Shown: piece after piece, positions 1-64,000 of the stretch | Layout of the letters: every line of letters starts with the position of its first letter | How positions within the stretch are numbered: the first letter of the stretch is position 1 | NCBI GenBank assembly: GCA_964545365.1 | Contig: CAZJFM010000001.1 | Location: forward strand, 30,948 to 94,947 | Reading direction: 5' to 3' | Length of the DNA stretch: 64,000 nt | Origin: an uncultured Candidatus Competibacteraceae bacterium | Lineage (GTDB): Bacteria; Bacteroidota; Bacteroidia; CAIKAF01 | Position numbers and translations under genes: made by a program | The notes under the pieces: model-generated | The model's database searches: none | The model's input: the letters and a program-made list of their open reading frames with translations, nothing else | Told to the model about the DNA's origin: nothing

Positions 1-803
1 ATCGAATGATTAATGATGACCCGGATCAGGGATTTAGAGTAGCGAGCATTGCTGTTTCGACCTTTAACGATGGCACCACCTCGTTTTTTCATCATTCCAT
101 AGGTGGGTATCATGGGGCCAAGATTCGTCGTTACCAAGATTTGGTAGAGCGGAGATTGGGTGGAGATTTGAGTGTATTGGTGAGTCGATTGCAGCGCGCC
201 AAAGATATAAGGGAGCAGAACGAGGCATTTAAAGGCTTGGCAGCTTTGAATATGTTGAATACTAAATACCTGCTTTATGATAAGCAAGCAGCGCCTTTTA
301 TGAACCTTCACAGATACGGTGCGGCTTGGTTGGCAGATTCGGTAGTTATGGTTACGGATGCCGATGCAGCCATAGGCGAAGTGATGCGGAGGGAGGATTT
401 GAAGCGAGTGGCGGTGGTTGAGGAATCCTTTTCTGAAGAAGTTGGCGGATTAAGCTTTGGCAAGGATAGCCTAGGAAGTGCAGAGCTACTGACATGGGCT
501 CCGGAGGAAGTAAAGTATAAGGTAAACCAAAGCAAAGAAGGCCTGGTGGTTTTTTCTGAGATATATTACGACAAAGGTTGGAAAGCAGAGATAGACGGAA
601 TGCCGGCAAGCCCGATACGTGTAAATTATGTACTTCGCGGCTTAAAGGTACCCGCGGGGAATCATGAGGTACGCTGGTATTTTTATCCGGAGACGGTGTA
701 TAGGTCTGCGGGTTACAGTAGGATAGGTAGTATAGTATTGTGGTTGTTGGTTATTGGAGGGGTGTTGGTTTTTTGGAGGGGAGTAAGTCGCTCCAATCAA
801 TAA
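1..803 (+). CDS. C-terminal part of a large polytopic membrane protein, YfhO-like (5' end lies outside the window)
   Basis: The frame is open to the window edge. It has a long soluble segment followed by a terminal hydrophobic helix (IGSIVLWLLVIGGVLVFW), an architecture typical of YfhO-family glycan-related membrane proteins. The family call is a weak by-eye call. Confidence 0.35.
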   Translation, partial: RMINDDPDQGFRVASIAVSTFNDGTTSFFHHSIGGYHGAKIRRYQDLVERRLGGDLSVLVSRLQRAKDIREQNEAFKGLAALNMLNTKYLLYDKQAAPFMNLHRYGAAWLADSVVMVTDADAAIGEVMRREDLKRVAVVEESFSEEVGGLSFGKDSLGSAELLTWAPEEVKYKVNQSKEGLVVFSEIYYDKGWKAEIDGMPASPIRVNYVLRGLKVPAGNHEVRWYFYPETVYRSAGYSRIGSIVLWLLVIGGVLVFWRGVSRSNQ

Positions 804-2214
804 GTTTTGACTTGAAAATTACTATAGCATTGATTAATGTAAATGCAAATGTTTTAAGAGACTGTATGAGAAAAAGATTCCCTTCCATATTAATTTTACT
901 TAAGGAAATTCCAGAAATTAATATTATAGAAACAACAGATACAAGCCTAAGGCTAATAGGGCTGAAATTAAACTTCTTAAAAAGTATCCAATACTTAGCA
1001 AAATTATAGATTACCATAGAAAGGAAGGTGGCAAAGGCGCCTCCTGTCATTCCGTAGATGGGTATAAAAGAATAGTTAAAAATAATAACGCAAATTCCAA
1101 ATGAGACCACTAAAAGTGCGTTGTATTTGTACAGTTTAGAAAACGAAATAATAGTTGTATTTATACCAGAAACTAAATCTGCAACTGCTGCTAAACCAAG
1201 CCAAAAAATAACAGGGGCAGCGGAGGTATATTCTGGAATTATCAAGAAAGCAATCGGCAAGTTTATAAGGATTAAGCCAAAGAATGCTCCTCCGATAATC
1301 CCCTGGTAAACGCATGATTTTCTATACACCTGCAATACTTTTACATGGTTATTATTAGCAAAGGACTCAGAAATAAATTGATTGCTTGAAATGTTAATTA
1401 CCCTACCAGGGACAAGAATAAAAGAACCAAAAAAGGCTCCGACAGAATAGACACCAGTGGCTTGGAGACCAATAAAGAGATTTACAAAAATAAGGTCAAC
1501 TGTAGTGACTAAGTAGTTAGACACACCAGATATTAGTGAAAAAAGACTTACAGAAAACATTTCTTTTTTCAAACTAGGTTTAATTTTTTTTAAGCTAAAG
1601 GGTTTCAGGCGAAGTCCTGATTTATATGAAAGAGTCAGCCAAAGGACAGGTGTCATTAAAAAGAGGATGAAAAAGTAATTGAATATGAAGAAAGACTTTG
1701 AAATAATATTTAAAAAGAAGAGAAGGGATATTAAAAGGATTGCAAGTCTTTGATAAAAATCACGTAATGATATACCAAGTTGACTCCTTTTTTTGCATCT
1801 TCCATAGTAATCCAACATATAGAATAAGCTAAAAGAAAACGTTAGTGGGAGAACTATTAAATAGTTGAATGGAACATCCTTTGGGACTGTTTGGTCATCC
1901 AAAAAGTACCCATAAGTAAATGTATAGAGACTACTTACTACTAAAAATCCGATGAGGGAGATAGTTAATGAAAAGAGTAAGAAGCCATTTTCATTTTTTT
2001 CTTTTTCAAAATAAGGAAAGAACCTAGGGCTTAAAAAACCTAGACTAGATACAAAAGCTGCGGCCGTAGAAATTCTTACAACTAGGTTTAGGAAACCTAT
2101 TTCCTCTTTCTCTAATAAATTAGGGAGGGCAATTCCTGAAATAATAAAGCCTAAGAATACGCCACTTAAGGCATAGCCAATTCCATAAACTGATTGGCGC
2201 TTAATTGATGCCAT
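751..2214 (-). CDS. wzx: Polysaccharide (O-antigen/capsule) flippase, Wzx/MOP superfamily
   Basis: 487 aa with about 12 hydrophobic helices throughout. It sits at the edge of a sugar-biosynthesis operon, and its composition and length are typical of Wzx. Confidence 0.65.
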   Translation of the reverse strand: MASIKRQSVYGIGYALSGVFLGFIISGIALPNLLEKEEIGFLNLVVRISTAAAFVSSLGFLSPRFFPYFEKEKNENGFLLFSLTISLIGFLVVSSLYTFTYGYFLDDQTVPKDVPFNYLIVLPLTFSFSLFYMLDYYGRCKKRSQLGISLRDFYQRLAILLISLLFFLNIISKSFFIFNYFFILFLMTPVLWLTLSYKSGLRLKPFSLKKIKPSLKKEMFSVSLFSLISGVSNYLVTTVDLIFVNLFIGLQATGVYSVGAFFGSFILVPGRVINISSNQFISESFANNNHVKVLQVYRKSCVYQGIIGGAFFGLILINLPIAFLIIPEYTSAAPVIFWLGLAAVADLVSGINTTIISFSKLYKYNALLVVSFGICVIIFNYSFIPIYGMTGGAFATFLSMVIYNFAKYWILFKKFNFSPISLRLVSVVSIILISGISLSKINMEGNLFLIQSLKTFAFTLINAIVIFKSKLIDWSDLLPSKKPTPLQ

Positions 2215-2227
2215 TCAAGAAACCTTT

Positions 2228-3214
2228 TTAAAGGTAAAAGTCTCTTTGTCCAAAATGATTTCGATTTTTTTCATCTGTGTACCAATCAATAGTTTCCTTA
2301 ATTCCTTGATCAAAGGAAATCGATGGCACCCAGTCTGTAAGGAATACAAGTTTCTTGTTACATCCCAAAAGTCTCCTCACTTCACTCTTTGACGGCCTCA
2401 TTCTTTTCTGATCTTGCTTGATTTTGGCGGCAGGATTTATTTTGTTAATAAGGGCTTTAGCGATTTCTCCAATGGAAATTTCTTGACCTGTGGCAATATT
2501 AACGGTTTGCCCTACGCATTTTGCTTCTTCTGAAATTACTTTAAAACCCTCTGCCGTATCTTTTACGTATACCATGTCTCTAGTTGGACTTAAATCACCC
2601 AACTCAATAACTTCCTTTCCATTTAATAATTGTAGAATAATTGTAGGAATAATTGCACGTGGAGATTGCCTTGGTCCATAAGTGTTAAATGGTCTAACTA
2701 TGGTAATTGGAAGATCGAAAGAGAGGTTATAAGATTCTGCAAGCTTGTCAGCACCAATTTTAGAGGCAGAATAGGGGGATTGTCCTTGTAAGGGGTGTTC
2801 TTCATTAATAGGTGTGTATCGAGCTGTTCCGTAAACCTCTGATGTTGATGTTATTATAGTGTTTAGTATGTTGTTGATGCGTGCTGCTTCTAAGATATTG
2901 TATGTACCCATTAAGTTTGTCTCAATGTAGCTTTTTGAGCTTTTATAACTGTAAGGAATGCTTATTAGTGCAGCTAAATGGTATATTTTTTGGAACCCTT
3001 TTGTCTGTTTTCTAATAAACTCTCCATCTCTGACATCTCCAAACAAAATATTAGTTTCGTTAAGAACCTCTTGAGAGAGGTTTTTTAACCAACCTTCTTG
3101 GCCAAATGAATTGTATTGAACAAGCGCGGTAACCTCATATCCAGACCTGACAAGTTTTTCCGTCAAGTGGCTACCAATAAAACCCTCACTTCCTGTAATA
3201 AATACTTTTTGCAC
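2228..3214 (-). CDS. NAD-dependent sugar epimerase/dehydratase (extended SDR; 4,6-dehydratase-like)
   Basis: Rossmann motif VFITGSEGFIGSHL and a YxxxK-type catalytic region. A GTG at 3214 giving MQKVFITG is the most plausible start; the upstream ATG at 3298 would overlap the preceding gene by 112 bp. Confidence 0.75.
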   Translation of the reverse strand: MQKVFITGSEGFIGSHLTEKLVRSGYEVTALVQYNSFGQEGWLKNLSQEVLNETNILFGDVRDGEFIRKQTKGFQKIYHLAALISIPYSYKSSKSYIETNLMGTYNILEAARINNILNTIITSTSEVYGTARYTPINEEHPLQGQSPYSASKIGADKLAESYNLSFDLPITIVRPFNTYGPRQSPRAIIPTIILQLLNGKEVIELGDLSPTRDMVYVKDTAEGFKVISEEAKCVGQTVNIATGQEISIGEIAKALINKINPAAKIKQDQKRMRPSKSEVRRLLGCNKKLVFLTDWVPSISFDQGIKETIDWYTDEKNRNHFGQRDFYL

Positions 3215-4130
3215 GACTGTTGATTTGTTTGCATAAAAATAAGGAGTATTTTCTTGCACCTCGTATATTAAGATGATCAATGTCGCCAAAATAATCACTC
3301 GTGTAAGAGCTTTTTGAAGTTTGGAAATAAGAAAACCTTTGAAATGGGTTAAAAAAGCTTACCATTTCTCCTTTATACTTTTCGTATCTGTTTAAATATA
3401 TGGCATTGAAATATTGCCCCAGCTTATTATTTGGAGGCTCATGAATGAAAACAAATTTTTCCTGCTTCAGGAGTCTGTATATGATCCCGCAGAAACCTTT
3501 AAAACTTAACCAATCAAATTCTGCGTTACGATAAACGAGATATGCATTATTTTTTTCGCTATTATAAATTTTTGTTTTTGGAATAAAACCTTTGTAAATG
3601 TGACTATTTTGTTTTCCATTTTTTGGCTCATATTTAAAAAAATATGAAAAAGCTTTTCTATAACTTTTAAAATAACTAGGTAATAGCTGCGAGAATGATA
3701 CGCTTCCGTTCTGAAACATGAAAAAATGGGTTTTAGGATTCTTAAGGTGTCTGTGAATAGGAAATAATTCAAAGTTGTCGGCGCCAACTGTAAACATCTC
3801 AGGCCCAATATTTATAATTAGAGTTTCTGGCTTTAGTCGCTGTTGTAGGCTCAAATCCTTTATTAAAAGATCTATTGTTTCTGGACCAGCAGAAGGTAGG
3901 CCTAGATTGAACGATTTCATTTCTGTTAATGAGTCAAGAATTTCTGGAATTACGCCATTGTAAGTATGACTGTTACCTAGCAAAATTGTATTGTAAAACT
4001 CTTGTCTTGTTGAATATTGTTTAATTCTCTCACTATGTTCATTATTACTTAATGAATCAAATCGTGATACTATGCTAATAGGAGCAAGTCCAATAATTAA
4101 TTTAATAAAAAAGAGATATTTCTTTTTCAT
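3186..4130 (-). CDS. Secreted SGNH-like (AlgX/AlgJ-like) partner of an MBOAT O-acyltransferase
   Basis: N-terminal signal peptide (MKKKYLFFIKLIIGLAPISIVS), a GNSHT motif resembling the SGNH block I, and a position immediately downstream of an MBOAT gene, as in AlgI/AlgJ and PatA/PatB pairs. Confidence 0.35.
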   Translation of the reverse strand: MKKKYLFFIKLIIGLAPISIVSRFDSLSNNEHSERIKQYSTRQEFYNTILLGNSHTYNGVIPEILDSLTEMKSFNLGLPSAGPETIDLLIKDLSLQQRLKPETLIINIGPEMFTVGADNFELFPIHRHLKNPKTHFFMFQNGSVSFSQLLPSYFKSYRKAFSYFFKYEPKNGKQNSHIYKGFIPKTKIYNSEKNNAYLVYRNAEFDWLSFKGFCGIIYRLLKQEKFVFIHEPPNNKLGQYFNAIYLNRYEKYKGEMVSFFNPFQRFSYFQTSKSSYTSDYFGDIDHLNIRGARKYSLFLCKQINSRAKSIYYRK

Positions 4131-4135
4131 CTTTC

Positions 4136-5530
4136 TTAAAATTGGAAGTATATAAAATGTTGTTTATCTGTCGCTGAAAATAAGAAAATTAATTGTAGTC
4201 CGATAATGAATATACCAAATCGGAGAAGGTGATGGCGAATAAAAACTTTTTTAATATCCCTTTTTTGAAAAAGTGTTTCTACTATTAAGAATATGCATAG
4301 CAAGAAGAAGTATTTCGTTAAATTTTGGATATTAAAATCCACTACACTAGGTACTTTTGTGAATAAAGACTTAATTGTAAAGATGGCATCATTAAATGTA
4401 TTTGATCTAAAAAATATCCATGCTATTGACACATTTATAAATGTGAAGGTCAATCCTAAAGCCTTAGGTAGATAAAATAAAAATTTTGTAGCTTCTCTTT
4501 TAGAAAAGAAATGATAAGATATTATTAGTATGCCATGGAAAGCACCCCATATTATAAAGTTCCAGGATGCTCCGTGCCATAAACCGCTTATAATAAATAC
4601 AAGGAACAAATTTCTTAGCCATAATAACTTTGAACCCCTATTTCCTCCTAAAGGTATGTACAAGTAATCCCTAAACCAAGTACTTAATGAAATATGCCAT
4701 TTGTCCCAAAACGCCTTTATTGATGTTGCTCCATAAGGTTGCTTAAAGTTTATCATAAGCTTTATTCCTAGAATTTTAGCTATCCCAATGGCAATGTCTG
4801 AATAGCCGCTAAAATCATAGTAAATCTGAAATGTGAAAGCGATAATAGCAAATAGTGTAAAAGCGGAATTTTCTGTATTGGGGTTGTTAAAGTAATAATC
4901 AGATACAGTTGCTAAATTATCTGCGATAACCATTTTTTTAACAAAACCCCATGTTGCGATTTCTATTCCCCTGAAGGCTCTGTTTACAGAGAAGGAGTAA
5001 TTAATTCTTAACTGGTGTAAAATGTTTTGCGGTCTTTCAATTGGTCCTGCTACTAGTTGAGGGAAGAACATGACATAAAGAGCAAACCTAAGGATTGACT
5101 TTTCTGGAGAAATTCTACCGTAATAAATTTCAAAAATGTAGCTTAGAGATTGAAATACATGAAATGATAAGCCGATTGGTAATATTATATTTAGATAGCT
5201 TATTTCGGCGTTTGGAACTATGTAGTTGTAATTTGAAATAATAAAGTTGGCATATTTAAAGTAGGTGAGCAGGCCTAAATTTGTGCCTAAACTAAGAAAT
5301 AGGTACAATTTTTTTCTTTTGTTTGATTTCGTTTCATGTAAGAGTCTTCCTAAAGCGAAGTCTATAATAATTGTTGCAGCAAGAATTATAATGTATTCCG
5401 CTTTAAAAAACATATAGAAAAACGCTGAGCAACCTAATAAGAATGTCATTCTTATATTTTGCCGCAGCAAGAAATAACCTATGGTAGCAATAGGCCAAAA
5501 TATTATGAATTCTAATGAGTTGAAAATCAT
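4136..5530 (-). CDS. Membrane-bound O-acyltransferase (MBOAT; AlgI/DltB family)
   Basis: Polytopic membrane protein with the MBOAT signature around the conserved His (WHISLSTWFRDYLYIPLGGNRGS). The likely start MIFNSLEFIIFWP at 5530 overlaps the stop of the upstream gene. Confidence 0.8.
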   Translation of the reverse strand: MIFNSLEFIIFWPIATIGYFLLRQNIRMTFLLGCSAFFYMFFKAEYIIILAATIIIDFALGRLLHETKSNKRKKLYLFLSLGTNLGLLTYFKYANFIISNYNYIVPNAEISYLNIILPIGLSFHVFQSLSYIFEIYYGRISPEKSILRFALYVMFFPQLVAGPIERPQNILHQLRINYSFSVNRAFRGIEIATWGFVKKMVIADNLATVSDYYFNNPNTENSAFTLFAIIAFTFQIYYDFSGYSDIAIGIAKILGIKLMINFKQPYGATSIKAFWDKWHISLSTWFRDYLYIPLGGNRGSKLLWLRNLFLVFIISGLWHGASWNFIIWGAFHGILIISYHFFSKREATKFLFYLPKALGLTFTFINVSIAWIFFRSNTFNDAIFTIKSLFTKVPSVVDFNIQNLTKYFFLLCIFLIVETLFQKRDIKKVFIRHHLLRFGIFIIGLQLIFLFSATDKQHFIYFQF

Positions 5531-6477
5531 TAAGACCCGTTTCTTAGCATTGTGCAAACCTGCAAAAGATTCTTTTGATTTTCAATAGTTGCTAAATGTT
5601 TATTTAATTGGTTGGAGTCAAAAAAAGCCTGAATCATATTAAATAGACCTGGTTTAAGGCTTTTTGGCTCTTGATATTTTTCGGGGATTTCAATAGTTTC
5701 TTTTGTTAAACATTCCCTAATCTGTGATTGCAAAGTTTCAATTGGGCTTAGATGCCATGATCCTCCATCGTACTTTATTTCTATAGACCATCTTCCTGCG
5801 CTTCTCCAGTCAGAGTTAAAAACAAAAGGGGTATCTTTTTCAGTTTTACCAGAGCCGGTGAAACCTACAGGGTTGTGCCAACTATAATGACCCGAGGTAT
5901 ATGCTTTGAGTTCCTTTGGATAGCCGATTAAAAAAAATACTAAATCTAAAATATGAGACGAATTTGCTTCTAACCAATTTGCTAATATGAATTTAGAACT
6001 CTGTGCAGCAAGAACACGAGAACTCCATTCTGTAAAATCAAATGAGCAACTTATTATTCCGTTGTTATTGATTAATTCTTTAGTGTATAGGGCGCTAGGT
6101 AAAAATCGTCTGTTGTAGGCAACAAATATCCTATCTGGATACGTAAGTTTTCCGATAGATGAAATATTAAGTATTGCAGGTTTCTCTGCCAATATTTTTA
6201 TTTTAGAATTCAAAGCTTTATCTAATAATATTAGATGACTTTCTATTTTGTCAACTGGTGTTGCTAAAATTAAGTGTGTGTGGGTGTTTAGAACGTCAAT
6301 ATATTGTTCAAATCCTCCAGAGCTTACCTTGACCTTAAACTCGTTGGAAATGTTTTCACAATTTTGAGAGCTATTCCCAAATACCTCAATAGTACAATTT
6401 GGGTAAGCGTATAAAATTGCTTTTATGTACTCTTTTGTCATTCTACCTGCTCCAATGATAGCTACTTTCATAATCAT
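5530..6477 (-). CDS. Gfo/Idh/MocA-family NAD(P)-dependent sugar oxidoreductase (paralog 1)
   Basis: N-terminal Rossmann motif IIGAGRM and the family EKP motif (ILAEKPAIL). Confidence 0.7.
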   Translation of the reverse strand: MIMKVAIIGAGRMTKEYIKAILYAYPNCTIEVFGNSSQNCENISNEFKVKVSSGGFEQYIDVLNTHTHLILATPVDKIESHLILLDKALNSKIKILAEKPAILNISSIGKLTYPDRIFVAYNRRFLPSALYTKELINNNGIISCSFDFTEWSSRVLAAQSSKFILANWLEANSSHILDLVFFLIGYPKELKAYTSGHYSWHNPVGFTGSGKTEKDTPFVFNSDWRSAGRWSIEIKYDGGSWHLSPIETLQSQIRECLTKETIEIPEKYQEPKSLKPGLFNMIQAFFDSNQLNKHLATIENQKNLLQVCTMLRNGS

Positions 6478-7457
6478 GTTATTTTTAAGGTCAGGTTAGG
6501 ATTACAAGACAAAAATGTGTCCGTAAAAACCTCAATTAGGGCAGTATGTTGTTTTAATGATTCACCTAATGTCGGCAATGAGTTTATTGTTTTATAATCT
6601 TTGAACTCTTTCCAATAATTTGATGTTAATGTACTTTGATAGGGCAGTGTTATATTTTTGGGAATTAAATTTGCTAAATAGGATTCTTTTTTTGATAATA
6701 ACTTAACTTTTTTAGTTGTTTCATTAATTTCCATGACAAAAGTACCGTAGTCTAGATGGATGAGTAGGTTGCAAGATTCCTCCTTACTTATAAACTTGAA
6801 GTTTGTACTACCAACAAAGCCCTGAATCCATCCGGTGGCCTCGTAGAAACCTTCTCTTTTTATTGATTTGAACCAATTTAGATTAGCATCAGCAACTAAC
6901 ACCTTATCATCGATACCATTGTTTGCAAGAAAGCAGATGAGATCTAAAAAGTGTATAGAGTTACTTGCCATGTTCCAATTAGAACCTGTTACCAGGACTT
7001 TTTTCAAAGAATATTCGGTTGTTAGATACTTTAATTTCTTGTAAATAGGATAAGCTCTTCTTGGTGTATTAACAAAAGCATTGGTATTATTACTAATCGT
7101 TTGCCACTCTGTGATGTTGTCTAAAGAGTCGAAAAGCAGTTTTTCAATTATAATTACATCCGGCGAAGTTTTTCTTATTAGTTCCTGACAGGTTTTCAAC
7201 CTGCTTGTAGAATCTGTTGCGATTATTGCAAAATCAATAAAAACGGTTGGAATAGATTGTAATGGTATGACTGAAAATGACTCATTGGGATTTTCAGATT
7301 CTAATAGTTCTGAAACCTTTTCAGCTCTTTGAATATCGAGATCTATTAAATAGAGTGTGCTACATGTATTAAGTAGGGATTGAGCATGTCGATAACCCAT
7401 ATTCCCAGCTCCTACTATACAGATACTAGTTGTTTTATCTGATTGAATATCCTCCAT
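6474..7457 (-). CDS. Gfo/Idh/MocA-like oxidoreductase (paralog 2, divergent)
   Basis: Rossmann motif ICIVGAGNMGYRHAQ and an EK(L) motif (IIIEKLLFD). It overlaps the neighbours on both sides by 4-23 bp. Confidence 0.55.
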   Translation of the reverse strand: MEDIQSDKTTSICIVGAGNMGYRHAQSLLNTCSTLYLIDLDIQRAEKVSELLESENPNESFSVIPLQSIPTVFIDFAIIATDSTSRLKTCQELIRKTSPDVIIIEKLLFDSLDNITEWQTISNNTNAFVNTPRRAYPIYKKLKYLTTEYSLKKVLVTGSNWNMASNSIHFLDLICFLANNGIDDKVLVADANLNWFKSIKREGFYEATGWIQGFVGSTNFKFISKEESCNLLIHLDYGTFVMEINETTKKVKLLSKKESYLANLIPKNITLPYQSTLTSNYWKEFKDYKTINSLPTLGESLKQHTALIEVFTDTFLSCNPNLTLKIT

Positions 7458-8181
7458 CCACTATTAAATTATGTCCTGTTATATAACTGCTTTCTTCTGA
7501 TAGTAAGAATATTGCAGGGGCAGCTGCTTCATATGGAGTAGCTAACCTGCCTAAGGGTGTTATATTAGAGTAGCGTGCCACAAATTTAGGATTTTGCTTA
7601 TCCAAAACACCGCCGGGGCTTACGCAATTAAATCGAATATTTTTCTGCCCATAAATGGATGCTAAATATTTTGTAGCGTTTATAATCCCCGCCTTGATTG
7701 GAGCATATGGAAATGGAACACCCATATTTAGGTCATTATACAAGTTGGGGTTTGGACCAAGAAATCCATAAATAGAGCTATAATTTACCAAAGAAGCCTT
7801 TTGTTTCTTATTCGAAAAATAATCACCAAAAATTTTTGATATCCACGTGTAGCTATTGAGATGAAGGTTAAGGTTCTCAGAAAAAGAACCGTAGGAAATA
7901 TCTGAAAGCGAAGCTCCCCAATCTTTAGTTCTTGGATAGCTACAATTTACTACACCAGCAAGCTTAACTTCTGAAAAGTTTGTATGCAGGAAATCCTCAA
8001 AATTTTGGAATTGGGTTATGTCAAAAACTATTGAATGTAAGTTGGGATGGGTAATAGCGCTTATTTCCAAATCTATACAAATTACAGAATGGTTCTTTGA
8101 AAGAAGAATATTGGTGATTTCTTTCCCGATTAGGCCATTTCCTCCAATTACTGCAAAAGTTGATGTGTTAGATTTCTCCAT
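7435..8181 (-). CDS. Short-chain dehydrogenase/reductase (SDR)
   Basis: TGxxxGxG-type motif (AVIGGNGLIGKEI) and a length and C-terminal region typical of classical SDRs. Confidence 0.7.
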   Translation of the reverse strand: MEKSNTSTFAVIGGNGLIGKEITNILLSKNHSVICIDLEISAITHPNLHSIVFDITQFQNFEDFLHTNFSEVKLAGVVNCSYPRTKDWGASLSDISYGSFSENLNLHLNSYTWISKIFGDYFSNKKQKASLVNYSSIYGFLGPNPNLYNDLNMGVPFPYAPIKAGIINATKYLASIYGQKNIRFNCVSPGGVLDKQNPKFVARYSNITPLGRLATPYEAAAPAIFLLSEESSYITGHNLIVDGGYSIR

Positions 8182-9055
8182 TGCAAACCTTTAAAACCTT
8201 TATGCCGTCAAAAATAGTATTATTTGACTTCTGTTTTTTTGTAATAATATTTAGAAAGGTTGTCCATTGGCTAACATAAGTATCATTTATTGTTTCATTG
8301 AAAACTTCTATAAGAGTATCATTTAACTCTAATTGACCAGTTAATAAGTTAGCCTTTATTTGCCCTTTAGTACCCAAAAGCTTCAATTCCCTTTTATTTG
8401 TTTTGCTAAGGTAGCTTAAATTAATATTGACAGTCATTTTGTCGTGGTATAATAGATGATAAGAGGCAGTTTCAAACGAGTTAATTTCTAGCTCACCCCA
8501 GTTTTCTAACGATGACATTACTTTGCAAGGCATTCCAAATAGGAAATAAGCTAGGTCTATTTCATGTATCAGGTCTAAATGGACTCCACCACCTTTATTG
8601 CTATTGGCTGAATATGATTCCTTAAAATTTCCACTTCTCCATTCTGGTAAATAACTAAGACACTCGAAATGCGCAGACCAAATCTTACCAATAACCCCTG
8701 ACTCCAGAAACTCTTTCAACTTTTGTATTATTTGAAGGTATCGAAGGTTACAACCCATCAATGTGTTGATGTTTTGTAAACATTTTATTTGTTTGCGTGT
8801 GAAATTTGGAACGGTGTGGGAAACTGGCTTTTCAATAAATAAGTTATTACTTAAATGAAGGTTATCAAGGATATGTTTGGTATGGAGGTAGGTGGGGGAA
8901 CAAATTAAAACAGCATCATAAAAGTCTGTTTGACTTATCTGTTCCTTTTCACTCCTTGAGTCAATAATTTCAAAGGAAATTTTGGGATTTAAGCTTTTAA
9001 GTATTTCCATATGCTTTCGGGCTATCGACCCGTTTCCAATTGATTTAAACTTCAT
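8168..9055 (-). CDS. Gfo/Idh/MocA-family oxidoreductase (paralog 3)
   Basis: N-terminal dinucleotide-binding region and the EKP motif (FIEKPVSH). Confidence 0.7.
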   Translation of the reverse strand: MKFKSIGNGSIARKHMEILKSLNPKISFEIIDSRSEKEQISQTDFYDAVLICSPTYLHTKHILDNLHLSNNLFIEKPVSHTVPNFTRKQIKCLQNINTLMGCNLRYLQIIQKLKEFLESGVIGKIWSAHFECLSYLPEWRSGNFKESYSANSNKGGGVHLDLIHEIDLAYFLFGMPCKVMSSLENWGELEINSFETASYHLLYHDKMTVNINLSYLSKTNKRELKLLGTKGQIKANLLTGQLELNDTLIEVFNETINDTYVSQWTTFLNIITKKQKSNNTIFDGIKVLKVCNGEI

Positions 9056-9767
9056 ACCTTTTTTCTAGCTTAAATTTTACATAGAGATAATCTTCAATTG
9101 AGTCAATGTCAATGCATTTAGTTTTTTGGACTTTAATCGAAAAATTTGCATCGGTAACTTTTCTGTAGCCCATTTCAAAGAATTTTTTTCTGTATATATA
9201 AAATGCTGCGCTCAATTCATATACATTGGGAGCATCTTGTCGCCGTAAATAGCCATCTGAATCTTTGCAAATTTTGTAAGTGTTTTCTGGCCCCTTCTCA
9301 ACCATATTAAAATATGGGTTTTTAGTTGCGTGATTTACGCTCATAATTAGATCAAGGGATTTATCAGAGTCCAAAAGGTTTAAGGCGGATATTATATCTT
9401 CAACCTCGCGTTCAGGTGCAGTAACATCAAGGTCAATAACTGTATCGAAGATTAAGTTAGATTCTGCCTCACAGTATTGAATTAGATCATTTATTGCTTC
9501 AATTTTGCCTGACTGGTCGGAGGCTAGTTTTTGAGGCCTTGATCTCAGGAAATCTACACTACCATTGCCTTTATTTAGTATTTTGTCGTAGTCACTAGAA
9601 AGGCCAATTAACACGTTAATTTTAGAGGTTTTTATTCTTTGGGCTAACTCTTTAGCATGATTTATCGTAATAACAACTAATGGCTTTTCATTGATAAGTA
9701 GTAAATTTTTATTGGGAATACCCTTGGACCCTCCTCGAGCACAAATAGTTATTAATATATTTCTCAT
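9045..9767 (-). CDS. CMP-nonulosonic acid synthetase (acylneuraminate cytidylyltransferase family; NeuA/LegF/PseF-like)
   Basis: N-terminal ICARGGSKGIPNKNL motif, characteristic of CMP-NeuAc/CMP-KDO-type cytidylyltransferases. Confidence 0.8.
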   Translation of the reverse strand: MRNILITICARGGSKGIPNKNLLLINEKPLVVITINHAKELAQRIKTSKINVLIGLSSDYDKILNKGNGSVDFLRSRPQKLASDQSGKIEAINDLIQYCEAESNLIFDTVIDLDVTAPEREVEDIISALNLLDSDKSLDLIMSVNHATKNPYFNMVEKGPENTYKICKDSDGYLRRQDAPNVYELSAAFYIYRKKFFEMGYRKVTDANFSIKVQKTKCIDIDSIEDYLYVKFKLEKRYEV

Positions 9768-9773
9768 AATAAG

Positions 9774-10835
9774 TTATTTGAAGTTTACAGAATCAATTAT
9801 TTGATTAGCTTTATCATAGTCCATTGGATTCCCAATGTCTAGCCAGAAGTCTTTCATTTCGAATGGCGCAACTTTAAAACCATTTGAAAGACATTGCTCA
9901 ATTAATTCGGTAGCATCTAAGTACTTAAAGCTGTTAGCAAGTTTCCTGACTCTTTCATTCATTAAGTAGATCCCCGCATTTGCCAGATATGTGTAAGTTG
10001 GCTTTTCGGATAAGCTGGTAATTAATCCGTTTTCTAAATCAAAAATCGCATATGGAACTTTTGTAGTGTAGGGAATAGCTGCGACTACTAAATCTAACCC
10101 TTTTTCCTTAAAGCAATCATAGAAGCCCCTGAAATCCAAATTGGTTAATAAATCACTATTCATTAAAATAGTGTCTTCATAATTTAGCTTTGCATCAATA
10201 AGGTTCAAAGCTCCTGCTGTTCCTAATGGCTCCTCTTCCTTAATAAAGTTAAAATGTATATTTCCCTTGTACCTTTCTCTTAAGGATTTGATGATTTTGT
10301 CTCCTAAATACCTGATTGATATATTATAATTATCTATCCCATGTTTATTCAACCAATCTATGTTATGACAAATAATTGGTTTTTCGCCAACTTTAAGTAA
10401 GGGCTTAGGTGTGGTTAATGTATAAGGGCGCAAGCGTGATCCTTTGCCTCCTGCCATTAATAGAACGTTTACAGGCAATATCGTTTTTGTAACATTTAAA
10501 TCAATAAGTTTAACTAAAAGCTTTTCATTGTTCAATAAAGGTATAATAGTTATGTTTCTTTTCTTATAAGTTTCAAAGTCATTATAATAACTCTTTGAGC
10601 TAGTTTTAAGAAAGGCAAATTCTTTCTTCATAAAATCTTGTACTTTATCTTCCAGATTAAGGCCTGAAATTAAGCCTCTCCTTAAATCACCATCCGTTAT
10701 TGACCCGATAATTTTGTTATTTTGACTATCCTTAACAAAGAGTACTAAAGCTTTCTTATTTGAGATCCTTTCTAATTGAATTAAGGCTTCTCTTGCCGTT
10801 CGATTATTCCCTATAATATGATTATCAACAACCAT
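9774..10835 (-). CDS. CBS-domain sugar-phosphate nucleotidyltransferase (PtmE-like, GDP-sugar branch of legionaminic acid synthesis)
   Basis: A CBS pair (IGSITDGDLRRGL) is followed by the NTP-transferase motif LLMAGGKGSRLRPYT. This architecture is known from Campylobacter PtmE. Confidence 0.7.
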   Translation of the reverse strand: MVVDNHIIGNNRTAREALIQLERISNKKALVLFVKDSQNNKIIGSITDGDLRRGLISGLNLEDKVQDFMKKEFAFLKTSSKSYYNDFETYKKRNITIIPLLNNEKLLVKLIDLNVTKTILPVNVLLMAGGKGSRLRPYTLTTPKPLLKVGEKPIICHNIDWLNKHGIDNYNISIRYLGDKIIKSLRERYKGNIHFNFIKEEEPLGTAGALNLIDAKLNYEDTILMNSDLLTNLDFRGFYDCFKEKGLDLVVAAIPYTTKVPYAIFDLENGLITSLSEKPTYTYLANAGIYLMNERVRKLANSFKYLDATELIEQCLSNGFKVAPFEMKDFWLDIGNPMDYDKANQIIDSVNFK

Positions 10836-11901
10836 GGTGTATTTTTTTTAGGACTTCAATTATTTTTTTACTCGCACATTTGTCACCGTATGGGTGAGAA
10901 TTCATACTAAGACATGTGGGTGAATTCATTAGTTTTTTAACGGTATTTTGGATGAGCGTGTGGTTAAACGGTAAGTTTATGACATTTTGTCCAAAAGGTC
11001 TTCCTTTTTGCCTAATACCTACGTTAATTACCCATTTATTAAAGGCTCCTGCTTCGATTATTCCACTTGAACTATTTCCAATGATTAAGGTTGCTTTTAA
11101 GAACTCTTCCGGATACTTAGAACCTAAGTTGGGTATTATTTGAACATGTTTTGGCCATTTAATTTTTTCGATAGTTTCAATGATTTCTTCTCGACCATAA
11201 TCAGAGTTCGGATAGGTTATGATACCTTTATAACCACTTTGTAAAATTGCTTCAAAGAAATCATTAATTTCTTCTTTTGTTTGATTAATATATGGGTGTA
11301 AAGTTGCAATAAAGCACTTTTCAACATCTCTTTTTTCTTGTGCTTGAGTGGCTATTCTATAGTTGTTAAGATACTCAATACCCAATGAACCAACTGGGTA
11401 AATATTCTCATTACTTCCTGTAATACAAGATATTCGTTTCCCAAACTCTTTTGTGCTTGGAAAATGTAAGCTTGATAACCTAGTTATGAAATCTCTATAA
11501 TAGTTGTCATACGATCCTGATGTAATTTCTCCTCCGTGAATATGAGCGATTTCAAAATTGGCTAATTTAAGTGCTAATGATGCAGCAAACATTTCGTATC
11601 GATCACCAAGTGAAATGATAATATCCCAATGTTTTGATTTAGTCTGGAGAAACTCATTGAACTTATTTAAAAAGAATGCAATCTTTAGGGAGTCAGTTTT
11701 TGAATCTAATTCATCATGCTTGGTGTGTATTGTTTGTAAGCAAATAGTTTTAAATTTTATATTTTCCCAACCTTCGAAAAGAAAATGATCTCCAAATAGA
11801 ATGATTGAGGCGTTTATCCATTCTTCATTCTCAAGGGATTTAAGTAATGGAGTATAAATGTTTATGTCGGCCCTGGATGAGCTTAATATTCCTATATTCA
11901 T
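10825..11901 (-). CDS. neuC: UDP-N-acetylglucosamine 2-epimerase, hydrolysing (NeuC/LegG family)
   Basis: MNIGILSSSRADINIYTPLL, GDRYEMFAA and HIHGGE motifs typical of hydrolysing 2-epimerases. Confidence 0.8.
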   Translation of the reverse strand: MNIGILSSSRADINIYTPLLKSLENEEWINASIILFGDHFLFEGWENIKFKTICLQTIHTKHDELDSKTDSLKIAFFLNKFNEFLQTKSKHWDIIISLGDRYEMFAASLALKLANFEIAHIHGGEITSGSYDNYYRDFITRLSSLHFPSTKEFGKRISCITGSNENIYPVGSLGIEYLNNYRIATQAQEKRDVEKCFIATLHPYINQTKEEINDFFEAILQSGYKGIITYPNSDYGREEIIETIEKIKWPKHVQIIPNLGSKYPEEFLKATLIIGNSSSGIIEAGAFNKWVINVGIRQKGRPFGQNVINLPFNHTLIQNTVKKLMNSPTCLSMNSHPYGDKCASKKIIEVLKKIHHGC

Positions 11902-12911
11902 TTAAATAGAGTTAGTTTTACGGGGGCATATTTCAAAACATCTTGTTTTAGAGTTTTGCCAATTAGCGACCAATAAAGTGTTGGTGAAACTCCATTCTGG
12001 GGACGACTGACTAGAATGTCAGTTTCAGTAATAATCTTTCCTTTAGGTATAGACTTTGAAAAGTAAAGGCCTTTTCTTGCATGGTTTATATTTTCTAATT
12101 CTGTTGGACTTGGTTTAATTGTTTGATTGCCCATTAATTGTTCTGCTAATCGAATTTTAGAGACGTAATCTTTTAATTCATTCGGCTCTAAAGATGATTT
12201 ATGGTCTGGTCCTTTTAATTCTCTGCTAAGGGTAAAGTGCTTTTCAACAATTGAAATGCCAATTGCAACAGCCATCATTACACTGTAATAACCTTGTGTA
12301 TGGTCAGACAAACCTACCTTGCAGGGAAGTATTTCTTTTAACCTAAATATTTGGGAAAGATTGACTTCACTTGACGGAGTTGGATAAGCCGTTGTGCATT
12401 GCAAAAACGTAGCTTTACTCGGTGCGAATTTCAATTTGTTAAACAGAAAGTCTGAGGTTTCAATTATTTCTTTTTCTGAGGTCATTCCGGTTGATAAAAT
12501 TAAACCAATGTTTTTTTCTGCTGCATGTTTTATGAGGTGAAAATTATTGAAATCTCCTGAAGATAGTTTGACTTTTTTAACGCCTATTGAATTGAGGAAA
12601 TGAAGTGAATCAATGTCAAACGGAGTTGATATGAATTCAATGTTTATGTTTTCACAATGCCTTTTAATTTCTTCAAAATCTTCAAATTTGAGTTCTAGAC
12701 TTTTTAAAAGTTTAAATTGCGAACTTCGCCCTGTTTCTTTCTTTTGATAGGGTGCTGATAAGGCGTCTTTCAGGACTAAATTTTCTGTTTTAAAAGTTTG
12801 AAATTTCACGGCATCCGACCCGGCCTCCTTTGCATAGTCAACTAGTTTTAAGGCGTTACTTAAACTCCCATTATGGTTGATACCTGCTTCGGCAATTACA
12901 AATGTGTTCAT
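11898..12911 (-). CDS. neuB: N-acetylneuraminate/legionaminate synthase (NeuB/LegI family)
   Basis: N-terminal FVIAEAGINHNGSL...AVKFQTF TIM-barrel signature of NeuB-family aldolase-type synthases. Confidence 0.85.
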   Translation of the reverse strand: MNTFVIAEAGINHNGSLSNALKLVDYAKEAGSDAVKFQTFKTENLVLKDALSAPYQKKETGRSSQFKLLKSLELKFEDFEEIKRHCENINIEFISTPFDIDSLHFLNSIGVKKVKLSSGDFNNFHLIKHAAEKNIGLILSTGMTSEKEIIETSDFLFNKLKFAPSKATFLQCTTAYPTPSSEVNLSQIFRLKEILPCKVGLSDHTQGYYSVMMAVAIGISIVEKHFTLSRELKGPDHKSSLEPNELKDYVSKIRLAEQLMGNQTIKPSPTELENINHARKGLYFSKSIPKGKIITETDILVSRPQNGVSPTLYWSLIGKTLKQDVLKYAPVKLTLFK

Positions 12912-12920
12912 TTTTTACTT

Positions 12921-14087
12921 TTATCTTTTCACTGAACTTGGTAAATTCAATGCTACTTTTGATAACTGCATTGTGTTACTCAATTCTTGGAAGATTAGAC
13001 TCTTTTCTTTGACATACTTAAATGTATGCGCTGGTTGCCAAGGAGGGCGGACCATAATATTTGCATCGATACATGTTTTTATATTGTGTGCTCTTTCTCT
13101 TTCATTTTCAAAAATAACGGTGTTGAGCCAGTAATTTGAAATTGTTCCTTCTTTCGCAGTTAAAACATAGCCTGGGAATTTTATTGCTTTAAGAGTTTCT
13201 AAGTAATATTTATGTAACTTCTGTTTTTCAGAAATTAGAAATGGTAGTTTTTTTAGTTGTGCTACCAATAATGAGGCATTTAAATTGGGAAGTCTGTAAT
13301 TATAGCCTAGTTGATCATGATAATACTCAATTGGATCTGGAAGTTTTGCTTGGTTTGACAAATGTTTGATTTTCTTGGCTGTTTCTTCATCCTTAGTTAA
13401 TACCATTCCCCCTGAACCCGATGTAATGATTTTGTTACCGTTAAATGATAGAACGCCCATATCTCCAATAGTTCCTAGGTGTTGAGTGCCAATTTTTGAT
13501 CCTAATGATTCTGCTGCATCTTCGATGAGCTTAATATTGTATTTATGACATAAATCCCTAATAAGGAAAGCGTCTCCAGGTATGCCAAAGCTATACATTG
13601 GGATGCAAGCTTTAATTATTTTATTTGTGGTTATGTGTTTTGTACCCTCTTCTGTAATAATGCATTCGGTTTCTAAGAATTCTTGTAGCTTTTCGGGTGA
13701 AAGGCATAAATTCTTCCAATCAATGTCAATAAACAATGGTGTAGCCTTGCAGTATAAGATAGAGTTAATCGTTGCAATAAATGTGAAGCTTTGAGTGAGT
13801 ACAATATCACCTTCGGCAATATTCCCAGCAATCAATGATAAGTGTAAAGCGGCTGTACCAGAGTAGACTGGTACTGCAAATGTTACATCGCAATACGTAG
13901 ATAACATTGTAGCTGTCAGCTCCACATTGGGTCCAACGGAGGATACATAAGTAGAGTTAATACAATTTATCAACTCATCCTCCTCGTCTTGGTTGAAGTA
14001 GGGTTCATGGAGTAGAATCTGTTTATCCTCGCTAACCTGAAACCAATCTCTTATTACTTTAGGAAGTTTTATATTGTTAGATTCCAT
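12921..14087 (-). CDS. DegT/DnrJ/EryC1/StrS-family PLP-dependent sugar aminotransferase (LegC/PseC-like)
   Basis: Fold-type I aminotransferase pattern with the PLP-lysine region SFNGNKIITSG and DAAESLGS. Confidence 0.85.
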   Translation of the reverse strand: MESNNIKLPKVIRDWFQVSEDKQILLHEPYFNQDEEDELINCINSTYVSSVGPNVELTATMLSTYCDVTFAVPVYSGTAALHLSLIAGNIAEGDIVLTQSFTFIATINSILYCKATPLFIDIDWKNLCLSPEKLQEFLETECIITEEGTKHITTNKIIKACIPMYSFGIPGDAFLIRDLCHKYNIKLIEDAAESLGSKIGTQHLGTIGDMGVLSFNGNKIITSGSGGMVLTKDEETAKKIKHLSNQAKLPDPIEYYHDQLGYNYRLPNLNASLLVAQLKKLPFLISEKQKLHKYYLETLKAIKFPGYVLTAKEGTISNYWLNTVIFENERERAHNIKTCIDANIMVRPPWQPAHTFKYVKEKSLIFQELSNTMQLSKVALNLPSSVKR

Positions 14088-14977
14088 TTTTCATCTTTTG
14101 TGTAAGCATCTATATAAGAGTTCTGTGTTGTATTGATAACTACTGCCCCCTTCTTTTGAATGAGAATTTTTAAATCATGGTATCCTTTAAAGGTCAAATA
14201 AAGTTTTTTAAATTGCTCGTGAAGCAAAAAGTCAGTCCCATCAAGCTTTTCAACTGTGTTGTTTTTTGATTGCCAAAATGCATGTTTGTAGGATGTTCTT
14301 AATCTGTTATTGTCCAAAGAAATGTGTTTATGCCAGTCGTGATCAGTTCCAAATAGAAAGATTTGCTTAAACTTAAGCATAAGACTTAGGTAAATCGCAG
14401 CAACTAGTGTGTTATGAATACGTGGTGTGCCCAATCCCTTGTTCCAGAAATAATAGTTTATTATTTCTGACCCATCTACAGGTACTTGGTTAAAGAATTT
14501 TATTTCTAGATTCGGATTTTGCGAAATCTCTTTAATAAAGGTTTTTTTAGTGGCAAGCTGTGGAAGAAAAATATACATTTTCCAAGTCACCTTCATTAGG
14601 TTTTCGATAGTTTCCTTTTGGAGTTTTTGATATTTATCACTTACATTATCGGACCAGTATTCGTTGGCCTGTAACAAATGGATTTCAGGCTTCCATCTCC
14701 AAAACGCATCCGCTTTATAGAATTGATTAATTGTTAGTAACTTTACTTTATGGCGATTCTCGTTTATTTTATTTTCTTGGTGTTTAAGTGAGGGCCCATT
14801 TCCCAATATGAATAATGGGCTTTGTGAGTGTTCAAACTCTTTACTTAGCTTTTCATAATTGTGCTTTGCGTATTTTTGCTTTGCTAAATACAAAACTTTT
14901 AAAGCACTCAAAAAATCCTTGTGAACCATCTTTATCGCCATCAAAACAAAATTAGAAAGAATGTTTGGAAGGTTCAT
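14069..14977 (-). CDS. GT42-like sialyltransferase / nonulosonic-acid transferase (CstII-like)
   Basis: GNGPSLK followed by INQFY matches the Campylobacter CstII N-terminal motifs (AGNGPSLK...CNQFYFED). A later IFLFGTDHDW resembles the CstII catalytic-His region. The gene sits next to the CMP-sugar pathway. Confidence 0.5.
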   Translation of the reverse strand: MNLPNILSNFVLMAIKMVHKDFLSALKVLYLAKQKYAKHNYEKLSKEFEHSQSPLFILGNGPSLKHQENKINENRHKVKLLTINQFYKADAFWRWKPEIHLLQANEYWSDNVSDKYQKLQKETIENLMKVTWKMYIFLPQLATKKTFIKEISQNPNLEIKFFNQVPVDGSEIINYYFWNKGLGTPRIHNTLVAAIYLSLMLKFKQIFLFGTDHDWHKHISLDNNRLRTSYKHAFWQSKNNTVEKLDGTDFLLHEQFKKLYLTFKGYHDLKILIQKKGAVVINTTQNSYIDAYTKDEKWNLTI

Positions 14978-14983
14978 GTATTG

Positions 14984-17797
14984 ATGGACCTTCCCATAAT
15001 GTTTTTAATGATTTGCTTTTTTCAAGGTAGCATATTTACACCTTTATTTTCTCAATCAATAGACCTTTTAAATAGTAAACTCGCTGATGAAGAAGTCTAT
15101 GATTTACATGAACCTATTGCAGGCGAGTTGCTTTTAATGACTTCCAGAGGTTTAGTGCATGCGAAAAGGAGAAATTCTATTCAATTGGACGTAAGGCGCT
15201 ACTATGAAGGATTTCAGTTTTGGGAGGCATATGAAGATTCAACAGGGGTCTTGTGGTTAATTGGGAATAATCCCTATTTAATTCGATTTACACATAGTGG
15301 CGTTTCAAAAGTTTCCGTAGTGAATAGTGATGGTCAATTCCCATTTGGTTCATTTGGCCTAGGCGTTGTTTCAGGGCCAGTGGGAGAACTCTATCTACCC
15401 ACAGTTACTGGAAACCTTTCTTTGCTTGGTGATCGAAAGGACTTTTTTGAATCAATACGTTTTTTGAGTGAAAAGGCTCGGTTACTGCATCTAAATGATA
15501 CGATTGTTGTTGCTCCTTTGTATATATTCAATAAAAAGGATTCTAGTATTTTACAATTTGCAGATGCTCCTCCTCGGTCATCTAGAAACTATGTAATGTT
15601 TCAAAGTTTAGAGGGTATTTATGTTACCCATACTTTTCACCCTAATGAAGTGTGGTTTATTTCAAGGGAGACCGCTGATCCTCAATCAATTTCTTTAAGT
15701 GTGATTCCTGAATTAAAAGATGGTTTAATCTTTTTAGGGCATTTTTATAATCGACTTTGGTTTAGGAGTAGCAATTCATTGTTGTGGTTTGATATGCATG
15801 GAGAGTTTGGGGGCAAGTACCATCTCCCTTTTAGATTTCAACCAACGAAACTAGTTCCTTCTTTGGGGGGCGGGCTTTGGGTTCTAAGTCTAAATCATGG
15901 AATTCAACATATCAGTTTGACAGAATTAAGAGGTGATCAATATACAGGGGAAGGGGTACTTTCAACAGAAATTAATCTATTGAATGGCCTTGGTGCAGTT
16001 ACTCACGATAGGGAAAGTAAAGAAGTTGCAGTATTCAGGGGTAATCAGAGAACAAAAAAGTTTAATTATAAGCAAGAACTTCCTAAGCTTTGGGAATCTG
16101 AAGTTGTTTATTTATTTAACCAAGTTTTTATTGCATCAGAGGAGTGGTTGTTATTGGGGGATGGGGGGGCAACAACCTCTTATGAGTCATTGAGGGTGAA
16201 CCCAAGGTATATTGAGACAGAGGATAGCATTGGTGTTATGTTGACTTACAAGGGTACTTTTGGGTTGACACTTTGTCCTAATGGTACAATATCTTCGTAC
16301 AAGATATCCCCGAATACTTTTGGTAAGGCATCTTTGGGTGGAAATGGGATTTTTTTGTCTAATAATTCTGGTCTTTGGTTTTCGGAACAATCCGGAACCA
16401 AATTTCTTCCCGCAGAAAGATTAAGTGAAGAGCCCGTTAATTTTATGGGGTCTTTAAATGGAGTGACTTTTTTCCAAATGAAGGGGGGGGGGTGTTTTGT
16501 CTCAAATGGTAAAGAGCTTGTTAACCTCAATATTAGGTTGGGAGAGGTCGTCAAGTGTTTTGGTTATTCAAAACGCATTAGGGGATATTATGTGATTACA
16601 TCTAATACAATTTACCGCCTAAAGAGAATAAACAAAAATGTTTTTGTTAGGGAAGAATCTTCTTTCTTGGCCTCAATTTCAGGAATCGTAAAAGATGCAA
16701 CTATTGTAGACGATGAAGTCTTCCTTATTCGCCAAAATCATAGAGGAGAAAGTTTATGGTCATTTAGTTTGGAAGACCTATTTATTGCGGTTAAAGGTGA
16801 ATCTCATACTACTAACTTAGAAGGAGAATATATTATTCCTGAAGAGAATCCAGTATTAAATCTCTCTTTGGGAACAAACGCAATGCTTACAATGGATTCA
16901 GTTCATTTCATGTGGAGGTTGGACGGTGTTAGTAATGAGTGGAAAAGCTTTGATGGGTCTTCCATTGACTTTACCGGTTTCAAGCCTGGGAGTTTTCGTA
17001 TTTCAGTTGTCCAGCATTTTGCAAGGCATGAAATCGATAAGGACTCTTTTATAGTCCATATAACAAGACCATTTTACCAAACGCCAGCTTTCTGGGTAAT
17101 AAGTTTGTCATTATTTATTTTAATATTGACGCTTCTATTGGTTTGGAAGATTAAATCTTATGCCATTAAAGCACAGCTCGAGCTGCGTTTAATGCAGCTG
17201 GACCGTAAAGTTTTTGGCAGCAGGCTGAATGCTCATTTTGTTTTTAATACACTAAATAATTTAAAAGGGCTAGTTGAAAGTAGAAGAGCTGAGGAGGCTT
17301 CTTTTTACTTAACAAAGTTTTCAAAGGTTTTGCGCAGTTTTCTTGAGCAAACCTTTTCTGACGCAACTCCCGTTAGCAAGGAGGTTCATTTTTTATTGGA
17401 TTACCTCAGCTTAGAACATATGAGATTTCCTGGAGCATTTGAATTTACGATACGTTCTGGAGAGGATGTCTCGGAGCTTGAATTCCCAAGTGGGATTGTT
17501 CAGCCTTTTGTTGAGAATTGCTTCAAACATGCCATTTTAAAGAGGCCAAATGGTGGTGGCCATATTGATATTGTTTTTTATAGGTCAGACTCCAACGGGG
17601 TTTGTGTTGAAATTTCCGATAATGGCCCTGATAATAATAGCCAGCCAATAAAGGAGTCAGATTTTTCAGGTAGAGGGCTTCAAATCATTAAGGAGCACCT
17701 AGAGCTTTTGCGAAAGTTAAAAAGGTGGGATGTTCATTTTCAAACTGAATTTCATTGCACTGGATCGAAAATCACTATCTTAGCGAAAAAAATGTAA
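14984..17797 (+). CDS. Sensor histidine kinase, LytS/YehU type (PF06580 His_kinase + HATPase), with a roughly 700-aa extracytoplasmic sensor domain
   Basis: A signal-like N-terminus (MDLPIMFLMICFF) and a large sensor domain precede a single TM helix (AFWVISLSLFILILTLLLVW). LytS-family motifs NAHFVFNTLNNL and LEHMRF and the ATPase G-box (GRGLQII) follow. A G10 tract lies in-frame at 16491-16500. Confidence 0.8.
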   Translation: MDLPIMFLMICFFQGSIFTPLFSQSIDLLNSKLADEEVYDLHEPIAGELLLMTSRGLVHAKRRNSIQLDVRRYYEGFQFWEAYEDSTGVLWLIGNNPYLIRFTHSGVSKVSVVNSDGQFPFGSFGLGVVSGPVGELYLPTVTGNLSLLGDRKDFFESIRFLSEKARLLHLNDTIVVAPLYIFNKKDSSILQFADAPPRSSRNYVMFQSLEGIYVTHTFHPNEVWFISRETADPQSISLSVIPELKDGLIFLGHFYNRLWFRSSNSLLWFDMHGEFGGKYHLPFRFQPTKLVPSLGGGLWVLSLNHGIQHISLTELRGDQYTGEGVLSTEINLLNGLGAVTHDRESKEVAVFRGNQRTKKFNYKQELPKLWESEVVYLFNQVFIASEEWLLLGDGGATTSYESLRVNPRYIETEDSIGVMLTYKGTFGLTLCPNGTISSYKISPNTFGKASLGGNGIFLSNNSGLWFSEQSGTKFLPAERLSEEPVNFMGSLNGVTFFQMKGGGCFVSNGKELVNLNIRLGEVVKCFGYSKRIRGYYVITSNTIYRLKRINKNVFVREESSFLASISGIVKDATIVDDEVFLIRQNHRGESLWSFSLEDLFIAVKGESHTTNLEGEYIIPEENPVLNLSLGTNAMLTMDSVHFMWRLDGVSNEWKSFDGSSIDFTGFKPGSFRISVVQHFARHEIDKDSFIVHITRPFYQTPAFWVISLSLFILILTLLLVWKIKSYAIKAQLELRLMQLDRKVFGSRLNAHFVFNTLNNLKGLVESRRAEEASFYLTKFSKVLRSFLEQTFSDATPVSKEVHFLLDYLSLEHMRFPGAFEFTIRSGEDVSELEFPSGIVQPFVENCFKHAILKRPNGGGHIDIVFYRSDSNGVCVEISDNGPDNNSQPIKESDFSGRGLQIIKEHLELLRKLKRWDVHFQTEFHCTGSKITILAKKM
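16491..16500 (+). repeat. G10 homopolymeric tract inside the sensor-kinase coding sequence (a G5+G7 pair also lies at 16156-16169)
   Basis: Read directly: aag ggg ggg ggg tgt encodes K-G-G-G-C, in frame with the kinase ORF. Confidence 0.9.
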
Positions 17798-18531
17798 TGA
17801 AGATAATTGCTGTAGATGATGAGCAGCTGGCGCTTACTCAGCTGAGTAAAGTTTTTGAACTTGTTGACGTACAGGTAGTAGAACTTGATCTTGAATCCAA
17901 TCCCTTAAAAGCGATATCTAGGATAAAATCAAATAGCTATGATATAGCTTTATTGGATATCGAGATTGGTGCTGTATCAGGTTTTGACCTGATGGAAGAA
18001 ATTAAGGGAGATGTGAAAAAGATCGTTATAACCACAGCTTATGAGAATTATGCGATAAGGGCTTTACGTGAAAGAGTCTATGATTACCTTTTAAAACCTG
18101 TTGAGATAGATGATTTGAACGGGATGCTAAACAACTATTTAGAAGAAACCGCCCCAAATTCTTCTAAATCAAAAGGTAAACAAAGGATGATTTGTACGAT
18201 ACCTGTTCCTAGTGGAAAACTGTCTATTCCCTCTCTAAGCGGTTTTCGACTTATAGACTTAATGGATATCACCTATATTGAATCAGAGAACACTTATTCA
18301 AAACTTCATTTTAAAGATGGAGGCAGTCTTTGGGTTACAAAACACCTCAAGGAGTTTGATAGTGAGCTGTCAAACAATGGATTTTTTCGAATTCACCAAT
18401 CTTTCTTAATAAACCTCGCTTATGTTACAGGTTTCAACAGGGTTGAAGGTGCTAAAGTCGAGCTTTTAAATAGTATTCAATTGCCTGTAGCTCGCCGCAA
18501 GAAAGACGAGTTTCTTTCCTGCTTTAAATGA
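17797..18531 (+). CDS. LytTR-family two-component response regulator
   Basis: Receiver domain (MKIIAVDDEQLAL...LLDIEIG) plus a C-terminal LytTR DNA-binding domain. The start overlaps the kinase stop in a TAATG junction. Confidence 0.85.
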   Translation: MKIIAVDDEQLALTQLSKVFELVDVQVVELDLESNPLKAISRIKSNSYDIALLDIEIGAVSGFDLMEEIKGDVKKIVITTAYENYAIRALRERVYDYLLKPVEIDDLNGMLNNYLEETAPNSSKSKGKQRMICTIPVPSGKLSIPSLSGFRLIDLMDITYIESENTYSKLHFKDGGSLWVTKHLKEFDSELSNNGFFRIHQSFLINLAYVTGFNRVEGAKVELLNSIQLPVARRKKDEFLSCFK

Positions 18532-18592
18532 CCAAATTCTTCTTGGTTGAGGAGTTACTTCAATCTTTCAATTGCTTTTGATAATTTTGAAT

Positions 18593-21211
18593 ATGAAGTT
18601 TTATGCCTCAATTTCACTCGAAACTATCACATTTATAGTCTTTTTTTTCGTTTGTGAGACCTTGAGTGCCCAAGGGGGGTATGATCAATGGTTTTTCTCC
18701 CAGCAAACGAATTATGGACTTTCATTTTCTCCAAATGGTTCAGTTGCTGTAACATCAACCCATGCAACTCCTTTTGCTGAGGAGGGTAGTGTTGTTGTTG
18801 TTGATCCAATCATTGGAAACCTTTTATTTTACTCAAATGGAAATGTGGTTTGGGATGGAAATCATAACGTGATGCCAAATGGGGTAGGGCTACTTGCCAA
18901 CCCTTCAGTTTCAGAAAAGTGTGAAACCATCCAAATTCCAGGTGAATGCGGCCGCTTCATGATGTTTCATTCTACAGCTGTTGCTGAGAATAATGGTAAT
19001 GGTAGTTTATACTACTCTATTGTAGATATGAATTTGCCAGGTAATGGTAGTATCGCATCCCCACTTGGTGACCTCGACCCAACCCACAAAAATGTTCCTG
19101 TAATGTCAAACCCTGTGGAAGGTCTGGAGATTATAAAAGGCCCTTCGGACACAGTGGCATGGCTATTTACTGGTGTAGTTGGAAGTGGAAATTTAGAGCT
19201 CTTTAAAATTACAGTTGGAGGTGGAATAATAAATCAGTCTACAATTCCCTTAGGCATCAATTATGACGATATAAGATCTTTAGTATTCTCTTACGAGTCC
19301 TCCAAACTTGCAGTTGTTTCAAATCAAGAAAGTAAGCCAGTTATTATTATAGATTTCGACCTTTATTCCGGAGCGGTAGGGGCTGTGAATCAAGTGCCTG
19401 GGTCAATAACAGGGCCCAGTAGCTTCTATTGGACAGGTTTTTTTGATGTAGAGTGGTCGCCAAGTGGAAGATGGCTTTATTTAGCAAAATACAGGCATGG
19501 CAATCTTGCTGGCGGTATTTACCAGTACGACTTACTAAATCCGGCAGTTCCAATAACTCTACAATATTCTAACCCAGGAGGAGGTTCCAATAATTGGGTT
19601 ACTGATTTAAAAAGGACTGTCAATGGTGAAATTTTGTTTTTTGACTATCAAGGTTCGAATGGGGGGACACAAATGACTTTAGGTGAGATCCAGAATGCTG
19701 ATTCTTCTAGTCCTCAATACGTTGCCTCCAATTTATCATTTAGTCAAAATTTTAGTCCTGCCCACAAGTTTTCGAATTCTTTGAGTTCTTTCCCTGCTCC
19801 AGAATTGAATGATGATTCAGTTGTCTTGAATTGCTTAAGTTCAGTTGATACTTTATTCCCTTTTTTGAATGACGACATCGTTGCCTCAATAGCTGATTTT
19901 AATTTCACAGTTATTCAGAACTTTTCTTCCGTTATAGGCACATTTAGTGGGGATACCTTGTTTGTAGCTAGTAATAGTTCATATTCCTTAGACACCTTAA
20001 TTTATGAAGTTTGCACTGTGGGGTGTAGTCCATTTTGCGATACAGCAATTATTGTGGTTTCAGATCAAGGCCCAAGCATATCCCTTCTTCAGGACACAAC
20101 TATACTTTGCAAACCAGATTCAATTTTTATTGATACCAATGGTGTTTCTTGGGATTCATTGATTTGGTCAGATGGTTCAAATGGTGCTGCTATTTTCATC
20201 GATACAGCTGGCTCATTAGAAGTTAAAGGTTATTACGGAAATTGTATTGTGAGTGATACCATTTCTGTCTTTTTCGCACCAAGCTTGATGGAACCAGATA
20301 CAACTTCCTTAATATTTTGTGAGGGAGACTCTCTTCTTTTGTTTTTTGAGTTGGAATGCGACCTTTGTACGTATCAATGGAACACTGGGGTCGTTTCAGA
20401 TACAATTTATGCCAATACAGATGGCGTTTATCGCTTCAGTTTTTGGAATAGTTGTGATTCTTCCTATCAGGACTTCGAGGTATTTAAAAGGAATCAGCCA
20501 CCTTCAATAGCGACTGTTGATACAATTGTTTGCCCTGAGGATTCCGTCGTATTTAGTCCTTTAAGTTATTCTAGTGACTCTAGTTTAACTTGGGCAGTTA
20601 ACGATACCTATATCCCGAGCGATACCAATTTGGTACTTGGTGACTTTTTTAATGAAGTTCGGGCATCCAACGAATGTGGAATGAATACCTTCTTCATAAA
20701 CGTTAGCTATTTGATGGAGCCATTGCCTTCTGATAGCGTAATTATTTCATGTTCAGACTCTTTGCTATTTAAATTCCCTGAAGCTCTTGTTGTTTTTGAC
20801 AGTACTGGAAACCATATTAATTCAGAGATTTGGATTAAGGAAAACGAGTCAATTACGGTCTCTTACCTTTATTGTGATAGTGTGCGCTTTTTTAATTTAT
20901 TTAAAAAGTCTATAACCGAAGATATTTCAAATGCAATCCTTTCAAATGTATTCACACCCAATGGTGACGGAATTAATGATTTTTTTCATCCTGTTCCACT
21001 ACAGTTCCTTAGTACCTCAAGCTTGATCGGGGAATTCTTTATTTTCAATAGGTGGGGTTCTGAACTTTTCCATTCAACCAGCCTTAAGACACCATGGGAG
21101 CCCAACTTGGACGTTCCAGAAGGGACCTACTATTGTGTAGTTATTCTTGGTGACTCTTGTTCCCCCGGTACCCAAACTAGGCTTGTTAAGTCTTTTCAAC
21201 TGTTCCGTTGA
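18593..21211 (+). CDS. Large secreted cell-surface protein with a T9SS type-B C-terminal sorting domain (gliding-motility-associated CTD); adhesin-like, paralog 1
   Basis: Signal peptide, an N-terminal roughly 250-aa domain shared with the next gene, and Cys-containing repeat modules. The C-terminus has the FTPNGDGINDFF...IFNRWGSELF motif typical of the TIGR04131/CHU_C sorting domain. Confidence 0.7.
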   Translation: MKFYASISLETITFIVFFFVCETLSAQGGYDQWFFSQQTNYGLSFSPNGSVAVTSTHATPFAEEGSVVVVDPIIGNLLFYSNGNVVWDGNHNVMPNGVGLLANPSVSEKCETIQIPGECGRFMMFHSTAVAENNGNGSLYYSIVDMNLPGNGSIASPLGDLDPTHKNVPVMSNPVEGLEIIKGPSDTVAWLFTGVVGSGNLELFKITVGGGIINQSTIPLGINYDDIRSLVFSYESSKLAVVSNQESKPVIIIDFDLYSGAVGAVNQVPGSITGPSSFYWTGFFDVEWSPSGRWLYLAKYRHGNLAGGIYQYDLLNPAVPITLQYSNPGGGSNNWVTDLKRTVNGEILFFDYQGSNGGTQMTLGEIQNADSSSPQYVASNLSFSQNFSPAHKFSNSLSSFPAPELNDDSVVLNCLSSVDTLFPFLNDDIVASIADFNFTVIQNFSSVIGTFSGDTLFVASNSSYSLDTLIYEVCTVGCSPFCDTAIIVVSDQGPSISLLQDTTILCKPDSIFIDTNGVSWDSLIWSDGSNGAAIFIDTAGSLEVKGYYGNCIVSDTISVFFAPSLMEPDTTSLIFCEGDSLLLFFELECDLCTYQWNTGVVSDTIYANTDGVYRFSFWNSCDSSYQDFEVFKRNQPPSIATVDTIVCPEDSVVFSPLSYSSDSSLTWAVNDTYIPSDTNLVLGDFFNEVRASNECGMNTFFINVSYLMEPLPSDSVIISCSDSLLFKFPEALVVFDSTGNHINSEIWIKENESITVSYLYCDSVRFFNLFKKSITEDISNAILSNVFTPNGDGINDFFHPVPLQFLSTSSLIGEFFIFNRWGSELFHSTSLKTPWEPNLDVPEGTYYCVVILGDSCSPGTQTRLVKSFQLFR

Positions 21212-21228
21212 TTGTAATTAAATTGTCT

Positions 21229-21236
21229 TAAATTTG
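21229..21236 (+). promoter_or_regulatory. Bacteroidetes sigma-A -7 box (TAnnTTTG) upstream of adhesin paralog 2
   Basis: TAAATTTG lies 18 bp upstream of the ATG at 21254. Confidence 0.3.
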
Positions 21237-21253
21237 ATTACCAATTCTAAATC

Positions 21254-24058
21254 ATGAAAGCTTTGAGATTTTTTGTTCTTTTAATACCATACTTATTGGG
21301 CATTTCTGCACTTGCTCAGAGTGAACGGGTAAACTGGTATTTGGGTGATGCTACAAGTTTGGGGGTTCAATTTCCTTTGCCCAATTATGTTCCTAATGTT
21401 ACCACAGGTAATGCCGTTCCGATGGGGCGTGAAGGTCGATTTGTTGGCACTCACCCCATCAGTGGAAACCTTTTGTTCTATGGGAATGGCACTGTACTTT
21501 ACGATGCGTCGGGGATGACTATGACAAATGGTGCGGGGTTATCAGGCAATGTTGGTAATTTTCAGTCGGCTTGGTCTGTTCCAAATCCAGCTAATTGTGA
21601 CCAATATTACTATATCTACAATTCCGCGGTTAGAGAAAATGCTCCTGGAGGAGTCTTTTATTCAATTATAGACATGTCAGCACAAGGGAATGGCACTCCA
21701 GGCAATCCACTTGGCGAAGTTGTAATGGCTCAAAAGGATGTTCCTATTTATCAGCCCTCTTGGGAAGGTTTTACAGTTATTCAAAGTGTTGGTAATCATG
21801 CATACTGGCTTTTAATAGGAAATGGAAACGGCTCTTCGATTGAGGTATTCAATATTTCTGCTGGAGGTGTTAACTTTTCCAGTTCATTTCCTTTGCCAGC
21901 AGCTTTAGGCGACATAAGAACAATAAGAGCCAATCGATTAGGAACACAAGTGTTCTTGGTTAGTGGTGTTGAGTCTGACCCATCCTATATTATTGACTTT
22001 AATCCTGCTATCGGGGCTCTTTCTAACCCAATCGCTATCCCAGCATTTGGTGCAAGTAACAATTTTTTTGACGGAAATTTGGATGCGGAGTTTTCATTTG
22101 ATGGTACTAAAGTGTATGTTTCAAAAATGCGCAACCCAGGCGCAGGGTCGGGTGGGCAGATATATCAAGTTGACTTATCAAATTTAGGAAACCCACCCGT
22201 AATAGTGTATGATAATATGGGTGGCAATAATGATTTTGTTAGCGGTTTGAGGAGAGGGCCTAATAAGCAAATTTACTTTGTTCACCGGGAGCCGACAAAT
22301 GGGTATCGTTATTTGGGTGTTATCCAAAACCCCAATGCTGCCGGCCTAGCCTGTAACCCACTTTCCTCTGGTATTGATTTGGGCCAAGGGTTCAATGAAG
22401 AATATTTTGGATTACCTAATTTTTTTCTGGAGAACTTCAAACCTGTTGCAATAACTGATTCAATTATAGTCCCGTGTAATCAAGGTTTTGCGGCTCAGGT
22501 TTCACCACTAATCAATGATTTGGATTCCAACTTTACTGCTTTTTCATTATCCCTTATTGATATTCCTCAAGGGGTTCAAGCTTCAATTAATGGTACGCAG
22601 GTTGATGTTGTTTTTCCAAATGTTTTCTTAAATCAGGACACTATTTTTTATGAGGTTTGTGACGATCATTGTTTTCAAAAGTGTGACACAGGCTTTATTG
22701 TGTTAGTTCCAATTTCCAATGTTCCTTCGCCTTTTTGGCCTAATGATACAAGTCTTTGTGCTTCCAGCCCATTACCGCTATTTACCCCATTATCTAATCA
22801 AGGACTTTTACATACTTGGAGCACTGGAGCGACAACTGATACCATATTCGTTTCTAATACTGGTGACTATTCAGTAGAAGTTAACTTGGGCAATTGCGTA
22901 ATTCGGGATACTATTTTTGTAGATATTATATCAATTCCCAGCCCCAACCTAGGACTCAACCGACTCATTTGCTCCGGTATTCCTCCAATCCTTGACGCTA
23001 CCTGCTCCGGGTGCTCGTACCTTTGGTCTACTGGTTCAACTGCCGGGTCTATTGCTCCAACCCAACCCGGTAATTATTGGGTGCAAGTCACTTCCCAGTG
23101 CGGGGTCGGTTCCGATACCGTGGCCGTTACTTCCTCGGTTCAACCTTTTGTAGAACTTGGTCCTGATCGGCTCGTTTGCGATACATCAGACTTATTTATT
23201 GATTACTCTTGCCTTGGTTGCTACTACTTGGTGAATGACCAAGCAGCAGACTCCTCGCTTACTATTGAAGCCTCAGGAACCTATTGGGTGGAAGTGGGTA
23301 ACGATTGTGGTACGGTTTACGATACGGTAACCCTTGTTATGGGAGCCAATGCCGAATTTAATATCCTCGACGATTCCTTGGTTTGTCCCGGCGATACCGC
23401 TTACCTTACCTCTTCGGGTGCCGTTGCTCCATACACTTGGTCTGATGGTTCCTCGGGAGATACGCTTATGATTACCGAACGCGGTTGGTACACGCTCACC
23501 TGGAGCGGAGTATGCGGTGAAACTACTGACTCGGTTTATATAAAACAGCTCCTGCCTTCGGAAATAACGCTAGGTGATGACTTTACCGTGTGCGATAGTG
23601 GCTTCGCTCCTATTTATATTGAAAACTTGGGAGATGACGCCGAATACCTCTGGTGGAATGGTACAACAGGAGATACCGCTTACGTATTTAGAGAGGACAA
23701 CTACGTGGTGCGCGTGGATTATTGCGAAGATTTTTACACCGACACCATTTTTGTGCGGTATACCGACGAAACAGACGGCCTCTTTATACCCAATACCTTT
23801 ACTCCTAATGGCGACGGACTCAATGAAGTCTTTTATATTCGCGGGCTTGACCCGGCTTGGCTAAGTTTTGAATTTCTTGTGTTTGACCGTTGGGGGCAAA
23901 TTGTGTATCAAACCGATGATCCTCGGAAAGGATGGGAAGGATTAGATCCTTCCGGTGCCAATAAGCTCGACGACGGTTCCTATGTGTATAAGGTCATTTA
24001 TACCTCCCCTTGCCGATCGGAATGGGAATATACCGGCGTAGTAAACATGATTCGTTGA
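21254..24058 (+). CDS. Large secreted cell-surface protein with a T9SS type-B C-terminal sorting domain; adhesin-like, paralog 2
   Basis: Signal peptide (MKALRFFVLLIPYLLGISALAQS), an N-terminal domain paralogous to the previous gene, and four or five roughly 78-aa Cys-containing repeats. The C-terminus is FTPNGDGLNEVFYIRGL...VFDRWGQIVY. Confidence 0.7.
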   Translation: MKALRFFVLLIPYLLGISALAQSERVNWYLGDATSLGVQFPLPNYVPNVTTGNAVPMGREGRFVGTHPISGNLLFYGNGTVLYDASGMTMTNGAGLSGNVGNFQSAWSVPNPANCDQYYYIYNSAVRENAPGGVFYSIIDMSAQGNGTPGNPLGEVVMAQKDVPIYQPSWEGFTVIQSVGNHAYWLLIGNGNGSSIEVFNISAGGVNFSSSFPLPAALGDIRTIRANRLGTQVFLVSGVESDPSYIIDFNPAIGALSNPIAIPAFGASNNFFDGNLDAEFSFDGTKVYVSKMRNPGAGSGGQIYQVDLSNLGNPPVIVYDNMGGNNDFVSGLRRGPNKQIYFVHREPTNGYRYLGVIQNPNAAGLACNPLSSGIDLGQGFNEEYFGLPNFFLENFKPVAITDSIIVPCNQGFAAQVSPLINDLDSNFTAFSLSLIDIPQGVQASINGTQVDVVFPNVFLNQDTIFYEVCDDHCFQKCDTGFIVLVPISNVPSPFWPNDTSLCASSPLPLFTPLSNQGLLHTWSTGATTDTIFVSNTGDYSVEVNLGNCVIRDTIFVDIISIPSPNLGLNRLICSGIPPILDATCSGCSYLWSTGSTAGSIAPTQPGNYWVQVTSQCGVGSDTVAVTSSVQPFVELGPDRLVCDTSDLFIDYSCLGCYYLVNDQAADSSLTIEASGTYWVEVGNDCGTVYDTVTLVMGANAEFNILDDSLVCPGDTAYLTSSGAVAPYTWSDGSSGDTLMITERGWYTLTWSGVCGETTDSVYIKQLLPSEITLGDDFTVCDSGFAPIYIENLGDDAEYLWWNGTTGDTAYVFREDNYVVRVDYCEDFYTDTIFVRYTDETDGLFIPNTFTPNGDGLNEVFYIRGLDPAWLSFEFLVFDRWGQIVYQTDDPRKGWEGLDPSGANKLDDGSYVYKVIYTSPCRSEWEYTGVVNMIR

Positions 24059-24103
24059 GAAACCTGAAGGCTTTGTATCTTTGTAGGAAATTCAACATAT
24101 TCT

Positions 24104-24490
24104 ATGGAATTATCCGGCACCATTAAGCAAGTTCTCCCCCTACAAACTGGCGAAGGCCGCAATGGCCCGTGGCGCAAACAAGAGTTTATTCTTCAAACCG
24201 AAGGCCCATACCCTAAAGATGTGTGTATAGCCGTTTGGGGAAATAAAATCGACGGCGCCCCCATTCAAGAAAACCAAAAAGTACAGGTGTCTTTTGACGT
24301 TGAAAGCCGGGAATATAACGGTCGCTGGTATACCGATGTAAAAGCTTGGAAAGTTCAAGCGGCCGATGCTGCTGCTGCTCCGCCGCCGGCAGCAAATGCG
24401 CCTTCCGGAGCCGCAGCTCCTCCCTTTCCAGCAGCCCCTCCTCCTCCTCCTATGCCCGGTGGTGGTGGAGAAGACGATTTACCCTTCTAA
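24104..24490 (+). CDS. DUF3127-family small protein with a Pro/Ala/Gly-rich tail ending in an SSB-like acidic tip
   Basis: The N-terminal roughly 85 aa match the DUF3127 pattern (MELSGTIKQVLPLQTGEGRNGPWRKQEFIL...). The tail is AAAPPPAANAPSGAAAPPFPAAPPPPPMPGGGG followed by EDDLPF. Confidence 0.6.
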   Translation: MELSGTIKQVLPLQTGEGRNGPWRKQEFILQTEGPYPKDVCIAVWGNKIDGAPIQENQKVQVSFDVESREYNGRWYTDVKAWKVQAADAAAAPPPAANAPSGAAAPPFPAAPPPPPMPGGGGEDDLPF

Positions 24491-24559
24491 GGTCAGCTTT
24501 CAAAACTTCCTTTGATTTTCTCTTAAAAGGAAATCGCTTGAATAGGGCCCTTTATATTT

Positions 24560-24740
24560 AGCGCGTGGTCTTAATACGGAGCTTAAGCGGGAGGGATGGA
24601 GCCGATACCCCACAAGCCCAAAGCAATGACGCGCAAGGGCTTGCCGGGCGGCGCAACGCAAGCCACGGCAAGTCCTATGGGCGACTTGCTTTGGGGTGAG
24701 GAGTAAAGGTGAGAGCCCGTCCCTATGGGCCCGCCCAAAT
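24560..24740. other. GC-rich structured intergenic element between convergent genes
   Basis: A 10-bp inverted repeat CCCAAAGCAA (24617-24626) pairs with TTGCTTTGGG (24686-24695) around a GC-rich loop. GCCC-GTCCCTAT-GGGC forms a further hairpin. No ORF. Confidence 0.25.
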
Positions 24741-24965
24741 TCACTCCCCGTATTCTATGATTTCGTTGCCGTCCTTGTCTTTTCTGCTTCCCTTAGCTTT
24801 TAGTTCTATGGTGCCTTTTGGCTTTCGGGGCTCCGAATGGCCTCGGTTTGTGCTGTTGGGGTTGCTGCTTCCTTGGCGGGCTTTAAATAGACGGATTAGA
24901 AATTTTAGGGCATAGTACATGCCTATCACTAATAAAACGGTACGTGCTATGGCCCAGATTTTCAT
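24741..24965 (-). CDS. Small membrane-anchored protein (DUF4834-like?)
   Basis: 74 aa with an N-terminal TM helix (IARTVLLVIGMYYALKFLI) and a charged C-terminal tail, immediately downstream of the carB stop. The family assignment is uncertain. Confidence 0.3.
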   Translation of the reverse strand: MKIWAIARTVLLVIGMYYALKFLIRLFKARQGSSNPNSTNRGHSEPRKPKGTIELKAKGSRKDKDGNEIIEYGE

Positions 24966-24980
24966 GAGGCAAAGATAGGC

Positions 24981-27791
24981 TTAGCGGCTGAGGTAGAGGT
25001 TTCGTTCGGTGTAGATTTTGGTGAAATACCTGTCGCGCAAGCTGCTGATAAATCGGATTGCTTCTCCCGTGCTTTTCATTTCAGGTCCCAACTCTTTGTT
25101 GACATTGGGGAATTTGTTGAAGCTAAACACAGGAATTTTAATGGCGTAACCTTCCAACTTAGGTTTGTATTCAAAATCGTTAAGCGTATGTGTGCCCAAC
25201 ATAATTTTGGCCGCCCAATTTACATAGGCTTGACCGTAAGCCTTGCAAATGAAGGGGACAGTACGTGAGGCTCTAGGGTTCGCTTCAATGACGAACACTT
25301 CGTCGTCTTTTATGGCAAACTGTATGTTGATTAAGCCTTTAACCCCCATTTCAAGGGCTATTTTTTTGGTGTACTCTTCCATTTTCTCAATCACCAAAGC
25401 TCCAAGGTTGTAGGGCGGCAGAACGGCATAGGAATCGCCTGAGTGAATTCCGGCAGGTTCAATATGTTGCATGATTCCAAGAATTTGCACCTCATTTCCA
25501 TCGCAAATGGCATCGGCTTCGGCTTCAATAGTGCGCTCTAGAAAGTGGTCCAGCAGGACGTTGTTGCCTGGAATGTCTCTTAAAAGTTCAATTAAATGCG
25601 ATTCAAGTTCTTCGTTGTTGAGCACGATTTTCATCTTTTGTCCACCCAGAACATAGGAGGGGCGCACCAAAAGGGGAAAACCAAGTTCTCCACTAAGGCT
25701 TAGGGCTTCGTCAATGGTTTTAACCGTACCAAATTTGGGGTAGGGGATGTTAAGCTCATGCAATAGGCGTGAAAATCGACCTCTGTCTTCGGCTAAGTCC
25801 AAGGAGGCATATCCGGTGCCCAAAATGGGGATGCCGTATCGGTCGAGCTTTTCGGCTAGTTTAAGGGCTGTTTGTCCGCCGAGTTGCACCATTACACCAA
25901 CGGGCTTTTCGTGCCGAATGATGTCGTATAAATGTTCCCAAAAAACGGGTTCAAAGTAGAGTTTGTCTGCGGTATCCGGGTCGGTAGACACCGTTTCCGG
26001 GTTGCAGTTGACCATGATGGCCTCGAAGCCGGCCTCTTTGGCGGCCAACACCCCGTGAACGCAGCAATAATCAAATTCTATGCCCTGTCCAATTCGGTTT
26101 GGTCCGGCACCTAATATCAATACTTTGGCTTTGTCGGTGGTGGTAGACTCGTTCTCCTCGTCAAAGGTGGAATAAAAGTAGGGAGTATACGCTTCAAACT
26201 CTGCCGCGCAGGTGTCCACTTGCTTCCACACCCTATGCACCCCCTCTTTTTCTCTCTTAGAAAATACTTCGCTTTCTAAGCAATTTGTTAAGTGTGCAAT
26301 TTGTCGATCGCCATATCCCTTTTGTTTGGCTCGGCGTAGTAGATCCAGGGGCAAGGCTTCTATGCTGAATTGGGTGAGCTCTTGTTCAAAATCTACCAAA
26401 TCTCGGATTTGATTGAGGAACCAAGGGTGAATCTGAGTATGTCGTTGTACCGTAGACAAGGGCAAGCCCAGCTTAAATGCATCGTAGATGTGGAACAGCC
26501 GGTTCCAAGAAGGGTGGCTTAAGCTTTGTAGGATTTGGTCGCGGTTGCTTAATTCCTTTCCATCGGCACCCAAACCATTTCTACCAATCTCCAGGCTTTG
26601 ACAAGCTTTTTGCAAGGCTTCCTGAAAAGATCGGCCAATGCCCATTACTTCGCCTACCGATTTCATTTGAAGACCTAAAGAAGCATCGGCACCCTTGAAT
26701 TTGTCAAAATTCCAACGGGGAATTTTGACTATGACATAGTCCAAGGTGGGTTCAAATAAGGCCGAAGTTTTGGTTATAGGGTTTTCCAGTTCGTCCAAGG
26801 TGTAGCCAATGGCCAGTTTGGTAGCAATGCGCGCAATGGGATAACCGGTTGCTTTGGAGGCCAAAGCGGAGGAGCGGCTAACCCTTGGGTTGATTTCTAT
26901 GGCTACCATTTCTCCGGTTTCGGGATGAATGGCAAACTGTACGTTACAACCTCCGGCGAAATTGCCGATAGCGCGCATCATTCGAATGGCCAGATCGCGC
27001 ATTTCTTGGTAAAGGGTGTCGGGAAGGGTCATTGCAGGCGCTACGGTAATGGAGTCGCCGGTATGAATGCCCATGGGGTCCATATTTTCAATGGAACAAA
27101 TAATGACCACATTGTCGTTGGCATCCCGAAGCAATTCCAATTCAAACTCACTCCAACCAAAGATGGACTTTTCAATAAGTACTTCATGAATGGGGCTGGC
27201 ATGGAGGCCGTTGTTCAATAAATCGTCGAAGGATTCACGGTCATGCACAAAGGCACCTCCCGTTCCGCCTAAGGTATAAGAGGGTCGAATAACCAATGGA
27301 AAGCCAATGCGTTGCGCAATATCTTTGCCCTCCAAAAAGGAGTTCGCCGTTTCCGAAGGGGCCACGGGAACCTCTTCTTGCTGCATGAGTTGACGAAACA
27401 ACTCTCGATTTTCTGTTCGATCGATTGCTTCCAAGTCTACGCCAATCAACCGCACGCCAAACTGTTCCCAAATGCCTGCTTCGGCGCATTCCTTACACAG
27501 GTTTAGGGCGGTTTGTCCTCCCATGGTGGGCAGTACTGCATCTATATGCTCCGACTCCAAAATATCTACAATACTTTCTAGCTCAAGTGGTTTTAGGAAT
27601 ATTTGGTCTGCAACCACCGGGTCGGTCATAATGGTCGCCGGATTGGAATTGATGAGCAGCACCCTAATGCCTTCTTCTTTGAGCGCGCGGGCGGCTTGCG
27701 TTCCCGAATAGTCGAATTCACAGGCTTGTCCTATAACAATAGGGCCGCTCCCAATGATAAGTACGGACTTTATGGATTGATCTTTTGGCAT
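24981..27791 (-). CDS. carB: Carbamoyl-phosphate synthase large subunit
   Basis: Two ATP-grasp repeats and an MGS-like domain, with the start at MPKDQSIKSVLIIGSGPIVIGQACEFDYSGTQA. The upstream in-frame extension in the ORF track is probably not translated. Confidence 0.95.
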   Translation of the reverse strand: MPKDQSIKSVLIIGSGPIVIGQACEFDYSGTQAARALKEEGIRVLLINSNPATIMTDPVVADQIFLKPLELESIVDILESEHIDAVLPTMGGQTALNLCKECAEAGIWEQFGVRLIGVDLEAIDRTENRELFRQLMQQEEVPVAPSETANSFLEGKDIAQRIGFPLVIRPSYTLGGTGGAFVHDRESFDDLLNNGLHASPIHEVLIEKSIFGWSEFELELLRDANDNVVIICSIENMDPMGIHTGDSITVAPAMTLPDTLYQEMRDLAIRMMRAIGNFAGGCNVQFAIHPETGEMVAIEINPRVSRSSALASKATGYPIARIATKLAIGYTLDELENPITKTSALFEPTLDYVIVKIPRWNFDKFKGADASLGLQMKSVGEVMGIGRSFQEALQKACQSLEIGRNGLGADGKELSNRDQILQSLSHPSWNRLFHIYDAFKLGLPLSTVQRHTQIHPWFLNQIRDLVDFEQELTQFSIEALPLDLLRRAKQKGYGDRQIAHLTNCLESEVFSKREKEGVHRVWKQVDTCAAEFEAYTPYFYSTFDEENESTTTDKAKVLILGAGPNRIGQGIEFDYCCVHGVLAAKEAGFEAIMVNCNPETVSTDPDTADKLYFEPVFWEHLYDIIRHEKPVGVMVQLGGQTALKLAEKLDRYGIPILGTGYASLDLAEDRGRFSRLLHELNIPYPKFGTVKTIDEALSLSGELGFPLLVRPSYVLGGQKMKIVLNNEELESHLIELLRDIPGNNVLLDHFLERTIEAEADAICDGNEVQILGIMQHIEPAGIHSGDSYAVLPPYNLGALVIEKMEEYTKKIALEMGVKGLINIQFAIKDDEVFVIEANPRASRTVPFICKAYGQAYVNWAAKIMLGTHTLNDFEYKPKLEGYAIKIPVFSFNKFPNVNKELGPEMKSTGEAIRFISSLRDRYFTKIYTERNLYLSR

Positions 27792-28159
27792 GTTGCTTCG
27801 GTGTTGGGCAAAGGTAAGCAGCCTGATGCGGATTCGCCATTTTGAACCCCAAATCTTACGCGAGAATTGGGGGTGAGCTTTGGAAGCCCTGCTTCTCTCC
27901 GGCGTATGGCACAATAACCAATGCAGCCCTTCAAAAAATGCAGCTTCTCTTCACAAGCATTATACCCCCTGCCGATGAGCGTATGAAAAAGGAGAATTGG
28001 GGCAAGACTCTTTTGTTCCCAAACAATTCTCGTTAGGTACTGCCTTAAGATGGCTGCTCCCTCCTGTCTTTTATGGAGAGGCGGTGCCGAATTAAGCCAA
28101 AAGCTTGAAAGTAGGAGGTTATAAAGGCGCAAGCGGACTGGCCTAAGCCTATTTCTTCA

Positions 28160-28687
28160 TCAAGGCTTTGGAAACCAATCGGCATACATGGGGTAGCGAT
28201 CTGCAGTCCCGGAAATTAAACGCTCCCTTTCTTCCGTGCTTACTTTTCGTATGGGCCGTGCCGGGATTCCCGCATACAAGGTGTTCTTTTCCAGTATTTT
28301 ACCTTCTGAAACTAAGGCTCCCGCTCCAATGATGCAGCCGGAAGGTACCACGGCATGATCCATAACAATAGCTCCCATCCCTATCAATACTTCATCCTCG
28401 ATGGTGCAGCCGTGGATTAAAGCTCTATGTCCAATGGATACTCGGTGCCCTACCTCGGTAGCTGCCTTTTGGTAGGTGGCATGTATAATTGCGCCGTCTT
28501 GAATGTTGACTTCGTCCCCTATGCGAATGTGGTGCACATCGCCTCGAATTACGGCCTGAAACCAAACCGTGCAGCGATTTCCTAAAACTACATCGCCCAC
28601 TATGGTGGCGTTTGGAGCAATCCAACAGTCGCTTCCCCATTGGGGGCTTTGTCCATTTACCGGCAATATGAGCGGTTTCTGATTCAT
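28160..28687 (-). CDS. Gamma-class carbonic anhydrase-family / left-handed beta-helix hexapeptide protein
   Basis: Hexapeptide repeats and the conserved metal-ligand His region (IGHRALIHGCTIED), of the PaaY/YrdA type. Confidence 0.8.
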   Translation of the reverse strand: MNQKPLILPVNGQSPQWGSDCWIAPNATIVGDVVLGNRCTVWFQAVIRGDVHHIRIGDEVNIQDGAIIHATYQKAATEVGHRVSIGHRALIHGCTIEDEVLIGMGAIVMDHAVVPSGCIIGAGALVSEGKILEKNTLYAGIPARPIRKVSTEERERLISGTADRYPMYADWFPKP

Positions 28688-29337
28688 GAAATGGGGGGCT
28701 GTTGTGTGGCTAATGGAATGTGCCACAAGGTTTTCTCCAAAAACCAATCTACGGGCAATTGGTCGTGGAGCTCATACCGTTGGGGTTTCTGCTGAAATCC
28801 GGCAAACAGGGGTTCCGGTTCCGGGCCCTTTAAATACCAAATCCCAGCCTTTGTCGCGGTAGAATTTTGTTGAAAAAGGTGCTTCACTTGTCGGTAAAAG
28901 TCAAACAAAGGCCGCACGGCTCGGCCGGTAATATAGTCGCCCTTTTCTCGAAGCTGTTCTGCCCGAGTATGTATGGTTCGCACGTTTTTTAATCCGGCCG
29001 CCTCGGCAGCCGCCTCGGCCACCTTGAGTTTTTTGCCGATGGAGTCGACCAATACAAATTCCGTTTCGGGGAAAGCGATGGCCAGCGGTATGCCGGGAAA
29101 GCCGCCGCCTGTGCCAATGTCAAAACAGCGACTACCGGGACTGAATTGCGCCCATTTGGCCAGGCAAAAACTATGCGCGGCATGATGCAAATCAATGGAA
29201 TCGATGTCTTTTCGAGAAATTACATTGATTTTTTGATTCCAATCCAAATAGGCTTCCTTGGCTGCTTGCCACTGATTTACTTGTTGATCCGTTAAAAAGG
29301 GGAACCACCGCCTCCAGTCTATGCCCGGGTTTTCCAT
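28684..29337 (-). CDS. rsmG: 16S rRNA (guanine527-N7)-methyltransferase
   Basis: SAM-binding motif DIGTGGGFPGIPLAI and an overall match to the GidB/RsmG length and layout. Confidence 0.85.
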   Translation of the reverse strand: MENPGIDWRRWFPFLTDQQVNQWQAAKEAYLDWNQKINVISRKDIDSIDLHHAAHSFCLAKWAQFSPGSRCFDIGTGGGFPGIPLAIAFPETEFVLVDSIGKKLKVAEAAAEAAGLKNVRTIHTRAEQLREKGDYITGRAVRPLFDFYRQVKHLFQQNSTATKAGIWYLKGPEPEPLFAGFQQKPQRYELHDQLPVDWFLEKTLWHIPLATQQPPIS

Positions 29338-29338
29338 A

Positions 29339-29944
29339 TTAAAATCGGTTCTTTTTTCCCTTTAAAATATTGTATAATAACTCTTTGGCTCTAAAAAGCT
29401 GGGCTTTTACGGTTCCAATGGGAATGTTGAGCTCGTCGGCAATTTCTTCGTAGCTGAACTCCTCAAAATAGCGGAGCTCAATAAGTCGCTTGTATCGTGG
29501 CTTTAGCGTAGAAACTACTTCTCGAAGGGTATGTTTCTTTTGGGTTTTAATGAGCTCTTCTTCGGGGTCGGGTCGAAAATCGCGAACTTCCAAATTCAGC
29601 TCGTCTCCGTCTTTGTTGGTAAATGGGTTGTCTAGACTAGTGGTAGAGACCCTTTTCTTACGGATATAGTCTATGCCGTTGTTGGTGGCAATGCGGTAAA
29701 GCCAAGTAGAAAAGGCATAGCTGGGCTTGTAGTTGTGCAGGTTTTTAAAGGCCTTGCCAAAAGACTCAATCATTAAATCTTCGGCGTCGTCTTTGTTATG
29801 CACCATTTTAAGGAACATAAAATAGATGGACTCGCGGTAGCGTTCCATGAGCTCTGCAAAGGCTGTTTGGTCGTCTTCGTCCACTGCTTTGCGCACCAAT
29901 TGGTAGTCGTCTTTGGCCCGGTCCGAAAAGTTTTCTAGTCCCAT
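29339..29944 (-). CDS. RNA polymerase sigma-70-family factor (ECF-like)
   Basis: Region-2 (YRIATNNGIDYIRKK) and region-4 HTH (SYEEIADELNIPIGTVKAQLFRAK) signatures. The likely start is MGLENF. Confidence 0.7.
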   Translation of the reverse strand: MGLENFSDRAKDDYQLVRKAVDEDDQTAFAELMERYRESIYFMFLKMVHNKDDAEDLMIESFGKAFKNLHNYKPSYAFSTWLYRIATNNGIDYIRKKRVSTTSLDNPFTNKDGDELNLEVRDFRPDPEEELIKTQKKHTLREVVSTLKPRYKRLIELRYFEEFSYEEIADELNIPIGTVKAQLFRAKELLYNILKGKKNRF

Positions 29945-31023
29945 GTTTTTCCTCTGCCCACACCTTGAGTAATCCAAAGTATAGGATGTACGAAAATATA
30001 AATTAAATCTGCAGCAATAAGCCAATAGGCTTGCTTCGCATTTCCGGTACGCAAAGACCATACCATTGCTGCGGCTGCATGACAAAGCCAGGCCAAAAGA
30101 GTCATAATGGCAGCGGCCGGAGCAAGGAGTTTCGCAATAGACAACAGGGCGGCAGGGTATGCCAACACACGCAGCAATAAATAGCTTACATGAAGCGCTT
30201 TAATTCCCTTAGGGTAATGCGGCGCAGTGCTCCAATGTCTGCGTTTTTGCTCCGCCCAATCCAAAAGGTTAAGGGGAGCCTCGCTTAGAGTATATGTGGA
30301 CGGAGCTACAGACCATGCCTTGGCCGCAACGGTTTTCCAAAGGTAAAATAGAGACAAATCGTCGTCGCCACTTTGTAAGCCCTCCACATGGCTCTTTTGG
30401 AGTGCTTCCATGCCTTCTTTCTTGGGACAGGCCATATTTCTACCCACGGCCATGCTGCCTATGCCGAGTGAGGCGAGGCTCAGGTATTGTCTGGCAATTA
30501 TCCAAGCGTCCGCAAACACAAATTTACTGCATAAGTCCGCTCTAGTCCGGTAGGCTCCGTAACCCAAAAACAGGGTGGGTTTTTCTCCAAAGTAGGACAG
30601 AAGGGCTGCCAAACTATGGCTCGTGGCAGGCCGGCAGTCTGCATCGCTCAGGTATAATTGTTGGTGTGTGGCCGTTTTCATTCCTTCCAACAGCGCTGTT
30701 CTCTTTCCTAGCCCTGTTTTTTTGCTTAAATGAACCAGTCGAATGCGGGAATCTTCTGCTGCCATTTTTTGCAAATAGCCTAAGCTTTCGTCGGTAGAGG
30801 CATCGTCCACCAAAACAAATTCCACGGGAACCGTCAAGTTTTGTTGGTTTAGCCAAATGGGAAGGTTGTTTTGCCAGTGGCTTAGGGCATTTCGGCCGCA
30901 AATAACCACCGACAGCCCGGGGCATTGTCCTAGGCTTTTCCGGTTCCGGTAAAGGAAAACAGGCAAAAGGCTAATTATCTGTGCCAAAGCCCAAAGTGCG
31001 ACCAAGTAGGAAATCAAGTCCAT
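29935..31023 (-). CDS. Family-2 glycosyltransferase with N- and C-terminal TM segments
   Basis: VVICGRN...VLVDDASTD...SDAD (DxD) motifs of GT2. The start MDLISYLVALWAL is inferred. Confidence 0.7.
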   Translation of the reverse strand: MDLISYLVALWALAQIISLLPVFLYRNRKSLGQCPGLSVVICGRNALSHWQNNLPIWLNQQNLTVPVEFVLVDDASTDESLGYLQKMAAEDSRIRLVHLSKKTGLGKRTALLEGMKTATHQQLYLSDADCRPATSHSLAALLSYFGEKPTLFLGYGAYRTRADLCSKFVFADAWIIARQYLSLASLGIGSMAVGRNMACPKKEGMEALQKSHVEGLQSGDDDLSLFYLWKTVAAKAWSVAPSTYTLSEAPLNLLDWAEQKRRHWSTAPHYPKGIKALHVSYLLLRVLAYPAALLSIAKLLAPAAAIMTLLAWLCHAAAAMVWSLRTGNAKQAYWLIAADLIYIFVHPILWITQGVGRGKTWD

Positions 31024-31059
31024 AGATATTGCCGAAATTTGCGGACTTTTGCTGAGAAT

Positions 31060-32196
31060 ATGCACCGATTCGACATAGAAAGTACAGATTCCTCTTCTTC
31101 GGCAAGAGCCGGAAGCCTCCATACAGGCCGGGGAACCATCCAAACACCCGTGTTTATGCCGGTGGGTACTTTAGGTACCGTTAAGGCGGTGCACCAAAGG
31201 GAGCTCAAAGAGGATTTGGATGCCAAAATTATTTTGGGAAATACCTACCATCTGTATTTGAGGCCGGGAATAGACATTTTAAAGGATGCCGGTGGACTGC
31301 ATGGGTTCATGGGCTGGGATAGGGCCATACTCACAGATTCGGGAGGCTTTCAAATTTTTTCGCTTTCCGATATCCGAAAGCTTACTCCCGAAGGGGCTAC
31401 ATTTCGTTCGCACATCGATGGGTCTAAGCATGTATTTACTCCCGAATCGGTCATGGATATTCAACGAGCAATCGGTGCAGATATTATAATGGCCTTTGAC
31501 GAATGTCCGCCGCACCCTTGCACCGAAGACTATGCCTCCAAAAGTTTAAAGCTTACCAACGACTGGTTGGACCGGTGTTTTACCCGTTTCAATCAAACCG
31601 AACCATTGTATGGAAAACATCAGGCCCTTTTTCCAATTGTTCAGGGCAGTGTATATCCTCATTTAAGGGTTGCGTCTGCGGAATATATTGCTGCCTTAGA
31701 CCAATTAGAAGGCGTGGCTATAGGAGGCCTCTCGGTGGGCGAACCTGCCGAGGATATGTATGCCATGGTAGATTTGGTCAACGGTATTTTACCCAAAGAC
31801 AAGCCTCGCTACTTGATGGGCGTGGGCACTCCAATTAATCTGTTGGAGAACATTGCTTTGGGTATAGACATGTTTGATTGTGTAATGCCTGCCCGAAATG
31901 GAAGAAACGGCATGTTGTTCACTTGGGAAGGCATTATAAATATTAAAAACAAAAAGTGGGAGCGAGATTTTGAGCCATTAGACCCCCATGGTAAAGTATA
32001 TGTAGATGCGCATTACAACAAAGCTTATTTAAGGCATTTGTTTTCCTCAAACGAACGCTTGGCGGCTCAGATTGCTACCTTGCACAACCTTGGTTTTTAT
32101 TTGGACTTGATGCGCCAAGCAAGGAGTCATATATTGCAAGGTGATTTTTCTGTTTGGAAAAATCAGCAAGTTCAAAAGCTCGGTCAACGCTTATAG
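31060..32196 (+). CDS. tgt: Queuine tRNA-ribosyltransferase (tRNA-guanine transglycosylase)
   Basis: GTIQTPVFMPVGTLGTVKA N-terminal signature and zinc-site region; the length fits Tgt. Confidence 0.9.
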   Translation: MHRFDIESTDSSSSARAGSLHTGRGTIQTPVFMPVGTLGTVKAVHQRELKEDLDAKIILGNTYHLYLRPGIDILKDAGGLHGFMGWDRAILTDSGGFQIFSLSDIRKLTPEGATFRSHIDGSKHVFTPESVMDIQRAIGADIIMAFDECPPHPCTEDYASKSLKLTNDWLDRCFTRFNQTEPLYGKHQALFPIVQGSVYPHLRVASAEYIAALDQLEGVAIGGLSVGEPAEDMYAMVDLVNGILPKDKPRYLMGVGTPINLLENIALGIDMFDCVMPARNGRNGMLFTWEGIINIKNKKWERDFEPLDPHGKVYVDAHYNKAYLRHLFSSNERLAAQIATLHNLGFYLDLMRQARSHILQGDFSVWKNQQVQKLGQRL

Positions 32197-32197
32197 C

Positions 32198-33289
32198 ATG
32201 CGTTTTTTCTCCAAAATCGACCGGTACATTATCCGGAATTTTTTGCTCACCTTTTTGGTGGCTATCAGCCTTATTATTGCCATTACTGTGGTGTTCGACT
32301 TTTCGGAGAAAATCGATGGCTTCATGGGTAAATACGGCAAGATTCCTACCCTTGGAGAAGTGATATTCGACTATTATTTCAACTTCATTCCCTATTTCGT
32401 TAATCTGTTTAGCCCGCTCTTTGTCTTTATTTCGGTCATTTACTTTACTAGCCGAATGGCCTACCGGCTCGAAATTATTTCCATTATTACTACCGGTTGG
32501 AGCTATACTCGATTGCTTTGGCCGTTTATATTGGCTTCTACAGTGGTGGCCGCTATGAGTTACGGCTTAACCAACTTGGTGATTCCAAAAGCCAACGAAG
32601 GGCGGCTGGAATTTGAGAACACGTACTTTAGAAGGGGGCGTGTGAGTACAGGCGACGAGCATATTGCGCTTGGTAATGAGTGTTTTGTCTATGCCGAGTC
32701 CTTTAATTTGCAGCAAAATCTTGCGCTTAAGTTTTGCTTTACCCAAAAGGAGGGTTTGCGTTTGGTATACCGCATTCAGGCCCATGAAGCGCGCTACGAT
32801 TCTCTCCGAAATGTATGGACCCTACGCCAATACTTGGCCCGTCATATTGGTCCTGAAGGTGAGCGCATTCGCCAAGGGGAATCCATGGATACCACACTTG
32901 ACGTAAAACCTGCCGACTTTATACGTAATGTAAAAATTGTGGAGACCATGAGCAACAAGGAGCTCGCTGATTTTATTGAGTTTCAACGGTCAAGAGGGTC
33001 AAACTTTTTGCCCTATTTTCTAATTGAGAAATTTGGGAGGTCAGCAAATCCCATTGCTGCCATTATCCTTACTTTAATCGCTGTTCCCATCAGTGCCCGA
33101 AAGGTACGGGGAGGCATTGGCTTGCAATTGGCTTTTGGCGTAGCTTTAGCCTTTGCCTATGTGTTCTTGCAAAAGGTGACCGTGAGCTTTGCGCTTAATG
33201 GGGTTATTTCCCCTTGGCTTGGAGTTTGGCTTCCCAACTTTATTTATGTGGTCATCGCTTTTATTTTGGCTAAATTTGCTCAACGTTGA
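32198..33289 (+). CDS. LptF/LptG-family LPS export permease (YjgP/YjgQ)
   Basis: MRFFSKIDRYIIRNFLLTFL N-terminus, six TM helices and a large periplasmic loop. Confidence 0.8.
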   Translation: MRFFSKIDRYIIRNFLLTFLVAISLIIAITVVFDFSEKIDGFMGKYGKIPTLGEVIFDYYFNFIPYFVNLFSPLFVFISVIYFTSRMAYRLEIISIITTGWSYTRLLWPFILASTVVAAMSYGLTNLVIPKANEGRLEFENTYFRRGRVSTGDEHIALGNECFVYAESFNLQQNLALKFCFTQKEGLRLVYRIQAHEARYDSLRNVWTLRQYLARHIGPEGERIRQGESMDTTLDVKPADFIRNVKIVETMSNKELADFIEFQRSRGSNFLPYFLIEKFGRSANPIAAIILTLIAVPISARKVRGGIGLQLAFGVALAFAYVFLQKVTVSFALNGVISPWLGVWLPNFIYVVIAFILAKFAQR

Positions 33290-34252
33290 TTGAACGTTAT
33301 GAATTATTTGGATTTTGAACAACCTCTTCAGGAATTGGAAGAGGAACTGGAAAAGATAAAAGCCTCGGCAGAAAAGGCACAAGTAGATATGAATCCCAGC
33401 ATTGTTGAGCTGGAAGCAAAGATTCAGGAAACTACCCGCCAAATTTTCTCTGAGCTCAGCCCTTGGCAAAAGGTACAGTTGAGCCGGCATCCCGATCGAC
33501 CCTACACTTTAGCCTATATGGAGGCCATAACCGAGGGCAGGTTTGTAGAGTTGCATGGCGACCGAAACGTAAAAGACGACAAAGCCATGGTTGGCGGTTT
33601 GGGTACTATTGGGCATCTCAATTGTATGATGATTGGCCAACAAAAAGGCATCAATACCAAAATGCGTCAATACCGAAACTTTGGAATGGCCAACCCCGAG
33701 GGTTACCGAAAGGCCCTGAGGCTTATGCGCACCGCCGAAAAATTCGGCCTACCTGTAGTTTGCCTTATCGATACTCCGGGGGCTTTTCCCGGCATCGAAG
33801 CCGAAGAACGCGGTCAGGGCGAAGCCATTGCCCGAAACCTTATCGAAATGTTCCAACTCAAAGTACCCATTGTATGCATTGTGATAGGGGAAGGCGCTTC
33901 CGGTGGGGCCTTGGGAATCGGCATAGGCGATAAGGTGTTTATGATGGAAAATACCTGGTACTCGGTAATCTCTCCAGAATCCTGCTCCTCTATTCTGTGG
34001 CGCAGTTGGGAGCAAAAAGAGCAAGCCGCTCAGGCCCTAAAGCTTACCGCCGACGACATGCTCCGCCTCAAACTCATCGATGGAATCATTGAAGAACCTT
34101 TGGGTGGTGCCCACAGAAACCACCAAGGCGCCTTCGAAGCCGTCAAAGCTACCTTGCTCGAGCATTTGCCCAAGCTGCTTAAAATGAGTTCCGAACGCCG
34201 AATTAAGCAACGCATTGCAAAATTCGAATCCATGGGAGTTTACCATGAGTGA
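33290..34252 (+). CDS. accA: Acetyl-CoA carboxylase carboxyltransferase alpha subunit
   Basis: [10 protein letters not shown]...[11 protein letters not shown] and the CoA-carboxyltransferase motifs. 320 aa. Confidence 0.9.
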
Positions 34253-35144
34253 TTTTTTGACCTTCGACCCCAAAGATCTGCCCGTGCCTAAATTGCACGG
34301 TCTCATGCTCGGTGGTGTGGCGCCAAGGCCCATTGCCTTTGCCTCTACCGTTGACCGCGATGGAAATCCAAATTTGAGCCCCTACAGCTTTTTTAATGTA
34401 TTCGGCTCCAATCCTCCTTTGGCTATTTTTTCGCCGGCTAGAAGGGTGCGTGACAATACCACCAAAGATACCTTACGCAATGCTCAGGAAACCGGAGAAG
34501 TGGTCATCCATACCGTCTCTTACGATATGGTACAGCAAGTTTCTCTGTCCAGCGGGGAATATGCTTCCGGCATTAACGAATTTATTAAGGCCGGATTTAA
34601 CCCTGTGCCTTCCCTAAAGGTTGCGCCACCCAGGGTTAAGGAATCTCCCTTTCACATGGAATGTAAGGTTAGGGAAATCATTCAAACCGGAAGCTCCGGA
34701 GGCGCAGGAAACCTCATTGTTTGTGAAGTGGTTCTAATCCACATTCATAGCAGGGTGTTGGATGCTAAAGAGGCCATCGACCCTTTTAAACTCGACGCCG
34801 TGGCCAGAGCCGGTGGCAACTGGTACGTTCGAGCGCAAGGAGAAGCACTTTTCGAAGTGCCCAAACCTACCGGCAAAGGGGGCGTTGGTATAGATGCCCT
34901 TCCCGACCCTATAAAAAACTCAAAGCTGCTCACCGGAAACGATTTGGGACAATTGGGTAATCTGCCCGAACTCCCTACCATGGACCGCTGCCGTGACATG
35001 TGCCAAAGTCCTGCTTTGCAATCCTTTTTAGCTGAGCATGACAAAAACCTTTCTGCCGAACATTTGGCAAAAGTGCTTTTGGAACAACAGCAAGCCCAAG
35101 AAGCTTTTGCCTTGTTAATGGTTCATACGAACTCCAAGCTATGA
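34245..35144 (+). CDS. Flavin reductase-like FMN-binding split-barrel protein with a C-terminal extension
   Basis: [37 protein letters not shown] matches the flavin-reductase-like domain. Confidence 0.6.
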
Positions 35145-35467
35145 TTGTATACAACGTAACCGTTCATGTGCAAGAACAGGTAGAAAATGCATGGTTGGAT
35201 TATATGCTTGGCGAACATTTGGCAGATGTGCTTGCCACAGGTTGTTTTCTCGATGCCCGACTCAGCAAATTACTGCTCGATGAACCCCAAGGGGGATTTA
35301 CCTACAGCGTGCAGTACACCGCGCACGATCAAGAAAGTTTGGAGCGCTACCAAAGTGAGTTCGCCCAAAAGCTTCAAGCCGACCATGTGGCGCGCTTTGG
35401 AGAGCAATGTTTGGCCTTTAGAACGAGCATGCAAGTAATTGCCCATATTCCTGCTTCGAACCCTTGA
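35141..35467 (+). CDS. DUF4286-family protein
   Basis: About 108 aa with an [10 protein letters not shown]-type start, which I recall from Bacteroidetes DUF4286 proteins. Confidence 0.4.
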   Translation: MIVYNVTVHVQEQVENAWLDYMLGEHLADVLATGCFLDARLSKLLLDEPQGGFTYSVQYTAHDQESLERYQSEFAQKLQADHVARFGEQCLAFRTSMQVIAHIPASNP

Positions 35468-35477
35468 AAAGTTTTTT

Positions 35478-35969
35478 ATGTCCGAACAAGAAGTACTCAA
35501 CCTTTTGCTCAAACAAACCCGCGAGCAAAGCCTAAATTACTTCCACAAAATCCCTACCGAAAACCTGCATGGCAGACTCCATTTGGAAGGCAAAGCATTA
35601 AATTCTCCATTTTGGATTTTGGCTCACCTGGCCGTAAGCAGCAATTTCTTATTGTTGCATGCCACCGGCGGCGACAGGCTAAAACTGCCTTGGGCCCGTC
35701 AGTTTGGTTTGGGTAGTACCGTACCTGCCCCCGAAGATTGCCCTCCATTGCAGGAAGTTCTCGACGCCCTAGCCGAAATTCAAACGAGGGCACTCGCGCA
35801 TATCGCCGCAATGAGCAGCGAGGAACTGAGCTTGCCCACCACCACCGGCACAGCCTTTGGCGGAGTGGACACCCGACGCCACATCATTGGCCACTGCATA
35901 CGCCACGAGGCCAGCCACGCCGGTCATTTGGCCTGGTTAGCAAAAGCTTGGGGCGCTGCCCTAATCTAA
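35478..35969 (+). CDS. DinB/YfiT-like metal-dependent hydrolase-fold protein
   Basis: Four-helix DinB-family His triad pattern (WILAHL...HIIGHCIRHEASHAGHL). Confidence 0.55.
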   Translation: MSEQEVLNLLLKQTREQSLNYFHKIPTENLHGRLHLEGKALNSPFWILAHLAVSSNFLLLHATGGDRLKLPWARQFGLGSTVPAPEDCPPLQEVLDALAEIQTRALAHIAAMSSEELSLPTTTGTAFGGVDTRRHIIGHCIRHEASHAGHLAWLAKAWGAALI

Positions 35970-36514
35970 AAAGAGTATCCGGCTCCCAAACGAAGGCTTG
36001 GAAGCACCGGAACACTACCGGAATTGCCATAGATTGCAATGCCTATGCCGCCCATAAAGGTAAAACCGCGACCCTCTAAAGGTTGTAGCCTGTAACCTAT
36101 ATAAAACAGCTCTGCTGCTGAGCTAAACATTACAGACCTTTGTTGAGTAAGGGATGGGCCGTATAGCGAAGTAATGCGGTTTCCAAAAGCGGTGGCCGAC
36201 ATAGATAACTCCAATTTACCCCGCTTTTTCCCCAACAAAAGGGAAGGGGTCACCGAAAGCGCAAAGCCATAATCGTCCTGATGGTTTCCTGTTCTTGAAA
36301 GAAAGGTATATTTTGTCGTACCTATACTGCCGCCAAGCCATAATTGCACTCCCGGCACTTCCAACAATCGGTATTGATATTGAAGCCCCAAACCGGCCGG
36401 CACTATGCCTCCCATTAGGCTGTGCCGCGGCCCCACAGGATGTATGGGATCATTGCTTTGCGCCATCGAAGGTAAACTGCACATCAACAAAAGGAAAAGA
36501 ATAATAGGTCGCAT
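35966..36514 (-). CDS. Small outer-membrane beta-barrel protein
   Basis: Signal peptide (MRPIILFLLLMCSLPSMAQS), alternating amphipathic beta-strands and a C-terminal aromatic residue (…GAGYSF). Confidence 0.4.
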   Translation of the reverse strand: MRPIILFLLLMCSLPSMAQSNDPIHPVGPRHSLMGGIVPAGLGLQYQYRLLEVPGVQLWLGGSIGTTKYTFLSRTGNHQDDYGFALSVTPSLLLGKKRGKLELSMSATAFGNRITSLYGPSLTQQRSVMFSSAAELFYIGYRLQPLEGRGFTFMGGIGIAIYGNSGSVPVLPSLRLGAGYSF

Positions 36515-36669
36515 AATTAGTATTTGTACTTTAAAGATACAAAATCGCAGCCATTGGTTGCAAGCACCCCCATTTTTAATCAATAACTTCAACCCAAATA
36601 CGATTTTTTTTTGAGGGAAGGGCCTATGAACAGGCTAAACCAGCTAAGGGTAGAAGCATGTTTAAAATT

Positions 36670-36830
36670 TGGGCGCCTATCCCGCTTTCGGCGGTAGTCC
36701 TCGTTCGGGGGCTTATTGGCCATAGCCCGCCGGAGCGTTCGCATGCGCTCCACGTCCACCGGGCTTGGCCAAAAAAGCCCCCGCCCTGTGGGCTACCTGC
36801 CTCTATCGGGGGCGCTTTGTGCTCCGAACG
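36670..36830. other. GC-rich, highly self-complementary intergenic element (candidate sRNA / cis-regulatory RNA / REP-like repeat); it includes the ychF terminator at 36771-36813 on the minus strand
   Basis: Hairpin GGAGCG-TTCGCATG-CGCTCC (36732-36751). Long-range pairing between GGGGGCTTATTGGCC (36707-36721) and GGCCAAAAAAGCCCCC (36767-36782). Stem GCCCCCG/CGGGGGC followed by a U6 run in the minus-strand sense. No CDS in any frame. Confidence 0.3.
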
Positions 36831-36831
36831 A

Positions 36832-37932
36832 TTAAACGTTAAATCGGAAATGCATTACGTCGCCGTCCTGCACCGTATATTCCTTGCCTTCTACCCGCAA
36901 TTTCCCCTGTTCCTTAGCTGCGGTTTCTGAACCCAGTCTATCGTAATCTTCAAAGGCAATTACCTCAGCACGAATAAAGCCTTTTTCAAAATCGGAGTGA
37001 ATTACACCGGCCGCTTGCGGAGCAGACATGCCCTTGCGAATGGTCCAAGCGCGCACTTCTTTTTCTCCGGCGGTAAAATAGGTTTGCAATTCGAGCAAGT
37101 GGTAGGCCTCTCGAATCAATTGGGCTACTCCCGGCTCCTTTAAGCCTAAGTCTTCCAAAAACATTTGCCGTTCCTCGGGGTCATCCAAGCCGGCAATTTC
37201 TGCTTCAATACCTACGGCAATAACCAAAATGGAGGCACCTTCACCGGCTACGGCAGTTTTTACCGCTTCGCTGTGGGTGTTTCCTGTGGTGGCGCTTGCT
37301 TCGTCTACATTGCACACATACAGCACCGGTTTGGCGGTGAGCAAAAACAACTCCTTTAAAAAAACCGATTGCTCTTCGCTAACTTCCAGGCTGCGGGCAG
37401 ATTTACCTTGGCTTAAATGGTCTTTTAAACGGAGGTACAGTTCGTGTTTCTTTTTGGCATCCTTATCGCTGCCAATTTTTGCCATTTTTTCTACACGGGA
37501 GATTTGTTTTTCAACCGTTTCTAAATCTTTAAGCTGCAATTCGGTATCAATAATCTCTTTGTCGCGCACGGGGTTAACTGATCCGTCTACATGGGTTACG
37601 TTGTCATCGTCAAAACAGCGAAGCACATGCAAAATGGCGTCGCATTCGCGGATATTGCCTAGGAATTTGTTTCCCAAACCTTCGCCTTCCGAAGCGCCTT
37701 TTACCAAACCGGCAATATCTACTATTTCTACCGTGGCAGGTACCAACTGTTGGGGGTTTACCAAATCGGCCAAACGTTGAATTCTGGGGTCAGGAACCTG
37801 AATGGTACCCACATTGGGTTCAATGGTGCAAAATGGAAAATTGGCGGCCTGCGCCTTAGCGTTGCTTAAGCAATTGAAGAGGGTCGATTTGCCCACATTT
37901 GGGAGTCCCACTATTCCACATTTTAGCGCCAT
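36832..37932 (-). CDS. ychF: Ribosome-binding ATPase YchF (Obg-family GTPase)
   Basis: MALKCGIVGLPNVGKSTLFN P-loop and a TGS domain. 366 aa. Confidence 0.9.
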   Translation of the reverse strand: MALKCGIVGLPNVGKSTLFNCLSNAKAQAANFPFCTIEPNVGTIQVPDPRIQRLADLVNPQQLVPATVEIVDIAGLVKGASEGEGLGNKFLGNIRECDAILHVLRCFDDDNVTHVDGSVNPVRDKEIIDTELQLKDLETVEKQISRVEKMAKIGSDKDAKKKHELYLRLKDHLSQGKSARSLEVSEEQSVFLKELFLLTAKPVLYVCNVDEASATTGNTHSEAVKTAVAGEGASILVIAVGIEAEIAGLDDPEERQMFLEDLGLKEPGVAQLIREAYHLLELQTYFTAGEKEVRAWTIRKGMSAPQAAGVIHSDFEKGFIRAEVIAFEDYDRLGSETAAKEQGKLRVEGKEYTVQDGDVMHFRFNV

Positions 37933-38037
37933 ATCGTTTGGTTTGTTTTAGAGATTACATGCCCTATTAAGCCGGCAAATATAGAACATCGCGTGGGTTA
38001 TTACAGGGGGCTATAATTTTGGAAAGTCCTAAGGAGT

Positions 38038-38595
38038 TTATTTTTTGGGGAACTTCATGCGGTAATCGGCATGGACTTGTCCTTTGCTTATGCGTTCCAA
38101 TTTGCTCTTGAGCATTTTTTTACGCAATGGACCCAAGTGGTCGGTAAACAGAATGCCCTCCAAATGGTCGTATTCATGTTGAATAATCCGTGCCGCCATG
38201 CCCTCAAACCAAGCTTCTTGGGGCTCAAACTTTTCGTTGTCCCAAGCCAACAAAACTCGGGGTTTGCGTTGCACGTCTTCGCGTATGCCGGGAATGCTTA
38301 AGCAGCCCTCGTTAAAGGCCCATTCTTGGCCTTCTTCTTCCAAAATTTCCGGGTTAATAAACACATGTTTAAAGTGTTCCATTTCCGGGTCTTCGTCTGC
38401 AAAGCTGCTGCCGTCCACAACAAAAAGCCTTATGGATGCACCCACTTGGGGAGCGGCAAGTCCTACACCGCTGGCTTGGTACATCGTATCCCACATATTT
38501 TGGATGAACTCCGACAAATTGGGGTGTTCGGGTTCAATTTCTCGGGTAGGTCGGCGCAAGCTTAAATCGCCATAGGCCACAATGGGTAAAATCAT
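38038..38595 (-). CDS. def: Peptide deformylase
   Basis: GVGLAAPQVG, EGCLSIPG and HEYDHLEG motifs. Confidence 0.9.
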   Translation of the reverse strand: MILPIVAYGDLSLRRPTREIEPEHPNLSEFIQNMWDTMYQASGVGLAAPQVGASIRLFVVDGSSFADEDPEMEHFKHVFINPEILEEEGQEWAFNEGCLSIPGIREDVQRKPRVLLAWDNEKFEPQEAWFEGMAARIIQHEYDHLEGILFTDHLGPLRKKMLKSKLERISKGQVHADYRMKFPKK

Positions 38596-39011
38596 AGAGC
38601 GGTGGTTTGGTTTTGCAGAAATCGTTGCAAAATATGGACAGCAGAAACTTTGTCAATAAGCCCTTTTTCTCTTCGTTTTTTGGGGCTGGTTCCGGCTTGA
38701 ATAAGTGTGTTCAGGGCTTGTTTGGAGCTGAAGGCCTCATCTTCCAGAAAGATGGGCAAAGTGGGAAAGGTCGATTGTATTTTTTTTTGGGTGTCTAAAA
38801 CCAGGGCAGTGGCATCGGTGGCTTCGCCTTGGTGGTTCAGAGGAAAACCTAATACCAAGCCTTTAACTTTTTCTTGTTCGAGGTAATTTTTGAGCCAGGG
38901 AAGGACCTTGGGGGTTTCCAAAGTGGTGAGTGCTTGGGCAAACATACCTAAAGGATCGGTTACGGCTACACCGGTTCGTTTGCTTCCCATGTCAAAGGCC
39001 AAGTACCTCAT
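38592..39011 (-). CDS. ruvX: Holliday-junction resolvase-like RNase (YqgF/RuvX)
   Basis: MRYLAFDMGSKRTGVAVTD start and RNase-H-like fold motifs. It overlaps the def start by 4 bp. Confidence 0.85.
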   Translation of the reverse strand: MRYLAFDMGSKRTGVAVTDPLGMFAQALTTLETPKVLPWLKNYLEQEKVKGLVLGFPLNHQGEATDATALVLDTQKKIQSTFPTLPIFLEDEAFSSKQALNTLIQAGTSPKKRREKGLIDKVSAVHILQRFLQNQTTAL

Positions 39012-39099
39012 GGTGCAAAAATACAAAAAGGGAGTGTTGAAGCCTAGTAGATTAGCTTTGTTGGACTGTTTTGGTACAAAAATTGCGTTAAAGTAAGGA

Positions 39100-39276
39100 A
39101 GGGGTTTGCGCGTGGGCGGGGCCCGGATGGAGGAGCATAGCTGACTGCAGGCGCACCGTGCTGCGGCACCGAGCGAGGAGGCCCCCGTTAATTAGCGGGG
39201 GACCCCGGAGCCGGTAGCCGCAGCCGGTGGGCCAAAGGCACTATGCCCGAGAGCCGGAAAGCCCCCCAAAAAAAGC
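39100..39276. other. GC-rich self-complementary intergenic element downstream of the PBP4 gene (candidate structured RNA / REP-like repeat)
   Basis: Hairpin CCCCCG-TTAATTAG-CGGGGG (39182-39201), GTGCTGCGGCAC, and CCGG...CCGG repeats. About 70% GC in an otherwise roughly 50% GC context. No ORF. Confidence 0.3.
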
Positions 39277-40713
39277 CTAATAGGTTTCGTACAGCAATTG
39301 AAACAGGGCTTCGAGTGCTCTTCGGGCTTGAGCAGATTCGGTGTCGAAATGGTTGATTATGGCGGCCAGGGCATATTGTTTGCCTGATTTTGCGGTGAGG
39401 TACCCGGCGTAGGCGCGCACACGTTCCATGGAGCCGCTCTTGGCGCGCAAGTTGCCTTTGAGCCCATCGCTATTGAAACTGCTTAGGGTGCCACGGCTTC
39501 CGGCTAATGGAAGGCTTTCGTAATAACGCTCAAACCAGGGTTTTTTAGACATGCGGCATAGAAATCGGGTTAAAAAATCAGGGCTTAGTCCGTTGAGTCG
39601 GCTGAGTCCGGAGCCGTCCACCGGGTAAATCCCTCCCGTGTGTGGCATTTGCTGCGCAATCCATTGCAAAAGCCCCTCCAAACCGCTTTCTCCTCCTCTT
39701 TCCTTTGCGTTTTCGGGGCTTAAGGCCCAAAGCAGTTGTTCGGCAAAAAGATTGTTGCTAAAGGTGTTGGTTACGGTTACCAGTTCATGCAGAGGAGGCG
39801 ATTTCCAGGTGCCCAGCAAGCGCGCCTTTTCGCGGTATTGAACTTCCGAAGGAAGTATGTTGTAAAAGCCACAGCTTATCCCTTTGTTTTGTAGGCCTAA
39901 TTGCAGCTGAAATAGGGCAAATAGGGGAGGGTTGGGGACGGAAGCCCGCACCACAAAATCGTTTTTGTTGGGCGGAATGCTTCCTCTAACTATTCGATTT
40001 TCTTGGTTTTGTGCACCAAATACCCAGGCCTCATCTCCCGAACCGGGAGGTCCTGAGGTGACCAAAGACTCAAAACGGCAATCGGGTACTTTGGGATACA
40101 CGGACAAAAGTTTGGCCGGACTTCCGGGGGCATAGGATTGAAAGTGCAGGTCGGTGCGGTTGTCGGCGAAACAAAGACCGGAATTTGGGCATCCAAAATA
40201 ATTGCCTAGGTCGGCCCAAACCCAAGTGTCCGGATTGCCTTGGGTGGAGAAGTTTCCAAGGTCTGCGTAGATGGCTTCCAGCCGGGACACCTTGTTTTGA
40301 AGTAGCCAGGTATGTATTTCCCGTAGTATTATATCGGGGTTGGTTTGTCCAAACCAGGTTGATCCGAGGCTGGGGTCTCCGGCGGCTTCAATCACCAAAG
40401 AGGGCTGGGCTCCGGCCTCTCCGGGCAGCAACCAAAATTGAGTTTCGAAGCGGAAATCGGGGCCCAAAACATCCATTGCTGCGGCCGTAGTGATGAGTTT
40501 TTGCACAGAGGCGGGCGTGTAGTACACTTCCGATTGCCACTCAAGTACCATTTCTTCAGTTTGCACATGCTTCAGAGAAAGCCCAAAGGATGCACCGGCC
40601 ATTCCCTCACGTTGAGCAAATTTTTTTAAGTACATTGTAAGCTCATCGGCAGACTGTGCCTGCACAAGAATAGGAGTACACAGCCACATGGCAATGAAAA
40701 GTCTCAACAGCAT
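39277..40713 (-). CDS. D-alanyl-D-alanine carboxypeptidase/endopeptidase, peptidase S13 (PBP4 family)
   Basis: Signal peptide, a SxxK-like active-site region (TPASVQKLITTAAAM) and a length typical of DacB/PBP4. Confidence 0.7.
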   Translation of the reverse strand: MLLRLFIAMWLCTPILVQAQSADELTMYLKKFAQREGMAGASFGLSLKHVQTEEMVLEWQSEVYYTPASVQKLITTAAAMDVLGPDFRFETQFWLLPGEAGAQPSLVIEAAGDPSLGSTWFGQTNPDIILREIHTWLLQNKVSRLEAIYADLGNFSTQGNPDTWVWADLGNYFGCPNSGLCFADNRTDLHFQSYAPGSPAKLLSVYPKVPDCRFESLVTSGPPGSGDEAWVFGAQNQENRIVRGSIPPNKNDFVVRASVPNPPLFALFQLQLGLQNKGISCGFYNILPSEVQYREKARLLGTWKSPPLHELVTVTNTFSNNLFAEQLLWALSPENAKERGGESGLEGLLQWIAQQMPHTGGIYPVDGSGLSRLNGLSPDFLTRFLCRMSKKPWFERYYESLPLAGSRGTLSSFNSDGLKGNLRAKSGSMERVRAYAGYLTAKSGKQYALAAIINHFDTESAQARRALEALFQLLYETY

Positions 40714-40738
40714 CTTTAGTCGGTTTGGTCAGACAAAA

Positions 40739-42166
40739 ATGGTCAACAATTGTCAAAAGGCAGTTTTAATGATCTGTTTTGTTTGGCCTTGCCTCGGTTT
40801 TCTTCAGGGGCAGGTCCCTTCATTTGAATTGGACACGGTGTTGAATGCCCACCAAAAAAAGGGAGCAACAGAAGTAGAGCAATGGATAGGTTTGCCCGGT
40901 GGTGTGCAAGCCTTATCTGCAGATAATAAAGGCCGCATGGTAGTATGGGGTTGGCCCTCTTTGGAGCAGGACCAATGGCTGGAGGAACACCAAACGGGAA
41001 TCAACGCTTTGGTTGTTGCTCCGGGTGGAGCGAGTATATTTTCTGCCGATGGATCGGGACGCATTCGAGAGTTTAGGTATCCGGGCATGCTTTTGCTCAA
41101 AGCTTTTATTGCCTCCTTTGATGTGGTTTGTTATGTGAACTTTAATCCCAAACATGCCAGTTTGCTCATTGCCGGATACCACAGCAATTTGAGGGAAACT
41201 TCGGATGGTTTGGTTCGGGTGGGTAATCCCGACCGCATGCGGGATGTCCGTCGATTGGCGGCCTCTAAGTTTTATCCCAATGGGTACAGCTACGGAATAA
41301 CGGATGCTTGGCTGGATGCCTCAAAACAAGAGGTGTGGTATGCCGATGGTTTTCAGATTTTTGTTCGGTCCTTGCCGGAAGGGGAATTGCTCAGAACGTA
41401 CCTTTCTCCAACCGTTAGCAACAACCTCTTGGTCAGTGGAAATCAATTGTACGTTTGGGCTTCGGGGACGGTACATCGCTGGCCCATAGATGCTCCGGGA
41501 GAGATGCCGGAGGCTTCGCGTTTGTTGTATCCTACCGAGCTGGGGTATTGCCGATTGTTTAAGGCGCCCGGCAAGCCTTGGCTAATAACCGGAGATGTTC
41601 AAGGTAAAGTATATGTGCTTCATGCAGAGGATTTACGGGTATTAGCCGAATGGAAAGCTCATGAAGGTGGGGTGCGTTCTTTATGGATGCCGGCAGATGA
41701 GCAAGCGCTGGTAACTACAGGTCTGGATGGCTTAATTAAAATTTGGCGACCCAAAGAGGAGCTTTTGGTTTTGGAGGACAGTACGGTGGGAGAAGTAAAG
41801 GATAATCAGGTGGTTTTATTGCCTAAGGGCCTGGTGGAGCAGAGGCCGTGGCCCGCAACGGATGTGCCGGAGGGTACTTTTAACCTGAATTTGAGAGATG
41901 CGCAACAGGTAGACGGAGATAGTGTTTCGGTGTATTTGAACGACACCTTATGGATGGGGGATGTGGCCATTACAGGGCAAGGGATTTCTGCGGAATTGAC
42001 CTTAAAAAAAGGCACCTACCGATTGGGGGTGGTGCCTTTGAATGAAGGAGATGTTGCTCCGAATACGGCGGTTTTGTTGTTGACGGGGCCAAAAGAATTT
42101 AGAGCCCGAAAGGTGCTAAGGTCCAGCCCGGGAGAGGTACTGGTTTGGGAGCTTCTGGTAGAATAG
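40739..42166 (+). CDS. WD40-repeat beta-propeller protein with a C-terminal beta-rich domain
   Basis: Repeated GH...WD-like units (e.g. HEGGVRSLWMPADEQALVTTGLDGLIKIWRP) and a signal-like N-terminus. The start is uncertain, and the gene is divergent from the PBP4 gene. Confidence 0.5.
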   Translation: MVNNCQKAVLMICFVWPCLGFLQGQVPSFELDTVLNAHQKKGATEVEQWIGLPGGVQALSADNKGRMVVWGWPSLEQDQWLEEHQTGINALVVAPGGASIFSADGSGRIREFRYPGMLLLKAFIASFDVVCYVNFNPKHASLLIAGYHSNLRETSDGLVRVGNPDRMRDVRRLAASKFYPNGYSYGITDAWLDASKQEVWYADGFQIFVRSLPEGELLRTYLSPTVSNNLLVSGNQLYVWASGTVHRWPIDAPGEMPEASRLLYPTELGYCRLFKAPGKPWLITGDVQGKVYVLHAEDLRVLAEWKAHEGGVRSLWMPADEQALVTTGLDGLIKIWRPKEELLVLEDSTVGEVKDNQVVLLPKGLVEQRPWPATDVPEGTFNLNLRDAQQVDGDSVSVYLNDTLWMGDVAITGQGISAELTLKKGTYRLGVVPLNEGDVAPNTAVLLLTGPKEFRARKVLRSSPGEVLVWELLVE

Positions 42167-42175
42167 TTTTGAAGT

Positions 42176-42685
42176 TTATGCCTCTAAGGCAATTGTATCT
42201 AGAGGATTTCCTTCGGTATCTACCCAATTGTAAATGCCCCAAAAGGTTCTTGTGAGTTTTTCGCCTTTGTGGTTCTTTTTAATACCACTTAGTTCTCCCT
42301 TTCTTTTGTAGTTGCTGAGCACAACAGCTAAATACTTTTCAAACTTAGCCTCGTCTTTAACTAAATTTGGGTGTTTTTTGCTTATGATATCGCTAAGTTC
42401 ACGGCTATCCATAAATCGTTTTTGCTTTTTAAGCAAGCTCATAATTACTCCTATGAGGCTTCCTTTCCTCTTTTTAGAAAGAGGCCTTCTAGCAACCTTT
42501 TTTACAGGAGTTTTAGATGTTGATTCAGCTGTAATTGCGCTTTCGGCGCTAGCGCTCCCTGCTTCTATGGACTGAGAGGTGGAACCGTCTAAGCTTTGTA
42601 AAACACTTTTTAATGCGCTTAATTCTTGTTCGCGCTTTTCAATTTCCTTGCTTAGCAGGCCTTTAAAAACTGAAGAGTCGTTCAT
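42176..42685 (-). CDS. Hypothetical DNA-binding protein: N-terminal coiled coil, Ser/Ala-rich linker, C-terminal linker-histone (H1/H5)-like winged-helix
   Basis: The C-terminal roughly 80 aa (IGVIMSLLKKQKRFMDSRELSDIISKKHP...KYLAVVLSNYKRKGELSGIKKNHKGEKLTRTFWGI) follow the H1 globular-domain pattern. The surrounding DNA is very AT-rich. Confidence 0.3.
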   Translation of the reverse strand: MNDSSVFKGLLSKEIEKREQELSALKSVLQSLDGSTSQSIEAGSASAESAITAESTSKTPVKKVARRPLSKKRKGSLIGVIMSLLKKQKRFMDSRELSDIISKKHPNLVKDEAKFEKYLAVVLSNYKRKGELSGIKKNHKGEKLTRTFWGIYNWVDTEGNPLDTIALEA

Positions 42686-42791
42686 AAATCATAATTTGTA
42701 ACAAAGCAACAATAAAAATTTATAAATTAAAATAAAAGTAATTTGGGAATGGCTACTTTTAATATAAATTAAAGAACAACCTCAGATTAAA

Positions 42792-43787
42792 GTGCCTGTG
42801 AAAACGTTGCTTTTTATACTAAGGCTACTGCTTTTTGGATTACTAATATTTTTTTTGGAGCCAATAAGTTATTTTACACATTTAGCAAGGGGCAATCTTA
42901 AGCTCATGGTTTCGTCCAAATCATTGAACGAGGTACCCTTGGCTTACCAAGAAAGGTTTACTCAAGTGATTGGCGCATTGAGTTTTGCTAAAGATAGTTT
43001 GGGGCTTAATCCGGGTAGGGCATACCATAGCTATTTGCACCACGAAAGCCCTTTGCTGTATGTGGTGAGCGGTTCTAAAGCTTACGCTCTTCAAAGGTTG
43101 GAGTGGTACTATCCCGTTTTAGGAAGCCTGGGGTATAAAGGTTTTTTTTATCTCTCAGAGGCCGAAAGAGAAGCCAATATATGGCGTGAGAGGGGCTATT
43201 CTGTTGCTATTCGACCCGTAAATGCATGGTCTACTTTGGGTTTTTTGCCCGATCCGGTTACTACCTATATGCTGGACCAAAAGCCCGGTGTTTTATACGA
43301 GATTCTTTTTCATGAAATTACCCATCAGCATGTCTATGTCTCAGGAGACGATGCCTTTAATGAGAATTTGGCGCAGCATGTAGGCCAAGAGGCCGCAAAA
43401 CGTTATCTACTTTTTTTAGGCGACACAATCGCCATAAAGGCTTACCAAACGTATTTGAATCGTCAAAATTTGCGGCAGGTTTTTATGGGTTTTATGGTGC
43501 AAAAGACCAAAGGTTTTTATGCCTTTTTAATGGGAGGTCGGCCACATCGAATCGAGACTGAAATGCTGCGCAAGAAGTGGTTTAATTTTTGGTATGCACA
43601 GGCATCAGCCTATCCGGAACTGGGAGATATGCAGTGGTTAAAAGAGGCCGATAAGGTGAATGCACATCTTGTAGTTTATCAGCAATATCGTCAAGATGCC
43701 GCAAGGTTTAAAGCGGATTTAAACCAAACACACAAGGACGATTTAAGACGACAAATTCAATTTTTTATTGAAACCTACGGCAGGTAA
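42792..43787 (+). CDS. Predicted zinc aminopeptidase (PF10023-like, HExxH)
   Basis: N-terminal TM/signal segment and the HEITHQH zinc-binding motif in a roughly 330-aa protein. Confidence 0.45.
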   Translation: MPVKTLLFILRLLLFGLLIFFLEPISYFTHLARGNLKLMVSSKSLNEVPLAYQERFTQVIGALSFAKDSLGLNPGRAYHSYLHHESPLLYVVSGSKAYALQRLEWYYPVLGSLGYKGFFYLSEAEREANIWRERGYSVAIRPVNAWSTLGFLPDPVTTYMLDQKPGVLYEILFHEITHQHVYVSGDDAFNENLAQHVGQEAAKRYLLFLGDTIAIKAYQTYLNRQNLRQVFMGFMVQKTKGFYAFLMGGRPHRIETEMLRKKWFNFWYAQASAYPELGDMQWLKEADKVNAHLVVYQQYRQDAARFKADLNQTHKDDLRRQIQFFIETYGR

Positions 43788-43789
43788 GA

Positions 43790-45826
43790 TCAACTCTTTT
43801 GCCCTCCAACCTTTAAGACTAGTGGCAGCAGCCATTGGTCTACCAACCAGGCCAAAGCCATTCCGGCCCACATAAAAAGACAAAACAGAGCACTGGTTTG
43901 CAAAGAAGACCAAGCCAAAGGCAACAAGCCTATGCCAAGCGTTAAGCTGCTTAGGTACATGGCTCTGCTTTTATGTAAGAGGGCACGTTTCCAAGCGCTT
44001 TTGGGGTAACCGTCTCTTTTTTGGGCTTTGTACGAAACCATAAGATGCAAAGAATCGTCGGAGGCCAAACCGGAAACCACCACCAAAGCTACCAGTAAGG
44101 CTAAGTTGAGGGGTAAGCCAAGCAATCCTGCAAGACCTGCCAATGCTGCCGGGGGTAATACATTACTGGACCAAGCCAAACTACCGTTTTTAAAGCCGAA
44201 AGCAACCAAAAAAAGCAGCCAAAGGCCAACAAAACTCAAGGGCAAACTGTAGGTCAAACTTTTTATGAGGTCAGAAGCATGGCTTGGGCCATCAAAAAAT
44301 AAGCCTTGTGGCATAGGTAGTTTGCCGCTGTTAAGTTCGTTTAATGCGGCGGTGCCTCGGGCCGGTCCCGGAGCTAACCAAAACCAATGGTGCTCATTTT
44401 TTAAAGGATGACCCAATTGGTTTTCCAATCGCTCAAGGTAACGTGGCACCAGCGTTTGTTCTTCCGGGCTTAGGGGACTTAATGTGCGGCTTCCCCAAGG
44501 GCTTTTCCCAAGTTGCTGTGAGGCAAGCCTTAGGGCATCTAGTGGACTCCAAAGCGGGCCCAAAGTAAAATGGCTTTGAAGTTCTTGTTCCATGGACTCC
44601 AAAGCACGTAAGCAGCCCGCATCTTGTAGGCAATCAGCATCAGGGGCTTGGGTAGAAAATAAGTAGGGAATGGTTCCTCCTATGCGCTGCTCAAACCACT
44701 GTTCTTCCTCCTTTAATGATTGGTTAGAATAGAGTTCGTTATGCCAGCTTAGATCGGTTTTAAGAAAAAAGAGTCCGATACTTAGGGTCGGTAAAAGGAG
44801 CAAAGGCCACCAGCCTACCCATTTTAGTGCAGGAACCTGTCTTCGAAAGGTAGCTTTATTAGAAAAAAACTTAGGGGCTAAAAAAAAGCCGATACAAAGG
44901 GTTTGTAGGCCAAGGCCCAGGGCCGTCCAAAACCCAAAACTTTGAACCATAGGTACGGGCGCTGTGGTTAAAGCTAAGAGGGCTATAATACTGCTTGCGC
45001 CGGATAGCCATAAACCTTGTAAACTATTATGTCCGCTCTTTTTTTCAGCATTTAAAAGGTGCCAGCATTGACTTATGCCTAAGGCCAATATTAAGGCTGG
45101 AGAAACCGCCAAAAGCAAATGAATAGGCGGGCCAAAAACAGAAAGAAGTCCAAGCCAAGCGCAAAGACCGGCAAGTAGAGCCAACGAAATGTACCCCACC
45201 ATGCGCAGCGGTCGAATAAACCTCCAACAAAAAATCAAAAGCAAGCCAAGACCTATAAACGCTAGCCTAAGAGCGTCGGTTTTTAGCGCTTTAAAAAAAT
45301 GATGTTGCCAAACACTTTTTCCTATGGCTTTTAAACCGGGCTCTATTTTTTTAAGGGCTACTAAAGCCTTATAAATGTGCTCGTGTTTTTCTTGAGAGAG
45401 TCCTTCTTGGGGTTTGGCCAAATACAACCAAGAGCTGTCCCTGTAATCAAATACACGGCGGTCCACCAAGAAGTGGCTTGCCACTTTGGGGTGAGGATGC
45501 TTTTCATGGGGTTTCAGCACACTTTTTTGGGCACTTAATGGGCCAAGGCCCCATGGAAGTTTGAGCTTGCTCAGCGAAAAAACCGAGTCGGTGTAAGGTA
45601 ATGCCTGCAGCATAGCTTCCAAATCGGACCTTTCTCCTTGGATATCTCTTTCCCGGATACCCAAAAGCAACCAGCCCTCGCTTAATCCTGAATGCGCTTG
45701 AACTTTATTTCCAAATACGTTTTTGGCCATATCGTAATCAAAGCTCAGCCAAAAGGCTCCTATGCCCCCAGATAAGAAGCAAACCATCATTAGCCAACCA
45801 AACCTTTGTTGCCAAGCCATGCCCAA
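43790..45826 (-). CDS. MMPL/RND-superfamily-like membrane transporter (two 6-TM bundles)
   Basis: 678 aa with two clusters of TM helices separated by soluble loops. Confidence 0.4.
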   Translation of the reverse strand: MGMAWQQRFGWLMMVCFLSGGIGAFWLSFDYDMAKNVFGNKVQAHSGLSEGWLLLGIRERDIQGERSDLEAMLQALPYTDSVFSLSKLKLPWGLGPLSAQKSVLKPHEKHPHPKVASHFLVDRRVFDYRDSSWLYLAKPQEGLSQEKHEHIYKALVALKKIEPGLKAIGKSVWQHHFFKALKTDALRLAFIGLGLLLIFCWRFIRPLRMVGYISLALLAGLCAWLGLLSVFGPPIHLLLAVSPALILALGISQCWHLLNAEKKSGHNSLQGLWLSGASSIIALLALTTAPVPMVQSFGFWTALGLGLQTLCIGFFLAPKFFSNKATFRRQVPALKWVGWWPLLLLPTLSIGLFFLKTDLSWHNELYSNQSLKEEEQWFEQRIGGTIPYLFSTQAPDADCLQDAGCLRALESMEQELQSHFTLGPLWSPLDALRLASQQLGKSPWGSRTLSPLSPEEQTLVPRYLERLENQLGHPLKNEHHWFWLAPGPARGTAALNELNSGKLPMPQGLFFDGPSHASDLIKSLTYSLPLSFVGLWLLFLVAFGFKNGSLAWSSNVLPPAALAGLAGLLGLPLNLALLVALVVVSGLASDDSLHLMVSYKAQKRDGYPKSAWKRALLHKSRAMYLSSLTLGIGLLPLAWSSLQTSALFCLFMWAGMALAWLVDQWLLPLVLKVGGQKS

Positions 45827-45988
45827 AGGTCGTTATTTTGCTTGGCCTCTGCTTTATTTTTTAGGGCCTATATTTCTTGTTTTGCAAGGCATTTTCGTGG
45901 ATTATCGGATATTTGTAAGATGTCTGTTGAGAATAAGCTCTTTCCGTCATGCATCATAAATTATTTTAATATTCAGGAAACATAACTC

Positions 45989-46735
45989 ATGGGAATACTC
46001 GAAGGAAAATTTGCATTTGTAAGCGGGGCATCTCGAGGAATTGGCCGCGCCATTGCCTTAACTTTAGCCGAGGAGGGCGCTCACGTGGCCTTTACCTACC
46101 GCTCATCTAAGGATGCTGCCGAGGCTTTGCGTTTGGAATTGGAAAGCAAAGGCGTGCAAGCCTTATGTTTTGCTTGCGATGCGGCTTCTTTCTCTCAAAC
46201 CGAAGAAGTAGTAGGTAAAATTTTGGAGGCATTTGGACGGCTGGATGTTGTGGTAAACAATGCGGGTATTACGCGCGATAATCTGCTCATGCGCATGTCG
46301 GAAGAGAGCTTTGATGAGGTTATCCAGAATAATTTAAAGTCGGTTTTTAATGTTACTAAGGCGGTGCAACGTACCCTGCTTAAGCAACGGAGTGGCTCCA
46401 TAATAAATATATCTTCTGTAGTAGGCAAAGGAGGGAATCCTGGACAGTCGAACTATGCCGCATCAAAAGCCGGTATGAACGGCTTTACTCAATCGGTCGC
46501 TAAAGAGCTTGGCTCCCGAAATATCCGTTGCAATGCCATAGCACCCGGTTTTATTGAAACCGAAATGACAGCCGAGCTGGATGCCGCCCAAAAAGAACAA
46601 TGGTTGCAGCATATTCCTCTCAAACGAGGTGGAACACCGCATGATGTAGCTCGCTTGGTTGTGTTTTTGGCCTCCGATGATTCATCCTACATTACCGGTC
46701 AGGTGATAAATGTTTGTGGCGGTATGCAAATTTAA
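45989..46735 (+). CDS. fabG: 3-oxoacyl-[acyl-carrier-protein] reductase
   Basis: SGASRGIGRAIA, NNAGITRD, catalytic YAASKAG and IRCNAIAPGFIETEMT motifs. Confidence 0.9.
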   Translation: MGILEGKFAFVSGASRGIGRAIALTLAEEGAHVAFTYRSSKDAAEALRLELESKGVQALCFACDAASFSQTEEVVGKILEAFGRLDVVVNNAGITRDNLLMRMSEESFDEVIQNNLKSVFNVTKAVQRTLLKQRSGSIINISSVVGKGGNPGQSNYAASKAGMNGFTQSVAKELGSRNIRCNAIAPGFIETEMTAELDAAQKEQWLQHIPLKRGGTPHDVARLVVFLASDDSSYITGQVINVCGGMQI

Positions 46736-46744
46736 GCCCTAAGC

Positions 46745-48811
46745 ATGCAACTTAGTCTGGCATATCCTTGGTGGTTCGTTCCTGCTTGCCTTGCCCTTGG
46801 CTTGGCCTATGCCTGGCTGACCTATGGCTTTTCTTCGCCTTTCTCCAAGCCCAAGCGTTTGGGCCTTGGCTTACTCAGGACTTTGGCAGTTTCCTTACTC
46901 GCTTTTTTACTTCTGGAACCCGTTTTGAGGCGTCAGTTGGAGGTAGACGATAAACCACAATTTGTTGTTCTAAGTGATGTTTCTGCCTCTATGGGGGCTC
47001 ATCCTCAGGGAGATGCATATCGCGCCTGGCTTAACGACTCTCTTAGCCCTTGGTTAAACTCCATGGAAGAGACCTATCAAACCCATTGGCTTAGCTTTGA
47101 CAGAGAAGTGCTGCCGGGAAAAAGTCCCGCCTCGCTCCAAGGCAATCAAACCAACCTTTCGGCTGCATTAGAAGCGGTTTCTCTGCGTTTTGCCAACCAA
47201 TCTGTAGCGGCGGTGCTGCTCCTGTCGGATGGTATTGTGAATCAGGGAATGGACCCCGCATTTAAAGCAATTGATTTTCCATTTCCTTTGTATACCATGC
47301 CTTTAGGAGATACTACACGCTTTGCAGATGCACGTGTAGTAGACATTAGGCACAACGAAATCGCATACCTTGGCAATACTTTTCCCGTGGAGGTGTTCCT
47401 GGAAGCCGATCGGCTTGCCGGAGAAACCCTCCAAATACGTTTGCTTAAGGCTGGAGCACTGGTGGAGGAAAGTTCATGGAAGGTGAATGGCACACGCGAT
47501 GCCTTTCGTCTGGAATATACACCCGAAGCCAAAAATGTAGGCTTGCAAAGGTATTCGGTGGAAGTGAGCCTTAGCGATTCGGATAAGCTTCCGGCCAACA
47601 ATACCGAAGATTTTGTGGTGGAGGTTATCGATAGCCGACAAAAAGTGCTTATCGTGGGCGCAGCACCACATCCTGATTTGGGTGCCTTGGCACAGGCATT
47701 GGGGCAAAGTGCAGACCTTGAGGTAGAAACAAGCATGTTTGATGAGGTAGATCCCACAGGACTGAAAAAGTTTAGTTTGGTGATACTACACAACTTGCCT
47801 AAGATAAATCCGGGTTGGTTGAGTAAGCTCAAAGCATTGGGTATCCCCGCTTGGTTTATTCTAGGCAGCCAAACACAATTGGAGGCATTTAATTCCTTGG
47901 AAACCCTGCTTCGCATTACCGGAAGCAATGCCGAACCGGACTTGGTTACCGGCCTTATGACTCCAAATTTCCGAAGTTTTCAGCCGGAAGCGGATTGGGA
48001 GCCTACCGACTGGCCTCCCTTGTTGAGTCCCTACGGAAACTATCAGGCGCTCCCTCCCACCGAAGTGTTTATGCAACGAAAAGTTGGGCGAGTCAACACC
48101 GGTCAACTGCTTTGGGGCTTTGCCTCCCTAAATGATTGGAAGCATGCTGTGTTGGCGGGTGAAGGTTTGTGGCGTTGGCGCTTGCATTATTACAAAAATC
48201 ACAACAGCTTTTCCGGCTTCGACGCAACACTCCGCAAGGCAGTCCAGTGGCTGGCCTTGCGTGAGGACAAAAGCCGTTTTCGTGTACGCACCAAAGCTAA
48301 GTTTGCCTCAGACCAAAATGTCCGTTTCTTTGCAGAGGTATATGACGAGGCATTGGAGCCTTTGCCCAACCAACAACTGGCCTTGGAGTTAACCCATGAG
48401 TCAGGTGCCAATTACAGTTTTTATTTTAATGCCTCAGCACAAGGGTACAGCTTAGATGCAGGATTGCTTCCTCAAGGGATTTACCAGTGGAAGGCCATCT
48501 GGGAAGGCCAAGCCGAGGTCAAGCCTAGGACGGGTAGCATTCAGGTAATCTCTTCCAAACAAGAAATCTCCGACCTCCGTACACGTCTTCAGGTGCTCCA
48601 AACGCTTAGCCAATCCACCGGAGGAAAAATGTTGGCCTTTGGCGATACAAAAGGCTTGGAACAACTGCTGTCAGAAACCCCTACATCTGCTACGGTAATA
48701 CGAAAAGAACTGCAATTGGACCCCTTGCTTGATGCCTTGTGGTGGCTTTTGCTTATTGCTGGTTTGTTGCTTGCCGAATGGGTGCTGCGTAAGTATTTCG
48801 GTCGTATTTAG
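46745..48811 (+). CDS. vWA-domain protein with an N-terminal double-transmembrane anchor (BatA/BatB-like, TIGR02226-type)
   Basis: Two N-terminal TM helices are followed by the MIDAS motif (FVVLSDVSASM). A terminal TM helix is also present. Confidence 0.5.
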   Translation: MQLSLAYPWWFVPACLALGLAYAWLTYGFSSPFSKPKRLGLGLLRTLAVSLLAFLLLEPVLRRQLEVDDKPQFVVLSDVSASMGAHPQGDAYRAWLNDSLSPWLNSMEETYQTHWLSFDREVLPGKSPASLQGNQTNLSAALEAVSLRFANQSVAAVLLLSDGIVNQGMDPAFKAIDFPFPLYTMPLGDTTRFADARVVDIRHNEIAYLGNTFPVEVFLEADRLAGETLQIRLLKAGALVEESSWKVNGTRDAFRLEYTPEAKNVGLQRYSVEVSLSDSDKLPANNTEDFVVEVIDSRQKVLIVGAAPHPDLGALAQALGQSADLEVETSMFDEVDPTGLKKFSLVILHNLPKINPGWLSKLKALGIPAWFILGSQTQLEAFNSLETLLRITGSNAEPDLVTGLMTPNFRSFQPEADWEPTDWPPLLSPYGNYQALPPTEVFMQRKVGRVNTGQLLWGFASLNDWKHAVLAGEGLWRWRLHYYKNHNSFSGFDATLRKAVQWLALREDKSRFRVRTKAKFASDQNVRFFAEVYDEALEPLPNQQLALELTHESGANYSFYFNASAQGYSLDAGLLPQGIYQWKAIWEGQAEVKPRTGSIQVISSKQEISDLRTRLQVLQTLSQSTGGKMLAFGDTKGLEQLLSETPTSATVIRKELQLDPLLDALWWLLLIAGLLLAEWVLRKYFGRI

Positions 48812-48883
48812 TCCGCCGCCTAAGCGGAATGATTCTTTTTCCAATTCCAACTGGGCCAATTCCTTTTAAGCTAGCGTATTCAT

Positions 48884-48891
48884 TACCTTTG
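48884..48891 (+). promoter_or_regulatory. Bacteroidetes -7 box (TAnnTTTG) upstream of gltX
   Basis: TACCTTTG lies about 19 bp upstream of the ATG at 48910. Confidence 0.3.
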
Positions 48892-48909
48892 CCCAAATTT
48901 TGACCAATT

Positions 48910-50433
48910 ATGTCTTCCGATATTCGCGTTCGATTTGCCCCAAGCCCTACAGGTCCACTCCATATTGGCGGTGTCCGTACTGCTTTGTACAATTATTTGT
49001 TTGCAAAAAAGCATGGGGGAACCTTTGTCTTGCGCATAGAGGATACCGACCAAACCCGCTACGTGCCGGGGGCCGAAGCCTACATTATGGAAGCTTTACG
49101 TTGGATTGGTATGGAATGGGACGAAGGACCAGAAAAAGGAGGACCTTACGGCCCATATAGGCAGTCGGAACGCAGAGAAATTTATGCTCAATTTGCCCAG
49201 AAAATGATTGACGAAGGTACCGCTTACTATGCCTTCGATTCTGCTGAGGATTTGGAAGACATGCGAAACCGCATGAAAAAAGGAGGAAATCCCACCTGGC
49301 AATACAATCATATTACCCGGGTACACATGAAAAACTCCTTTACCCTGCCCGCCGATGAGGTGCAGCGAAGGTTGGACGCAGGTGACCCTTACGTAATCCG
49401 ACTTAATGTCCCACGAAACCAAGAAATTAGGGTAGAAGACATCGTGCGCGGGGTGGTCGTTGTAAAATCGGACCATGTAGACGATAAGGTGCTGTTTAAA
49501 AGCGACGGAATGCCTACCTATCACCTGGCAAATGTAGTAGACGACTACTCCATGAAAATTACACACGTTATACGCGGTGAAGAGTGGTTGCCTTCGGCTC
49601 CTTTGCATGTGTTACTCTACAAAGCTTTAGGTTGGGAAAAGGCCATGCCCCGTTTTGCGCATTTGCCGCTGATTCTCAAACCTGAAGGCAACGGAAAACT
49701 TTCCAAACGCGACGGCGATCGCCTCGGCTTTCCGGTTTTCCCTATTGAATGGAAAGGCCAAGACGGCGAAACCGCTTCCGGTTACCGCGAAAATGGCTGG
49801 TTCCCCCAAGCAGTGGTTAACCTCATGGCGCTTTTAGGCTGGCATCCTTCCGACAATACCGAGGTGTTTTCTATGGAGGAGCTTATCCAAGCCTTTGCTT
49901 TGGAGCGCGTTTCTAAAGCCGGAGCCAAGTTTGATTTAGAAAAGGCCCGCTGGTTTAACCAGTATTATCTGCGCCAGACATCCCCAGCAATTTTGGCTGA
50001 TATGCTTGCCAACGAAGTAGATACCTCTAAAGGTCGAAGCTACCTCGAAAAGGCCATAGCCCTAGTTCAAGATCGACCCACTTTTGTTCCTGAGCTTAAA
50101 GAGGACCTTAGCTACCTGCTCTCTGCTCCCCAAAGCCTAGATGAGCAAATGCTTGCCAAAAAGTGGAAAAGCGACAGCCACGAAAAGGTGGATGCTATTA
50201 TTCAGCTCCTTAACGAAACCGATTGGCAAAGCCCGGATGCTCTCAAGCAAGCCACCAAGGACTTCCTTGAGGCCAAAGGCTGGGGCTTCGGATCAGTTAT
50301 GCCGCTCGTGCGCATACTCCTCACCGGCAGCATGGCCGGCCCCGACCTGTTTGATATGATGGACCTTTTTGGCAAACAAGAAACCTTAAATCGACTGGAA
50401 CAAGGTCTTGGAATGGTAAAATCAAAAGAATGA
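48910..50433 (+). CDS. gltX: Glutamate--tRNA ligase
   Basis: RFAPSPTGPLHIGGVRTALYNY (HIGH) and KLSKR (KMSKS) motifs. Confidence 0.95.
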   Translation: MSSDIRVRFAPSPTGPLHIGGVRTALYNYLFAKKHGGTFVLRIEDTDQTRYVPGAEAYIMEALRWIGMEWDEGPEKGGPYGPYRQSERREIYAQFAQKMIDEGTAYYAFDSAEDLEDMRNRMKKGGNPTWQYNHITRVHMKNSFTLPADEVQRRLDAGDPYVIRLNVPRNQEIRVEDIVRGVVVVKSDHVDDKVLFKSDGMPTYHLANVVDDYSMKITHVIRGEEWLPSAPLHVLLYKALGWEKAMPRFAHLPLILKPEGNGKLSKRDGDRLGFPVFPIEWKGQDGETASGYRENGWFPQAVVNLMALLGWHPSDNTEVFSMEELIQAFALERVSKAGAKFDLEKARWFNQYYLRQTSPAILADMLANEVDTSKGRSYLEKAIALVQDRPTFVPELKEDLSYLLSAPQSLDEQMLAKKWKSDSHEKVDAIIQLLNETDWQSPDALKQATKDFLEAKGWGFGSVMPLVRILLTGSMAGPDLFDMMDLFGKQETLNRLEQGLGMVKSKE

Positions 50434-50786
50434 ACTGCTCCATTGAGCTGAATGGAATGCGGTTTTACGCCTACCACGGGGTATATGACTCTGAACAACA
50501 CATTGGGCAGTGGTTTTTGGTCGATTTGCGCTTGGTCTGGTCCGCTAGCTCCGATGACTTAGCCTCCGATCGGCTTGACAAAACCCTCAATTATGAAATT
50601 GCTCGTGAAATTATTGCCCGGCAAATGGAGCAAAAATCTCGATTGCTGGAGCATGTGGCATGGCGAATTCAGCAGGCTTTGAGCCAATCCTTTCCAAAAA
50701 TCACCTCAGGTCATATCCGCATTTCAAAACAACATCCACCTTTTGATAGTTACTTAAGTGACGTGACTGTTCAGCTAGATTTTTAA
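50430..50786 (+). CDS. folB: Dihydroneopterin aldolase
   Basis: GMRFYAYHGVYDSEQHIGQWFLVDL signature. 118 aa. It overlaps the gltX stop. Confidence 0.85.
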   Translation: MNCSIELNGMRFYAYHGVYDSEQHIGQWFLVDLRLVWSASSDDLASDRLDKTLNYEIAREIIARQMEQKSRLLEHVAWRIQQALSQSFPKITSGHIRISKQHPPFDSYLSDVTVQLDF

Positions 50787-50790
50787 ATGC

Positions 50791-50982
50791 GTGGAGTTTA
50801 AACCAATACATGGAGCAAAAATTTGTGCCAGATGCAAGCAACGGTTTGTTTGCGACGAGTCGGTTGGCTGCTGGTGCGAAACCGTGCAGGTGCCCCGAGA
50901 GGCCCTCTCCATTTTACGTAAAAAGTACGTAGACTGTCTTTGTAAATCTTGCTTGGAATCCTTTAACCTTCGATCCAATTGA
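50791..50982 (+). CDS. Cysteine-rich CWC-family small protein
   Basis: 63 aa with a CxxC...CDESVGCWCE...CLCKSC pattern. Confidence 0.5.
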   Translation: MEFKPIHGAKICARCKQRFVCDESVGCWCETVQVPREALSILRKKYVDCLCKSCLESFNLRSN

Positions 50983-50989
50983 TTTTTTG

Positions 50990-51174
50990 GGCGGCTAATC
51001 CGTCTCCGGCTCCAAATCCTCGGTTGCCTGCCTGCTTTGGCTAAGCGGTGCGCGGGCTCGCTACCACTCCGCCTCCGCCCGCCAAGCCAAAGCGGCAGCC
51101 ATCCTCCGGGTTTTTCACCTCCGCCGGGCCGCTTATGCTTCAAAGTAAACCACACAAAACACAAATGCCGGGTA
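50990..51174. other. GC-rich intergenic element with multiple short inverted repeats
   Basis: No coding frame. GC is above 65% (GCCTGCCTGCTTTGGCTAAGCGG, CCTCCGCCCGCCAAGCCAAAGCGGCAGCC, CCTCCGGGTTTTTCACCTCCGCCGGG). It lies between convergent genes. Confidence 0.25.
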
Positions 51175-52389
51175 TTAGCCGCTGGTTTTTTTCCTTTCCG
51201 CTTCCACAACCCTATCTATAGCCTCTAAAATCAAGCCGCATATCTTTTTTATTTCTTTTTCGGTCATGATTAAAGGAGGGGCAATGCGCAAACTTTTCGC
51301 ATTAAATAAAAACCAGTCGCTTACCACACCAAGCTTTAAGCATTGTTCAATGACTTTAAAATTGAATGCTTCACTCTCAAACTCAACGGATAAAAGCAAA
51401 CCCTTGCCAAAAACTCCTTGAATTTTTGAATGGTTTAGGTACTTCCTAAAAGCAGCTTCCTTTTCTACGGCTTGTTCTCCCAGGCCCTCCTTGGCAATAT
51501 ATTTTAAACCGGCTAAACCGGCTGCACAGCTTAAAGGGTGACCGCCAAAGGTGGTTAAATGCCCCAAAATAGGAGCGTGGCTAAAATGCCGCATCAATTG
51601 GGGCGAAGAAATTAACGCACCTATAGGCATTCCTCCTCCCAAAGCTTTAGCGCTGAGTACCATGTCCGGAACAAAACCCAAAGTGCTTGTCGAAAACATA
51701 GGACCGGTGCGGCCTAACCCTGTTTGGATTTCATCCAAAACCAACAGAGTGCCCGTTTCTCGGCAGCGCGCGCAAAGGGCGTTTAAAAAGGCTTGCGAAA
51801 CGGTGCGGGTGCCTGCTTCAGCTCTTACTGTTTCAAAAAATACGGCAGCCGTTGACTGGTCTATTTGCTGCAAACTTTCTTTTTGTTCGTAATGTAAGGT
51901 AGTAATCCCCGGAAGCAAAGGTCGGTAGGCTCCTCTAAAGTATTCGCTTCCCATAAGGCTAAGGGCACCTTGAGACGACCCATGGTAGGCCTCATGAAAG
52001 GCTGCAATTTTGGGTCTCCCCGTGGCTCTTTTGGCCAATTTCATAGCCGCTTCCGTAGCCTCAGTTCCGGAGTTAACAAAATAAACACAGTCTAAGGGGG
52101 ATGGTAAAAACTCAGAAAGTTTTTTTGCAAACAATACTTGAGGGCCTTGCACCATTTCCCCGTAAACCATAACATGCGAGAATTTTCGCAGTTGCTTTTT
52201 AATGGCTTTATGTATTGCCGGATGCCCATGTCCTAAGCTACACACCGAAATGCCACCTATTAAGTCGTAAAGCCAGCGGCCCTGCACATCTTTCAACCGC
52301 ACTCCCCGTGCAGCTACCACTTCAAGTCCCATGGGTGCAGGACTAGTTTGTGCCAAATGCCTTAAGAAATCTCCGCGATGTGAATACAT
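51175..52389 (-). CDS. Class-III (acetylornithine/GABA-type) PLP-dependent aminotransferase
   Basis: Fold-type I class-III pattern (VNSGTEATEAAMKLA, LLVLDEIQTGLGRTG, PDMVLSAKALGGG). Confidence 0.8.
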   Translation of the reverse strand: MYSHRGDFLRHLAQTSPAPMGLEVVAARGVRLKDVQGRWLYDLIGGISVCSLGHGHPAIHKAIKKQLRKFSHVMVYGEMVQGPQVLFAKKLSEFLPSPLDCVYFVNSGTEATEAAMKLAKRATGRPKIAAFHEAYHGSSQGALSLMGSEYFRGAYRPLLPGITTLHYEQKESLQQIDQSTAAVFFETVRAEAGTRTVSQAFLNALCARCRETGTLLVLDEIQTGLGRTGPMFSTSTLGFVPDMVLSAKALGGGMPIGALISSPQLMRHFSHAPILGHLTTFGGHPLSCAAGLAGLKYIAKEGLGEQAVEKEAAFRKYLNHSKIQGVFGKGLLLSVEFESEAFNFKVIEQCLKLGVVSDWFLFNAKSLRIAPPLIMTEKEIKKICGLILEAIDRVVEAERKKTSG

Positions 52390-52464
52390 AATGCAAAGGT
52401 GCGCATTCTAACAAATCTCCAACAACTAAACAATTTTGGTATTGCTAGGTTCTTGTCTTTGTGT

Positions 52465-53142
52465 ATGGAAAATTCTAATCAACAGTCAGATGTCTTTTTC
52501 CTACCGGTTTTTCCTCTTCATGTGGTGGTGTTCCCGGGAGAGGTATTTAATCTCCACATATTTGAGCCGCGCTACAAGCAGCTTGTGCATCATGTGAAGG
52601 AAAATAATGGTTTGTTTGGAGTGCTTCCTGTGTTGAACAAACGTCCCACGGACTTTTTGACCGTGGTGGAATTAAAATCCATATACCGCACCTATCCTGA
52701 TGGAGCTATGGATATTCGCACTCACGGAAGGCAAGTGGTGCGCTTGCTTAATTTTGATCAAAAAAACGAACGCTTTGCATATCCTTCAGGTGTGGTTACC
52801 GCAAAGCATCATTTGCAACCGGGCTTAGCACACTCTGCCGCTGTACCTTCAGTGTGGCAACGTTTTCGAGAAGCGCTATTTGAGCTGAGCCATCACCTGG
52901 GAGTAACAAGAAACTTTATACCTTCGGAAAACCATTTTGCGGTTTTTAAGGTGGTTCACTATTTGGGCTTTTCGCCGGAACAAGAGTATGAATTGCTTTT
53001 TTGCAGCAATGAAACAGAGCGTATGCTTTGGGTTATTAACATGTTGCAAAAGATGCTCCCCGATGTCAAGCACAAAGAAGAAATGCGCCACCGAATTTCC
53101 CTAAATGGTCATTTTAAAGAGTTAAAATCACCGGAATTTTAA
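52465..53142 (+). CDS. Stand-alone LON substrate-binding (Lon N-terminal) domain protein
   Basis: FLPVFPLHVVVFPGEVFNLHIFEPRYKQLV is the canonical Lon N-domain start. No ATPase or protease domain follows. Confidence 0.6.
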   Translation: MENSNQQSDVFFLPVFPLHVVVFPGEVFNLHIFEPRYKQLVHHVKENNGLFGVLPVLNKRPTDFLTVVELKSIYRTYPDGAMDIRTHGRQVVRLLNFDQKNERFAYPSGVVTAKHHLQPGLAHSAAVPSVWQRFREALFELSHHLGVTRNFIPSENHFAVFKVVHYLGFSPEQEYELLFCSNETERMLWVINMLQKMLPDVKHKEEMRHRISLNGHFKELKSPEF

Positions 53143-53150
53143 TTAAGCAC

Positions 53151-55004
53151 ATGACTTCTTTGGTTTCATTTTCTACCCTTAGTCTTTTAGGTCTTTTGGG
53201 AGCCTCATCTATCCATGCCCTGGATACCTTGGCTGTAGATTTGCATATGAATCAAACGCCCGACGACCGTGTTCGGGTGGTTTGGCACCTACCCAATTCC
53301 ATGCAAGGCCAGCAAAGATTTAGAATGCCTGCCGTGGTTCCCGGAACTTACAGCGTGTATAATTTTGGCCGCTTTGTTAAAGACCTTCGTGCGTATCGAG
53401 GAGCCAAACCCGAGACCCCGGAACAGGAAGATCAAAATACTTGGCTATTAAAAGATTCAGAAAGCATCGATTCATTGGTATACTGGGTAGACGATACTTT
53501 TGACGATACCAATTACCAAAACTGGGTTTTTGAGCCTGCAGGTACCAATTTCGAAGAAGGGAAAAATTTCTTGCTGAATTTCCATGGGCTTGTCGGCTAT
53601 GTTGAAGGGTTTCAACACCAAATGCCCTACGTGGTGAACTGTTGGGTGCCGACAGACTTTAGGGTGGCTACCGGTCTAGAAATTATAGACAATTCTCCCG
53701 GCAGGGTGCGGCTTACCGCCCAAAACTACCATCAACTGGTGGATGGACCCGCTATGTTTTGCAAACCCGATATGGTAACCAAAAGTTTGGGAAGCGCAGA
53801 AGTTACGGTAGCCGTTTACAATCCATCCGGAAGAATAAGTGCCGAGAAAATTATGGGCGTGGTTTCTCCTGTTATGGAAGCTATATATAGCTATTTGGGT
53901 GACAGCCTTCCCGTTGATAAGTATGCCTTTATCTTTTATCTGGTGGATCAAATGAGGTCTCCCGGTGCCGGTGCTTTAGAGCATGGAAACTCCTCGGTAT
54001 ATTACTTGCCGGTGCTCACAGAATCCATGCTTCTAAACATGGTGCGAGACGTGGCGGCCCATGAGTTTTTTCATATCGTTACGCCCCTGAACCTGCATTC
54101 CGAAGACATTCATTATTTCGATTACCACGCTCCTACCATGAGTAAGCATTTGTGGCTTTACGAAGGGGGGACGGAGTACTCCAGTGGATTGGTTCAAGTG
54201 AGGCATGGTCTTATGGACGGTAATGCATTTTTGGATTGGCTTAGGGAAAAGGTTGTTGGAGCAACTGCCCATTCCGATAATCTTCCATTTACAGAACTTT
54301 CTGAGGGCTGTTTGGACGAGCACAAAGAGGAGTACGGAAACGTGTATCAAAAAGGAGCCTTAATTAATGCCTGTTTGGATTTGGTGCTTAGGCACAAGGG
54401 AGGCAATGTACAGTTTGGATATCCTGACCTTATTGAACAGCTGTCCGAAATGTATGGACCAAGCCGTCCCTTCCCTGACGATTCCTTGTTCATCTTGATT
54501 CGATCCCTAGGCCACGAACATGCTGCAGACTTTTTAGAAAGGCATGTGGCCGGCCCAGCGCCTTTGCCCTTAAAAGAAATTTTTGACTGGGTTGGCGTAG
54601 ATTTTAGAAACCGAGATACATTCATGGTGCGCGACTTAGGTTTTGATATAAAGCGGCTCCTGTACGATGGCTCTGCGCAGGCCTATTATGTAAGCAGCAG
54701 CAGCGATGTTACCGAATTAGGGAAAAAGCTTGGGATAAAAGAGGGGACCTATATTCTCGAAGTTGGAGGTATTTCCCTGAAAAACAAAGAGGATTTGGCG
54801 AAGCTGAAAAAGGGGCGCCTCGCTTTTGCCTTAGACAAGCCTTTGGATATTCGCCTGGGCAAGCAAAAAAAATCCGGTATGAAATCCAAGCAAAAAACCT
54901 TGAAGCCCGGAGCGGTAGCTTGGGTGTCAGGTATTGAATTTGTGCGCCGGAGCAACCCAACCCAAGCTCAGGAAACCCTTTGGAAAGCATGGCTAAACCT
55001 TTAA
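53151..55004 (+). CDS. Secreted M61-like (glycyl aminopeptidase family) metallopeptidase with a C-terminal PDZ-like region
   Basis: Signal peptide and an HEFFH zinc motif followed by a downstream Glu. Roughly 600 aa with a C-terminal beta-rich tail. Confidence 0.5.
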   Translation: MTSLVSFSTLSLLGLLGASSIHALDTLAVDLHMNQTPDDRVRVVWHLPNSMQGQQRFRMPAVVPGTYSVYNFGRFVKDLRAYRGAKPETPEQEDQNTWLLKDSESIDSLVYWVDDTFDDTNYQNWVFEPAGTNFEEGKNFLLNFHGLVGYVEGFQHQMPYVVNCWVPTDFRVATGLEIIDNSPGRVRLTAQNYHQLVDGPAMFCKPDMVTKSLGSAEVTVAVYNPSGRISAEKIMGVVSPVMEAIYSYLGDSLPVDKYAFIFYLVDQMRSPGAGALEHGNSSVYYLPVLTESMLLNMVRDVAAHEFFHIVTPLNLHSEDIHYFDYHAPTMSKHLWLYEGGTEYSSGLVQVRHGLMDGNAFLDWLREKVVGATAHSDNLPFTELSEGCLDEHKEEYGNVYQKGALINACLDLVLRHKGGNVQFGYPDLIEQLSEMYGPSRPFPDDSLFILIRSLGHEHAADFLERHVAGPAPLPLKEIFDWVGVDFRNRDTFMVRDLGFDIKRLLYDGSAQAYYVSSSSDVTELGKKLGIKEGTYILEVGGISLKNKEDLAKLKKGRLAFALDKPLDIRLGKQKKSGMKSKQKTLKPGAVAWVSGIEFVRRSNPTQAQETLWKAWLNL

Positions 55005-55420
55005 AAACCCTACGCTTTTTAGGCGAAAAAGTAGCGGAGTTTCACACCGCTTTCCTCATTGGCAATAAGCGCAATCCCGACTTGCTTTCTTTGCAGGAGG
55101 CTACCTTGAGGTATACCCTAATGAGGGAAGAAAACGAGGAATACCTTGAGGCTTGCCGAAAAGAAGACTTAGAAGGGGTTGCAGATGCACTGGGCGATCA
55201 ACTGTACGTTTTGCTGGGAACGGCTCTAAGGCACGGCCTTATGGAGCGTTTGGATACCATTTTTTTGGAAATTCATCGCTCCAATATGTCCAAGCTGGAT
55301 GCTCAGGGTCGACCCATCTTTAGAGAGGATGGGAAAGTTCTGAAAAGCAAAGGGTGGTCTCCTCCTAATTTAGCACCTTTACTCAAAGAGCCGGGAGATG
55401 AGGAGCCTAGCCATGGATGA
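54980..55420 (+). CDS. MazG-like all-alpha nucleotide pyrophosphohydrolase domain protein
   Basis: EExxE/D-type helical motifs (MREENEEYLEA...DALGDQLY). Low certainty. Confidence 0.4.
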   Translation: MESMAKPLKTLRFLGEKVAEFHTAFLIGNKRNPDLLSLQEATLRYTLMREENEEYLEACRKEDLEGVADALGDQLYVLLGTALRHGLMERLDTIFLEIHRSNMSKLDAQGRPIFREDGKVLKSKGWSPPNLAPLLKEPGDEEPSHG

Positions 55421-56183
55421 GCCTGCTCTAAAAGACTGGTTAGATGTCAAATTCAAGCAATTTGCCTCTCCCGACTTTATAGCTACCGACCCTATTTCTA
55501 TTCCGCATCAGTTTAAGGCCAAAGAGGACCGCGAAATTGCCGGCTTTTTGACCGCCACGTTGAGCTGGGGCCAACGCCCAACGATTTTAAAAAATGCCCA
55601 ACGGTTGTTGGATTGGATGGATAATGCTCCACACGATTTTATCTTACACCATACACTGGCAGATGTAAAGCCATTTTCCTCCTTTGTTCATAGGACCTTT
55701 AATGGCACCGATTGCTTGTTTTTCCTTAGCTGTTTACGGCAGCTTTACACAAGGTATGGATGCTTGGAACAGGTTTTTTTAAAAGCCCAAGAGAGCGAAG
55801 AAGAGGATTTGGGACCGGTATGGTTTAGGTTTAGAAGGCTGTTTTGCGGTGAGCTGGAGCCGGGGCGCACCGGAAAGCATTTGCCAAACCCTTTAAAGGG
55901 AGCTGCTGCCAAACGTTGGAACATGTGGTTGCGCTGGATGGTTCGTCCGGCGACGGAAGGTGTTGACTTTGGGATTTGGAAAAAAGTGAGCCCAGCCTGC
56001 TTACACCTTCCCTTAGACTTGCACTCGGGCAAAACAGCTCGAACCTTGGGTTTACTGCATCGAAAGCAAGACGATTGGAAGGCCGTTCGAGAGTTAACCT
56101 TGACATTAAGGCGTTTTGATCCTGCTGACCCTTGCAAATATGACTACGCTTTATACGGAGCAGGAGTTTTTGAACGTTTCTAA
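55413..56183 (+). CDS. TIGR02757 (DUF2400) family conserved protein
   Basis: N-terminal DWLDVKFKQFASPDFIATDPISIPHQF pattern, recalled from Bacteroidetes TIGR02757 proteins. Confidence 0.45.
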   Translation: MDEPALKDWLDVKFKQFASPDFIATDPISIPHQFKAKEDREIAGFLTATLSWGQRPTILKNAQRLLDWMDNAPHDFILHHTLADVKPFSSFVHRTFNGTDCLFFLSCLRQLYTRYGCLEQVFLKAQESEEEDLGPVWFRFRRLFCGELEPGRTGKHLPNPLKGAAAKRWNMWLRWMVRPATEGVDFGIWKKVSPACLHLPLDLHSGKTARTLGLLHRKQDDWKAVRELTLTLRRFDPADPCKYDYALYGAGVFERF

Positions 56184-56244
56184 TAGGGGTTGTTAAGTGC
56201 TATTTGTTGAAAATAACCCTTAGCAAGGTGTTGAGGCCATACAA

Positions 56245-58848
56245 ATGCCCGTACTTTTAACAGGAATTTCCAGTCCCCTTATGGCGGCCAAAGAAAAAAA
56301 AAGAAAGCAAACTCCACAGAACGTTTTTCGGGATGCTCCTGAAGAAGAAGTGAAGCCCAAAAGCAAGGCTCCACGGCCCAAAAGTAGGGGTCTAAAATTG
56401 CGTCGCCCTGATTTTGTTAAAAGGTTTTGGTCCAGTAGTTCCAACAGGAAGCTTAGCGGCCTCGTGCTGCTTGTTTCCTCTGCTTTTTTGTTTGCCGCTT
56501 GTATAGAGTACTTAAGGCATTGGGAGTTTGACCAATCGGTGCTGCATCATGGTGCAGACCTGTCTGAGCCCCCCAGAAACAGCTTGGGTTTTATTGGAGC
56601 TTGGTTGGCGCACCAGTGTATGTTTCACGGGTTTGGTTGGTCCTTTTTGTTGATATTTCCCCCTTTATGGCGCACCGCCTTGAGGTGGTTTACCCAAAGA
56701 CCTTTGGCTTGGTTCTCTCTACCCTTTAGCCGGTTTGTTTTTGGTATGATCTGGCTGTCTGCAACTTTAGGACTTTTGGTGCCCGGTTTGCAAAATGGTT
56801 TGGCCGCAGGGTCTTTGGGGTTAAAAATGACGCACTTTTTCTCCTTGTATGCGGGAAGCTTAGGCATGGGGCTTTTGCTTTTGGCCTCCGCTTTGGCCTA
56901 TGTGGTCTTATATGAACCTTTAGTGGCCGGGTGGCTCTGGAGGTCGGCTCAAAAAGTGGGTGAAGAGATACCTGATGAAGAAGAAAGTGCTCCTCTGCCC
57001 GAAGTATATACCCACCGAAATGCTATTCCTGAGGATGCCTCGGAAGATGAGGTACATCCAGCAGAGGATGTAGAAGTGTCCGAGGACGATTTGCTGGTAA
57101 GGGATGTGACTCCAAACGAAGAAGATGTAGTGGAGACCCCTATTGCTGAAGGAGAGGGGAATGAAGAGTCTGTAGACGAGACCTACAGCCCTCAGGAAGG
57201 AGAAACGGTTTCTTTTGAGGTGCCTAAAGCCCCTCCAAAAGCTCCCAAACCTGGTCCCGAAGAGGATTTAACCATGGAAGTGGAAGTTGCAGAGGCCCAA
57301 GATGAGGTGGCCGACCTGAGTGAGGGGGAAAGTCCTAGGCAAGGGTTAGATACAGGATATGATCCCACTTTAGATTTGAGTGGTTTTAAATTTCCTCCGC
57401 TTGATTTATTGGTCGACCATGGAAATTCAGAGCTAAAGGTGGATCAGGAAGAGCTCGAAGCCAATAAGAATCGAATTGTTGAAACCCTGCGTAACTACGG
57501 GGTAGAAATTGCAAAAATCAAGGCTACCATTGGCCCTACGGTTACCTTGTACGAAATAGTGCCGGCACCGGGGGTGCGTATTTCAAAAATCAAAAACCTG
57601 GAAGACGATATTGCCCTAAGTTTGGCAGCTCATGGCATTCGAATTATTGCTCCTATTCCGGGAAAGGGAACCATTGGCATTGAGGTGCCTAATTCTAACC
57701 GCGCTGTGGTGGGAATGCGCAAGGTTATGCAAAGTGAAAAATTTGCCCAAACCCGATTCGATTTACCCATTGCTTTGGGTCGTACCATTTCCAACGAGGT
57801 TTATGTAGCCGATTTGGCAAAAATGCCCCACCTTTTGGTTGCCGGTGCTACCGGCCAAGGTAAATCGGTTGGAATTAATGCACTGCTTGTTTCCCTCTTG
57901 TACAAACGGCATCCTTCGGAACTTAAGTTTGTGATGGTAGATCCTAAAAAAGTGGAACTTACCCTGTATGGCATTATTGAAAAGCACTACTTAGCCAAAT
58001 TGCCCGACGAGGAAGAGCCCATTATTACGGACACCAAAAAAGTGATTCACACCTTGAATTCCTTGTGTATTGAGATGGACAACCGTTACGAGCTTCTAAA
58101 GACGGCCAAAGTTCGGAACCTAAAGGAATACAACAGTAAATTTAAGTCAAGAAAGTTGAATCCCGAGGAGGGGCACCGCTTTTTGCCCTATATCGTTTTG
58201 GTTATAGACGAATTTGCCGATTTGATTATGACGGCAGGAAAGGAAGTGGAAATGCCCATTGCACGAATTGCTCAGTTAGCCAGGGCGGTGGGAATTCACC
58301 TTATTATTGCTACCCAGCGGCCTTCGGTAAACATTATTACCGGAACCATTAAGGCAAACTTCCCGGCGCGTTTGGCATTTAGGGTTTCTTCTAAGGTAGA
58401 TTCTCGTACCATTTTAGATGCCGGAGGGGCAGAACAGCTGATTGGGCAAGGAGATATGTTGCTTTCTTTGGGGAGCGACTTGGTACGTTTGCAATGTCCT
58501 TTTGTAGACACCCCTGAGGTTGAAGATATTGTCCGTTTTATTGGGGAGCAACGAGGCTACCCGGAGGCCTTCTTATTGCCGGAATATGAAGGCGATGAAG
58601 AAAGCGCTAAAGGAGGCCTAGACCCATCGGAGAAAGATAGCTTGTTTAACGAGGCTGCTACCATTATTGTGCAAAGCCAACAGGGAAGTGCCTCCTTACT
58701 GCAGCGCAAGTTAAACATTGGATATAATCGGGCGGGAAGGCTCATTGACCAAATGGAAGCTGTGGGCATTGTAGGGCCAAATAGGGGAAGTAAGCCTAGA
58801 GAAGTGCTCATTAAAGATGAGGCCAGTTTGGATATTTATTTGGATTGA
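56245..58848 (+). CDS. ftsK: DNA translocase FtsK/SpoIIIE
   Basis: N-terminal TM helices, a Pro/Glu-rich linker, the Walker A motif LVAGATGQGKSVGIN, Walker B VLVIDEFADL, and a C-terminal winged-helix gamma domain. Confidence 0.9.
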   Translation: MPVLLTGISSPLMAAKEKKRKQTPQNVFRDAPEEEVKPKSKAPRPKSRGLKLRRPDFVKRFWSSSSNRKLSGLVLLVSSAFLFAACIEYLRHWEFDQSVLHHGADLSEPPRNSLGFIGAWLAHQCMFHGFGWSFLLIFPPLWRTALRWFTQRPLAWFSLPFSRFVFGMIWLSATLGLLVPGLQNGLAAGSLGLKMTHFFSLYAGSLGMGLLLLASALAYVVLYEPLVAGWLWRSAQKVGEEIPDEEESAPLPEVYTHRNAIPEDASEDEVHPAEDVEVSEDDLLVRDVTPNEEDVVETPIAEGEGNEESVDETYSPQEGETVSFEVPKAPPKAPKPGPEEDLTMEVEVAEAQDEVADLSEGESPRQGLDTGYDPTLDLSGFKFPPLDLLVDHGNSELKVDQEELEANKNRIVETLRNYGVEIAKIKATIGPTVTLYEIVPAPGVRISKIKNLEDDIALSLAAHGIRIIAPIPGKGTIGIEVPNSNRAVVGMRKVMQSEKFAQTRFDLPIALGRTISNEVYVADLAKMPHLLVAGATGQGKSVGINALLVSLLYKRHPSELKFVMVDPKKVELTLYGIIEKHYLAKLPDEEEPIITDTKKVIHTLNSLCIEMDNRYELLKTAKVRNLKEYNSKFKSRKLNPEEGHRFLPYIVLVIDEFADLIMTAGKEVEMPIARIAQLARAVGIHLIIATQRPSVNIITGTIKANFPARLAFRVSSKVDSRTILDAGGAEQLIGQGDMLLSLGSDLVRLQCPFVDTPEVEDIVRFIGEQRGYPEAFLLPEYEGDEESAKGGLDPSEKDSLFNEAATIIVQSQQGSASLLQRKLNIGYNRAGRLIDQMEAVGIVGPNRGSKPREVLIKDEASLDIYLD

Positions 58849-58849
58849 A

Positions 58850-59050
58850 CCAGGGGAGCGTTTGCTCTTGGACGTGGAACTTTGCGGCAAGGATTGCAGC
58901 GGTAGCCCACAGTTTCAAGGCCTTGGTATTTGCGGCTTGCCGGGAGCGACCATAGGAAGCTCCCCGGAAAGCCTGCAAAACCTAGCCTTGAAACGAGGAC
59001 TACAAGCGGAAAGCCTGCTCGGCCGCCCAATCCAATATTCATGCATCTAA
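58850..59050. other. GC-rich structured intergenic element between ftsK and lolA
   Basis: Hairpin CCGGGAGC-GACCATAGGAA-GCTCCCCGG and a GGAAAGCC motif also seen near 39255. The ftsK-lolA spacer is about 260 bp. Confidence 0.25.
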
Positions 59051-59108
59051 TGTGTCTTTTGAATCGCTTTTCGATCAAAGACCTTACCTTTGGAACGCTC
59101 TTTGTACT

Positions 59109-59777
59109 ATGCAAAACAAATACGACAAGATGAAGTACCTGGTATATATGGTGGTAGGAATGTGGAGCCTTTTTGGGTTTCTTGCGGAAGCTCAGAATGT
59201 TGGAGAAGCAAAGACCCTGTTGGATAAGTTGAGTGAGAAGACTAAATCTTACGAAACGGTAGAGGTGGCGTTTAGCTTTTTAGTGACCAACAAAGAGCAA
59301 GACATTCGCGAAGAACGCAAGGGCAAGCTTAAAATGAAAGGCGAAAAGTATGTCCTTGAAATGGACAGTTTGTTCATTGTTTGCAATGGAAAGCAAGTGA
59401 CCAGTTACAGTCGGGAAATGAATGAGGCTCAGGTGATTCCTGTAGATGAGCTGGATGAGGATGCGCTTACTCCTGAATCTATGTTTACTATTTATGAGGA
59501 AGGGTTTAAGTCTCGAATTCGCGAAGAAAAAGTTGAGGATGGACGGAAAATCACCGTGGTGGACTTGTATCCTTTAGAACCTAAGGAAAAGGATTATACC
59601 ATTGTACGCTTGGATATTGACGAAGAAAAAATGCGGATTACCCGTGCCGTAGTGATTGGTAAGAATGGTACCCTATACAGTTACACCATTCACCAGTTTA
59701 AGCCAAATGGACCTTTAAGCGAGGCGGAATTTGAATTTAATGAATCTGACTTTCCGGGAGTTACCGTTATAGAGTAA
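59109..59777 (+). CDS. LolA-like outer-membrane lipoprotein carrier/sorting protein
   Basis: Signal peptide and a roughly 200-aa beta-rich body. Gene order ftsK-lolA is conserved in many bacteria. Confidence 0.55.
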   Translation: MQNKYDKMKYLVYMVVGMWSLFGFLAEAQNVGEAKTLLDKLSEKTKSYETVEVAFSFLVTNKEQDIREERKGKLKMKGEKYVLEMDSLFIVCNGKQVTSYSREMNEAQVIPVDELDEDALTPESMFTIYEEGFKSRIREEKVEDGRKITVVDLYPLEPKEKDYTIVRLDIDEEKMRITRAVVIGKNGTLYSYTIHQFKPNGPLSEAEFEFNESDFPGVTVIE

Positions 59778-59783
59778 CGCAAA

Positions 59784-60395
59784 CTAACGAATGTTGAGGC
59801 TAAAATTCTTTTGGCCTTCCAACATACCTTCCAATTGGTCCCCTGGCTCTACTTTTCCAACTCCTGCCGGAGTGCCTGTAAAGATAAGATCGCCTATTTT
59901 AAGCATAAAGTATTGGGAAATTTCCTCCACCAGGGTCGGTATGGAAAAGAGCATATCTCCGGTGAATCCATCCTGTACGGGTAAGCCGTTTTTCAGCAAT
60001 TGAAAGCGAAGGGATTGCAAATCGCCAAAGCTTGCTGCAGGAAGCAAGTCGCCTACAAACGCAGCGCCGTCAAAGGCCTTGGCTTTTTCCCACGGGAGTC
60101 CTTTGGACTTTAGTTCTTGTTGCAGGTCGCGTGCCGTAAAGTCAATGCCCAGGCCAATGCTATGGATGTACCGGTGGGCAAATTTTTTTTGGATGTGTTT
60201 TCCGGCACGGCCAATGCGAAGCACGAGTTCACATTCGTAGTGAATGTCCTTAGAGAAAGCGGGAATAATAAAAGGGTTGTTTTTGGGAACGAGCGCCGAA
60301 TCGGGTTTAAGAAATAAGACGGGTTCCTGGGGTACTTCATTGCCTAATTCGGCAGCGTGGAGTCCGTAATTTCTGCCAACGCAAATGATTTTCAT
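59784..60395 (-). CDS. Fumarylacetoacetate hydrolase (FAH)-family protein
   Basis: MKIICVGRNYGLHAAELG start and the ECELVLRIGR FAH-fold metal-site region. Confidence 0.8.
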   Translation of the reverse strand: MKIICVGRNYGLHAAELGNEVPQEPVLFLKPDSALVPKNNPFIIPAFSKDIHYECELVLRIGRAGKHIQKKFAHRYIHSIGLGIDFTARDLQQELKSKGLPWEKAKAFDGAAFVGDLLPAASFGDLQSLRFQLLKNGLPVQDGFTGDMLFSIPTLVEEISQYFMLKIGDLIFTGTPAGVGKVEPGDQLEGMLEGQKNFSLNIR

Positions 60396-60415
60396 AGCTA
60401 CACCAAATAATCGCT

Positions 60416-60550
60416 TATGCTTTTTCGCTTTCGTTGTCTTCCTGTTCGGCTTTCGGGGGCGTCTTCAGGACTTTTCGCGAAAAATAAATCAAAAGAGAAA
60501 TAACGGTACCGTGGGTAAGCACCATGGTAATCAATGCTGAAGTATTCATG
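60416..60550 (-). CDS. Small (44 aa) single-TM ORF translationally coupled (ATGA) to the upstream SNF transporter gene
   Basis: MNTSALITMVLTHGTVISLLIYFSRKVLKTPPKAEQEDNESEKA. Its ATG overlaps the transporter's TGA stop. It is below the ORF-track length cutoff. Confidence 0.25.
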
Positions 60551-62528
60551 CGCGTCCTTCTTTTTTGCGTTTGAGGTAGGCCATGTAGACCAAAAATGCG
60601 ATGCCACTAAACAGAATCACCAGCAGGGTTCGCCCAATATTGGCCAACATGATTTGTTGTTCAATCAACTGGATTTGATCCTTGTGGTTTTCTCGGGCCT
60701 TTAAATCTTCTGCGCTTTCGCCCAGTTTGGCCATATCTTCTTGGTGTTTTTGAATGCGTTGGTATTGGGCGCCATTCATTACACGTTTGATGAGGCTTTC
60801 GTTGTCTAAGTTCCAACCTTTACCACTGATGAGGTTGTTGAACTCCAGCGCCCAGTCTTGGTAGTCGTTGAGGCGGTAGCTTTCTTTTGTTAGGCCTGTT
60901 TCTGTGGTTTCAATCCAGCCTCTAAAGTCTTTGATTCCGGGGAACAATGCTTTAAAATCATTCTTTGACATTTCTCCCTGCACCGAGTTTCCTTTGACTT
61001 TTATGTCTACAAAACCAGCTTTCTCCATTTGGTTCTGCAAGAATTCTTGCTTGGATGGGTCCTTTATATCTGCTTTGACCACCGTAATGGAAGGTGGGGT
61101 TATAAGGGAACCCACAAAAACAAACAGGAGGAGAAGTGGGGTAATGTATTTTAAGATGTATTTAAAAATGCCAGGGATGCGCATGTCGGCGCCTCGGTTG
61201 ATCTCTTTCCAACCTTTGTTGATTCCAAATACCCAAGCAAATAGGATAGCTTCTGCCAGTGCAAATACCACCAAACTTACCGTGCCGGCCCAATAGTCGT
61301 ACTCATCAAAAATGGGTTGCGCCAAAAAGGAAATTTTTCCGTTTTCGTCGTAGCCACTTACATAGCCAAGTACAGTAGGCAGACCAAAGAGAAGAATTAT
61401 AAGGCCAAAGCTCCATGCGGCCACCTTGTGGGGCAGTTTAAATTCGTCTTTTACGAAGCCAATCCAAGGGGTGCCCATGGCCAGGGAGGAGGTGATTCCT
61501 GCAAAGAACAAAAGGCCAAACCAGAGTACGCCGGCAATTTTGGCCAAGACTAAGCCCCATTGTTGGAACAAGAAAGGCATGGTTTGAAAGGCCATACCAA
61601 AGCCTGCGTTGTCCAACACCCAGTCGATGCCTAAGTAACCTGCTGCAATAGGAATAACAATAAGGCTTCCCAAGACTACTTCCACAAATTCGTTGGCAAA
61701 GCCAGAGGTGGTTGCATTGAGCGCAATGTCGTCTTTGGAGCGTACATAACTGGCATAGCAGTGAATGGTGCCCATGCCCAAGGAGAGGGTAAAGAAAATT
61801 TGTCCGGCGGCTGCCAGCCAGACTTTAGGGTTGGCGAGGGAGTCAAATTGGGGCGTCCATAAAAAATTGATGCCCTCCCAGGCGTTGGCTTCGGGGTATT
61901 CGGGGCTTGCGGCACTGGTGCCTAAGGTGAGACCGCGGATGGCCAGTAGTGCTCCAAAGCCAATGAGCATGGGAACACCAATTTTGGCTACTTTTTCAAC
62001 GCCTGATAGCCCTTTGGAGAGAATATAGGTGTTGAGCACTAAACAAATCACAAAGAAAATTACTCCTTCGAAGGGAATACCGGTGGTGGATTTGCTAACG
62101 TCTATGTAGCGGAGAAAGAAATAGGAGGTATCGGCCTGGCTTACTCCGGTGAAGGTGTCACCAATGGAATGAAATACGTAGGACAGGGTCCAAGATTCGA
62201 TGTAGCAGTAGTAGGAAGCAACGGCGATGTTGGTAAAGATGCCAAAGACGCCAAAGTATTTCCAGAGTCTTTTTCGGCCGAGGGTATCAAAGATGAATGG
62301 GGTGGAGTGGTTGCCCATTTTGCCGCCGAATCGACCCATGCCCCATTCCATCCAGAGGAGCGGGATGCCCATAAGAAGGAAACAAATGAGGTAGGGAATA
62401 ATAAAGGCTCCGCCGCCATTATTTACGGCTTGTACGGGAAAGCGCAGAAAGTTGCCCAGACCTACGGCATTTCCTGCCATAGCCAAAATTAATCCTACGC
62501 GTGAGCCCCATTGTTCTTGTTTGGCCAT
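60546..62528 (-). CDS. Sodium-dependent transporter of the SNF/NSS family with a roughly 200-aa C-terminal extension ending in an extra TM helix
   Basis: MAKQEQWGSRVGLILAMAGNAVGLGNFLRFP is the NSS signature. Twelve TM helices are followed by a soluble domain and a terminal TM helix. Confidence 0.85.
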   Translation of the reverse strand: MAKQEQWGSRVGLILAMAGNAVGLGNFLRFPVQAVNNGGGAFIIPYLICFLLMGIPLLWMEWGMGRFGGKMGNHSTPFIFDTLGRKRLWKYFGVFGIFTNIAVASYYCYIESWTLSYVFHSIGDTFTGVSQADTSYFFLRYIDVSKSTTGIPFEGVIFFVICLVLNTYILSKGLSGVEKVAKIGVPMLIGFGALLAIRGLTLGTSAASPEYPEANAWEGINFLWTPQFDSLANPKVWLAAAGQIFFTLSLGMGTIHCYASYVRSKDDIALNATTSGFANEFVEVVLGSLIVIPIAAGYLGIDWVLDNAGFGMAFQTMPFLFQQWGLVLAKIAGVLWFGLLFFAGITSSLAMGTPWIGFVKDEFKLPHKVAAWSFGLIILLFGLPTVLGYVSGYDENGKISFLAQPIFDEYDYWAGTVSLVVFALAEAILFAWVFGINKGWKEINRGADMRIPGIFKYILKYITPLLLLFVFVGSLITPPSITVVKADIKDPSKQEFLQNQMEKAGFVDIKVKGNSVQGEMSKNDFKALFPGIKDFRGWIETTETGLTKESYRLNDYQDWALEFNNLISGKGWNLDNESLIKRVMNGAQYQRIQKHQEDMAKLGESAEDLKARENHKDQIQLIEQQIMLANIGRTLLVILFSGIAFLVYMAYLKRKKEGRA

Positions 62529-62620
62529 AGAATAGAGTGTTAATCTTTAGGTTGCAATAGCCGAAGATACAATTCTTGAAGAAGACCCAAAGAACAAAAG
62601 CCGGTAACGCTAGTTTAGCT

Positions 62621-63529
62621 TTACAAGCTTATGCTTTGCATTTGCTCTTGCACAATGGCTAATCCTTCCTCCAATTTATGTGGGTCATAGCCCAGCTCAT
62701 TTTTGGCTTTTTCGATAACCAAACCTGTGCGGGGCGGGCGTTTTGCCGCTTGGTTTAAGCTGGAAGAATCGGTGCGGCTTAAGGTGTCTGTGCTCAGTCC
62801 AAAAAAGGCGGCGATGCGCTGGACCATGTCAAAGACACTCATGATTTCGGGGCCAGAGATATGAAAAACACCGCAAGGCTGTCTTTGGGCTGCGGCGATG
62901 CATGCATCGGCCAAATCCTCGGATAGTGTAGGAGAGCGGAATTGGTCGTCAACTACCCGAATTTCTTTTTTTTCTTTCAAGGATTGGTGTGCCCAAAGTA
63001 CGATATTGGTGCGGCTCATGCGGTGGGTTAATCCGTAAACCAGGCCGGTGCGAATAATACACCATGGCTGTTCGAGTTGCATAACTACCTTTTCGCCTTC
63101 CCATTTGCTGTGGCCATATACACTTATGGGATTGGGTTGGGCGGATTCGTCGTAAGGGCCACCTTCTCCGTCAAAAATAAAGTCGGTGCTTACATGAACC
63201 AGATAGATTCCAAACCTTTGGCAGGCTTCACAGAGGTGTTTTACGGCTTCCACATTGGCTCTTTGGCAAGCCTCTTGTTCGGTTTCACATAAGTCCACCT
63301 GCGTCATGGCAGCCGTATGAATAATGGTGTCCGGTCGTTCTTTTTCGAGCAAATCGAGTACGGCTTGCCTGTCCTCAATATCCAAACTTTGATAGTTCAG
63401 TGCGGGATGTTCCTCTCCTCTCCAAAATCCTCTACCAGTGGCCAGAAGGTCGTGTTCGGGTTGGTCGATAAGCTTAGTTACCAGTTTTTGTCCAAGTAAG
63501 CCATTGGCACCGGTTACCAAAATTTTCAT
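62621..63529 (-). CDS. dTDP-4-dehydrorhamnose reductase-like SDR (RmlD family)
   Basis: MKILVTGANGLLGQKL start, about 300 aa and a YxxxK region. Confidence 0.65.
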   Translation of the reverse strand: MKILVTGANGLLGQKLVTKLIDQPEHDLLATGRGFWRGEEHPALNYQSLDIEDRQAVLDLLEKERPDTIIHTAAMTQVDLCETEQEACQRANVEAVKHLCEACQRFGIYLVHVSTDFIFDGEGGPYDESAQPNPISVYGHSKWEGEKVVMQLEQPWCIIRTGLVYGLTHRMSRTNIVLWAHQSLKEKKEIRVVDDQFRSPTLSEDLADACIAAAQRQPCGVFHISGPEIMSVFDMVQRIAAFFGLSTDTLSRTDSSSLNQAAKRPPRTGLVIEKAKNELGYDPHKLEEGLAIVQEQMQSISL

Positions 63530-63641
63530 GCACAATATTAGCACCTTTTGCCCGAAATATGGCCTTTTTATATTCCCAATTTCATTAAAAACTCCTTGAT
63601 TTCTTATAAAGGGTTGATGCTGGAGGATGGTTTTAGGTTTG

Positions 63642-64000
63642 CTAGATTCCAAAAACCAAATGTTTCCCTATGGCACAGTCCATGCAGGCTTTTTTTTGAC
63701 AGGCACGTTCGTAGCGTTCCAACGCAGCTTGGCTGTCTAAAGCATTACGCATGGGGATTCCGGAGTTTTTCCACAAACGAGTGATTCGGTTGTTTTCCGG
63801 TGGTAATTGGGCCAACCAGTCCAATACCTGTTGATGGGCAAAACCTTGGTTTCTTAGTTCGGCACGCAGAAACAGAATGGGGGCAATGCCGTTGATAAGG
63901 GTTCCGTGCCAAGCATGGTTTGACTGTCCTGAAGCTTTGGTTTGCCTTGGCTTAGCAAAATGGTAATGCTTTTGCCAGTAATCCGGCAGGGCTTGACTCC
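63642..64000 (-). CDS. Hypothetical protein, C-terminal part (gene continues beyond the window end)
   Basis: The minus-strand frame is open to the window edge and ends ...CQKKACMDCAIGKHLVFGI. No family was recognised. Confidence 0.3.
   Translation of the reverse strand, partial: SQALPDYWQKHYHFAKPRQTKASGQSNHAWHGTLINGIAPILFLRAELRNQGFAHQQVLDWLAQLPPENNRITRLWKNSGIPMRNALDSQAALERYERACQKKACMDCAIGKHLVFGI

Follow-up and report, generated by a model that had tools for sequence, protein, structure and literature searches.

Two conserved redox gene modules in a legionaminic-acid-type operon of a bacterial genome

Gene content of the operon and its four oxidoreductases

The window, which is the whole 64-kb stretch of DNA analyzed here, contains a low-GC operon of the legionaminic-acid (Leg) type whose interior carries four minus-strand ORFs that overlap one another (5530-9055) and are flanked by genes for an MBOAT protein and a CMP-sugar synthetase. 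According to the ORF list, this quartet is composed of GfoA (5530-6477, 315 aa), GfoB (6474-7457, 327 aa), an SDR (7435-8181, 248 aa) and GfoD (8168-9055, 295 aa), with neighbors overlapping by 4, 23, and 14 nt, and these exact coordinates bear out the four consecutive oxidoreductase genes described in an earlier note on this DNA. The motifs AEKPAIL, IEKLLFD, and IEKPVSH were also confirmed in the translations. The genes are intact and represent neither pseudogenes nor chance ORFs, since a 95%-identical and syntenic operon is present in GCA_030427255.1 and dozens of genomes encode orthologues in which the cofactor and catalytic motifs are retained, which contradicts the possibility, raised in the same note, that the paralogs are degenerate pseudogenes.

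The core legionaminic-type genes lie upstream of the quartet on the same strand (9774-14977) and encode an MptE-like/DUF115 protein (14069-14977; PF01973, 36.1 bits), the aminotransferase LegC (12921-14087; TIGR04181 family, 418 bits against a cut-off of 420), the synthase NeuB/LegI (11898-12911; TIGR03569, 376 bits, cut-off 399.65), the hydrolysing 2-epimerase NeuC/LegG (10825-11901; TIGR03568, 248.5 bits, cut-off 235.9), and a PtmE-like CBS plus nucleotidyltransferase protein (9774-10835; PF00483, 109.9 bits). The downstream part of the operon (751-5557, minus strand) comprises the MBOAT gene (4136-5557; PF03062, 88.8 bits), a 314-aa protein without a family match (3186-4130), a LegB-like NDP-sugar 4,6-dehydratase (2228-3298; PF16363, 230.6 bits), and a 487-aa polytopic membrane protein (751-2214), and neither the 314-aa nor the 487-aa protein had a Pfam match even at E<=5. 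This downstream gene order is repeated in one related locus (L001), and the MBOAT gene and its 314-aa partner are also adjacent in another (L018). Altogether, the candidate GDP-route Leg enzymes of the cluster are LegC, NeuB/LegI, NeuC/LegG, and the PtmE-like, LegF-like, and LegB-like proteins. No LegH/PglD-type N-acetyltransferase was found in the entire 64-kb window, and the exact sugar of the operon is uncertain for this reason.

The assignment of three proteins to the Gfo/Idh/MocA type and of one to the SDRs, as proposed in the earlier note, agreed with Pfam, profile-profile comparisons, and predicted folds, while the description of the three as paralogs held only in the sense of common ancestry. 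All-pairs profile-profile alignment (hhalign) of GfoA, GfoB, and GfoD gave 98.8-98.9% probability with E about 1e-17 (98.8% for GfoB against both GfoA and GfoD), whereas pairwise BLASTP gave no significant full-length similarity. Common ancestry is thus indicated by the profile-profile comparison and the predicted folds, and by no other comparison, and the three are remote relatives only and not close paralogues. Scores to the N-terminal GFO_IDH_MocA domain (PF01408, gathering score 24) were 29.2 for GfoD, 31.1 for GfoA, and 22.2, below the cut-off, for GfoB, and no Pfam C-terminal domain model detected GfoA or GfoB.

[quoted passage not shown] The GxGxxG/A motif and the catalytic lysine were located in GfoA (G9, G11; E98-K99-P100), GfoB (G16, G18, G21; E105-K106, followed by Leu in place of Pro), and GfoD (G7, G9; E75-K76-P77). 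The fold, the Rossmann GxGxxG, and the catalytic Lys in E-K-(P) are common to these ORFs and to generic Gfo/Idh/MocA oxidoreductases such as WlbA/WbpB, GnnA, inositol dehydrogenase, and RgNanOx/YjhC. The translation of GfoD also has the canonical D-x-x-x-H (D160...H164). In contrast, GfoA and GfoB have N-S-x-H-x-x-D where the generic enzymes have D-x-x-x-H, the His being kept with no Asp at position -4 (translation and conservation lines), and they further differ by the family-specific FxFTEW and SAGRW in GfoA and RH-Q and VNxPRR in GfoB.

The CMP-synthetase, GfoD, and SDR module

The quartet belongs to two conserved modules that co-occur in many bacterial sialic-acid-like sugar clusters. The order CMP-synthetase/Gfo/SDR/Gfo/Gfo was identical in 12 of the 80 related loci, distributed among Bacteroidota, Ignavibacteriales, and one CPR bacterium, and it corresponds to a trio of known type followed by a widespread pair, so that the arrangement is not the novelty that it had been taken for.

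Module 1 is formed by the adjacent CMP-synthetase, GfoD, and SDR genes (7435-9767), a type of trio that also occurs in 15 related loci and in Escherichia coli O108, which carries 8eLeg5Ac7Ac (PMC7685785). The CMP-nonulosonate synthetase (9045-9767, minus strand; PF02348 CTP_transf_3, 37 bits; TIGR03584 PseF, 69.7 bits, below cut-off) is of the ElaB/LegF-like subtype that travels with Gfo and SDR genes, sharing 31% identity (E 2e-26) with the cytidylyltransferase of the O108 trio vs. 28% (E 7e-14) with a stand-alone LegF-type enzyme. Moreover, the median bit score of related synthetases was 151 where Gfo and SDR genes were adjacent and 59 where they were not, and the subtype of the synthetase and the occurrence of these genes co-vary.

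GfoD is a canonical Gfo/Idh/MocA protein resembling PtmF, ElaA, and the O108 Gfo, with Pfam N-terminal, C-terminal, and C3 domains above threshold (C-terminal matches PF22725 and PF02894) and at least 1001 homologues. Its full-length alignment with the O108 Gfo (31% identity, E 4e-39) lines up the EKP Lys76 and the His164 of the D-x-x-x-H motif, and the catalytic pair is equivalent in ElaA (K91/H181), O108 (K90/H180), and the window (K76/H164). The SDR (PF13561 adh_short_C2, 92.6 bits) is a classical member resembling PtmA, ElaC, and the O108 "oxidoreductase," with GGxGxIG present as GGNGLIG and S...YxxxK as SSIYG and Y-A-P-I-K in the translation. It shares 35% identity (E 4e-53) with the SDR of the O108 trio, and the alignment preserves the YxxxK pair together with most of the signature tyrosines of ElaC. 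Its scores to PRK09186 (210.3 bits, cut-off 255) and to FlagModPtmA NF050062 (130.4 bits, far below the cut-off of 350) both fall below equivalog level, and the protein is related to the PtmA/PRK09186 families without being an equivalog.

The same three adjacent components are found in the Leg clusters of Acinetobacter baumannii KL49 (ElaABC), E. coli O108/O61, and Vibrio vulnificus YJ016 (PMC13656337). ElaABC has been proposed as a CMP-Leg5,7Ac2 8-epimerase acting via oxidation and reduction at C8, on the grounds of genetics, structures, and docking rather than enzyme assays (PMC13656337). Module 1 and the O108 trio share 31-35% identity with the catalytic Lys/His and Tyr/Lys aligned, and the likeness to ElaABC was drawn through the O108 sequences and the published Ela residues. 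The gene order is synthetase-Gfo-SDR in the window and Gfo-synthetase-SDR in the ElaABC/O108-type trio, and GfoD (295 aa) is shorter than the O108 Gfo (320 aa) and ElaA (323 aa). PtmF/PtmB(LegF)/PtmA of Campylobacter jejuni, C. coli, and Plesiomonas shigelloides constitute the same type of trio, in a GDP-route Leg cluster and beside PtmE (PMC4481668, Table 5). However, the published role of PtmF and PtmA is precursor supply, in the segment from fructose-6-P to GDP-GlcNAc (Schoenhofen 2009, as represented in PMC4481668 and in the SugarBase preprint), and not the epimerisation proposed below for Module 1. Since Campylobacter makes Leg and not 8eLeg, the presence of the trio does not by itself prove 8-epimerisation.

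The GfoB-GfoA pair and its genomic context

Module 2 consists of GfoB (6474-7457) and GfoA (5530-6477), the first and second genes of a pair for which no published description was found. GfoB adjoins GfoA in 75 of the 80 related loci, in most cases with a stop codon that overlaps the next start codon, the gap being at most 20 nt or replaced by an overlap in 70/72, and adjacency is retained in three Firmicutes loci where the order is flipped. Among 47 related loci whose flanks extend over the full 10 kb, 37 have at least three core nonulosonic-acid (NulO) genes accompanying the pair, which supports the functional tie to the NulO operon assumed in the earlier note. The pair was also found with NeuB and LegC on five viral contigs. 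NulO genes are absent within 10 kb of the pair in six of the 47 full-flank loci, and in a Muribaculaceae locus (L071) a GfoB-GfoA-GDSL trio lies amid unrelated genes. An SGNH/GDSL gene directly follows GfoA in 20 loci, a position occupied by the MBOAT gene in the window. Among the 80 loci and 120 homologues that ranked best, no Campylobacter carrying GfoB/GfoA was seen.

GfoA belongs to a large unnamed family (912 homologues found), and at least 584 species genomes, archaea and some viral contigs included, contain relatives of it, nearly always within sialic-acid-like (NulO) clusters. Its AlphaFold2 model (pLDDT 92.2) aligned with Gfo/Idh/MocA enzymes at Foldseek TM-scores of 0.7-0.8, in line with the fold of the family, and Pfam recognized the N-terminal domain only. 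Invariant in the family are G9, G11, E98-K99-P100, YNRR, FxFTE, N172-S173-x-H175-x-x-D178, SxGRW, and KPG. The GfoB family is represented by 2514 sequences at 50% identity, and GfoB itself is a divergent member of the fold, whose AlphaFold2 model (pLDDT 87.3) matched in the PDB almost exclusively Gfo/Idh/MocA-fold structures among the Foldseek matches listed (best E 1.7e-12, TM-scores 0.55-0.68). The alignment of GfoB orthologues revealed conservation of GxGxxG, D39, E105-K106, R134, N166, H169, and D172.

Both proteins share the non-canonical active-site motif W-x(2-3)-[AS]-N-S-x-H-x-L-D-L, and their structural neighbors include the sialic-acid-active RgNanOx and YjhC. Strand beta-2 ends in an invariant Asp in GfoB, as is typical of NAD enzymes, and usually in G-R-[GS] in GfoA, as is typical of NADP enzymes, the GfoA of the window having Asn where the family consensus is Arg. 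Given this contrast, an NAD/NADP split, as predicted by these sequence rules, would fit an oxidase/reductase division of labor between GfoB and GfoA.

Proposed role of the two modules and alternative explanations

The interpretation that we favor, with moderate confidence, is that the quartet represents two separate two-enzyme redox modules ending a GDP-route Leg operon, namely an ElaABC-type 8-epimerising trio and a second redox step by GfoB/GfoA. For the substrates and the C8 chemistry we infer a course modeled on Ela, in which the synthetase would make the CMP-sugar, the Gfo enzyme would oxidize the C8-OH to a ketone via its Lys/His pair, and the SDR would deliver hydride to the opposite face to give the 8-epimer. 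GfoB and GfoA, whose regiochemistry is likewise conjectural, may carry out a second NAD(P)-dependent oxidation and reduction, hence an epimerisation, on the same nonulosonate, whether the two form a complex or act one after the other.

Tailoring of the sugar by additional redox enzymes, as advanced in the earlier note, has published precedents in two-enzyme redox epimerisations of CMP-NulOs, in which elaABC leads to 8-epilegionaminic acid, aciABCD to acinetaminic acid, and epaAB to 8-epipseudaminic acid (PMC13656337, PMC5595891, PMC12053666). The accompanying statement, by which one or two redox enzymes at most would suffice in known clusters, did not hold. LegB, PtmA, and PtmF all belong to the Leg genes of Campylobacter, and the aci module of Acinetobacter contributes four genes, the same number as the redox set described here, with at least one short-chain dehydrogenase (AciB) among the aci genes. 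In aciABCD and epaAB of A. baumannii, as in the quartet, dehydrogenase/reductase genes are added to a complete NulO pathway and convert the CMP-sugar to another stereoisomer (PMC5595891, PMC9676051, PMC12053666). The protein families differ from those of the quartet, however, since EpaA fuses a cytidylyltransferase to an aldo/keto-reductase and AciB, AciE, and EpaB belong to the SDRs, and the aci genes have been reported in A. baumannii only (PMC5595891), whereas GfoB/GfoA are distributed across phyla.

It has to be considered that GfoD and the SDR may instead supply the precursor, converting fructose-6-P to GlcN-6-P that feeds PtmE, with the finished sugar modified by GfoB/GfoA only, if at all. 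PMC4481668 and the SugarBase preprint, after Schoenhofen 2009, place PtmA/PtmF in the GDP-GlcNAc segment, and in the window a PtmE-like gene lies immediately upstream of Module 1 and the SDR matches the NCBIfam PtmA model. We regard this explanation as rather unlikely, because the intact NAD(P) and catalytic motifs of the SDR and Gfo proteins are ill suited to amidotransferase or isomerase chemistry. Besides, the trio occurs in E. coli O108 (8eLeg) and is missing from a second Leg-type cluster of this species, which retains PtmE, the ElaA and ElaC crystal structures and docking agree with CMP-Leg (PMC13656337), and the co-variation of the synthetase subtype with Gfo and SDR also points away from precursor supply.

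With respect to Module 2, it appears unlikely that GfoB/GfoA make or consume a keto intermediate for another enzyme (amination, acyl transfer, or acyl removal) or act at the hexose-nucleotide stage like the C3 dehydrogenases WlbA and GnnA. The SGNH/GDSL and MBOAT genes that follow GfoA are compatible with such a role, and UDP-sugar 3-dehydrogenases (GnnA, WlbA) appear among the Foldseek neighbors together with KanD2 and GenD2, two aminoglycoside dehydrogenases that feed transaminases, but this likeness is at the level of the generic fold only (10-16% identity). A class-III aminotransferase inserted in the equivalent redox module of a Pedobacter locus (L069) makes the transamination step suggested in the earlier note reasonable elsewhere, whereas the sole aminotransferase of the operon in the window is LegC. 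The opposite-looking cofactor signatures of two conserved oxidoreductases are also more simply explained by an oxidise-then-reduce pair. It seems highly improbable that GfoB is a non-catalytic pseudo-enzyme partner of GfoA or that the pair has no specific tie to nonulosonic acids, even though GfoB is fast-evolving (no more than 12 word-sharing homologues could be retrieved, and its Pfam score is below threshold), has EK[LVI] instead of EKP, and belongs to a pair that lacks nearby NulO genes in the six loci mentioned above. Against this, GxGxxG, D39, K106, H169, and D172 vary little or not at all among GfoB orthologues, and the pair is associated with core NulO genes in 37 of the 47 full-flank loci and on viral contigs as well.

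Overall, the locus is an ordinary one that holds a moderately interesting uncharacterised module, in which GfoB and GfoA may add a second redox step to the legionaminic-acid-type sugar beside an ElaABC-type trio.

The legionaminic-type operon and its setting

The operon that holds the four oxidoreductase genes runs on the minus strand from about 14977 to 751, with a GC content of 32-35%, compared with 45-50% for the part of the window beyond about 24 kb. According to the ORF list and the Pfam and NCBIfam labels, it encodes, in order of transcription, an MptE-like/DUF115 protein (14069-14977), a LegC-family aminotransferase (12921-14087; TIGR04181, 418 bits), a NeuB/LegI-type synthase (11898-12911), a hydrolysing NeuC/LegG 2-epimerase (10825-11901), a PtmE-like protein with CBS and nucleotidyltransferase domains (9774-10835) and a CMP-sugar synthetase (9045-9767). 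The quartet of oxidoreductases (5530-9055) lies between this synthetase and an MBOAT protein (4136-5557), which is followed by a 314-aa protein matching no family, a LegB-like NDP-sugar 4,6-dehydratase (2228-3298) and, as the last gene, a 487-aa polytopic membrane protein. The cluster is of the GDP-route legionaminic acid (Leg) type. No LegH/PglD-type N-acetyltransferase was found in the operon (751-14977) or in the whole 64-kb window, where the sole trace toward such an enzyme was a weak hexapeptide-repeat match (E = 1.7e-4) at 28163-28771. This gene is present in 30 related loci, typically between LegC and NeuB, and because it is missing from the window the N-acyl group of the 4-amino intermediate has no explanation here.

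Positions 1-22000 of the window, comprising this nonulosonic acid (NulO) operon and its neighbours, have a GC content of 0.32-0.39 versus 0.44-0.50 elsewhere, and such a low-GC island fits a horizontally exchanged surface-glycan locus. Divergent from the operon, a set of genes within 14921-21211 encodes a 958-aa sensor with a His_kinase domain (PF06580) and a LytTR response regulator, along with an 879-aa protein whose CHU_C type IX secretion signal suggests that the host is a member of the Bacteroidota. This two-component system also adjoins the operon in the related locus L001. By analogy with AlgI/AlgJ or DltB/DltD, the MBOAT protein and the 314-aa protein (pair at 3186-5557) may form an O-acylation system with an extracytoplasmic partner. 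The 314-aa protein, which has a hydrophobic segment at its N-terminus, matched nothing in Pfam even at E≤5, and the two genes adjoin in the related locus L018 too.

Kinship and recurrence of the quartet genes

Four ORFs, namely GfoD (8168-9055), the SDR (7435-8181), GfoB (6474-7457) and GfoA (5530-6477), lie exactly where the earlier note had placed three Gfo/Idh/MocA paralogues and one SDR; neighbours overlap by 4-23 nt, the quoted EKP/EKL motifs are present, and the ORFs and Pfam families confirmed this gene identification. GfoD is a canonical Gfo/Idh/MocA enzyme that matched both the N- and C-terminal Pfam domains and keeps the classical D-x-x-x-H. GfoA passed the N-terminal model alone and GfoB narrowly missed it (22.2 vs 24 bits), and these two proteins have in common a non-canonical active-site motif, W-x(2-3)-[AS]-N-S-x-H-x-L-D-L. 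The sole pairwise BLASTP similarity among the three Gfo-like proteins was a 19-residue motif of GfoA and GfoB. Alignment of family profiles built from orthologues gave 98.8-98.9% probability with E of about 1e-17 for all three pairs, and the AlphaFold2 models of GfoA (pLDDT 92.2) and GfoB (87.3) matched almost only Gfo/Idh/MocA-fold structures in the PDB. The lack of full-length BLASTP similarity, together with the profile alignments and the predicted folds, therefore makes them superfamily members that diverged anciently: GfoA, GfoB and GfoD are distant, ancient relatives and not expanded recent paralogues. Thus, the description of three Gfo paralogues holds as to superfamily membership and fails as to recent close paralogy, which is ruled out because no pairwise BLASTP match was significant over the full length. 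A pseudogene reading is likewise ruled out by the intact ORFs, the kept catalytic motifs and a 95%-identical orthologous operon.

The earlier note had taken the arrangement to be unrecognised, on the premise that known NulO clusters need at most one or two redox enzymes. The premise is incorrect. The arrangement itself is not rare, and relatives of it have been described. A fully syntenic operon, the one 95% identical to that of the window, was found in GCA_030427255.1. Moreover, a GfoA profile scan covering one genome per prokaryotic species revealed GfoA relatives in at least 584 species genomes, ranging over Bacteroidota, SAR11, Leptospira, Firmicutes, Thaumarchaeota and methanogens; such relatives also occur on some phage contigs. 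In the best 80 loci, whose six-frame ORFs were labelled by the window's own proteins, GfoB directly adjoins GfoA in 75; of the other five, three are truncated at a contig end, and in two the genes are both present but separated. In 70 of 72 loci, the stop codon of GfoB and the start codon of GfoA either overlap or are no more than 20 nt apart. The exact order CMP-synthetase/GfoD/SDR/GfoB/GfoA recurs in 12 of the best 80 loci (Flavobacterium, Pedobacter, Chitinophaga, Crocinitomicaceae, Prolixibacteraceae, Ignavibacteriales and a CPR bacterium). GfoD and the SDR occur together in just 21 of the 80, so the GfoB-GfoA pair is often found without them, and the best reading of the quartet is a combination of two independent modules: the synthetase with GfoD and the SDR (module 1), and GfoB with GfoA (module 2). 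The window itself contributes little, since sequence databases already contain many examples of this arrangement, and the remaining interest of the quartet lies in the GfoB-GfoA pair.

The synthetase, GfoD and SDR module

8-Epilegionaminic acid is a component of the Escherichia coli O108 O antigen (PMC7685785), and the O108 cluster carries a PtmE-like gene and then, in a row, genes for a Gfo protein, a cytidylyltransferase and an 'oxidoreductase'. GfoD is 31% identical to this Gfo protein (E = 4e-39) with the catalytic Lys and His aligned, the window synthetase 31% identical to the cytidylyltransferase (E = 2e-26), and the SDR 35% identical to the 'oxidoreductase' (E = 4e-53) with the catalytic Tyr and Lys aligned. 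The window synthetase is closer to the O108 enzyme than to the stand-alone synthetase of a second E. coli Leg-type cluster, which is without both oxidoreductases, and across the loci the synthetase subtype tracks the Gfo and SDR genes (median score 151 bits where these are present and 59 where they are not). The best NCBIfam matches of the SDR were PRK09186 and the PtmA model, each under its cut-off.

Structures of the Acinetobacter baumannii proteins ElaA (Gfo), ElaB (synthetase) and ElaC (SDR) were determined in a 2026 study, which also showed that the KL49 capsule requires each of them; ElaA was modelled to oxidise C8 of CMP-Leg5,7Ac2 and ElaC to reduce the 8-ketone to the epimer (PMC13656337). 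A PDB sequence search with GfoD found no ElaA-like entry, and the closest PDB match of the SDR was the unannotated 6uh2. The equivalent trio of Campylobacter and Plesiomonas is named PtmF/LegF/PtmA, and the role assigned there to PtmA and PtmF is precursor supply (PMC4481668), in conflict with the epimerase assignment of the Ela proteins. On the Ptm assignment, module 1 would supply a precursor. Its dehydrogenase-type cofactor and catalytic residues, and the association of the trio with the 8-epi sugar in E. coli, favour instead module 1 as a putative epimerase.

Possible role of the GfoB-GfoA pair

Redox tailoring of the sugar, as a general idea, is reasonable. In the elaABC, aciABCD and epaAB systems, an oxidase and a reductase turn a CMP-nonulosonate into another stereoisomer (PMC13656337, PMC5595891, PMC12053666). 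By analogy, GfoB and GfoA, possibly as a complex, would carry out a second oxidation and reduction on a legionaminic-type sugar, and the operon product would be a Leg derivative changed at two positions and probably O-acylated. Our tentative proposal, which as a whole we consider possible and rather doubtful, is that GfoB-GfoA may be an undescribed, very widespread two-subunit NAD(P) oxidoreductase converting CMP-Leg-type sugars to a stereoisomer (e.g., the 4-epimer) or to a keto or derivatised form with as yet unassigned biosynthesis, and that together with the Ela-type 8-epimerase trio it would yield a doubly modified NulO in operons of this kind. Five IMG/VR viral contigs (L088-L092), which recall the Acinetobacter prophage-borne epaAB genes, carry GfoA relatives beside NeuB and LegC-like genes, with a recognisable GfoB in four of the five and an SDR in four.

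Alternatively, a keto intermediate could be handed to other tailoring enzymes. In locus L069 of Pedobacter fastidiosus (5198-11622), the order Gfo, CMP-transferase, class-III aminotransferase, SDR, GfoB, GfoA, GDSL places an aminotransferase inside the equivalent module, which suggests an extra amino group on that organism's nonulosonate; however, the window operon lacks a class-III aminotransferase. GfoB might also be non-catalytic, or the pair might have a role apart from NulO. Both GfoA and GfoB keep the dinucleotide-binding glycines, the Lys of the E-K motif and the His of their common motif. An Asp ending strand beta-2 of a Rossmann fold is the usual NAD determinant, and G-R-[GS] is NADP-like. 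At this position GfoB has an invariant Asp, and GfoA has G-R-[GS] in most members and Asn in the window copy, suggesting NAD-type cofactor use by GfoB and NADP-type by most GfoA proteins. As to setting, at least three core NulO genes accompany the pair in 37 of the 47 loci with full 10-kb flanks, which mostly rejects the possibility, raised in the earlier note, that the quartet flanks unrelated sugar pathways. Six of the 47 (L071, L013, L023, L027, L035 and L039) have no NulO gene inside 10 kb, and there the substrate sugar may be made elsewhere in the genome or imported. In the Muribaculaceae MAG locus L071 (8994-11636), a GfoB-GfoA-GDSL trio stands alone amid unrelated genes for BspA-like LRR proteins, a tRNA synthetase and a peptidase. 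An SGNH/GDSL gene directly follows GfoA in 20 loci, its place being taken in the window by the MBOAT gene and its partner of no known family. Additionally, in Tenacibaculum skagerrakense (L008:6321-9035) the CMP-synthetase and GfoB are separated by genes like HisF and HisH and by one for a 395-aa protein that belongs to no known family, a group that may resemble the acetamidino-forming WbpG/HisH/HisF set; a homologue of the 395-aa protein, about 397 aa long, directly precedes GfoB in 11 loci.

The GfoA family comprises 912 word-sharing homologues and the GfoB family 2514 representatives at 50% identity. In each of the three large protein searches, the matches bore generic names ('predicted dehydrogenase', 'Gfo/Idh/MocA family oxidoreductase') and no informative ones, and the three matches of a plasmid tblastn search were unannotated or labelled 'hypothetical protein'. 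A blastn search of E. coli for GfoB-GfoA with Serratia-like DNA as query, a weak test, gave no match. No description of the pair was found in the literature searched, whose coverage leaves out Kenyon 2015 (Glycobiology) and McDonald & Boyd 2021. Overall, GfoB-GfoA appears to be a conserved, widely spread and uncharacterised module of NulO clusters.

Pathogens and abundant environmental microbes display nonulosonic acids on their flagella, capsules, LPS and S-layers, and how the immune system and phages recognise these sugars depends on their stereochemistry. In the literature covered, genes have been proposed for the 8-epi and acinetaminic isomers only, and none assigned to 4-epilegionaminic acid were found. 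Occurring beside Leg genes in hundreds of species, GfoB-GfoA is an obvious candidate for an as yet gene-less NulO step, and if the pair fills such a step, the sugar type could be better predicted from genomes.

Follow-up and report, generated by a model that had tools for sequence, protein, structure and literature searches.

A ten-guanine tract in a histidine kinase gene of an uncultured marine Bacteroidia as a candidate slipped-strand switch

Can a run of ten guanines inside the coding sequence of a sensor kinase act as a reversible on/off switch in a marine bacterium? The question is raised by such a tract (G10) in a 64,000-nucleotide stretch of DNA, referred to here as the window, from an uncultured marine Bacteroidia. 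An initial annotation had proposed it as a phase-variation switch in a LytS-type kinase next to surface proteins. Public assemblies disagree at exactly this tract, and we put the probability that this reflects real slipped-strand G9/G10 heterogeneity, with the kinase toggled between on and off states in the manner of bvgS and flgS, at about 0.6.

The tract and the kinase that carries it

The G10 tract, which is the proposed slippage site, occupies positions 16483–16492 of the forward strand; the initial annotation was right that it exists but placed it 8 nt off, at 16491–16500. Its first base is the third position of a Lys codon (AAG, 16481–16483) and three GGG Gly codons follow, giving the frame AAG GGG GGG GGG TGT and, as originally read, K-G-G-G-C (residues 492–496 of the 929-aa kinase). 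The tract lies mid-gene, away from the 5′ end, and its length suffices for high-rate slippage, for which the criterion is a G/C run of about 7–8 or more; no other G/C run in the 64-kb window is longer than 7. Within the same sensor domain are a G5-AT-G7 cluster, located correctly at 16156–16169, and a G6 run at 15865–15870 rather than 15855–15860. A second G6, at 18674–18679 and not 18675–18680, falls outside the kinase, in the signal-peptide region of the first type IX secretion system (T9SS) cargo gene. GGG accounts for 32% of the Gly codons in the kinase versus 13% elsewhere.

How exceptional such a run is depends on the scale considered. Dinucleotide-preserving shuffles averaged 1.0 G9/C9 matches, and the observed 2 were reached in 30 of 100 shuffles. 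Under Markov models of order 1–5 a window should hold 0.02–0.15 G10 runs, and the local low-GC island 0.007. At these rates a genome could acquire around 1–5 of them without any selection, so that G10 is an outlier for the window yet within chance at the scale of a genome, and is not compelling by itself. Tandem Repeats Finder gave no repeat candidates besides G10 in the 64 kb, and with one such tract the window holds no phasome-like set. A scan against Rfam returned no RNA family, and sigma-70 promoter and terminator scans are uninformative for Bacteroidota. An apparent terminator at 16466–16493 was dismissed as T6/G10 wobble pairing, and an antisense open reading frame (ORF) at 16246–16554 matched no family and was taken as spurious.

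The kinase gene spans 15008–17797 on the forward strand (PF06580 type; public assemblies call it at 929 aa), with alternative starts at 14984 and 14999 and a longest ORF from a GTG at 14921. From the N-terminus onwards, its product comprises a hydrophobic leader, a sensor of about 670 aa that is all-beta, a single transmembrane (TM) helix, PF06580 and a probable HATPase_c. The extracytoplasmic sensor domain (15008–17086, forward strand), an orphan by sequence, contains the G10 tract. The TM helix, placed by a hydropathy scan at aa 694–716 (17087–17155, forward strand), is encoded 3′ of the tract; an AlphaFold (AF2) model of low confidence (pLDDT 42) has a helix at 693–731 and hints that KGGG may sit in a turn between two strands. 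The PF06580 His_kinase domain (LytS/YehU-type dimerization and phospho-acceptor; 17216–17434, forward strand) scores 59.4 bits (cutoff 25.2), and the phospho-acceptor motif NAHFVFNTLN is present. HATPase_c follows, extending to about 17700, at 16.9 bits (below its cutoff of 26.4) in a region conserved in orthologs. The label 'LytS-type' stands for the PF06580 family (59 bits), but not for orthology: the 5TMR-LYT membrane sensor is absent from the kinase, which has the one TM helix and the 670-aa extracytoplasmic sensor instead. Judged by its domains, the protein has the LytS kinase core in common but is no LytS ortholog.

An exhaustive phmmer search of 1.84 billion representatives found a single homolog of the sensor domain outside its own species cluster, P0002, too few for a deep alignment; the cluster member P0020 was rejected as unrelated noise. 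Reg_prop repeats were not detectable in the sensor, whose C-terminal end gives a weak, sub-threshold match to Y_Y_Y. Between the window and locus L002, in a metagenome-assembled genome (MAG) of 97% identity, the dN/dS of the kinase is 0.19, similar to that of neighbouring genes. By this estimate the kinase is a maintained gene under purifying selection and no decaying pseudogene.

Disagreement between assemblies at the tract

An ENA scaffold (SAMEA7392479, Black Sea run ERR4674194) aligns to positions 5008–26595 of the window with 0 mismatches and one gap, and the sole difference over these 21,587 nt is G9 instead of G10. Gene calling on this scaffold splits the kinase into ORFs of 528 and 304 aa; the frame shifts right after KGGG, and the called 528-aa product ends ...KGGGVLSQMVK...GDIM. 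The contig is nearly equal in length in both archives (111,479 nt at NCBI and 111,443 nt at ENA), which suggests independent assemblies of one population. By locus, the tract reads G9 in L001, G10 in L002 and L004 and AACGGGGTT in L003; G10 is present in two independent MAGs.

The Logan assembly of ERR4674194 breaks at the same place. One contig ends at 16491 (ATGAA followed by G9) and the next begins at 16499, and both are elsewhere 100% identical to the window. The gap between them (16492–16498) reaches beyond G10, and the right-hand contig begins 15 nt past the branch point expected of a clean G9/G10 bubble, an offset for which degraded reads or low coverage account no less well than two clean alleles would. 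The remaining Logan breakpoints fall in ordinary sequence. As controls, about 40 kb of Logan contigs and the 21.6-kb ENA scaffold run through 16 other homopolymers with neither a break nor a change of length; these homopolymers include a T9 at 38780, an A9 at 56294, seven A8/T8, one G7, four G6 and two C6. A like-for-like control would be a second G/C run of at least 8, which the window lacks. Because the tract is the only difference, the controls are concordant, Logan breaks there and a second MAG has G10, we favour slipped-strand variation, and the G9/G10 discordance is probably biological.

Relatives that bear on the site are few. The second MAG, 97.3% identical and from another assembly, has G10 intact. 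The distant ortholog in L003 (57% amino acid identity) has no G run and reads Q-N-N-G-V-C, so that the protein appears independent of the tract, and we rejected a protein-level need for GGG on the ground that the ortholog has NNGV at the site. It is in the surrounding region that the kinase protein diverges most. In the ortholog, the longest homopolymer is a T9 located 3 nt from the aligned G10 site; the chance of this positional coincidence is about 0.01, which, with two lineages bearing on the site, is anecdotal. An ancient compensated frameshift 3′ of the tract was also discarded, as translating the ortholog in shifted frames gave no similarity. More than 15 billion proteins and the JGI metagenomes provided three lineages only, too few for a proper test of conservation. 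In the JGI metagenomes, a DNA pattern with a variable-length tract and a protein-guided scan found nothing, and the only returns from a scan of species-representative genomes were the relative at 97% and a kinase that proved unrelated. The initial annotation had held that a G10 fixed in all reads and relatives, with orthologous kinases free of homopolymers, would speak against a switch; what we found was a G9 scaffold, a Logan break and a T9 in the ortholog.

Neighbouring genes and the predicted effect of slippage

The kinase is followed by a LytTR-family response regulator (17797–18531, forward strand; Response_reg 59 bits, LytTR 66 bits), the ATG of which overlaps the kinase TAA (ATGTAATG), an arrangement that suggests translational coupling. 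Next come two genes for T9SS cargo proteins, both on the forward strand: the first (18593–21211) encodes 872 aa with a type B/CHU_C C-terminal domain (CTD), and the second (21254–24058) encodes a 934-aa paralog with 27% identity to the first over the full length. CHU_C scores 44 and 61 bits in the two proteins, and TIGR04131 scores 42 bits in the second and is sub-threshold in the first. L003 has a gene in the corresponding place, and the first cargo protein shares 89% identity with it. These are the genes that had been described as two giant surface adhesins directly downstream of the kinase. Their sorting domain upholds a T9SS assignment; at 872 and 934 aa they are not giant, a Pfam/NCBIfam search gave CHU_C/type-B CTD only and no adhesin domains, and the regulator lies between them and the kinase.

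On the other side, divergent from the kinase, lies a low-GC cluster for nonulosonic-acid or surface-glycan biosynthesis (751–14941, reverse strand), with genes for NeuB, a NeuC-like epimerase, a cytidylyltransferase, DegT, MptE/Maf-like and MBOAT proteins and others. The cluster adjoins the kinase in L002 and L003 too, and is a possible regulatory target of the two-component system. The order of glycan cluster, kinase, regulator and T9SS cargo gene is kept in the lineage with the 57%-identical kinase.

Simulated alleles bore out the original proposal that a slip of one base in either direction truncates the kinase upstream of its TM and catalytic domains. The G9 (−1) allele meets a TGA at 16593–16595 (forward strand) and yields a product of 528 aa, whereas the G11 (+1) allele meets a TAA at 16510–16512 and yields 501 aa; both products are without the TM helix and the kinase domains. 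Simulated G7 and G13 alleles remain in frame.

The sequence of events that we propose begins with slipped-strand mispairing at replication, which would turn G10 into G9 or G11 variants. Translation of G9 (or G11) would stop 33 (or 6) codons past the tract and leave a fragment of about 500 aa without membrane anchor or kinase. Given that the start of the regulator overlaps the stop of the kinase, premature termination 1.2 kb upstream of that start would be expected to lower regulator expression too, turning the two-component system OFF. The change would be reversible, because G9 is itself slippery, and the Black Sea population appears to hold both G10 (ON) and G9 (OFF) genomes. We infer this polarity on the regulator, the reversibility and a regulon that would include the T9SS cargo genes, the glycan cluster or both.

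Alternative explanations and known switches

The discordance is assembly-level, and the three discordant assemblies, for certain or in all probability, go back to a single Illumina run and therefore share its technical noise. A technical artefact, which we consider somewhat unlikely, would leave G10 fixed in the population; G9 and the Logan break would then be products of Illumina or PCR slippage, poly-G signal loss and assembler choices at modest coverage, at a chance homopolymer in a G-rich gene. Illumina is documented to misbehave on and past G tracts, the 'G's end' effect (PMC9187656). The Logan gap overshoots the tract, as if reads degraded after the run, the abundance of GGG codons in the kinase makes G runs likelier, and about one or a few G10 runs per genome are expected from the Markov models. 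However, Illumina errors at 10-mers are usually put at a few per cent and consensus assemblers normally take the majority allele, and a flipped consensus would require a share of shorter reads well above that; none of the other homopolymers in some 40 kb showed discordance, and in 21.6 kb nothing but the tract differs. Recoding at the RNA level, by RNA polymerase slippage or ribosomal frameshifting on the G run, would instead let one essentially stable DNA allele give two products, the full kinase and a sensor fragment of about 500 aa that is secreted. Runs of at least 9 identical bases can cause transcriptional slippage, as is known mostly for A/T runs; the T9 beside the site in the ortholog would be a classic substrate, and truncation spares the leader at the N-terminus and the greater part of the sensor domain. 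We regard this as very improbable nonetheless, given that the difference is seen in DNA assemblies, that no stimulatory RNA structure or Rfam element was found, that the shifted frames give short, unconserved tails and that the ortholog, when translated in shifted frames, has no similarity.

Slipped-strand heterogeneity, the reading we prefer, is separate from the question of whether selection keeps the tract as a contingency locus, which we hold to be about half as probable as slippage itself. The strong form of the original idea, in which a selected contingency locus stochastically switches the downstream T9SS surface 'adhesins', we consider unlikely. All the points for slipped-strand variation apply to it, the gene order is conserved in the lineage with the 57%-identical kinase, and a homopolymer of at least 9 recurs at the site with a different base. 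Against it, regulation of the cargo genes is conjectured from their position, the encoded proteins carry only CHU_C/type-B CTD and, at around 900 aa, fall short of giant adhesins, the tract is single and mid-gene, and only two lineages bear on the site, which keeps the recurrence anecdotal. Broader still, and quite unlikely in our estimate, is that a homopolymer is kept in a hypervariable loop (G10 here, T9 in the sister lineage) as a selected bet-hedging switch of the two-component system and of surface T9SS proteins, a nonulosonic-acid surface glycan or both. If true, it might serve, for example, in defence against phages or grazers in free-living marine Bacteroidia, and repeat-driven phase variation of master regulators would reach beyond host-adapted pathogens and include planktonic Bacteroidota.

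Homopolymer switches in two-component genes are textbook cases in a few pathogens (bvgS, flgS/flgR); to our knowledge hardly any have been documented in environmental Bacteroidota, a group whose phase variation is ascribed mainly to DNA inversions through invertase-based switching. A close parallel is bvgS of Bordetella pertussis, which switches through a C6/C7 tract (Stibitz et al. 1989, described in PMC1891110). According to that description, a G/C homopolymer lies in the coding sequence of a sensor kinase, changes of ±1 truncate the kinase, and the regulon is turned off reversibly (PMC1891110). BvgS differs in its unrelated kinase family (VFT sensor, HisKA domain and hybrid phosphorelay), its host-restricted pathogen, its 6–7 C and a switch shown phenotypically, whereas the kinase studied here, of PF06580 type with an orphan beta-rich sensor and G10, belongs to an uncultured marine Bacteroidia and is known from sequence alone. 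In Campylobacter jejuni, flgS/flgR undergo homopolymer phase variation as two-component genes (PMC3930126), with a similar ON/OFF outcome, and the loci lie in a part of the genome tied to nonulosonic-acid glycosylation and to Maf/MptE-like genes. There, however, the runs are of A/T in a sigma-54 system that controls flagella, and Campylobacter does without mismatch repair and its poly-G loci number in the dozens, against one tract in 64 kb here. A pilus gene of the non-pathogen Bifidobacterium breve carries mixed G10–G12 lengths in one population, for which database entries give a single length (PMC9187656). This intragenic tract resembles ours and the Illumina caveat applies to both, but the gene encodes a structural pilin, not a regulator, and maximum-depth sequencing has confirmed the mixed lengths there.

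In architecture, the kinase resembles the Y_Y_Y/Reg_prop kinases of Bacteroidota (PF07494/PF07495 with PF06580), which also have a large extracytoplasmic beta-rich sensor, one TM helix and an adjacent LytTR regulator, together with HATPase_c, a sub-threshold match in our kinase; it differs in having no detectable Reg_prop repeats and in its sub-threshold Y_Y_Y. We know of no homopolymer switch in that family. If the G9/G10 mixture is biological, it would represent a sensor-kinase homopolymer switch in a natural population of uncultured marine Bacteroidia, adjoining a sialic-acid-like glycan island and T9SS cargo genes. Public records of one population disagree at this base, presenting the same gene as a split pseudogene or as an intact kinase.

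A ten-G run in the kinase sensor

The PF06580 (LytS/YehU-type) histidine kinase gene contains a run of ten G at 16483–16492, read AAG GGG GGG GGG TGT and encoding K-G-G-G-C (residues 492–496). The enclosing open reading frame is 14921–17797 (+), and public gene calls begin at 15008, giving a protein of 929 amino acids (aa). The initial annotation had recognized this run but placed it at 16491–16500; the G5-AT-G7 cluster that it reported lies at 16156–16169, as described, and both of its G6 runs exist, although their true positions are 15865–15870 and 18674–18679, the latter in the next-but-one gene after the kinase.

Within the 64-kb window, no other G or C run exceeds 7, and G runs of lengths 5 to 10 number 31, 5, 1, 0, 0 and 1. 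Dinucleotide-preserving shuffles gave a mean of 1.0 G9/C9 matches, with the observed two reached in 30 of 100, and Markov models (order 1–5) predicted 0.02–0.15 G10 runs per window, or 0.007 in the local low-GC island. The tract is an outlier for a single window but is not decisive against chance, because these expectations imply that a genome of a few Mb could carry one or a few G10 runs without selection. Moreover, GGG supplies 24 of the 75 Gly codons of the kinase (32%), compared with 13% in the window's other genes, making G runs likelier to arise here. The gene is also unusually AAG-rich, with a GC skew of up to +0.32 around 16000–16500. A terminator scan returned a hairpin at 16466–16493, in which G-U wobble pairs join T6CC to the G run; this is most likely an artefact of two homopolymers rather than a real terminator.

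Pfam searches of the kinase identified PF06580 His_kinase (59 bits), together with weak Y_Y_Y and HATPase_c matches, and a hydropathy scan located a single transmembrane (TM) helix at residues 694–716. The tract thus falls within the extracytoplasmic sensor and precedes both the membrane anchor and the catalytic core. The sensor (15008–17086, around 690 aa) is, as judged by sequence, an orphan domain: when 1.84 billion representatives were searched in full with HMMER, P0002 was the one homolog recovered. An AlphaFold model built from three sequences was unusable (pLDDT 42). The dN/dS of the kinase between the window and a 97%-identical metagenome-assembled genome (MAG; L002) is 0.19, similar to that of neighbouring genes, indicating a maintained gene.

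A distant ortholog, 57% identical in protein, is encoded on L003, a Logan contig from SRR14300309. It reads AAT AAC GGG GTT (N-N-G-V) at the tract site, with no G run, and Gly-Gly-Gly is not required by the protein at this position; kinase residues 451–550 around the tract (30–44% identity) are the protein's most divergent segment. Beginning 3 nt downstream of the site, the ortholog carries TGT TTT TTT TTA, a T9 run (contig 5998–6006; gene nucleotides 1482–1490) that is its longest homopolymer. Shifted-frame translations of the ortholog gave no sign of an ancient compensated frameshift.

Tract length differs between assemblies

The ENA metagenome scaffold ERZ23491156 derives from sample SAMEA7392479 (run ERR4674194; Varna Bay, Black Sea; bioRxiv 10.1101/2023.07.09.547343). 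Aligned over 21,587 nt, the scaffold and the window show 0 mismatches and differ by a single gap, with G9 in the scaffold in place of G10. The kinase is consequently called there as two open reading frames (528 and 304 aa), and the 528-aa product reads ...FFQMKGGGVLSQMVK..., exactly the −1 frame. In Logan, another assembly of ERR4674194, one contig stops at 16491 (ATGAA and nine G's) and the next starts at 16499, both being otherwise 100% identical to the window. The near-equal lengths of the ENA and NCBI contigs (111,443 and 111,479 nt) point to separate assemblies of one population, and every discordant assembly traces, certainly or probably, to a single Illumina run. G10 is intact in the 'Bacteroidia bacterium' MAG GCA_030427255.1 (L002/L004; DNA 97.3% identical). 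The collections searched contained three lineages only: that of the window and the ENA scaffold, that of L002/L004 and that of L003.

Independent Logan contigs cover around 40 kb of the window (4069–16491, 16499–25505, 37805–46567 and 49573–59833) with two SNPs and no indels. Both SNPs lie in ftsK, 9 nt apart (57810, C/A; 57819, A/C), and point to some population microdiversity. Sixteen other homopolymers were crossed by the Logan contigs and the ENA scaffold without a break or change in length, including T9 at 38780, A9 at 56294, seven A8/T8, a G7, four G6 and two C6; the G/C controls reach length 7 at most. The remaining Logan breakpoints lie within unremarkable coding regions. Together, these controls indicate that the discordance is specific to G10.

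Probable slippage, its rivals and predicted consequences

Slipped-strand mispairing at G10 is the best-supported reading. On assembly-level evidence, we estimate a probability of roughly 0.6 that the G9/G10 heterogeneity is real and switches the kinase. Assemblers disagree on the consensus, and the graph breaks, at this site alone, which argues for a large minority allele. Mixed G10–G12 lengths have been documented in a single culture of a commensal, in a study that also cautions that Illumina reads deteriorate past G tracts (PMC9187656). The initial annotation had proposed a phase-variable tract with an assembly artefact as the alternative; the G9/G10 discordance lends partial support to the former, and the latter stays the main rival. 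A purely technical origin with G10 fixed would be consistent with discordance in one Illumina run, with the lack of any G/C run of at least 8 as a control and with the right-hand Logan contig, which begins 15 nt past the branch point of a clean bubble and fits noisy reads equally well; given the specificity for G10 among the homopolymers crossed, we consider it unlikely. Slippage at the RNA level is very improbable. It is doubtful that the tract is a contingency locus kept by selection to control surface proteins; the idea draws mainly on synteny and on the positional coincidence of G10 and T9 (chance around 0.01 by position), seen in two lineages only.

Slipped-strand mispairing at G10 would generate G9 and G11 genomes. 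The G9 frame stops at 16593–16595 (528 aa) and the G11 frame at 16510–16512 (501 aa), so both kinases would terminate before the TM helix, bearing out the earlier prediction that a slip of one base truncates the protein upstream of its TM and catalytic domains. The response regulator gene (receiver and LytTR; 17797–18531), whose ATG overlaps the kinase TAA, would probably be down-regulated too, through the established effects of translational coupling and Rho-dependent polarity. Homopolymer switches in two-component genes are a known mechanism, and the behaviour proposed here matches that of Bordetella bvgS with its C6/C7 tract (PMC1891110, citing Stibitz 1989) and that of Campylobacter flgS/flgR with their homopolymers (PMC3930126). 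If true, the switch would be a new case in an unusual setting: an uncultured marine member of the Bacteroidia, a PF06580 kinase whose sensor is an orphan, and a locus that adjoins T9SS cargo genes and a nonulosonic-acid island.

Neighbouring genes

Downstream of the regulator lie two paralogs (18593–21211 and 21254–24058) with 27% identity to each other. They had been described as giant surface adhesins; at 872 and 934 aa they are not giant, and the sole domain recognized in them, a T9SS type-B/CHU_C sorting domain, does not itself support an adhesin role. Upstream of the kinase, a low-GC biosynthetic cluster for nonulosonic acid or a surface glycan is transcribed divergently; among its products are NeuB, a NeuC-like epimerase, a cytidylyltransferase, DegT, an MptE/Maf-like protein and MBOAT. 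The MptE-like gene (PF01973, Maf/DUF115-type; 14069–14941) adjoins the kinase and is divergently transcribed; no homopolymer tract was found in it. In Campylobacter, this family belongs among the poly-G phase-variable flagellin glycosylation genes.

Gene order from the glycan cluster through the kinase and regulator to the T9SS cargo gene is the same in L003 and may offer the only clue to the regulon. Conservation is mosaic: the regulator (87%) and first cargo protein (89%) are far closer to L003 in amino acid identity than are the kinase sensor (around 50%) and glycan genes (around 65%). Nucleotide similarity spans 17189–20507 (L003 6692–10009), with its onset just beyond the sensor/TM boundary, within the cytoplasmic part of the kinase, which would reflect either an intragenic recombination breakpoint or very fast sensor evolution.

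The glycan cluster, kinase, regulator and first cargo gene together occupy a low-GC island (750–21200) whose genes have 31–39% GC, compared with 44–53% elsewhere in the window. Synonymous divergence from L002 is 0.01–0.10 inside the island and 0.18–0.23 in the flanking CHU2, DUF3127 and carB genes, which suggests a more recent exchange or sweep in the island than in the core. At 12910, a T run in the short gap separating the start of NeuB from the stop of DegT differs from L002 by 1 base.

Follow-up and report, generated by a model that had tools for sequence, protein, structure and literature searches.

The locus studied here is best explained, in our judgement and with moderate confidence, as the right end of a low-GC surface island of about 22 kb that is exchanged between strains, in the genome of an uncultured member of the Bacteroidota. 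A nonulosonic-acid (NulO) cluster faces an operon made up of a sensor kinase, a LytTR response regulator and a secreted protein, P1; a second secreted protein, P2, which is an old paralog of P1, follows, and the two-component system (TCS) would be phase-switched. Under the mechanism we propose, the kinase would sense an extracytoplasmic cue and phosphorylate the LytTR regulator. The regulator would then activate its own operon, including the co-transcribed P1; P2 and/or the divergent NulO operon may be further targets. Through slipped-strand changes in a G tract of the kinase gene, the system would turn OFF or ON in subpopulations, leading to heterogeneous display of the surface module. The locus is a variation on known surface-variation themes and not a system of a new kind. 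Its value is that of a concrete case, with a likely slip-switch kinase, a plausible co-transcribed output in P1 and two mapped recombination junctions, which reveal the parts that are co-inherited.

In the window (the whole 64-kb stretch of DNA analyzed), four genes lie in a row on the plus strand at 14984-24058: the PF06580 kinase, the REC-LytTR regulator, P1 and P2 (Table 1). This arrangement, a kinase-regulator pair followed by two same-strand genes for secreted proteins with short spacers, is as the first-pass annotation described it. The start of the regulator and the stop of the kinase share an overlap (ATGA), 61 nt separate the regulator from P1, and 42 nt separate P1 from P2. The NulO cluster is divergent from the kinase operon, with the kinase start 42-66 nt from that of the MptE-like gene; gene callers chose the alternative kinase start at 15008. 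From the gene matches in the cluster, the sugar is probably a NulO of the legionaminic-acid type. The term "adhesin", applied earlier to P1 and P2, is a label only.

Table 1. Coordinates of the features of the locus in the window.
Feature	Position	Strand	Basis or remark
Low-GC island	~800-22,950		GC profiles, GC3 by window, strain divergence
Predicted NulO (legionaminic-acid-type) biosynthesis/transfer cluster	2228-14941	-	Pfam, NCBIfam
LegB-like	2228-3298	-	NCBIfam 447.6 bits, cut-off 475
MBOAT	4136-5557	-	Pfam
Oxidoreductases	within 2228-14941	-	Pfam
CMP-transferase	9045-9767	-	Weak cytidylyltransferase match
NTP-transferase	9774-10835	-	Pfam
NeuC	10825-11901	-	NCBIfam 248.5 bits, cut-off 235.9
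NeuB	11898-12911	-	NCBIfam 376 bits, cut-off 400
LegC-like	12921-14087	-	NCBIfam 418 bits, cut-off 420
MptE/DUF115-like	14069-14941	-	Pfam
Sensor histidine kinase	14984-17797	+	Pfam His_kinase PF06580, sequence
G10 homopolymer	16483-16492	+	Inside kinase sensor domain; codons Lys-Gly-Gly-Gly
Response regulator	17794-18531	+	REC 17803-18126, LytTR 18244-18516; Pfam, NCBIfam
P1, 872 aa	18593-21211	+	Secreted T9SS type-B cargo; sequence, Pfam
-7-type promoter box, TAAATTTG	21229-21236	+	17 nt before P2 ATG; Bacteroidota type
P2, 934 aa	21254-24058	+	Secreted T9SS type-B cargo, P1 paralog
Recombination junction in P2	22800-22954	+	Ig-like repeats 1-2; GC3 and divergence steps coincide
Similar -7 box	24076-24083	+	20 nt before DUF3127 ATG
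DUF3127 gene	24104-24490	+	Pfam; conserved right-hand neighbour of P2 ortholog

The island and its recombination junctions

Composition profiles across the window showed a GC content of 31-41% in the island against 45-50% in the flanks, with sharp borders at ~800 and ~22,900. The left edge coincides with the end of a yfhO-like gene, and the right edge lies inside P2. Divergence from another strain, L001, is ~1% within the island and 4-12% outside it. A shift in base composition had been noted earlier within the pair of secreted-protein genes. The GC3 step inside P2 is present, but it is not confined to that pair, since the whole of ~800-22,900 is low in GC; the shift in P2 is the right edge of the ~22-kb low-GC island. 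There is no integrase, transposase or other mobility gene among the Pfam matches, and neither a tRNA nor an Rfam element was seen. Beyond P2, the DUF3127 gene marks the resident core locus, and its dS between strains (0.217) is similar to that of carB (0.176).

P2 is an allelic chimera, with codons 1-566 of the island type and codons 567-934 of the core type. GC3 rises from ~0.26 to ~0.46 around codons 500-550 (0.42-0.50 at the junction), and mismatches between strains increase from 3 to 36 per 300 nt at 22,954. The dS between strains is 0.031 for codons 1-566, alongside 0.049 for the kinase, 0.052 for the regulator and 0.035 for P1, and 0.687 for codons 567-934. This step from 0.03 to 0.69 identifies P2 as an allelic recombinant, and its chimeric nature follows from the right edge of the island being a homologous-recombination junction in the P2 repeat array. 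A second junction, in the lineage of L005, is located inside the regulator gene, where DNA identity to L005 changes from 60-70% to 88-92% near 17,950. In L005, LytTR domain, spacer and P1 travel as one block at ~90% identity; for the kinase and the NulO genes, a different allele is present, with identities of 55-67%.

The mosaic composition had been attributed to recombination between adhesin cassettes. The P2 junction is real, but recombination or gene conversion between the tandem P1 and P2 cassettes is a very improbable source of it. As this explanation supposes, P1 and P2 are paralogs that lie in tandem on one strand and contain repeated Ig-like modules; however, they are only 27% identical at the protein level, and neither half of P2 has another copy in the window. 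P1 is uniformly low in GC, the 5' half of P2 has 40% identity to P0002, from another genome, but 32% to P1, and the junction divides island-type from core-type DNA. Because DNA-level similarity between P1 and P2 is absent, exchange of cassettes between them is excluded. An abrupt GC and GC3 change inside an open reading frame of a metagenome-derived contig might also point to a mis-assembly that joined two organisms, an explanation we find barely credible: the same in-frame junction is present in four assemblies (NCBI GCA_030427255.1, ENA ERZ23491156 and two Logan assemblies of different runs), the reading frame is intact, its protein can be aligned with homologs over the full length, and a second boundary lies at ~800, where the low GC starts. 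The mosaic has its source in allelic exchange at the island edge.

O-antigen and capsule-type variable glycan loci, which move between strains through homologous recombination in the genes beside them, likewise combine a low-GC block, an absence of mobility genes, a divergence unlike that of the flanks, and junctions in flanking or conserved genes. At the present locus, in contrast, the junctions lie in the repeat array of a surface protein and in a response-regulator gene, so the exchanged unit carries regulatory and protein-display parts in addition to the sugar genes.

The sensor kinase and its G tract

The kinase consists of an N-terminal signal/TM segment, an orphan periplasmic domain of ~680-700 aa, one internal TM helix (aa 702-721; 17087-17146), the PF06580 domain (17216-17434; 59.4 bits, cut-off 25.2) and, 3' of it, a weak HATPase_c match (16.9 bits, under the cut-off of 26.4). 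The "LytS" label given to it by the first-pass annotation is a misnomer. Pfam returned no 5TM-LYT match in the kinase even at E<=5, and because the orphan periplasmic domain replaces the 5TM-LYT sensor, the kinase is not an ortholog of LytS, BtsS or YpdA. It shares with the LytSR and BtsSR/YpdAB class the PF06580 dimerization/phospho-acceptor domain and a REC-LytTR partner, whereas that class has a 5TM-LYT sensor in place of the large periplasmic domain seen here. This domain gives a weak Y_Y_Y match (19.8 bits, cut-off 26.6), and no Pfam match to Reg_prop was found in the kinase. One significant homolog of the sensor was found among 1.84 billion representative proteins, and the AF2 model of the sensor (pLDDT 45) is unusable for fold. 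A Reg_prop/Y_Y_Y architecture, the type known from Bacteroides hybrid TCS, is present in distant kinase-domain relatives. In the partner regulator, PF00072 (59.4 bits) and PF04397 (65.9 bits) each exceed the cut-off. The best NCBIfam matches, BtsR and LytR, are both far below theirs.

The kinase gene carries a likely slipped-strand switch, as judged from the G10 homopolymer in its sensor domain. No other G/C run in the 64 kb reaches a length of 8, and the gene that hosts the tract has 37% GC. A change to G9 or G12 would bring a stop at codon 537-538, and a change to G8 or G11 a stop at codon 509-510. Comparison of consensus assemblies showed G9 in place of G10 in the ENA assembly L086 as the sole difference across 21,588 nt, a stretch in which A8, two T8 and G7 runs are unchanged. 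ENA gene calls split the L086 kinase into products of 528 and 304 aa, and the G9 frameshift truncates the kinase ahead of its TM and catalytic parts. Strain L001 also carries G10, and two Logan contigs from different samples (L002 and L003) end exactly at the G tract and nowhere else in 9 kb. The locus therefore presents both an in-frame homopolymer with a truncating +/-1 change and a length polymorphism in otherwise identical assemblies, which lends direct support, at the consensus level, to the earlier proposal of a phase-variable kinase.

It is rather unlikely, though to be taken seriously, that the kinase is not phase-variable at all, with the G9/G10 difference and the contig breaks arising as Illumina or assembler artefacts at poly-G and the tract being a chance feature. 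The tract is known from consensus assemblies, poly-G runs are error-prone by nature, both full assemblies (the window and L001) have the in-frame G10, and the ortholog in L005 lacks the tract. Artefacts, however, would have to produce a lone difference in an otherwise identical stretch while sparing the other homopolymers, and to break two independent Logan assemblies at this tract alone; the tract is moreover kept in two strains and unique for its length in a low-GC setting. A kinase that is probably switchable is the reading we prefer.

Inversion-based switching is the familiar mode in Bacteroidota, and the poly-C tract of Bordetella bvgS provides an example of a phase-variable TCS. In Campylobacter jejuni, the FlgS/FlgR system is phase-variable by homopolymer switching (PMC3930126). 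Common to that system and the one described here are a homopolymer inside the TCS coding sequence and a +/-1 slip that truncates the protein, and a slip here would, as in FlgS/FlgR, putatively switch all genes of a surface-structure regulon ON or OFF. FlgS/FlgR has an NtrC-type regulator and flagella as its output, whereas here the regulator is of the LytTR type, T9SS cargo and/or a NulO glycan would be the output, and the host belongs to Bacteroidota.

The secreted proteins P1 and P2

P1 and P2 are homologous over their full length (27% protein identity, E 2e-73). P1 contains a signal peptide, a ~390-aa seven-bladed beta-propeller, a linker, Cys-containing Ig-like repeats and a CHU_C C-terminal domain (~20939-21149); the propeller is the head and the repeats are its stalk. 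In P2, a signal peptide precedes the beta-propeller (~21326-22438), and five Ig-like repeats, each ~70 aa long, lead to the CHU_C C-terminal domain (23783-24007). The predicted Sec signal peptides of P1 and P2, MKFYASISLETITFIVFFFVCETLSAQ and MKALRFFVLLIPYLLGISALAQ, were read by eye; an AF2 model shows an N-terminal helix at 2-17 and then a low-confidence linker. The T9SS type-B C-terminal domains reported earlier were recovered in both proteins, with CHU_C (PF13585) above its cut-off of 27 in P1 (43.8 bits) and P2 (61.3 bits), and TIGR04131 above its cut-off of 35 in P2 (42.2 bits) and below it in P1 (30.0 bits). The shared N-terminal module also exists, but it is a beta-propeller of ~390 aa and not a domain of ~250 aa, and the homology continues beyond it.

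No Pfam model matches this N-terminal ~390-aa propeller in P1 or P2. The AF2 model of P2 (pLDDT 81, pTM 0.83) gave seven-bladed lactonase-like propellers as top Foldseek matches. Relatives of the module number more than 540 in genomes from across the Bacteroidota, where they are joined to PKD, SprB or Ig modules. SprB-type gliding-associated T9SS type-B cargo shares with P1 and P2 the signal peptide, the modular beta-rich passenger and the C-terminal CHU_C domain. P1 and P2 differ from it in the propeller that lacks a Pfam model and in having no PorP/SprF-like partner gene adjacent, the downstream gene being DUF3127.

Upstream of P2, the -7 box claimed by the first-pass annotation was found again as TAAATTTG, with a TTG ~18 nt further upstream; TANNTTTG as such occurs 83 times in the window against an expected 72 +/- 8, which is no enrichment. 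With a promoter-like box of its own, P2 may be independent of the TCS. The sole TAnnTTTG of P1 lies 3 nt from the ATG and cannot act as a -7 box because it is too close. The spacer between the regulator and P1 lacks a convincing promoter or terminator and has just a weak stem-loop. Spacing and the lack of a positioned promoter make co-transcription of P1 with the TCS plausible.

Candidate outputs of the regulator and the NulO partnership

PF06580/LytTR systems are very many in Bacteroidota and, to our knowledge, almost none of them has a known output; our literature search returned no paper tying such a system to T9SS cargo. The putative regulatory wiring of the TCS to P1 and P2, put forward at first as a dedicated system wired to adhesins, agrees with the synteny in L005, the sole other lineage found with this kinase. 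L005 keeps the NulO and kinase-regulator-P1 layout with the same order, strand and 61-nt spacer, and amino acid identities along the NulO genes, kinase, regulator and P1 are 65/66/65/66/57/87/89%, so that the gene following the TCS ortholog is 89% identical to P1. The rest of the family speaks against a dedicated link: LytTR regulators number 4 in 1.45 Mb around ~80 other family loci, with 2 within 3 kb upstream and 0 directly adjacent. The synteny thus holds in L005 and is absent from these ~80 loci; family-wide, propeller/CHU_C proteins are not TCS-linked. A repeat search ahead of the kinase, P1 and P2 found no direct repeats, and no 9-mers with <=1 mismatch at 19-23 nt spacing were present in the 220 nt upstream of these three genes; because LytTR sites are degenerate, the missing repeats are weak negative evidence.

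The divergent NulO operon could just as well be the target of the TCS. That the TCS serves this operon, or acts on unlinked targets, while the P1 and P2 propeller genes use their own promoters and are merely co-packed in the exchangeable island, is in our view unlikely. This explanation would account for the short interval between the kinase and MptE-like starts, which holds a block that is conserved although the region around it is 60-68% identical, and for the L005 kinase co-varying with the NulO genes (57% and ~65%) and not with P1 (89%). It also fits the well-placed -7 boxes before P2 and DUF3127, the lack of LytTR repeats upstream of P1 and P2, and the P1/P2 relatives that adjoin NulO genes without a TCS. 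It is harder to reconcile with the kinase-regulator-P1 order, strand and spacer conserved in L005, the sole further lineage with the TCS, with the conserved block at ~90% identity that joins the LytTR half of the regulator to P1, and with the lone TAnnTTTG of P1, too near the ATG for a -7 box. An operon that includes P1 remains our preferred reading.

Close relatives of P1 and P2 adjoin NulO genes, with no TCS, in every independent locus seen. The closest relatives of P2 and P1 are in L004 and L087. In L004, a P2 ortholog of 48% GC lies beside DUF3127, and a PseF-like gene is found 315 bp from it in divergent orientation. In L087, P0150 begins 18 nt after NeuB, and in L058 a DegT-PglD-NeuB-NeuC series is followed by a member of the propeller family. 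The recurrence of the propeller-headed T9SS subfamily beside NulO clusters in four lineages suggests that a sialic-acid-like surface sugar is functionally coupled to this class of secreted proteins. We take the partnership of the propeller subfamily with NulO clusters to be the older and more general one, with the TCS as a lineage-specific addition between them; the recurrence beside NulO clusters is independent of the TCS.

We see a slim chance that the whole forms a self-contained, exchangeable "surface identity cassette", in which a strain-specific NulO glycan, the propeller proteins carrying or binding it and a glycan-allele-linked kinase would be swapped jointly. The poly-G tract would set stochastic ON/OFF states, and the sensor would co-diversify because it monitors the glycan, or phage or host factors targeting it.

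In Tannerella forsythia, strain-specific Pse/Leg clusters decorate T9SS-secreted S-layer glycoproteins (PMC5420450, PMC5378307, PMC8550257). That system is likewise a Bacteroidota NulO locus tied to T9SS surface proteins, with a strain-variable NulO type. Here, in contrast, the cargo genes adjoin the NulO cluster with the TCS interposed, and P1 and P2 are candidates for glycosylation. D(S/T)(A/I/L/V/M/T) sequons are enriched in both proteins, with 20 in P1 (3.7 expected) and 12 in P2 (3.5 expected), and this enrichment is general across the P1/P2 protein family.

Gene organization and upstream regions

The sensor kinase, the response regulator and the two secreted proteins, P1 and P2, are encoded in this order on one strand. 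Pfam matches of the kinase to Y_Y_Y and HATPase_c both fall below threshold, and the protein has one internal hydrophobic helix (aa 702-721). The predicted architecture is a signal/TM segment, an outside domain of ~680 aa, a TM helix and the kinase. The Pfam search did not find a 5TM-LYT domain, so the protein is not LytS proper; the label LytS, assigned in the first-pass annotation, is dropped despite the presence of PF06580. A search of 5.8 billion clustered proteins and 1.84 billion representatives gave P0122 as the only real homolog of the periplasmic sensor outside the same species, with 36-64% identity in 50-aa windows. Because of this single homolog and its divergence, the predicted sensor is classed as a fast-evolving orphan. 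Its AF2 model, built from an alignment of three sequences, reached a pLDDT of 45 and gave no usable fold.

Table. Features of the locus, with dS between the window strain and a second strain, L001 (GCA_030427255.1), from a codon-based comparison
Feature	Coordinates	Strand	dS	Remarks
Four-gene set	14,984-24,058	+		Kinase, regulator, P1, P2
Sensor kinase (HK)	14984-17797	+	0.049	PF06580 His_kinase, 59 bits; callers' alternative start 15008
Periplasmic sensor of HK	14,984-17,098			~700 aa
G10 tract in HK	16483-16492
(TTTA)3 in HK	16107-16118			Constant across available assemblies
G7 in HK	16163-16169			Constant across available assemblies
G6 in HK	15865-15870			Constant across available assemblies
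Response regulator (RR)	17794-18531	+	0.052	REC and LytTR (Pfam); start overlaps kinase stop
P1	18593-21211	+	0.035	872 aa; signal peptide; CHU_C/T9SS type-B C-terminal domain
-7-type box, TAAATTTG	17 nt upstream of P2 ATG	+		From sequence
P2	21254-24058	+		934 aa; signal peptide; CHU_C/T9SS type-B C-terminal domain
P2, codons 1-566			0.031
P2, codons 567-934			0.687	dN 0.012
NulO cluster, legionaminic-acid-type	Within low-GC island	-		LegB-like, MBOAT, CMP-transferase, NTP-transferase, NeuC, NeuB, LegC-like, MptE/DUF115-like
Island ORF, 487 aa	751-2214	-
Island ORF, 314 aa	3186-4130	-
NeuB and 3' part of LegC-like gene	11,855-13,353			NeuB dS 0.19
MptE-like/kinase divergent interval	14,927-14,983
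Right flank of island				DUF3127, carB, rsmG, tgt; ordinary core genes (Pfam)
DUF3127	24,104-24,490		0.217
carB			0.176

P1 and P2 align end to end (27% identity, E 2e-73). They are tandem paralogous T9SS cargo with type-B ends, as first described, but their common N-terminal module measures ~390 aa rather than the ~250 first proposed. AlphaFold models residues 1-415 of P2 as an all-beta propeller (20-sequence alignment; pLDDT 81, pTM 0.83), whose best PDB matches are the 7-bladed lactonase-like propellers 3scy, 4qrj and 3fgb. Beyond the linker lie five Cys-containing repeats of ~70 aa with a faint Ig_7 match.

P2 and DUF3127 are each preceded by a well-placed -7 box, and the box reported earlier ahead of the second gene is indeed present. 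The motif TANNTTTG is not enriched overall in the window; only the copies preceding P2 and DUF3127 are suggestive by position. At P1, the sole TAnnTTTG lies only 3 nt from the ATG and the spacer between regulator and P1 holds only a weak stem-loop; co-transcription of P1 with the two-component system (TCS) is therefore plausible. Direct repeats of the LytTR type, a check that the first-pass annotation had suggested for the adhesin genes, were sought upstream of the kinase, P1 and P2, and none were found. A scan with the sigma-70 consensus, which is uninformative for Bacteroidota, gave fewer matches than in shuffles.

The MptE-like gene and the kinase diverge from a very short interval, in which the block CAAAATTAGAAAGAATGTTTGGAAGGT is better conserved than the surrounding DNA (60-68% identical) in comparison with L005, another lineage that carries a TCS ortholog. 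The block contains TAATTTTG on the minus strand. It also holds one arm of an inverted repeat of 11 bp that spans the kinase start, and is a candidate for a shared regulatory site.

A guanine tract in the kinase gene

The G10 tract is the sole G/C run of at least 8 nt in 64 kb. It encodes Lys-Gly-Gly-Gly within the sensor domain, and tracts of G8, G9, G11 or G12 lead to a stop at codons 509-538, ahead of the TM helix and kinase core. L001 has G10 as well. The window's own strain also has an ENA assembly (ERZ23491156), which over 21,588 nt departs from the window only at the tract, where it has G9. Its gene calls are a 528-aa and a 304-aa product; over the same stretch, the A8 run, both T8 runs and the G7 run are unchanged. 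Both Logan contigs over the locus (L002 and L003) terminate at the tract or no more than 7 nt from it. The kinase ortholog of L005 (57% identity) has no homopolymer at this position, and a JGI metagenome scan for the poly-G flanks with variable tract length returned 0 matches.

The tract thus looks like a slipped-strand contingency locus, which we consider likely from the consensus sequences. For the phase-variable kinase of the first-pass annotation, the sole difference in 21,588 nt and the two split products speak in favor, but at consensus level only. Consensus sequences would also fit a technical reading, in which sequencing noise at poly-G accounts for G9 versus G10; we regard this as rather unlikely. 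Switching of TCS genes by homopolymers is known from flgS/flgR of C. jejuni (PMC3930126), which the window kinase resembles in its coding-sequence tract.

Recombination in the low-GC island and P2

GC content is 31-41% from ~800 to 22,900 and 45-50% in both flanks, with the left junction (~800) set by GC alone. At the right edge, the GC3 of P2 steps from ~0.26 to 0.42-0.50 near codons 500-600. The GC shift noted earlier within the adhesin pair is therefore real, but it is the edge of this large island and not local to the pair. The P2 junction is common to four assemblies (L001, ERZ23491156, and L002 and L003 from different runs), which rules out an assembly chimera as the origin of the step.

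Mismatches between the window and L001 number 0-9 per 300 nt over most of 13.3-22.95 kb (16 in one segment), 36 at 22,954 and 5-23 in carB. By these counts and the dS values (Table), the island, with the 5' 1.7 kb of P2 included, was recently shared between the two strains; the 3' 1.1 kb of P2 is an old, strongly purified allele, and its GC matches the core. The junction maps to Ig-like repeats 1-2. There is no DNA-level similarity between P1 and P2 and the window holds no other copies, which excludes P1/P2 gene conversion, so the mosaic reflects allelic exchange and not shuffling of paralog cassettes. The recombination proposed in the first-pass annotation is thus borne out within P2, but not between P1 and P2. 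The closest P2 relative, P0002 (40% identity in the propeller), lies on a contig of 48% GC with DUF3127 downstream there too, indicating that P2-DUF3127 is the resident locus.

DUF3127 is the conserved right-hand neighbor of the P2 ortholog in this distant relative (L004); near the remaining 80 loci of the family it is absent. In the window it has a Pro/Ala-rich C-terminal tail that derives partly from (TGC)4 and (CCT)5 trinucleotide repeats. Within the sugar cluster, a stretch made up of NeuB and the 3' portion of the LegC-like gene diverges by 3-7% between strains, against ~1% in the remaining island, which suggests a further small recombination tract. The two island ORFs in the Table lie among sugar-modifying genes and have no Pfam or NCBIfam match, relaxed thresholds included; their products could act on the nonulosonic acid (NulO) glycan as polymerase, ligase or transferase.

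The L001 alignment to the window ends just past carB (window 27,843 onward). There L001 carries a PKD/CHU_C gene (16,593-22,805 in L001; >3176 aa, 48% GC) that matches no DNA of the 64-kb window; in its place the window has a hexapeptide transferase, rsmG and an ECF sigma gene. By this comparison, T9SS cargo varies between strains at a second site, which lies 4 kb from the first.

Linkage to NulO genes and a proposed mechanism

The contig of P0122 (L005) has NeuC-NeuB-DegT-MptE on the minus strand and HK-RR and a P1 ortholog on the plus strand, with the same 61-nt spacer. Protein identity to the window is 65-66% for the NulO enzymes, 57% for the kinase, 87% for the regulator and 89% for P1. 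At ~17,950, within the receiver domain, DNA identity climbs from 60-70% to 88-92%; because of this second junction, the LytTR domain, spacer and P1 form one linkage block. The L005 locus is mosaic relative to the window.

We also surveyed 80 genome loci (1.45 Mb), the best of >547 with the propeller module across Bacteroidota, using a seeded HMM and receiver-domain detection. Four LytTR regulators were found, two of them within 3 kb upstream (L014 and L072), and none was directly adjacent. TCS linkage is therefore lineage-specific and not a family property; the synteny sought in related genomes extends to HK-RR-P1 of L005, but is not general among these best 80 loci. In contrast, independent loci of the close subfamily all adjoin NulO genes, with a TCS in none. 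In L004, a PseF-like cytidylyltransferase fragment (1-282, minus strand; TIGR03584 E 9e-37 versus KdsB 2.5e-14) is divergent from P0002 at 315 bp. In L087 (1-15,718), P0150, the nearest non-orthologous relative of P1 (33% identity), begins 18 nt past NeuB inside a NulO/polysaccharide cluster; downstream come a LamG protein of T9SS type A and a Wzx-type flippase. In L058 (5,031-11,245; broad family), dehydratase-DegT-PglD-NeuB-NeuC is followed within ~10 nt by a family member, and a TCS is absent here too. We read the TCS as a probable insertion between two older partners, the propeller proteins and the NulO genes.

For this organism, known only from metagenomes, function is inferred from its genes. 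The kinase would sense an extracytoplasmic cue and phosphorylate the LytTR regulator; the analogy with Y_Y_Y-type sensors suggests a glycan as a possible cue (the match here being sub-threshold). The regulator would drive the HK-RR-P1 operon, with P2 and/or the divergently oriented NulO operon as possible further targets, and G-tract slippage would remove the kinase in a subpopulation. We hold this composite explanation to be an even call. The layout and spacer kept in L005 agree with a TCS wired to the propeller proteins, as first proposed, but the lack of LytTR repeats, the separate boxes of P2 and DUF3127 and the best 80 of >547 loci without an adjacent regulator do not. The main rival makes the NulO operon the target of the TCS, with P1 simply riding along; in our judgment it is unlikely.

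Known separately are TCS genes switched by homopolymers, PF06580/LytTR pairs, T9SS type-B cargo and glycan islands of low GC that are exchanged through recombination in their flanks. The literature searched did not reveal, for Bacteroidota, their combination in a likely phase-variable kinase that has a NulO cluster on one side and T9SS propeller proteins on the other, with junctions within the regulator gene and the adhesin repeat array and a recurrent pairing of NulO cluster and propeller subfamily.

The propeller proteins may carry a NulO-containing glycan; in Tannerella forsythia, S-layer proteins secreted by the T9SS do so (PMC5420450, PMC5378307). Another possibility is that the propeller binds or processes such a glycan. 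The Bacteroidota O-glycosylation sequon D(S/T)(A/I/L/V/M/T) occurs 20 times in P1 (3.7 +/- 1.9 expected) and 12 times in P2 (3.5 +/- 1.9 expected). Most members of the propeller family share this excess (median z 3.6, n=123 proteins), so we downgraded it from specific evidence of a NulO link to weak support. In P1 and P2 the sequon is in strong excess in the stalks (protein positions 400-830; ~3.6 expected), and DT[IV] often ends an Ig-like repeat.

Follow-up and report, generated by a model that had tools for sequence, protein, structure and literature searches.

The DUF3127 protein encoded within the window, by which we mean the whole 64,000-nucleotide stretch of DNA analysed here, is probably a minimal accessory SSB (a protein binding single-stranded DNA), one that binds ssDNA and recruits the partners of SSB. 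The features on which this reading rests, together with a candidate promoter element, are the following, in the coordinates of the window:

24104..24490, + strand: DUF3127 / mini-SSB-like coding sequence, ATG start, 128 aa plus stop (ORF list, sequence)
24104..24361, + strand: predicted OB-fold core, residues 1-86
24362..24469, + strand: Ala/Pro/Gly linker, intrinsically disordered, residues 87-122, AADAAAAPPPAANAPSGAAAPPFPAAPPPPPMPGGGG (pLDDT, family alignment)
24470..24487, + strand: acidic SSB-Ct-type tip EDDLPF, residues 123-128 (homologue conservation)
24076..24083, + strand: candidate Bacteroidota-type -7 box TAtcTTTG, 21 nt upstream of the ATG, putative, read from the sequence

The open reading frame is real, its translation being identical to the sequence quoted in an earlier, model-made reading of this DNA (hereafter, the first-pass annotation), and it is intact, with all conserved residues present. 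Its match to the Pfam family PF11325 (DUF3127) spans residues 2-84 (E=7.5e-32; 109.8 bits against a cut-off of 27 bits) and covers positions 1-84 of the 85 in the profile, which places the protein in the family by gathering score, while a search of NCBIfam returned noise matches only. Sequence searches of the PDB, performed both with the single protein and with a 44-sequence profile, found no solved relative of DUF3127, the matches being low-complexity noise and aq_2013 at E=0.38 only. A homologue that is 95% identical to the window protein lies on a 1.57-Mb NCBI contig, and the window protein, together with its upstream genes, recurs on an independent contig from public data. As for its expression, the TAtcTTTG element fits TAnnTTTG, which we take to be the -7 consensus of Bacteroides promoters, and a scan for sigma-70 promoters and terminators gave nothing convincing for this gene on the + strand.

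The first-pass annotation had described a Gly/Pro/Ala linker followed by a genuine SSB-Ct tip, EDDLPF (the protein ends in ...PMPGGGGEDDLPF, i.e. in GGGGEDDLPF, directly before the stop), and the conservation of individual columns across the family upholds this description. Namely, among the best 120 of 2795 homologues found with the full-length query, 118 end in PF and 114 match the pattern [DE][DE].?[ILMVF]PF$. As that query carried the tail itself, the search was redone with residues 1-85 against 1.84 billion cluster representatives, giving 3562 matches at E<=1e-3; PF is the ending of 118 of the 150 best, and many of the exceptions resemble frameshifts or fragments, or else are near-misses (NNLPY, DDDLPW, NDLGF). 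The same ending is found in viral copies (61 of 64 ORFs from the best IMG/VR loci) and in every one of the 18 tandem, two-domain variants discussed below. In an alignment of 231 sequences, conservation in the final five columns reaches D 78%, D 81%, L 93%, P 100% and F 100%, as against 19-33% in the three columns preceding them and no more than 33% in those of the linker. The linker itself is between 8 and 67 residues long (median 31) in the family alignment and is composed of P 18%, A 15%, S 10% and G 10%, with no positional conservation, which is similar to the composition of the linker in Bacteroidales SSBs (P 21%, A 11%); in the AlphaFold2 model, pLDDT drops below 50 within residues 90-123 (90-107 and 116-123). 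Bacterial SSB is marked by just this pattern, in which core and tip are conserved and the linker between them is free to vary. Judging from these columns, the tip of DUF3127 is under selection and is not a chance ending, and the (D/E)D(L/I/M)PF terminus is kept across the homologues even by phage proteins with only 28-33% identity in the core, which end in KDDLPF, ESDLPF and GDDLPF.

Would the tip have to be a docking peptide at all? The C-terminal LPF of SsbA suffices for degradation by ClpXP in S. mutans UA159, and one could imagine that the LPF end of DUF3127 is mainly a proteolysis tag, with the OB core binding some other ligand, e.g. RNA. However, the streptococcal tag is strain-specific and goes unrecognised in E. 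coli or in other streptococci (PMC5143411), while in DUF3127 the acidic DD before LPF is conserved as well (78-81%), as in a signature of partner docking, and the phage context is that of DNA replication and recombination. For these reasons, we regard the proteolysis tag as extremely improbable.

What is more, the partners available to the tip would be those of the host SSB. All of the 120 Bacteroidales canonical SSBs in our set end in xDDLPF, and the tetrameric, biochemically characterised SSBs of Flavobacterium psychrophilum (FpsSSB) and Psychroflexus torquis (PtoSSB) end in DLPF (PMC3991886), so that the DUF3127 tip is the host's own SSB-Ct. Canonical SSBs (PF00436; E. coli SSB, FpsSSB) share with DUF3127 an N-terminal OB fold, a disordered Pro/Gly/Ala linker and a D-D-(L/I)-P-F tip, but their cores have 105-110 aa, as compared with approximately 85 aa and very short L23/L45 loops in DUF3127, and for the residues behind their tetramerisation (His55, for one) DUF3127 offers no demonstrated counterpart. 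In Pfam, PF00436 gives no match to the window protein at E<=1. When the DUF3127 profile is aligned by hhalign with the canonical SSB of a Bacteroidales MAG (contig JAVBKX010000033.1, our locus L041), a probability of 88.5% is obtained over beta4-beta5 and the tail, but this value depends on the shared tail: once tails are removed (261 DUF3127 against 120 Bacteroidales SSB cores), the comparison falls to E=0.079 and a probability of 0.7%, itself a weak negative given how shallow the Bacteroidales SSB alignment is (Neff 1.5). A likeness of the core to the L45/beta-5 region of SSB, proposed in the first-pass annotation, thus stands only in part. Namely, hhalign finds the same register, with CIAVWG aligned to TIVLWR (VVLF60G in E. 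coli SSB, EcSSB) and ESREYNG to HTRSYDD (RTRKW88 in EcSSB), but the likeness is not significant without the tail. With no PF00436 match and a core-only E=0.079, DUF3127 is not a demonstrable member of PF00436, and on such sequence comparisons we treat it as a separate family with an SSB-like architecture and not as a divergent branch of PF00436.

That the two families can coexist in a single genome is directly observed at L041, where a PF00436 SSB (E=9.6e-34) lies alongside a DUF3127 gene, about 3 kb apart:

10001-14036 of L041, one strand: DUF3127 gene (TDDLPF tail), gene of a 986-aa PD-(D/E)XK protein, canonical SSB gene (NDDLPF tail)

This arrangement was not seen at the other 79 genome loci, and, more generally, a canonical SSB near DUF3127 was seen neither in the window nor at any other locus examined. 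The 986-aa protein belongs to the PD-(D/E)XK nuclease superfamily (PF12705) and carries a C-terminal Cys cluster; as a side observation, the trio may be a local DNA-repair cluster.

The predicted structure agrees with this architecture. AlphaFold2, run with a 44-sequence alignment, models the core confidently (pLDDT about 85-94 over residues 1-80), and the order of its elements is beta1 (residues 2-10), a beta-hairpin (14-18), beta2 (21-32), beta3 (39-45), a short helix (46-49), beta4 (59-71) and beta5 (74-86). In other words, the model is OB-like, as the first reading of the sequence had surmised, and has an SSB-type topology. Its top structural matches in the PDB are SSB and PriB, closely followed by the OB folds of the MCM N-terminal domain, RPA, the editosome and aminoacyl-tRNA synthetases (aaRS), and because other nucleic-acid OB folds rank so close, the class of the fold is secure, while the ranking alone is no proof of SSB function. 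Against viral models, Foldseek places phage DUF3127 proteins first and canonical phage SSBs next. Of 261 cores, at least 95% have an aromatic residue at each of W23, Y36, W45, Y/F71, W75, Y76 and W82, and at least 94% a basic one at each of K25, K38, R69, R74, K80 and K83, a density that would be typical of a nucleic-acid-binding OB surface. In the hhalign register, W45 falls on F60 and Y71 on W88 of EcSSB, both of which belong to the four residues by which EcoSSB stacks on bases (PMC3991886). That said, with L23/L45 loops this short and a core some 20-25 residues smaller than that of SSB, wrapping and cooperative binding modes may differ or be absent.

A hint about oligomeric state comes from the tandem variants. 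In 18 Bacteroidales proteins (P0004, P0391-P0407), exemplified by the gene at 10001-10675 of locus L084, two DUF3127 domains are followed by a single linker and LPF tip, and P0121, P0124, P0128, P0133, P0175 and P0223 are further tandem proteins, the tandem set as a whole spanning 190-253 aa. The second domain of the tandem form has diverged in the beta4-beta5 turn (ESREGSNGGWF). The model, whose confidence is high over the two domains and the short piece that connects them (pLDDT 84-94, pTM 0.70), resembles the two-OB SSB of Thermus, with a predicted domain packing that mimics an SSB dimer, although it was built from a shallow alignment of 18 sequences only and AlphaFold may carry SSB packing over from its training. 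Packing of this kind suggests that single-domain DUF3127 proteins might dimerise likewise. As compared with the two-OB SSB of the Deinococcus-Thermus group (Thermus thermophilus, PDB 2cwa), the duplication in DUF3127 is an independent one, seen in Bacteroidales but not in Deinococcus-Thermus, and the window protein, unlike the Thermus one, is single-domain.

A contextual argument is provided by phages. The DUF3127 domain was found by tblastn in 19 GenBank phage records, covering Bacteroides, Phocaeicola, Cellulophaga, Flavobacterium and Maribacter phages, several of which label it 'single strand DNA binding protein' by way of PHROGs. In particular, the family phrog_4932, which bears that name, matches residues 1-128 of the window protein over profile positions 1-117 of 117 (E=2.6e-19), its label being a remote-homology annotation and not an experimental result. 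Phage SSB-like proteins of this family have in common with DUF3127 a match along the full length, an xDLPF tip and a place in replication and recombination modules. At least 173 viral contigs in IMG/VR carry a relative. At the best 80 viral loci, the recurrent neighbours are a helicase loader of the DnaC type in 32 cases, a resolvase of Holliday junctions in 29, and a RecT-like annealase and a DNA methyltransferase in 18 each. Cellulophaga phage phi10:1 has a YqaJ exonuclease on one side of the gene and NinG, a methylase and a primase-helicase on the other, while in Flavobacterium phage 11b it comes three genes after Erf. Canonical SSBs were also looked for with an HMM of the SSB core, and none turned up at the 80 viral loci, in the complete genome of 11b or in the 50 kb examined of phi10:1, whose genome measures 53.7 kb. 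With such neighbours and no canonical SSB, it is the phage copies of DUF3127 that fill the SSB slot in these modules. Separately, a gene annotated as reverse transcriptase lies a few kb from DUF3127 in LoVEphage-like Bacteroides phages (a structure-alignment note reads 'Retron-type reverse...'), and in Bacteroides phage BI-TP1 (L001) DUF3127 is found at 220-621, with a gene annotated as reverse transcriptase from 5441 onward.

This context bears on the question of whether DUF3127 coats ssDNA at all, or whether it is instead a decoy or regulator of the SSB interactome, whose tip titrates, pre-loads or competes for SSB partners and in this way tunes repair and restart. The xDDLPF tip is the same as that of the host SSB, with which DUF3127 coexists, and the OB core is far smaller than that of SSB, with minimal L23/L45 loops. 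Moreover, there is a precedent, in that interference with ExoI has been proposed for an SSB-like phage protein whose tip is of the host type; a study of DRT10 describes such a protein, Bas52_0087, as a non-canonical OB protein ending in FDDDIPF (bioRxiv 10.64898/2026.04.29.721553), although this protein is larger, has two OB folds, belongs to a phage of E. coli and has no demonstrated membership in DUF3127. We consider a decoy unlikely. Namely, seven near-invariant aromatic and six basic residues in an 85-aa OB fold are hard to explain if there is no nucleic-acid ligand, the phage copies fill the SSB slot in modules with no other SSB, and the tandem variants mimic the two-OB arrangement of SSB.

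An adaptor for primosome assembly and replication restart, similar to PriB, is a reading that we find a little more doubtful still. Here, an SSB-derived OB dimer would bridge PriA, ssDNA and helicase loading in the FCB group, in which, to our knowledge, no recognisable PriB, DnaT or PriC is found. In size, an 85-aa OB fold is closer to PriB than to SSB, and phage copies do adjoin DnaC-like loaders. PriB, however, is proteobacterial and belongs to the rpsF-priB-rpsR operon, while in FCB bacteria the DUF3127 gene stands alone, and no context resembling rpsF-priB-rpsR or linked to priA was seen in the window, at L084 or in the 80 genomes. The SSB-Ct tip is a known ligand of PriA (PMC5531588), but PriB possesses neither a disordered linker nor an acidic tip, whereas the window protein has both, and these are the most strongly conserved extra feature of DUF3127. 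Finally, its pairing with RecT, Erf and YqaJ in phages points to a general SSB role.

On the chromosomal side, DUF3127 is present in at least 592 species genomes, with the orders Chitinophagales, Cytophagales, Bacteroidales, Flavobacteriales, Sphingobacteriales and Saprospirales all represented, and it is also found in MAGs of Gemmatimonadota and Chlorobiota; the host copy is core-like. Given how common DUF3127 is in Bacteroidota phages and IMG/VR contigs, one may ask whether the chromosomal copy is just a phage gene, domesticated or in decay, that serves no function in the host and is kept by drift or within a cryptic element. We hold this to be very unlikely, since the chromosomal copies are 50-60% identical across orders, as opposed to 28-50% for phage copies, so many species carry the gene, its synteny is retained at the family level, the flanks in the window and at L084 contain no phage or mobile genes (the tandem gene of L084 sits among envelope and housekeeping genes), and the ORF is intact with every conserved residue in place. 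At the same time, synteny does not extend beyond the family level, and in a clustering of 1134 neighbour ORFs from 80 genomes no neighbour was common to more than 13 loci, so that guilt by association fails for chromosomal DUF3127. PADLOC defence models gave no match to single-domain or tandem DUF3127. Two MAGs labelled as Proteobacteria, one as Thiorhodovibrio (L060) and one as Hyphomicrobiales (P0501), also contain DUF3127 genes, with Bacteroidota-like sequence; these copies likely reflect binning contamination or phage-mediated transfer.

How might a minimal accessory SSB of this kind work? We infer a protein that binds ssDNA, oligomerises, engages SSB partners and divides labour with the canonical SSB. 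The 85-residue OB barrel would bind ssDNA through its conserved surface aromatics and basic residues, probably acting as an SSB-like dimer or tetramer. The disordered Pro/Ala-rich linker would present the (E/D)DDLPF peptide, xDDLPF as in the host canonical SSB, and the tip, using the same partner pockets as the canonical one, would dock exonuclease I, RecQ, RecJ, RecO, PriA, Pol III chi and the phage RecT/Erf annealases onto coated ssDNA. In Bacteroidota phages, DUF3127 would be the replication and recombination SSB of the phage, while the window copy would be a vertically inherited, stand-alone accessory SSB next to the canonical tetrameric PF00436 SSB. Accessory SSB paralogues are known elsewhere, but these paralogues (SsbB of B. 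subtilis and S. pneumoniae; SSBb of Mycobacterium, PDB 5gqo) are bona fide PF00436 members, and the B. subtilis SsbB has no acidic tip, the tip being strictly conserved in DUF3127. What is more, DUF3127 shows no context of competence or stress operons.

A more far-reaching proposal, and in our estimate an improbable one, is that the FCB group (Bacteroidota, Chlorobiota, Gemmatimonadota) possesses in DUF3127 a second hub dedicated to ssDNA, e.g. its missing PriB/DnaT-like adaptor. Such an adaptor would couple PriA or recombination mediators to helicase loading, with the phage versions hijacking the same docking sites; mixed assemblies of DUF3127 and canonical SSB might also form. If this proposal were true, the group would have arrived at a lineage-specific solution for restart and recombination from a minimal OB fold and the universal SSB-Ct peptide.

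The first-pass annotation had spoken of an uncharacterised ssDNA-metabolism factor of Bacteroidetes, and this wording needs qualification on two counts. It is accurate as far as experiment and the Pfam and NCBI names go, the name in NCBI/UniProt still being 'DUF3127 domain-containing protein' and our literature search having found no biochemical or genetic study of any DUF3127 protein. However, the SSB idea is already implicit in the databases, given that the phage members carry an SSB label in PHROGs, and a CDD match to DUF3127 has been noted in a Pantoea phage SSB. Likewise, the family is indeed Bacteroidota-wide, but it also occurs in Gemmatimonadota, Chlorobiota and phages. As far as we could find, no description exists of the phylum-wide chromosomal spread, the strict tip matching that of the host, the occurrence alongside SSB or the Thermus-like tandem forms.

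Together with its C-terminal tip, SSB organises essentially all ssDNA transactions in bacteria. The Bacteroidota include dominant members of gut and environmental communities, and little study has been devoted to the machinery with which they replicate, repair and recombine their DNA. It is likely that these bacteria and their phages possess in DUF3127 a second, unstudied hub for enzymes of DNA replication and repair, and a phylum-wide protein with the SSB docking peptide would have to enter models of Bacteroidota DNA metabolism. The finding also permits a DUF to be re-annotated. From a practical point of view, the function of single-strand annealing proteins (SSAPs) depends on a match with the SSB tail (ETfinder, PMC13490951), which makes DUF3127 relevant to recombineering in Bacteroidota; phage copies adjoin RecT/Erf. 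In addition, DUF3127 would provide an SSB scaffold of 85 aa, smaller than the 140-aa FpsSSB that has been described as the shortest one-OB SSB (PMC3991886).

Several further observations concern the surroundings of the gene in the window. The DUF3127 gene comes after a LytTR two-component pair and two CHU_C proteins, while carB, rsmG and a sigma factor lie on the opposite strand and face it. In more exact terms, the stretch 14921-24058 contains a sensor histidine kinase (958 aa), a LytTR regulator and then CHU_C proteins of 879 and 934 aa; these two large proteins, with their type IX secretion signal, are directly upstream of DUF3127, and the order is the same on contig L083. An origin of the window copy from a prophage or another mobile element was considered and rejected, the flanks being housekeeping in character and containing nothing phage-like or defence-related. 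In the intergenic region between the DUF3127 stop and 24741-24965(-)/carB, at 24586-24735, there is a near-perfect hairpin of about 150 nt, GC-rich at 58-60% as against approximately 45% around it, with a minimum free energy (MFE) of -89.7 kcal/mol on the + strand (z -4.66) and -82 kcal/mol on the - strand (z -4.02). An Rfam scan of 23500-25500 gave no match, leaving the hairpin unmatched at E<=1, and a 23-mer taken from it occurs once in the window; it may represent a palindromic element (mobile or REP-like), a terminator acting in both directions or a new sRNA. Just downstream of carB and on the same strand, 24741-24965 (-) is an ORF of 74 aa whose N-terminus is hydrophobic (MKIWAIARTVLLVIGMYYALKFLIRLF...) and whose tail is basic; it has no match in Pfam. 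Finally, the carB ORF as listed, 24981-27914 (-), begins at a TTG approximately 41 codons upstream of what is likely the true start (MPKDQSIK...), and its first Pfam domain starts at residue 47 of the listed ORF.
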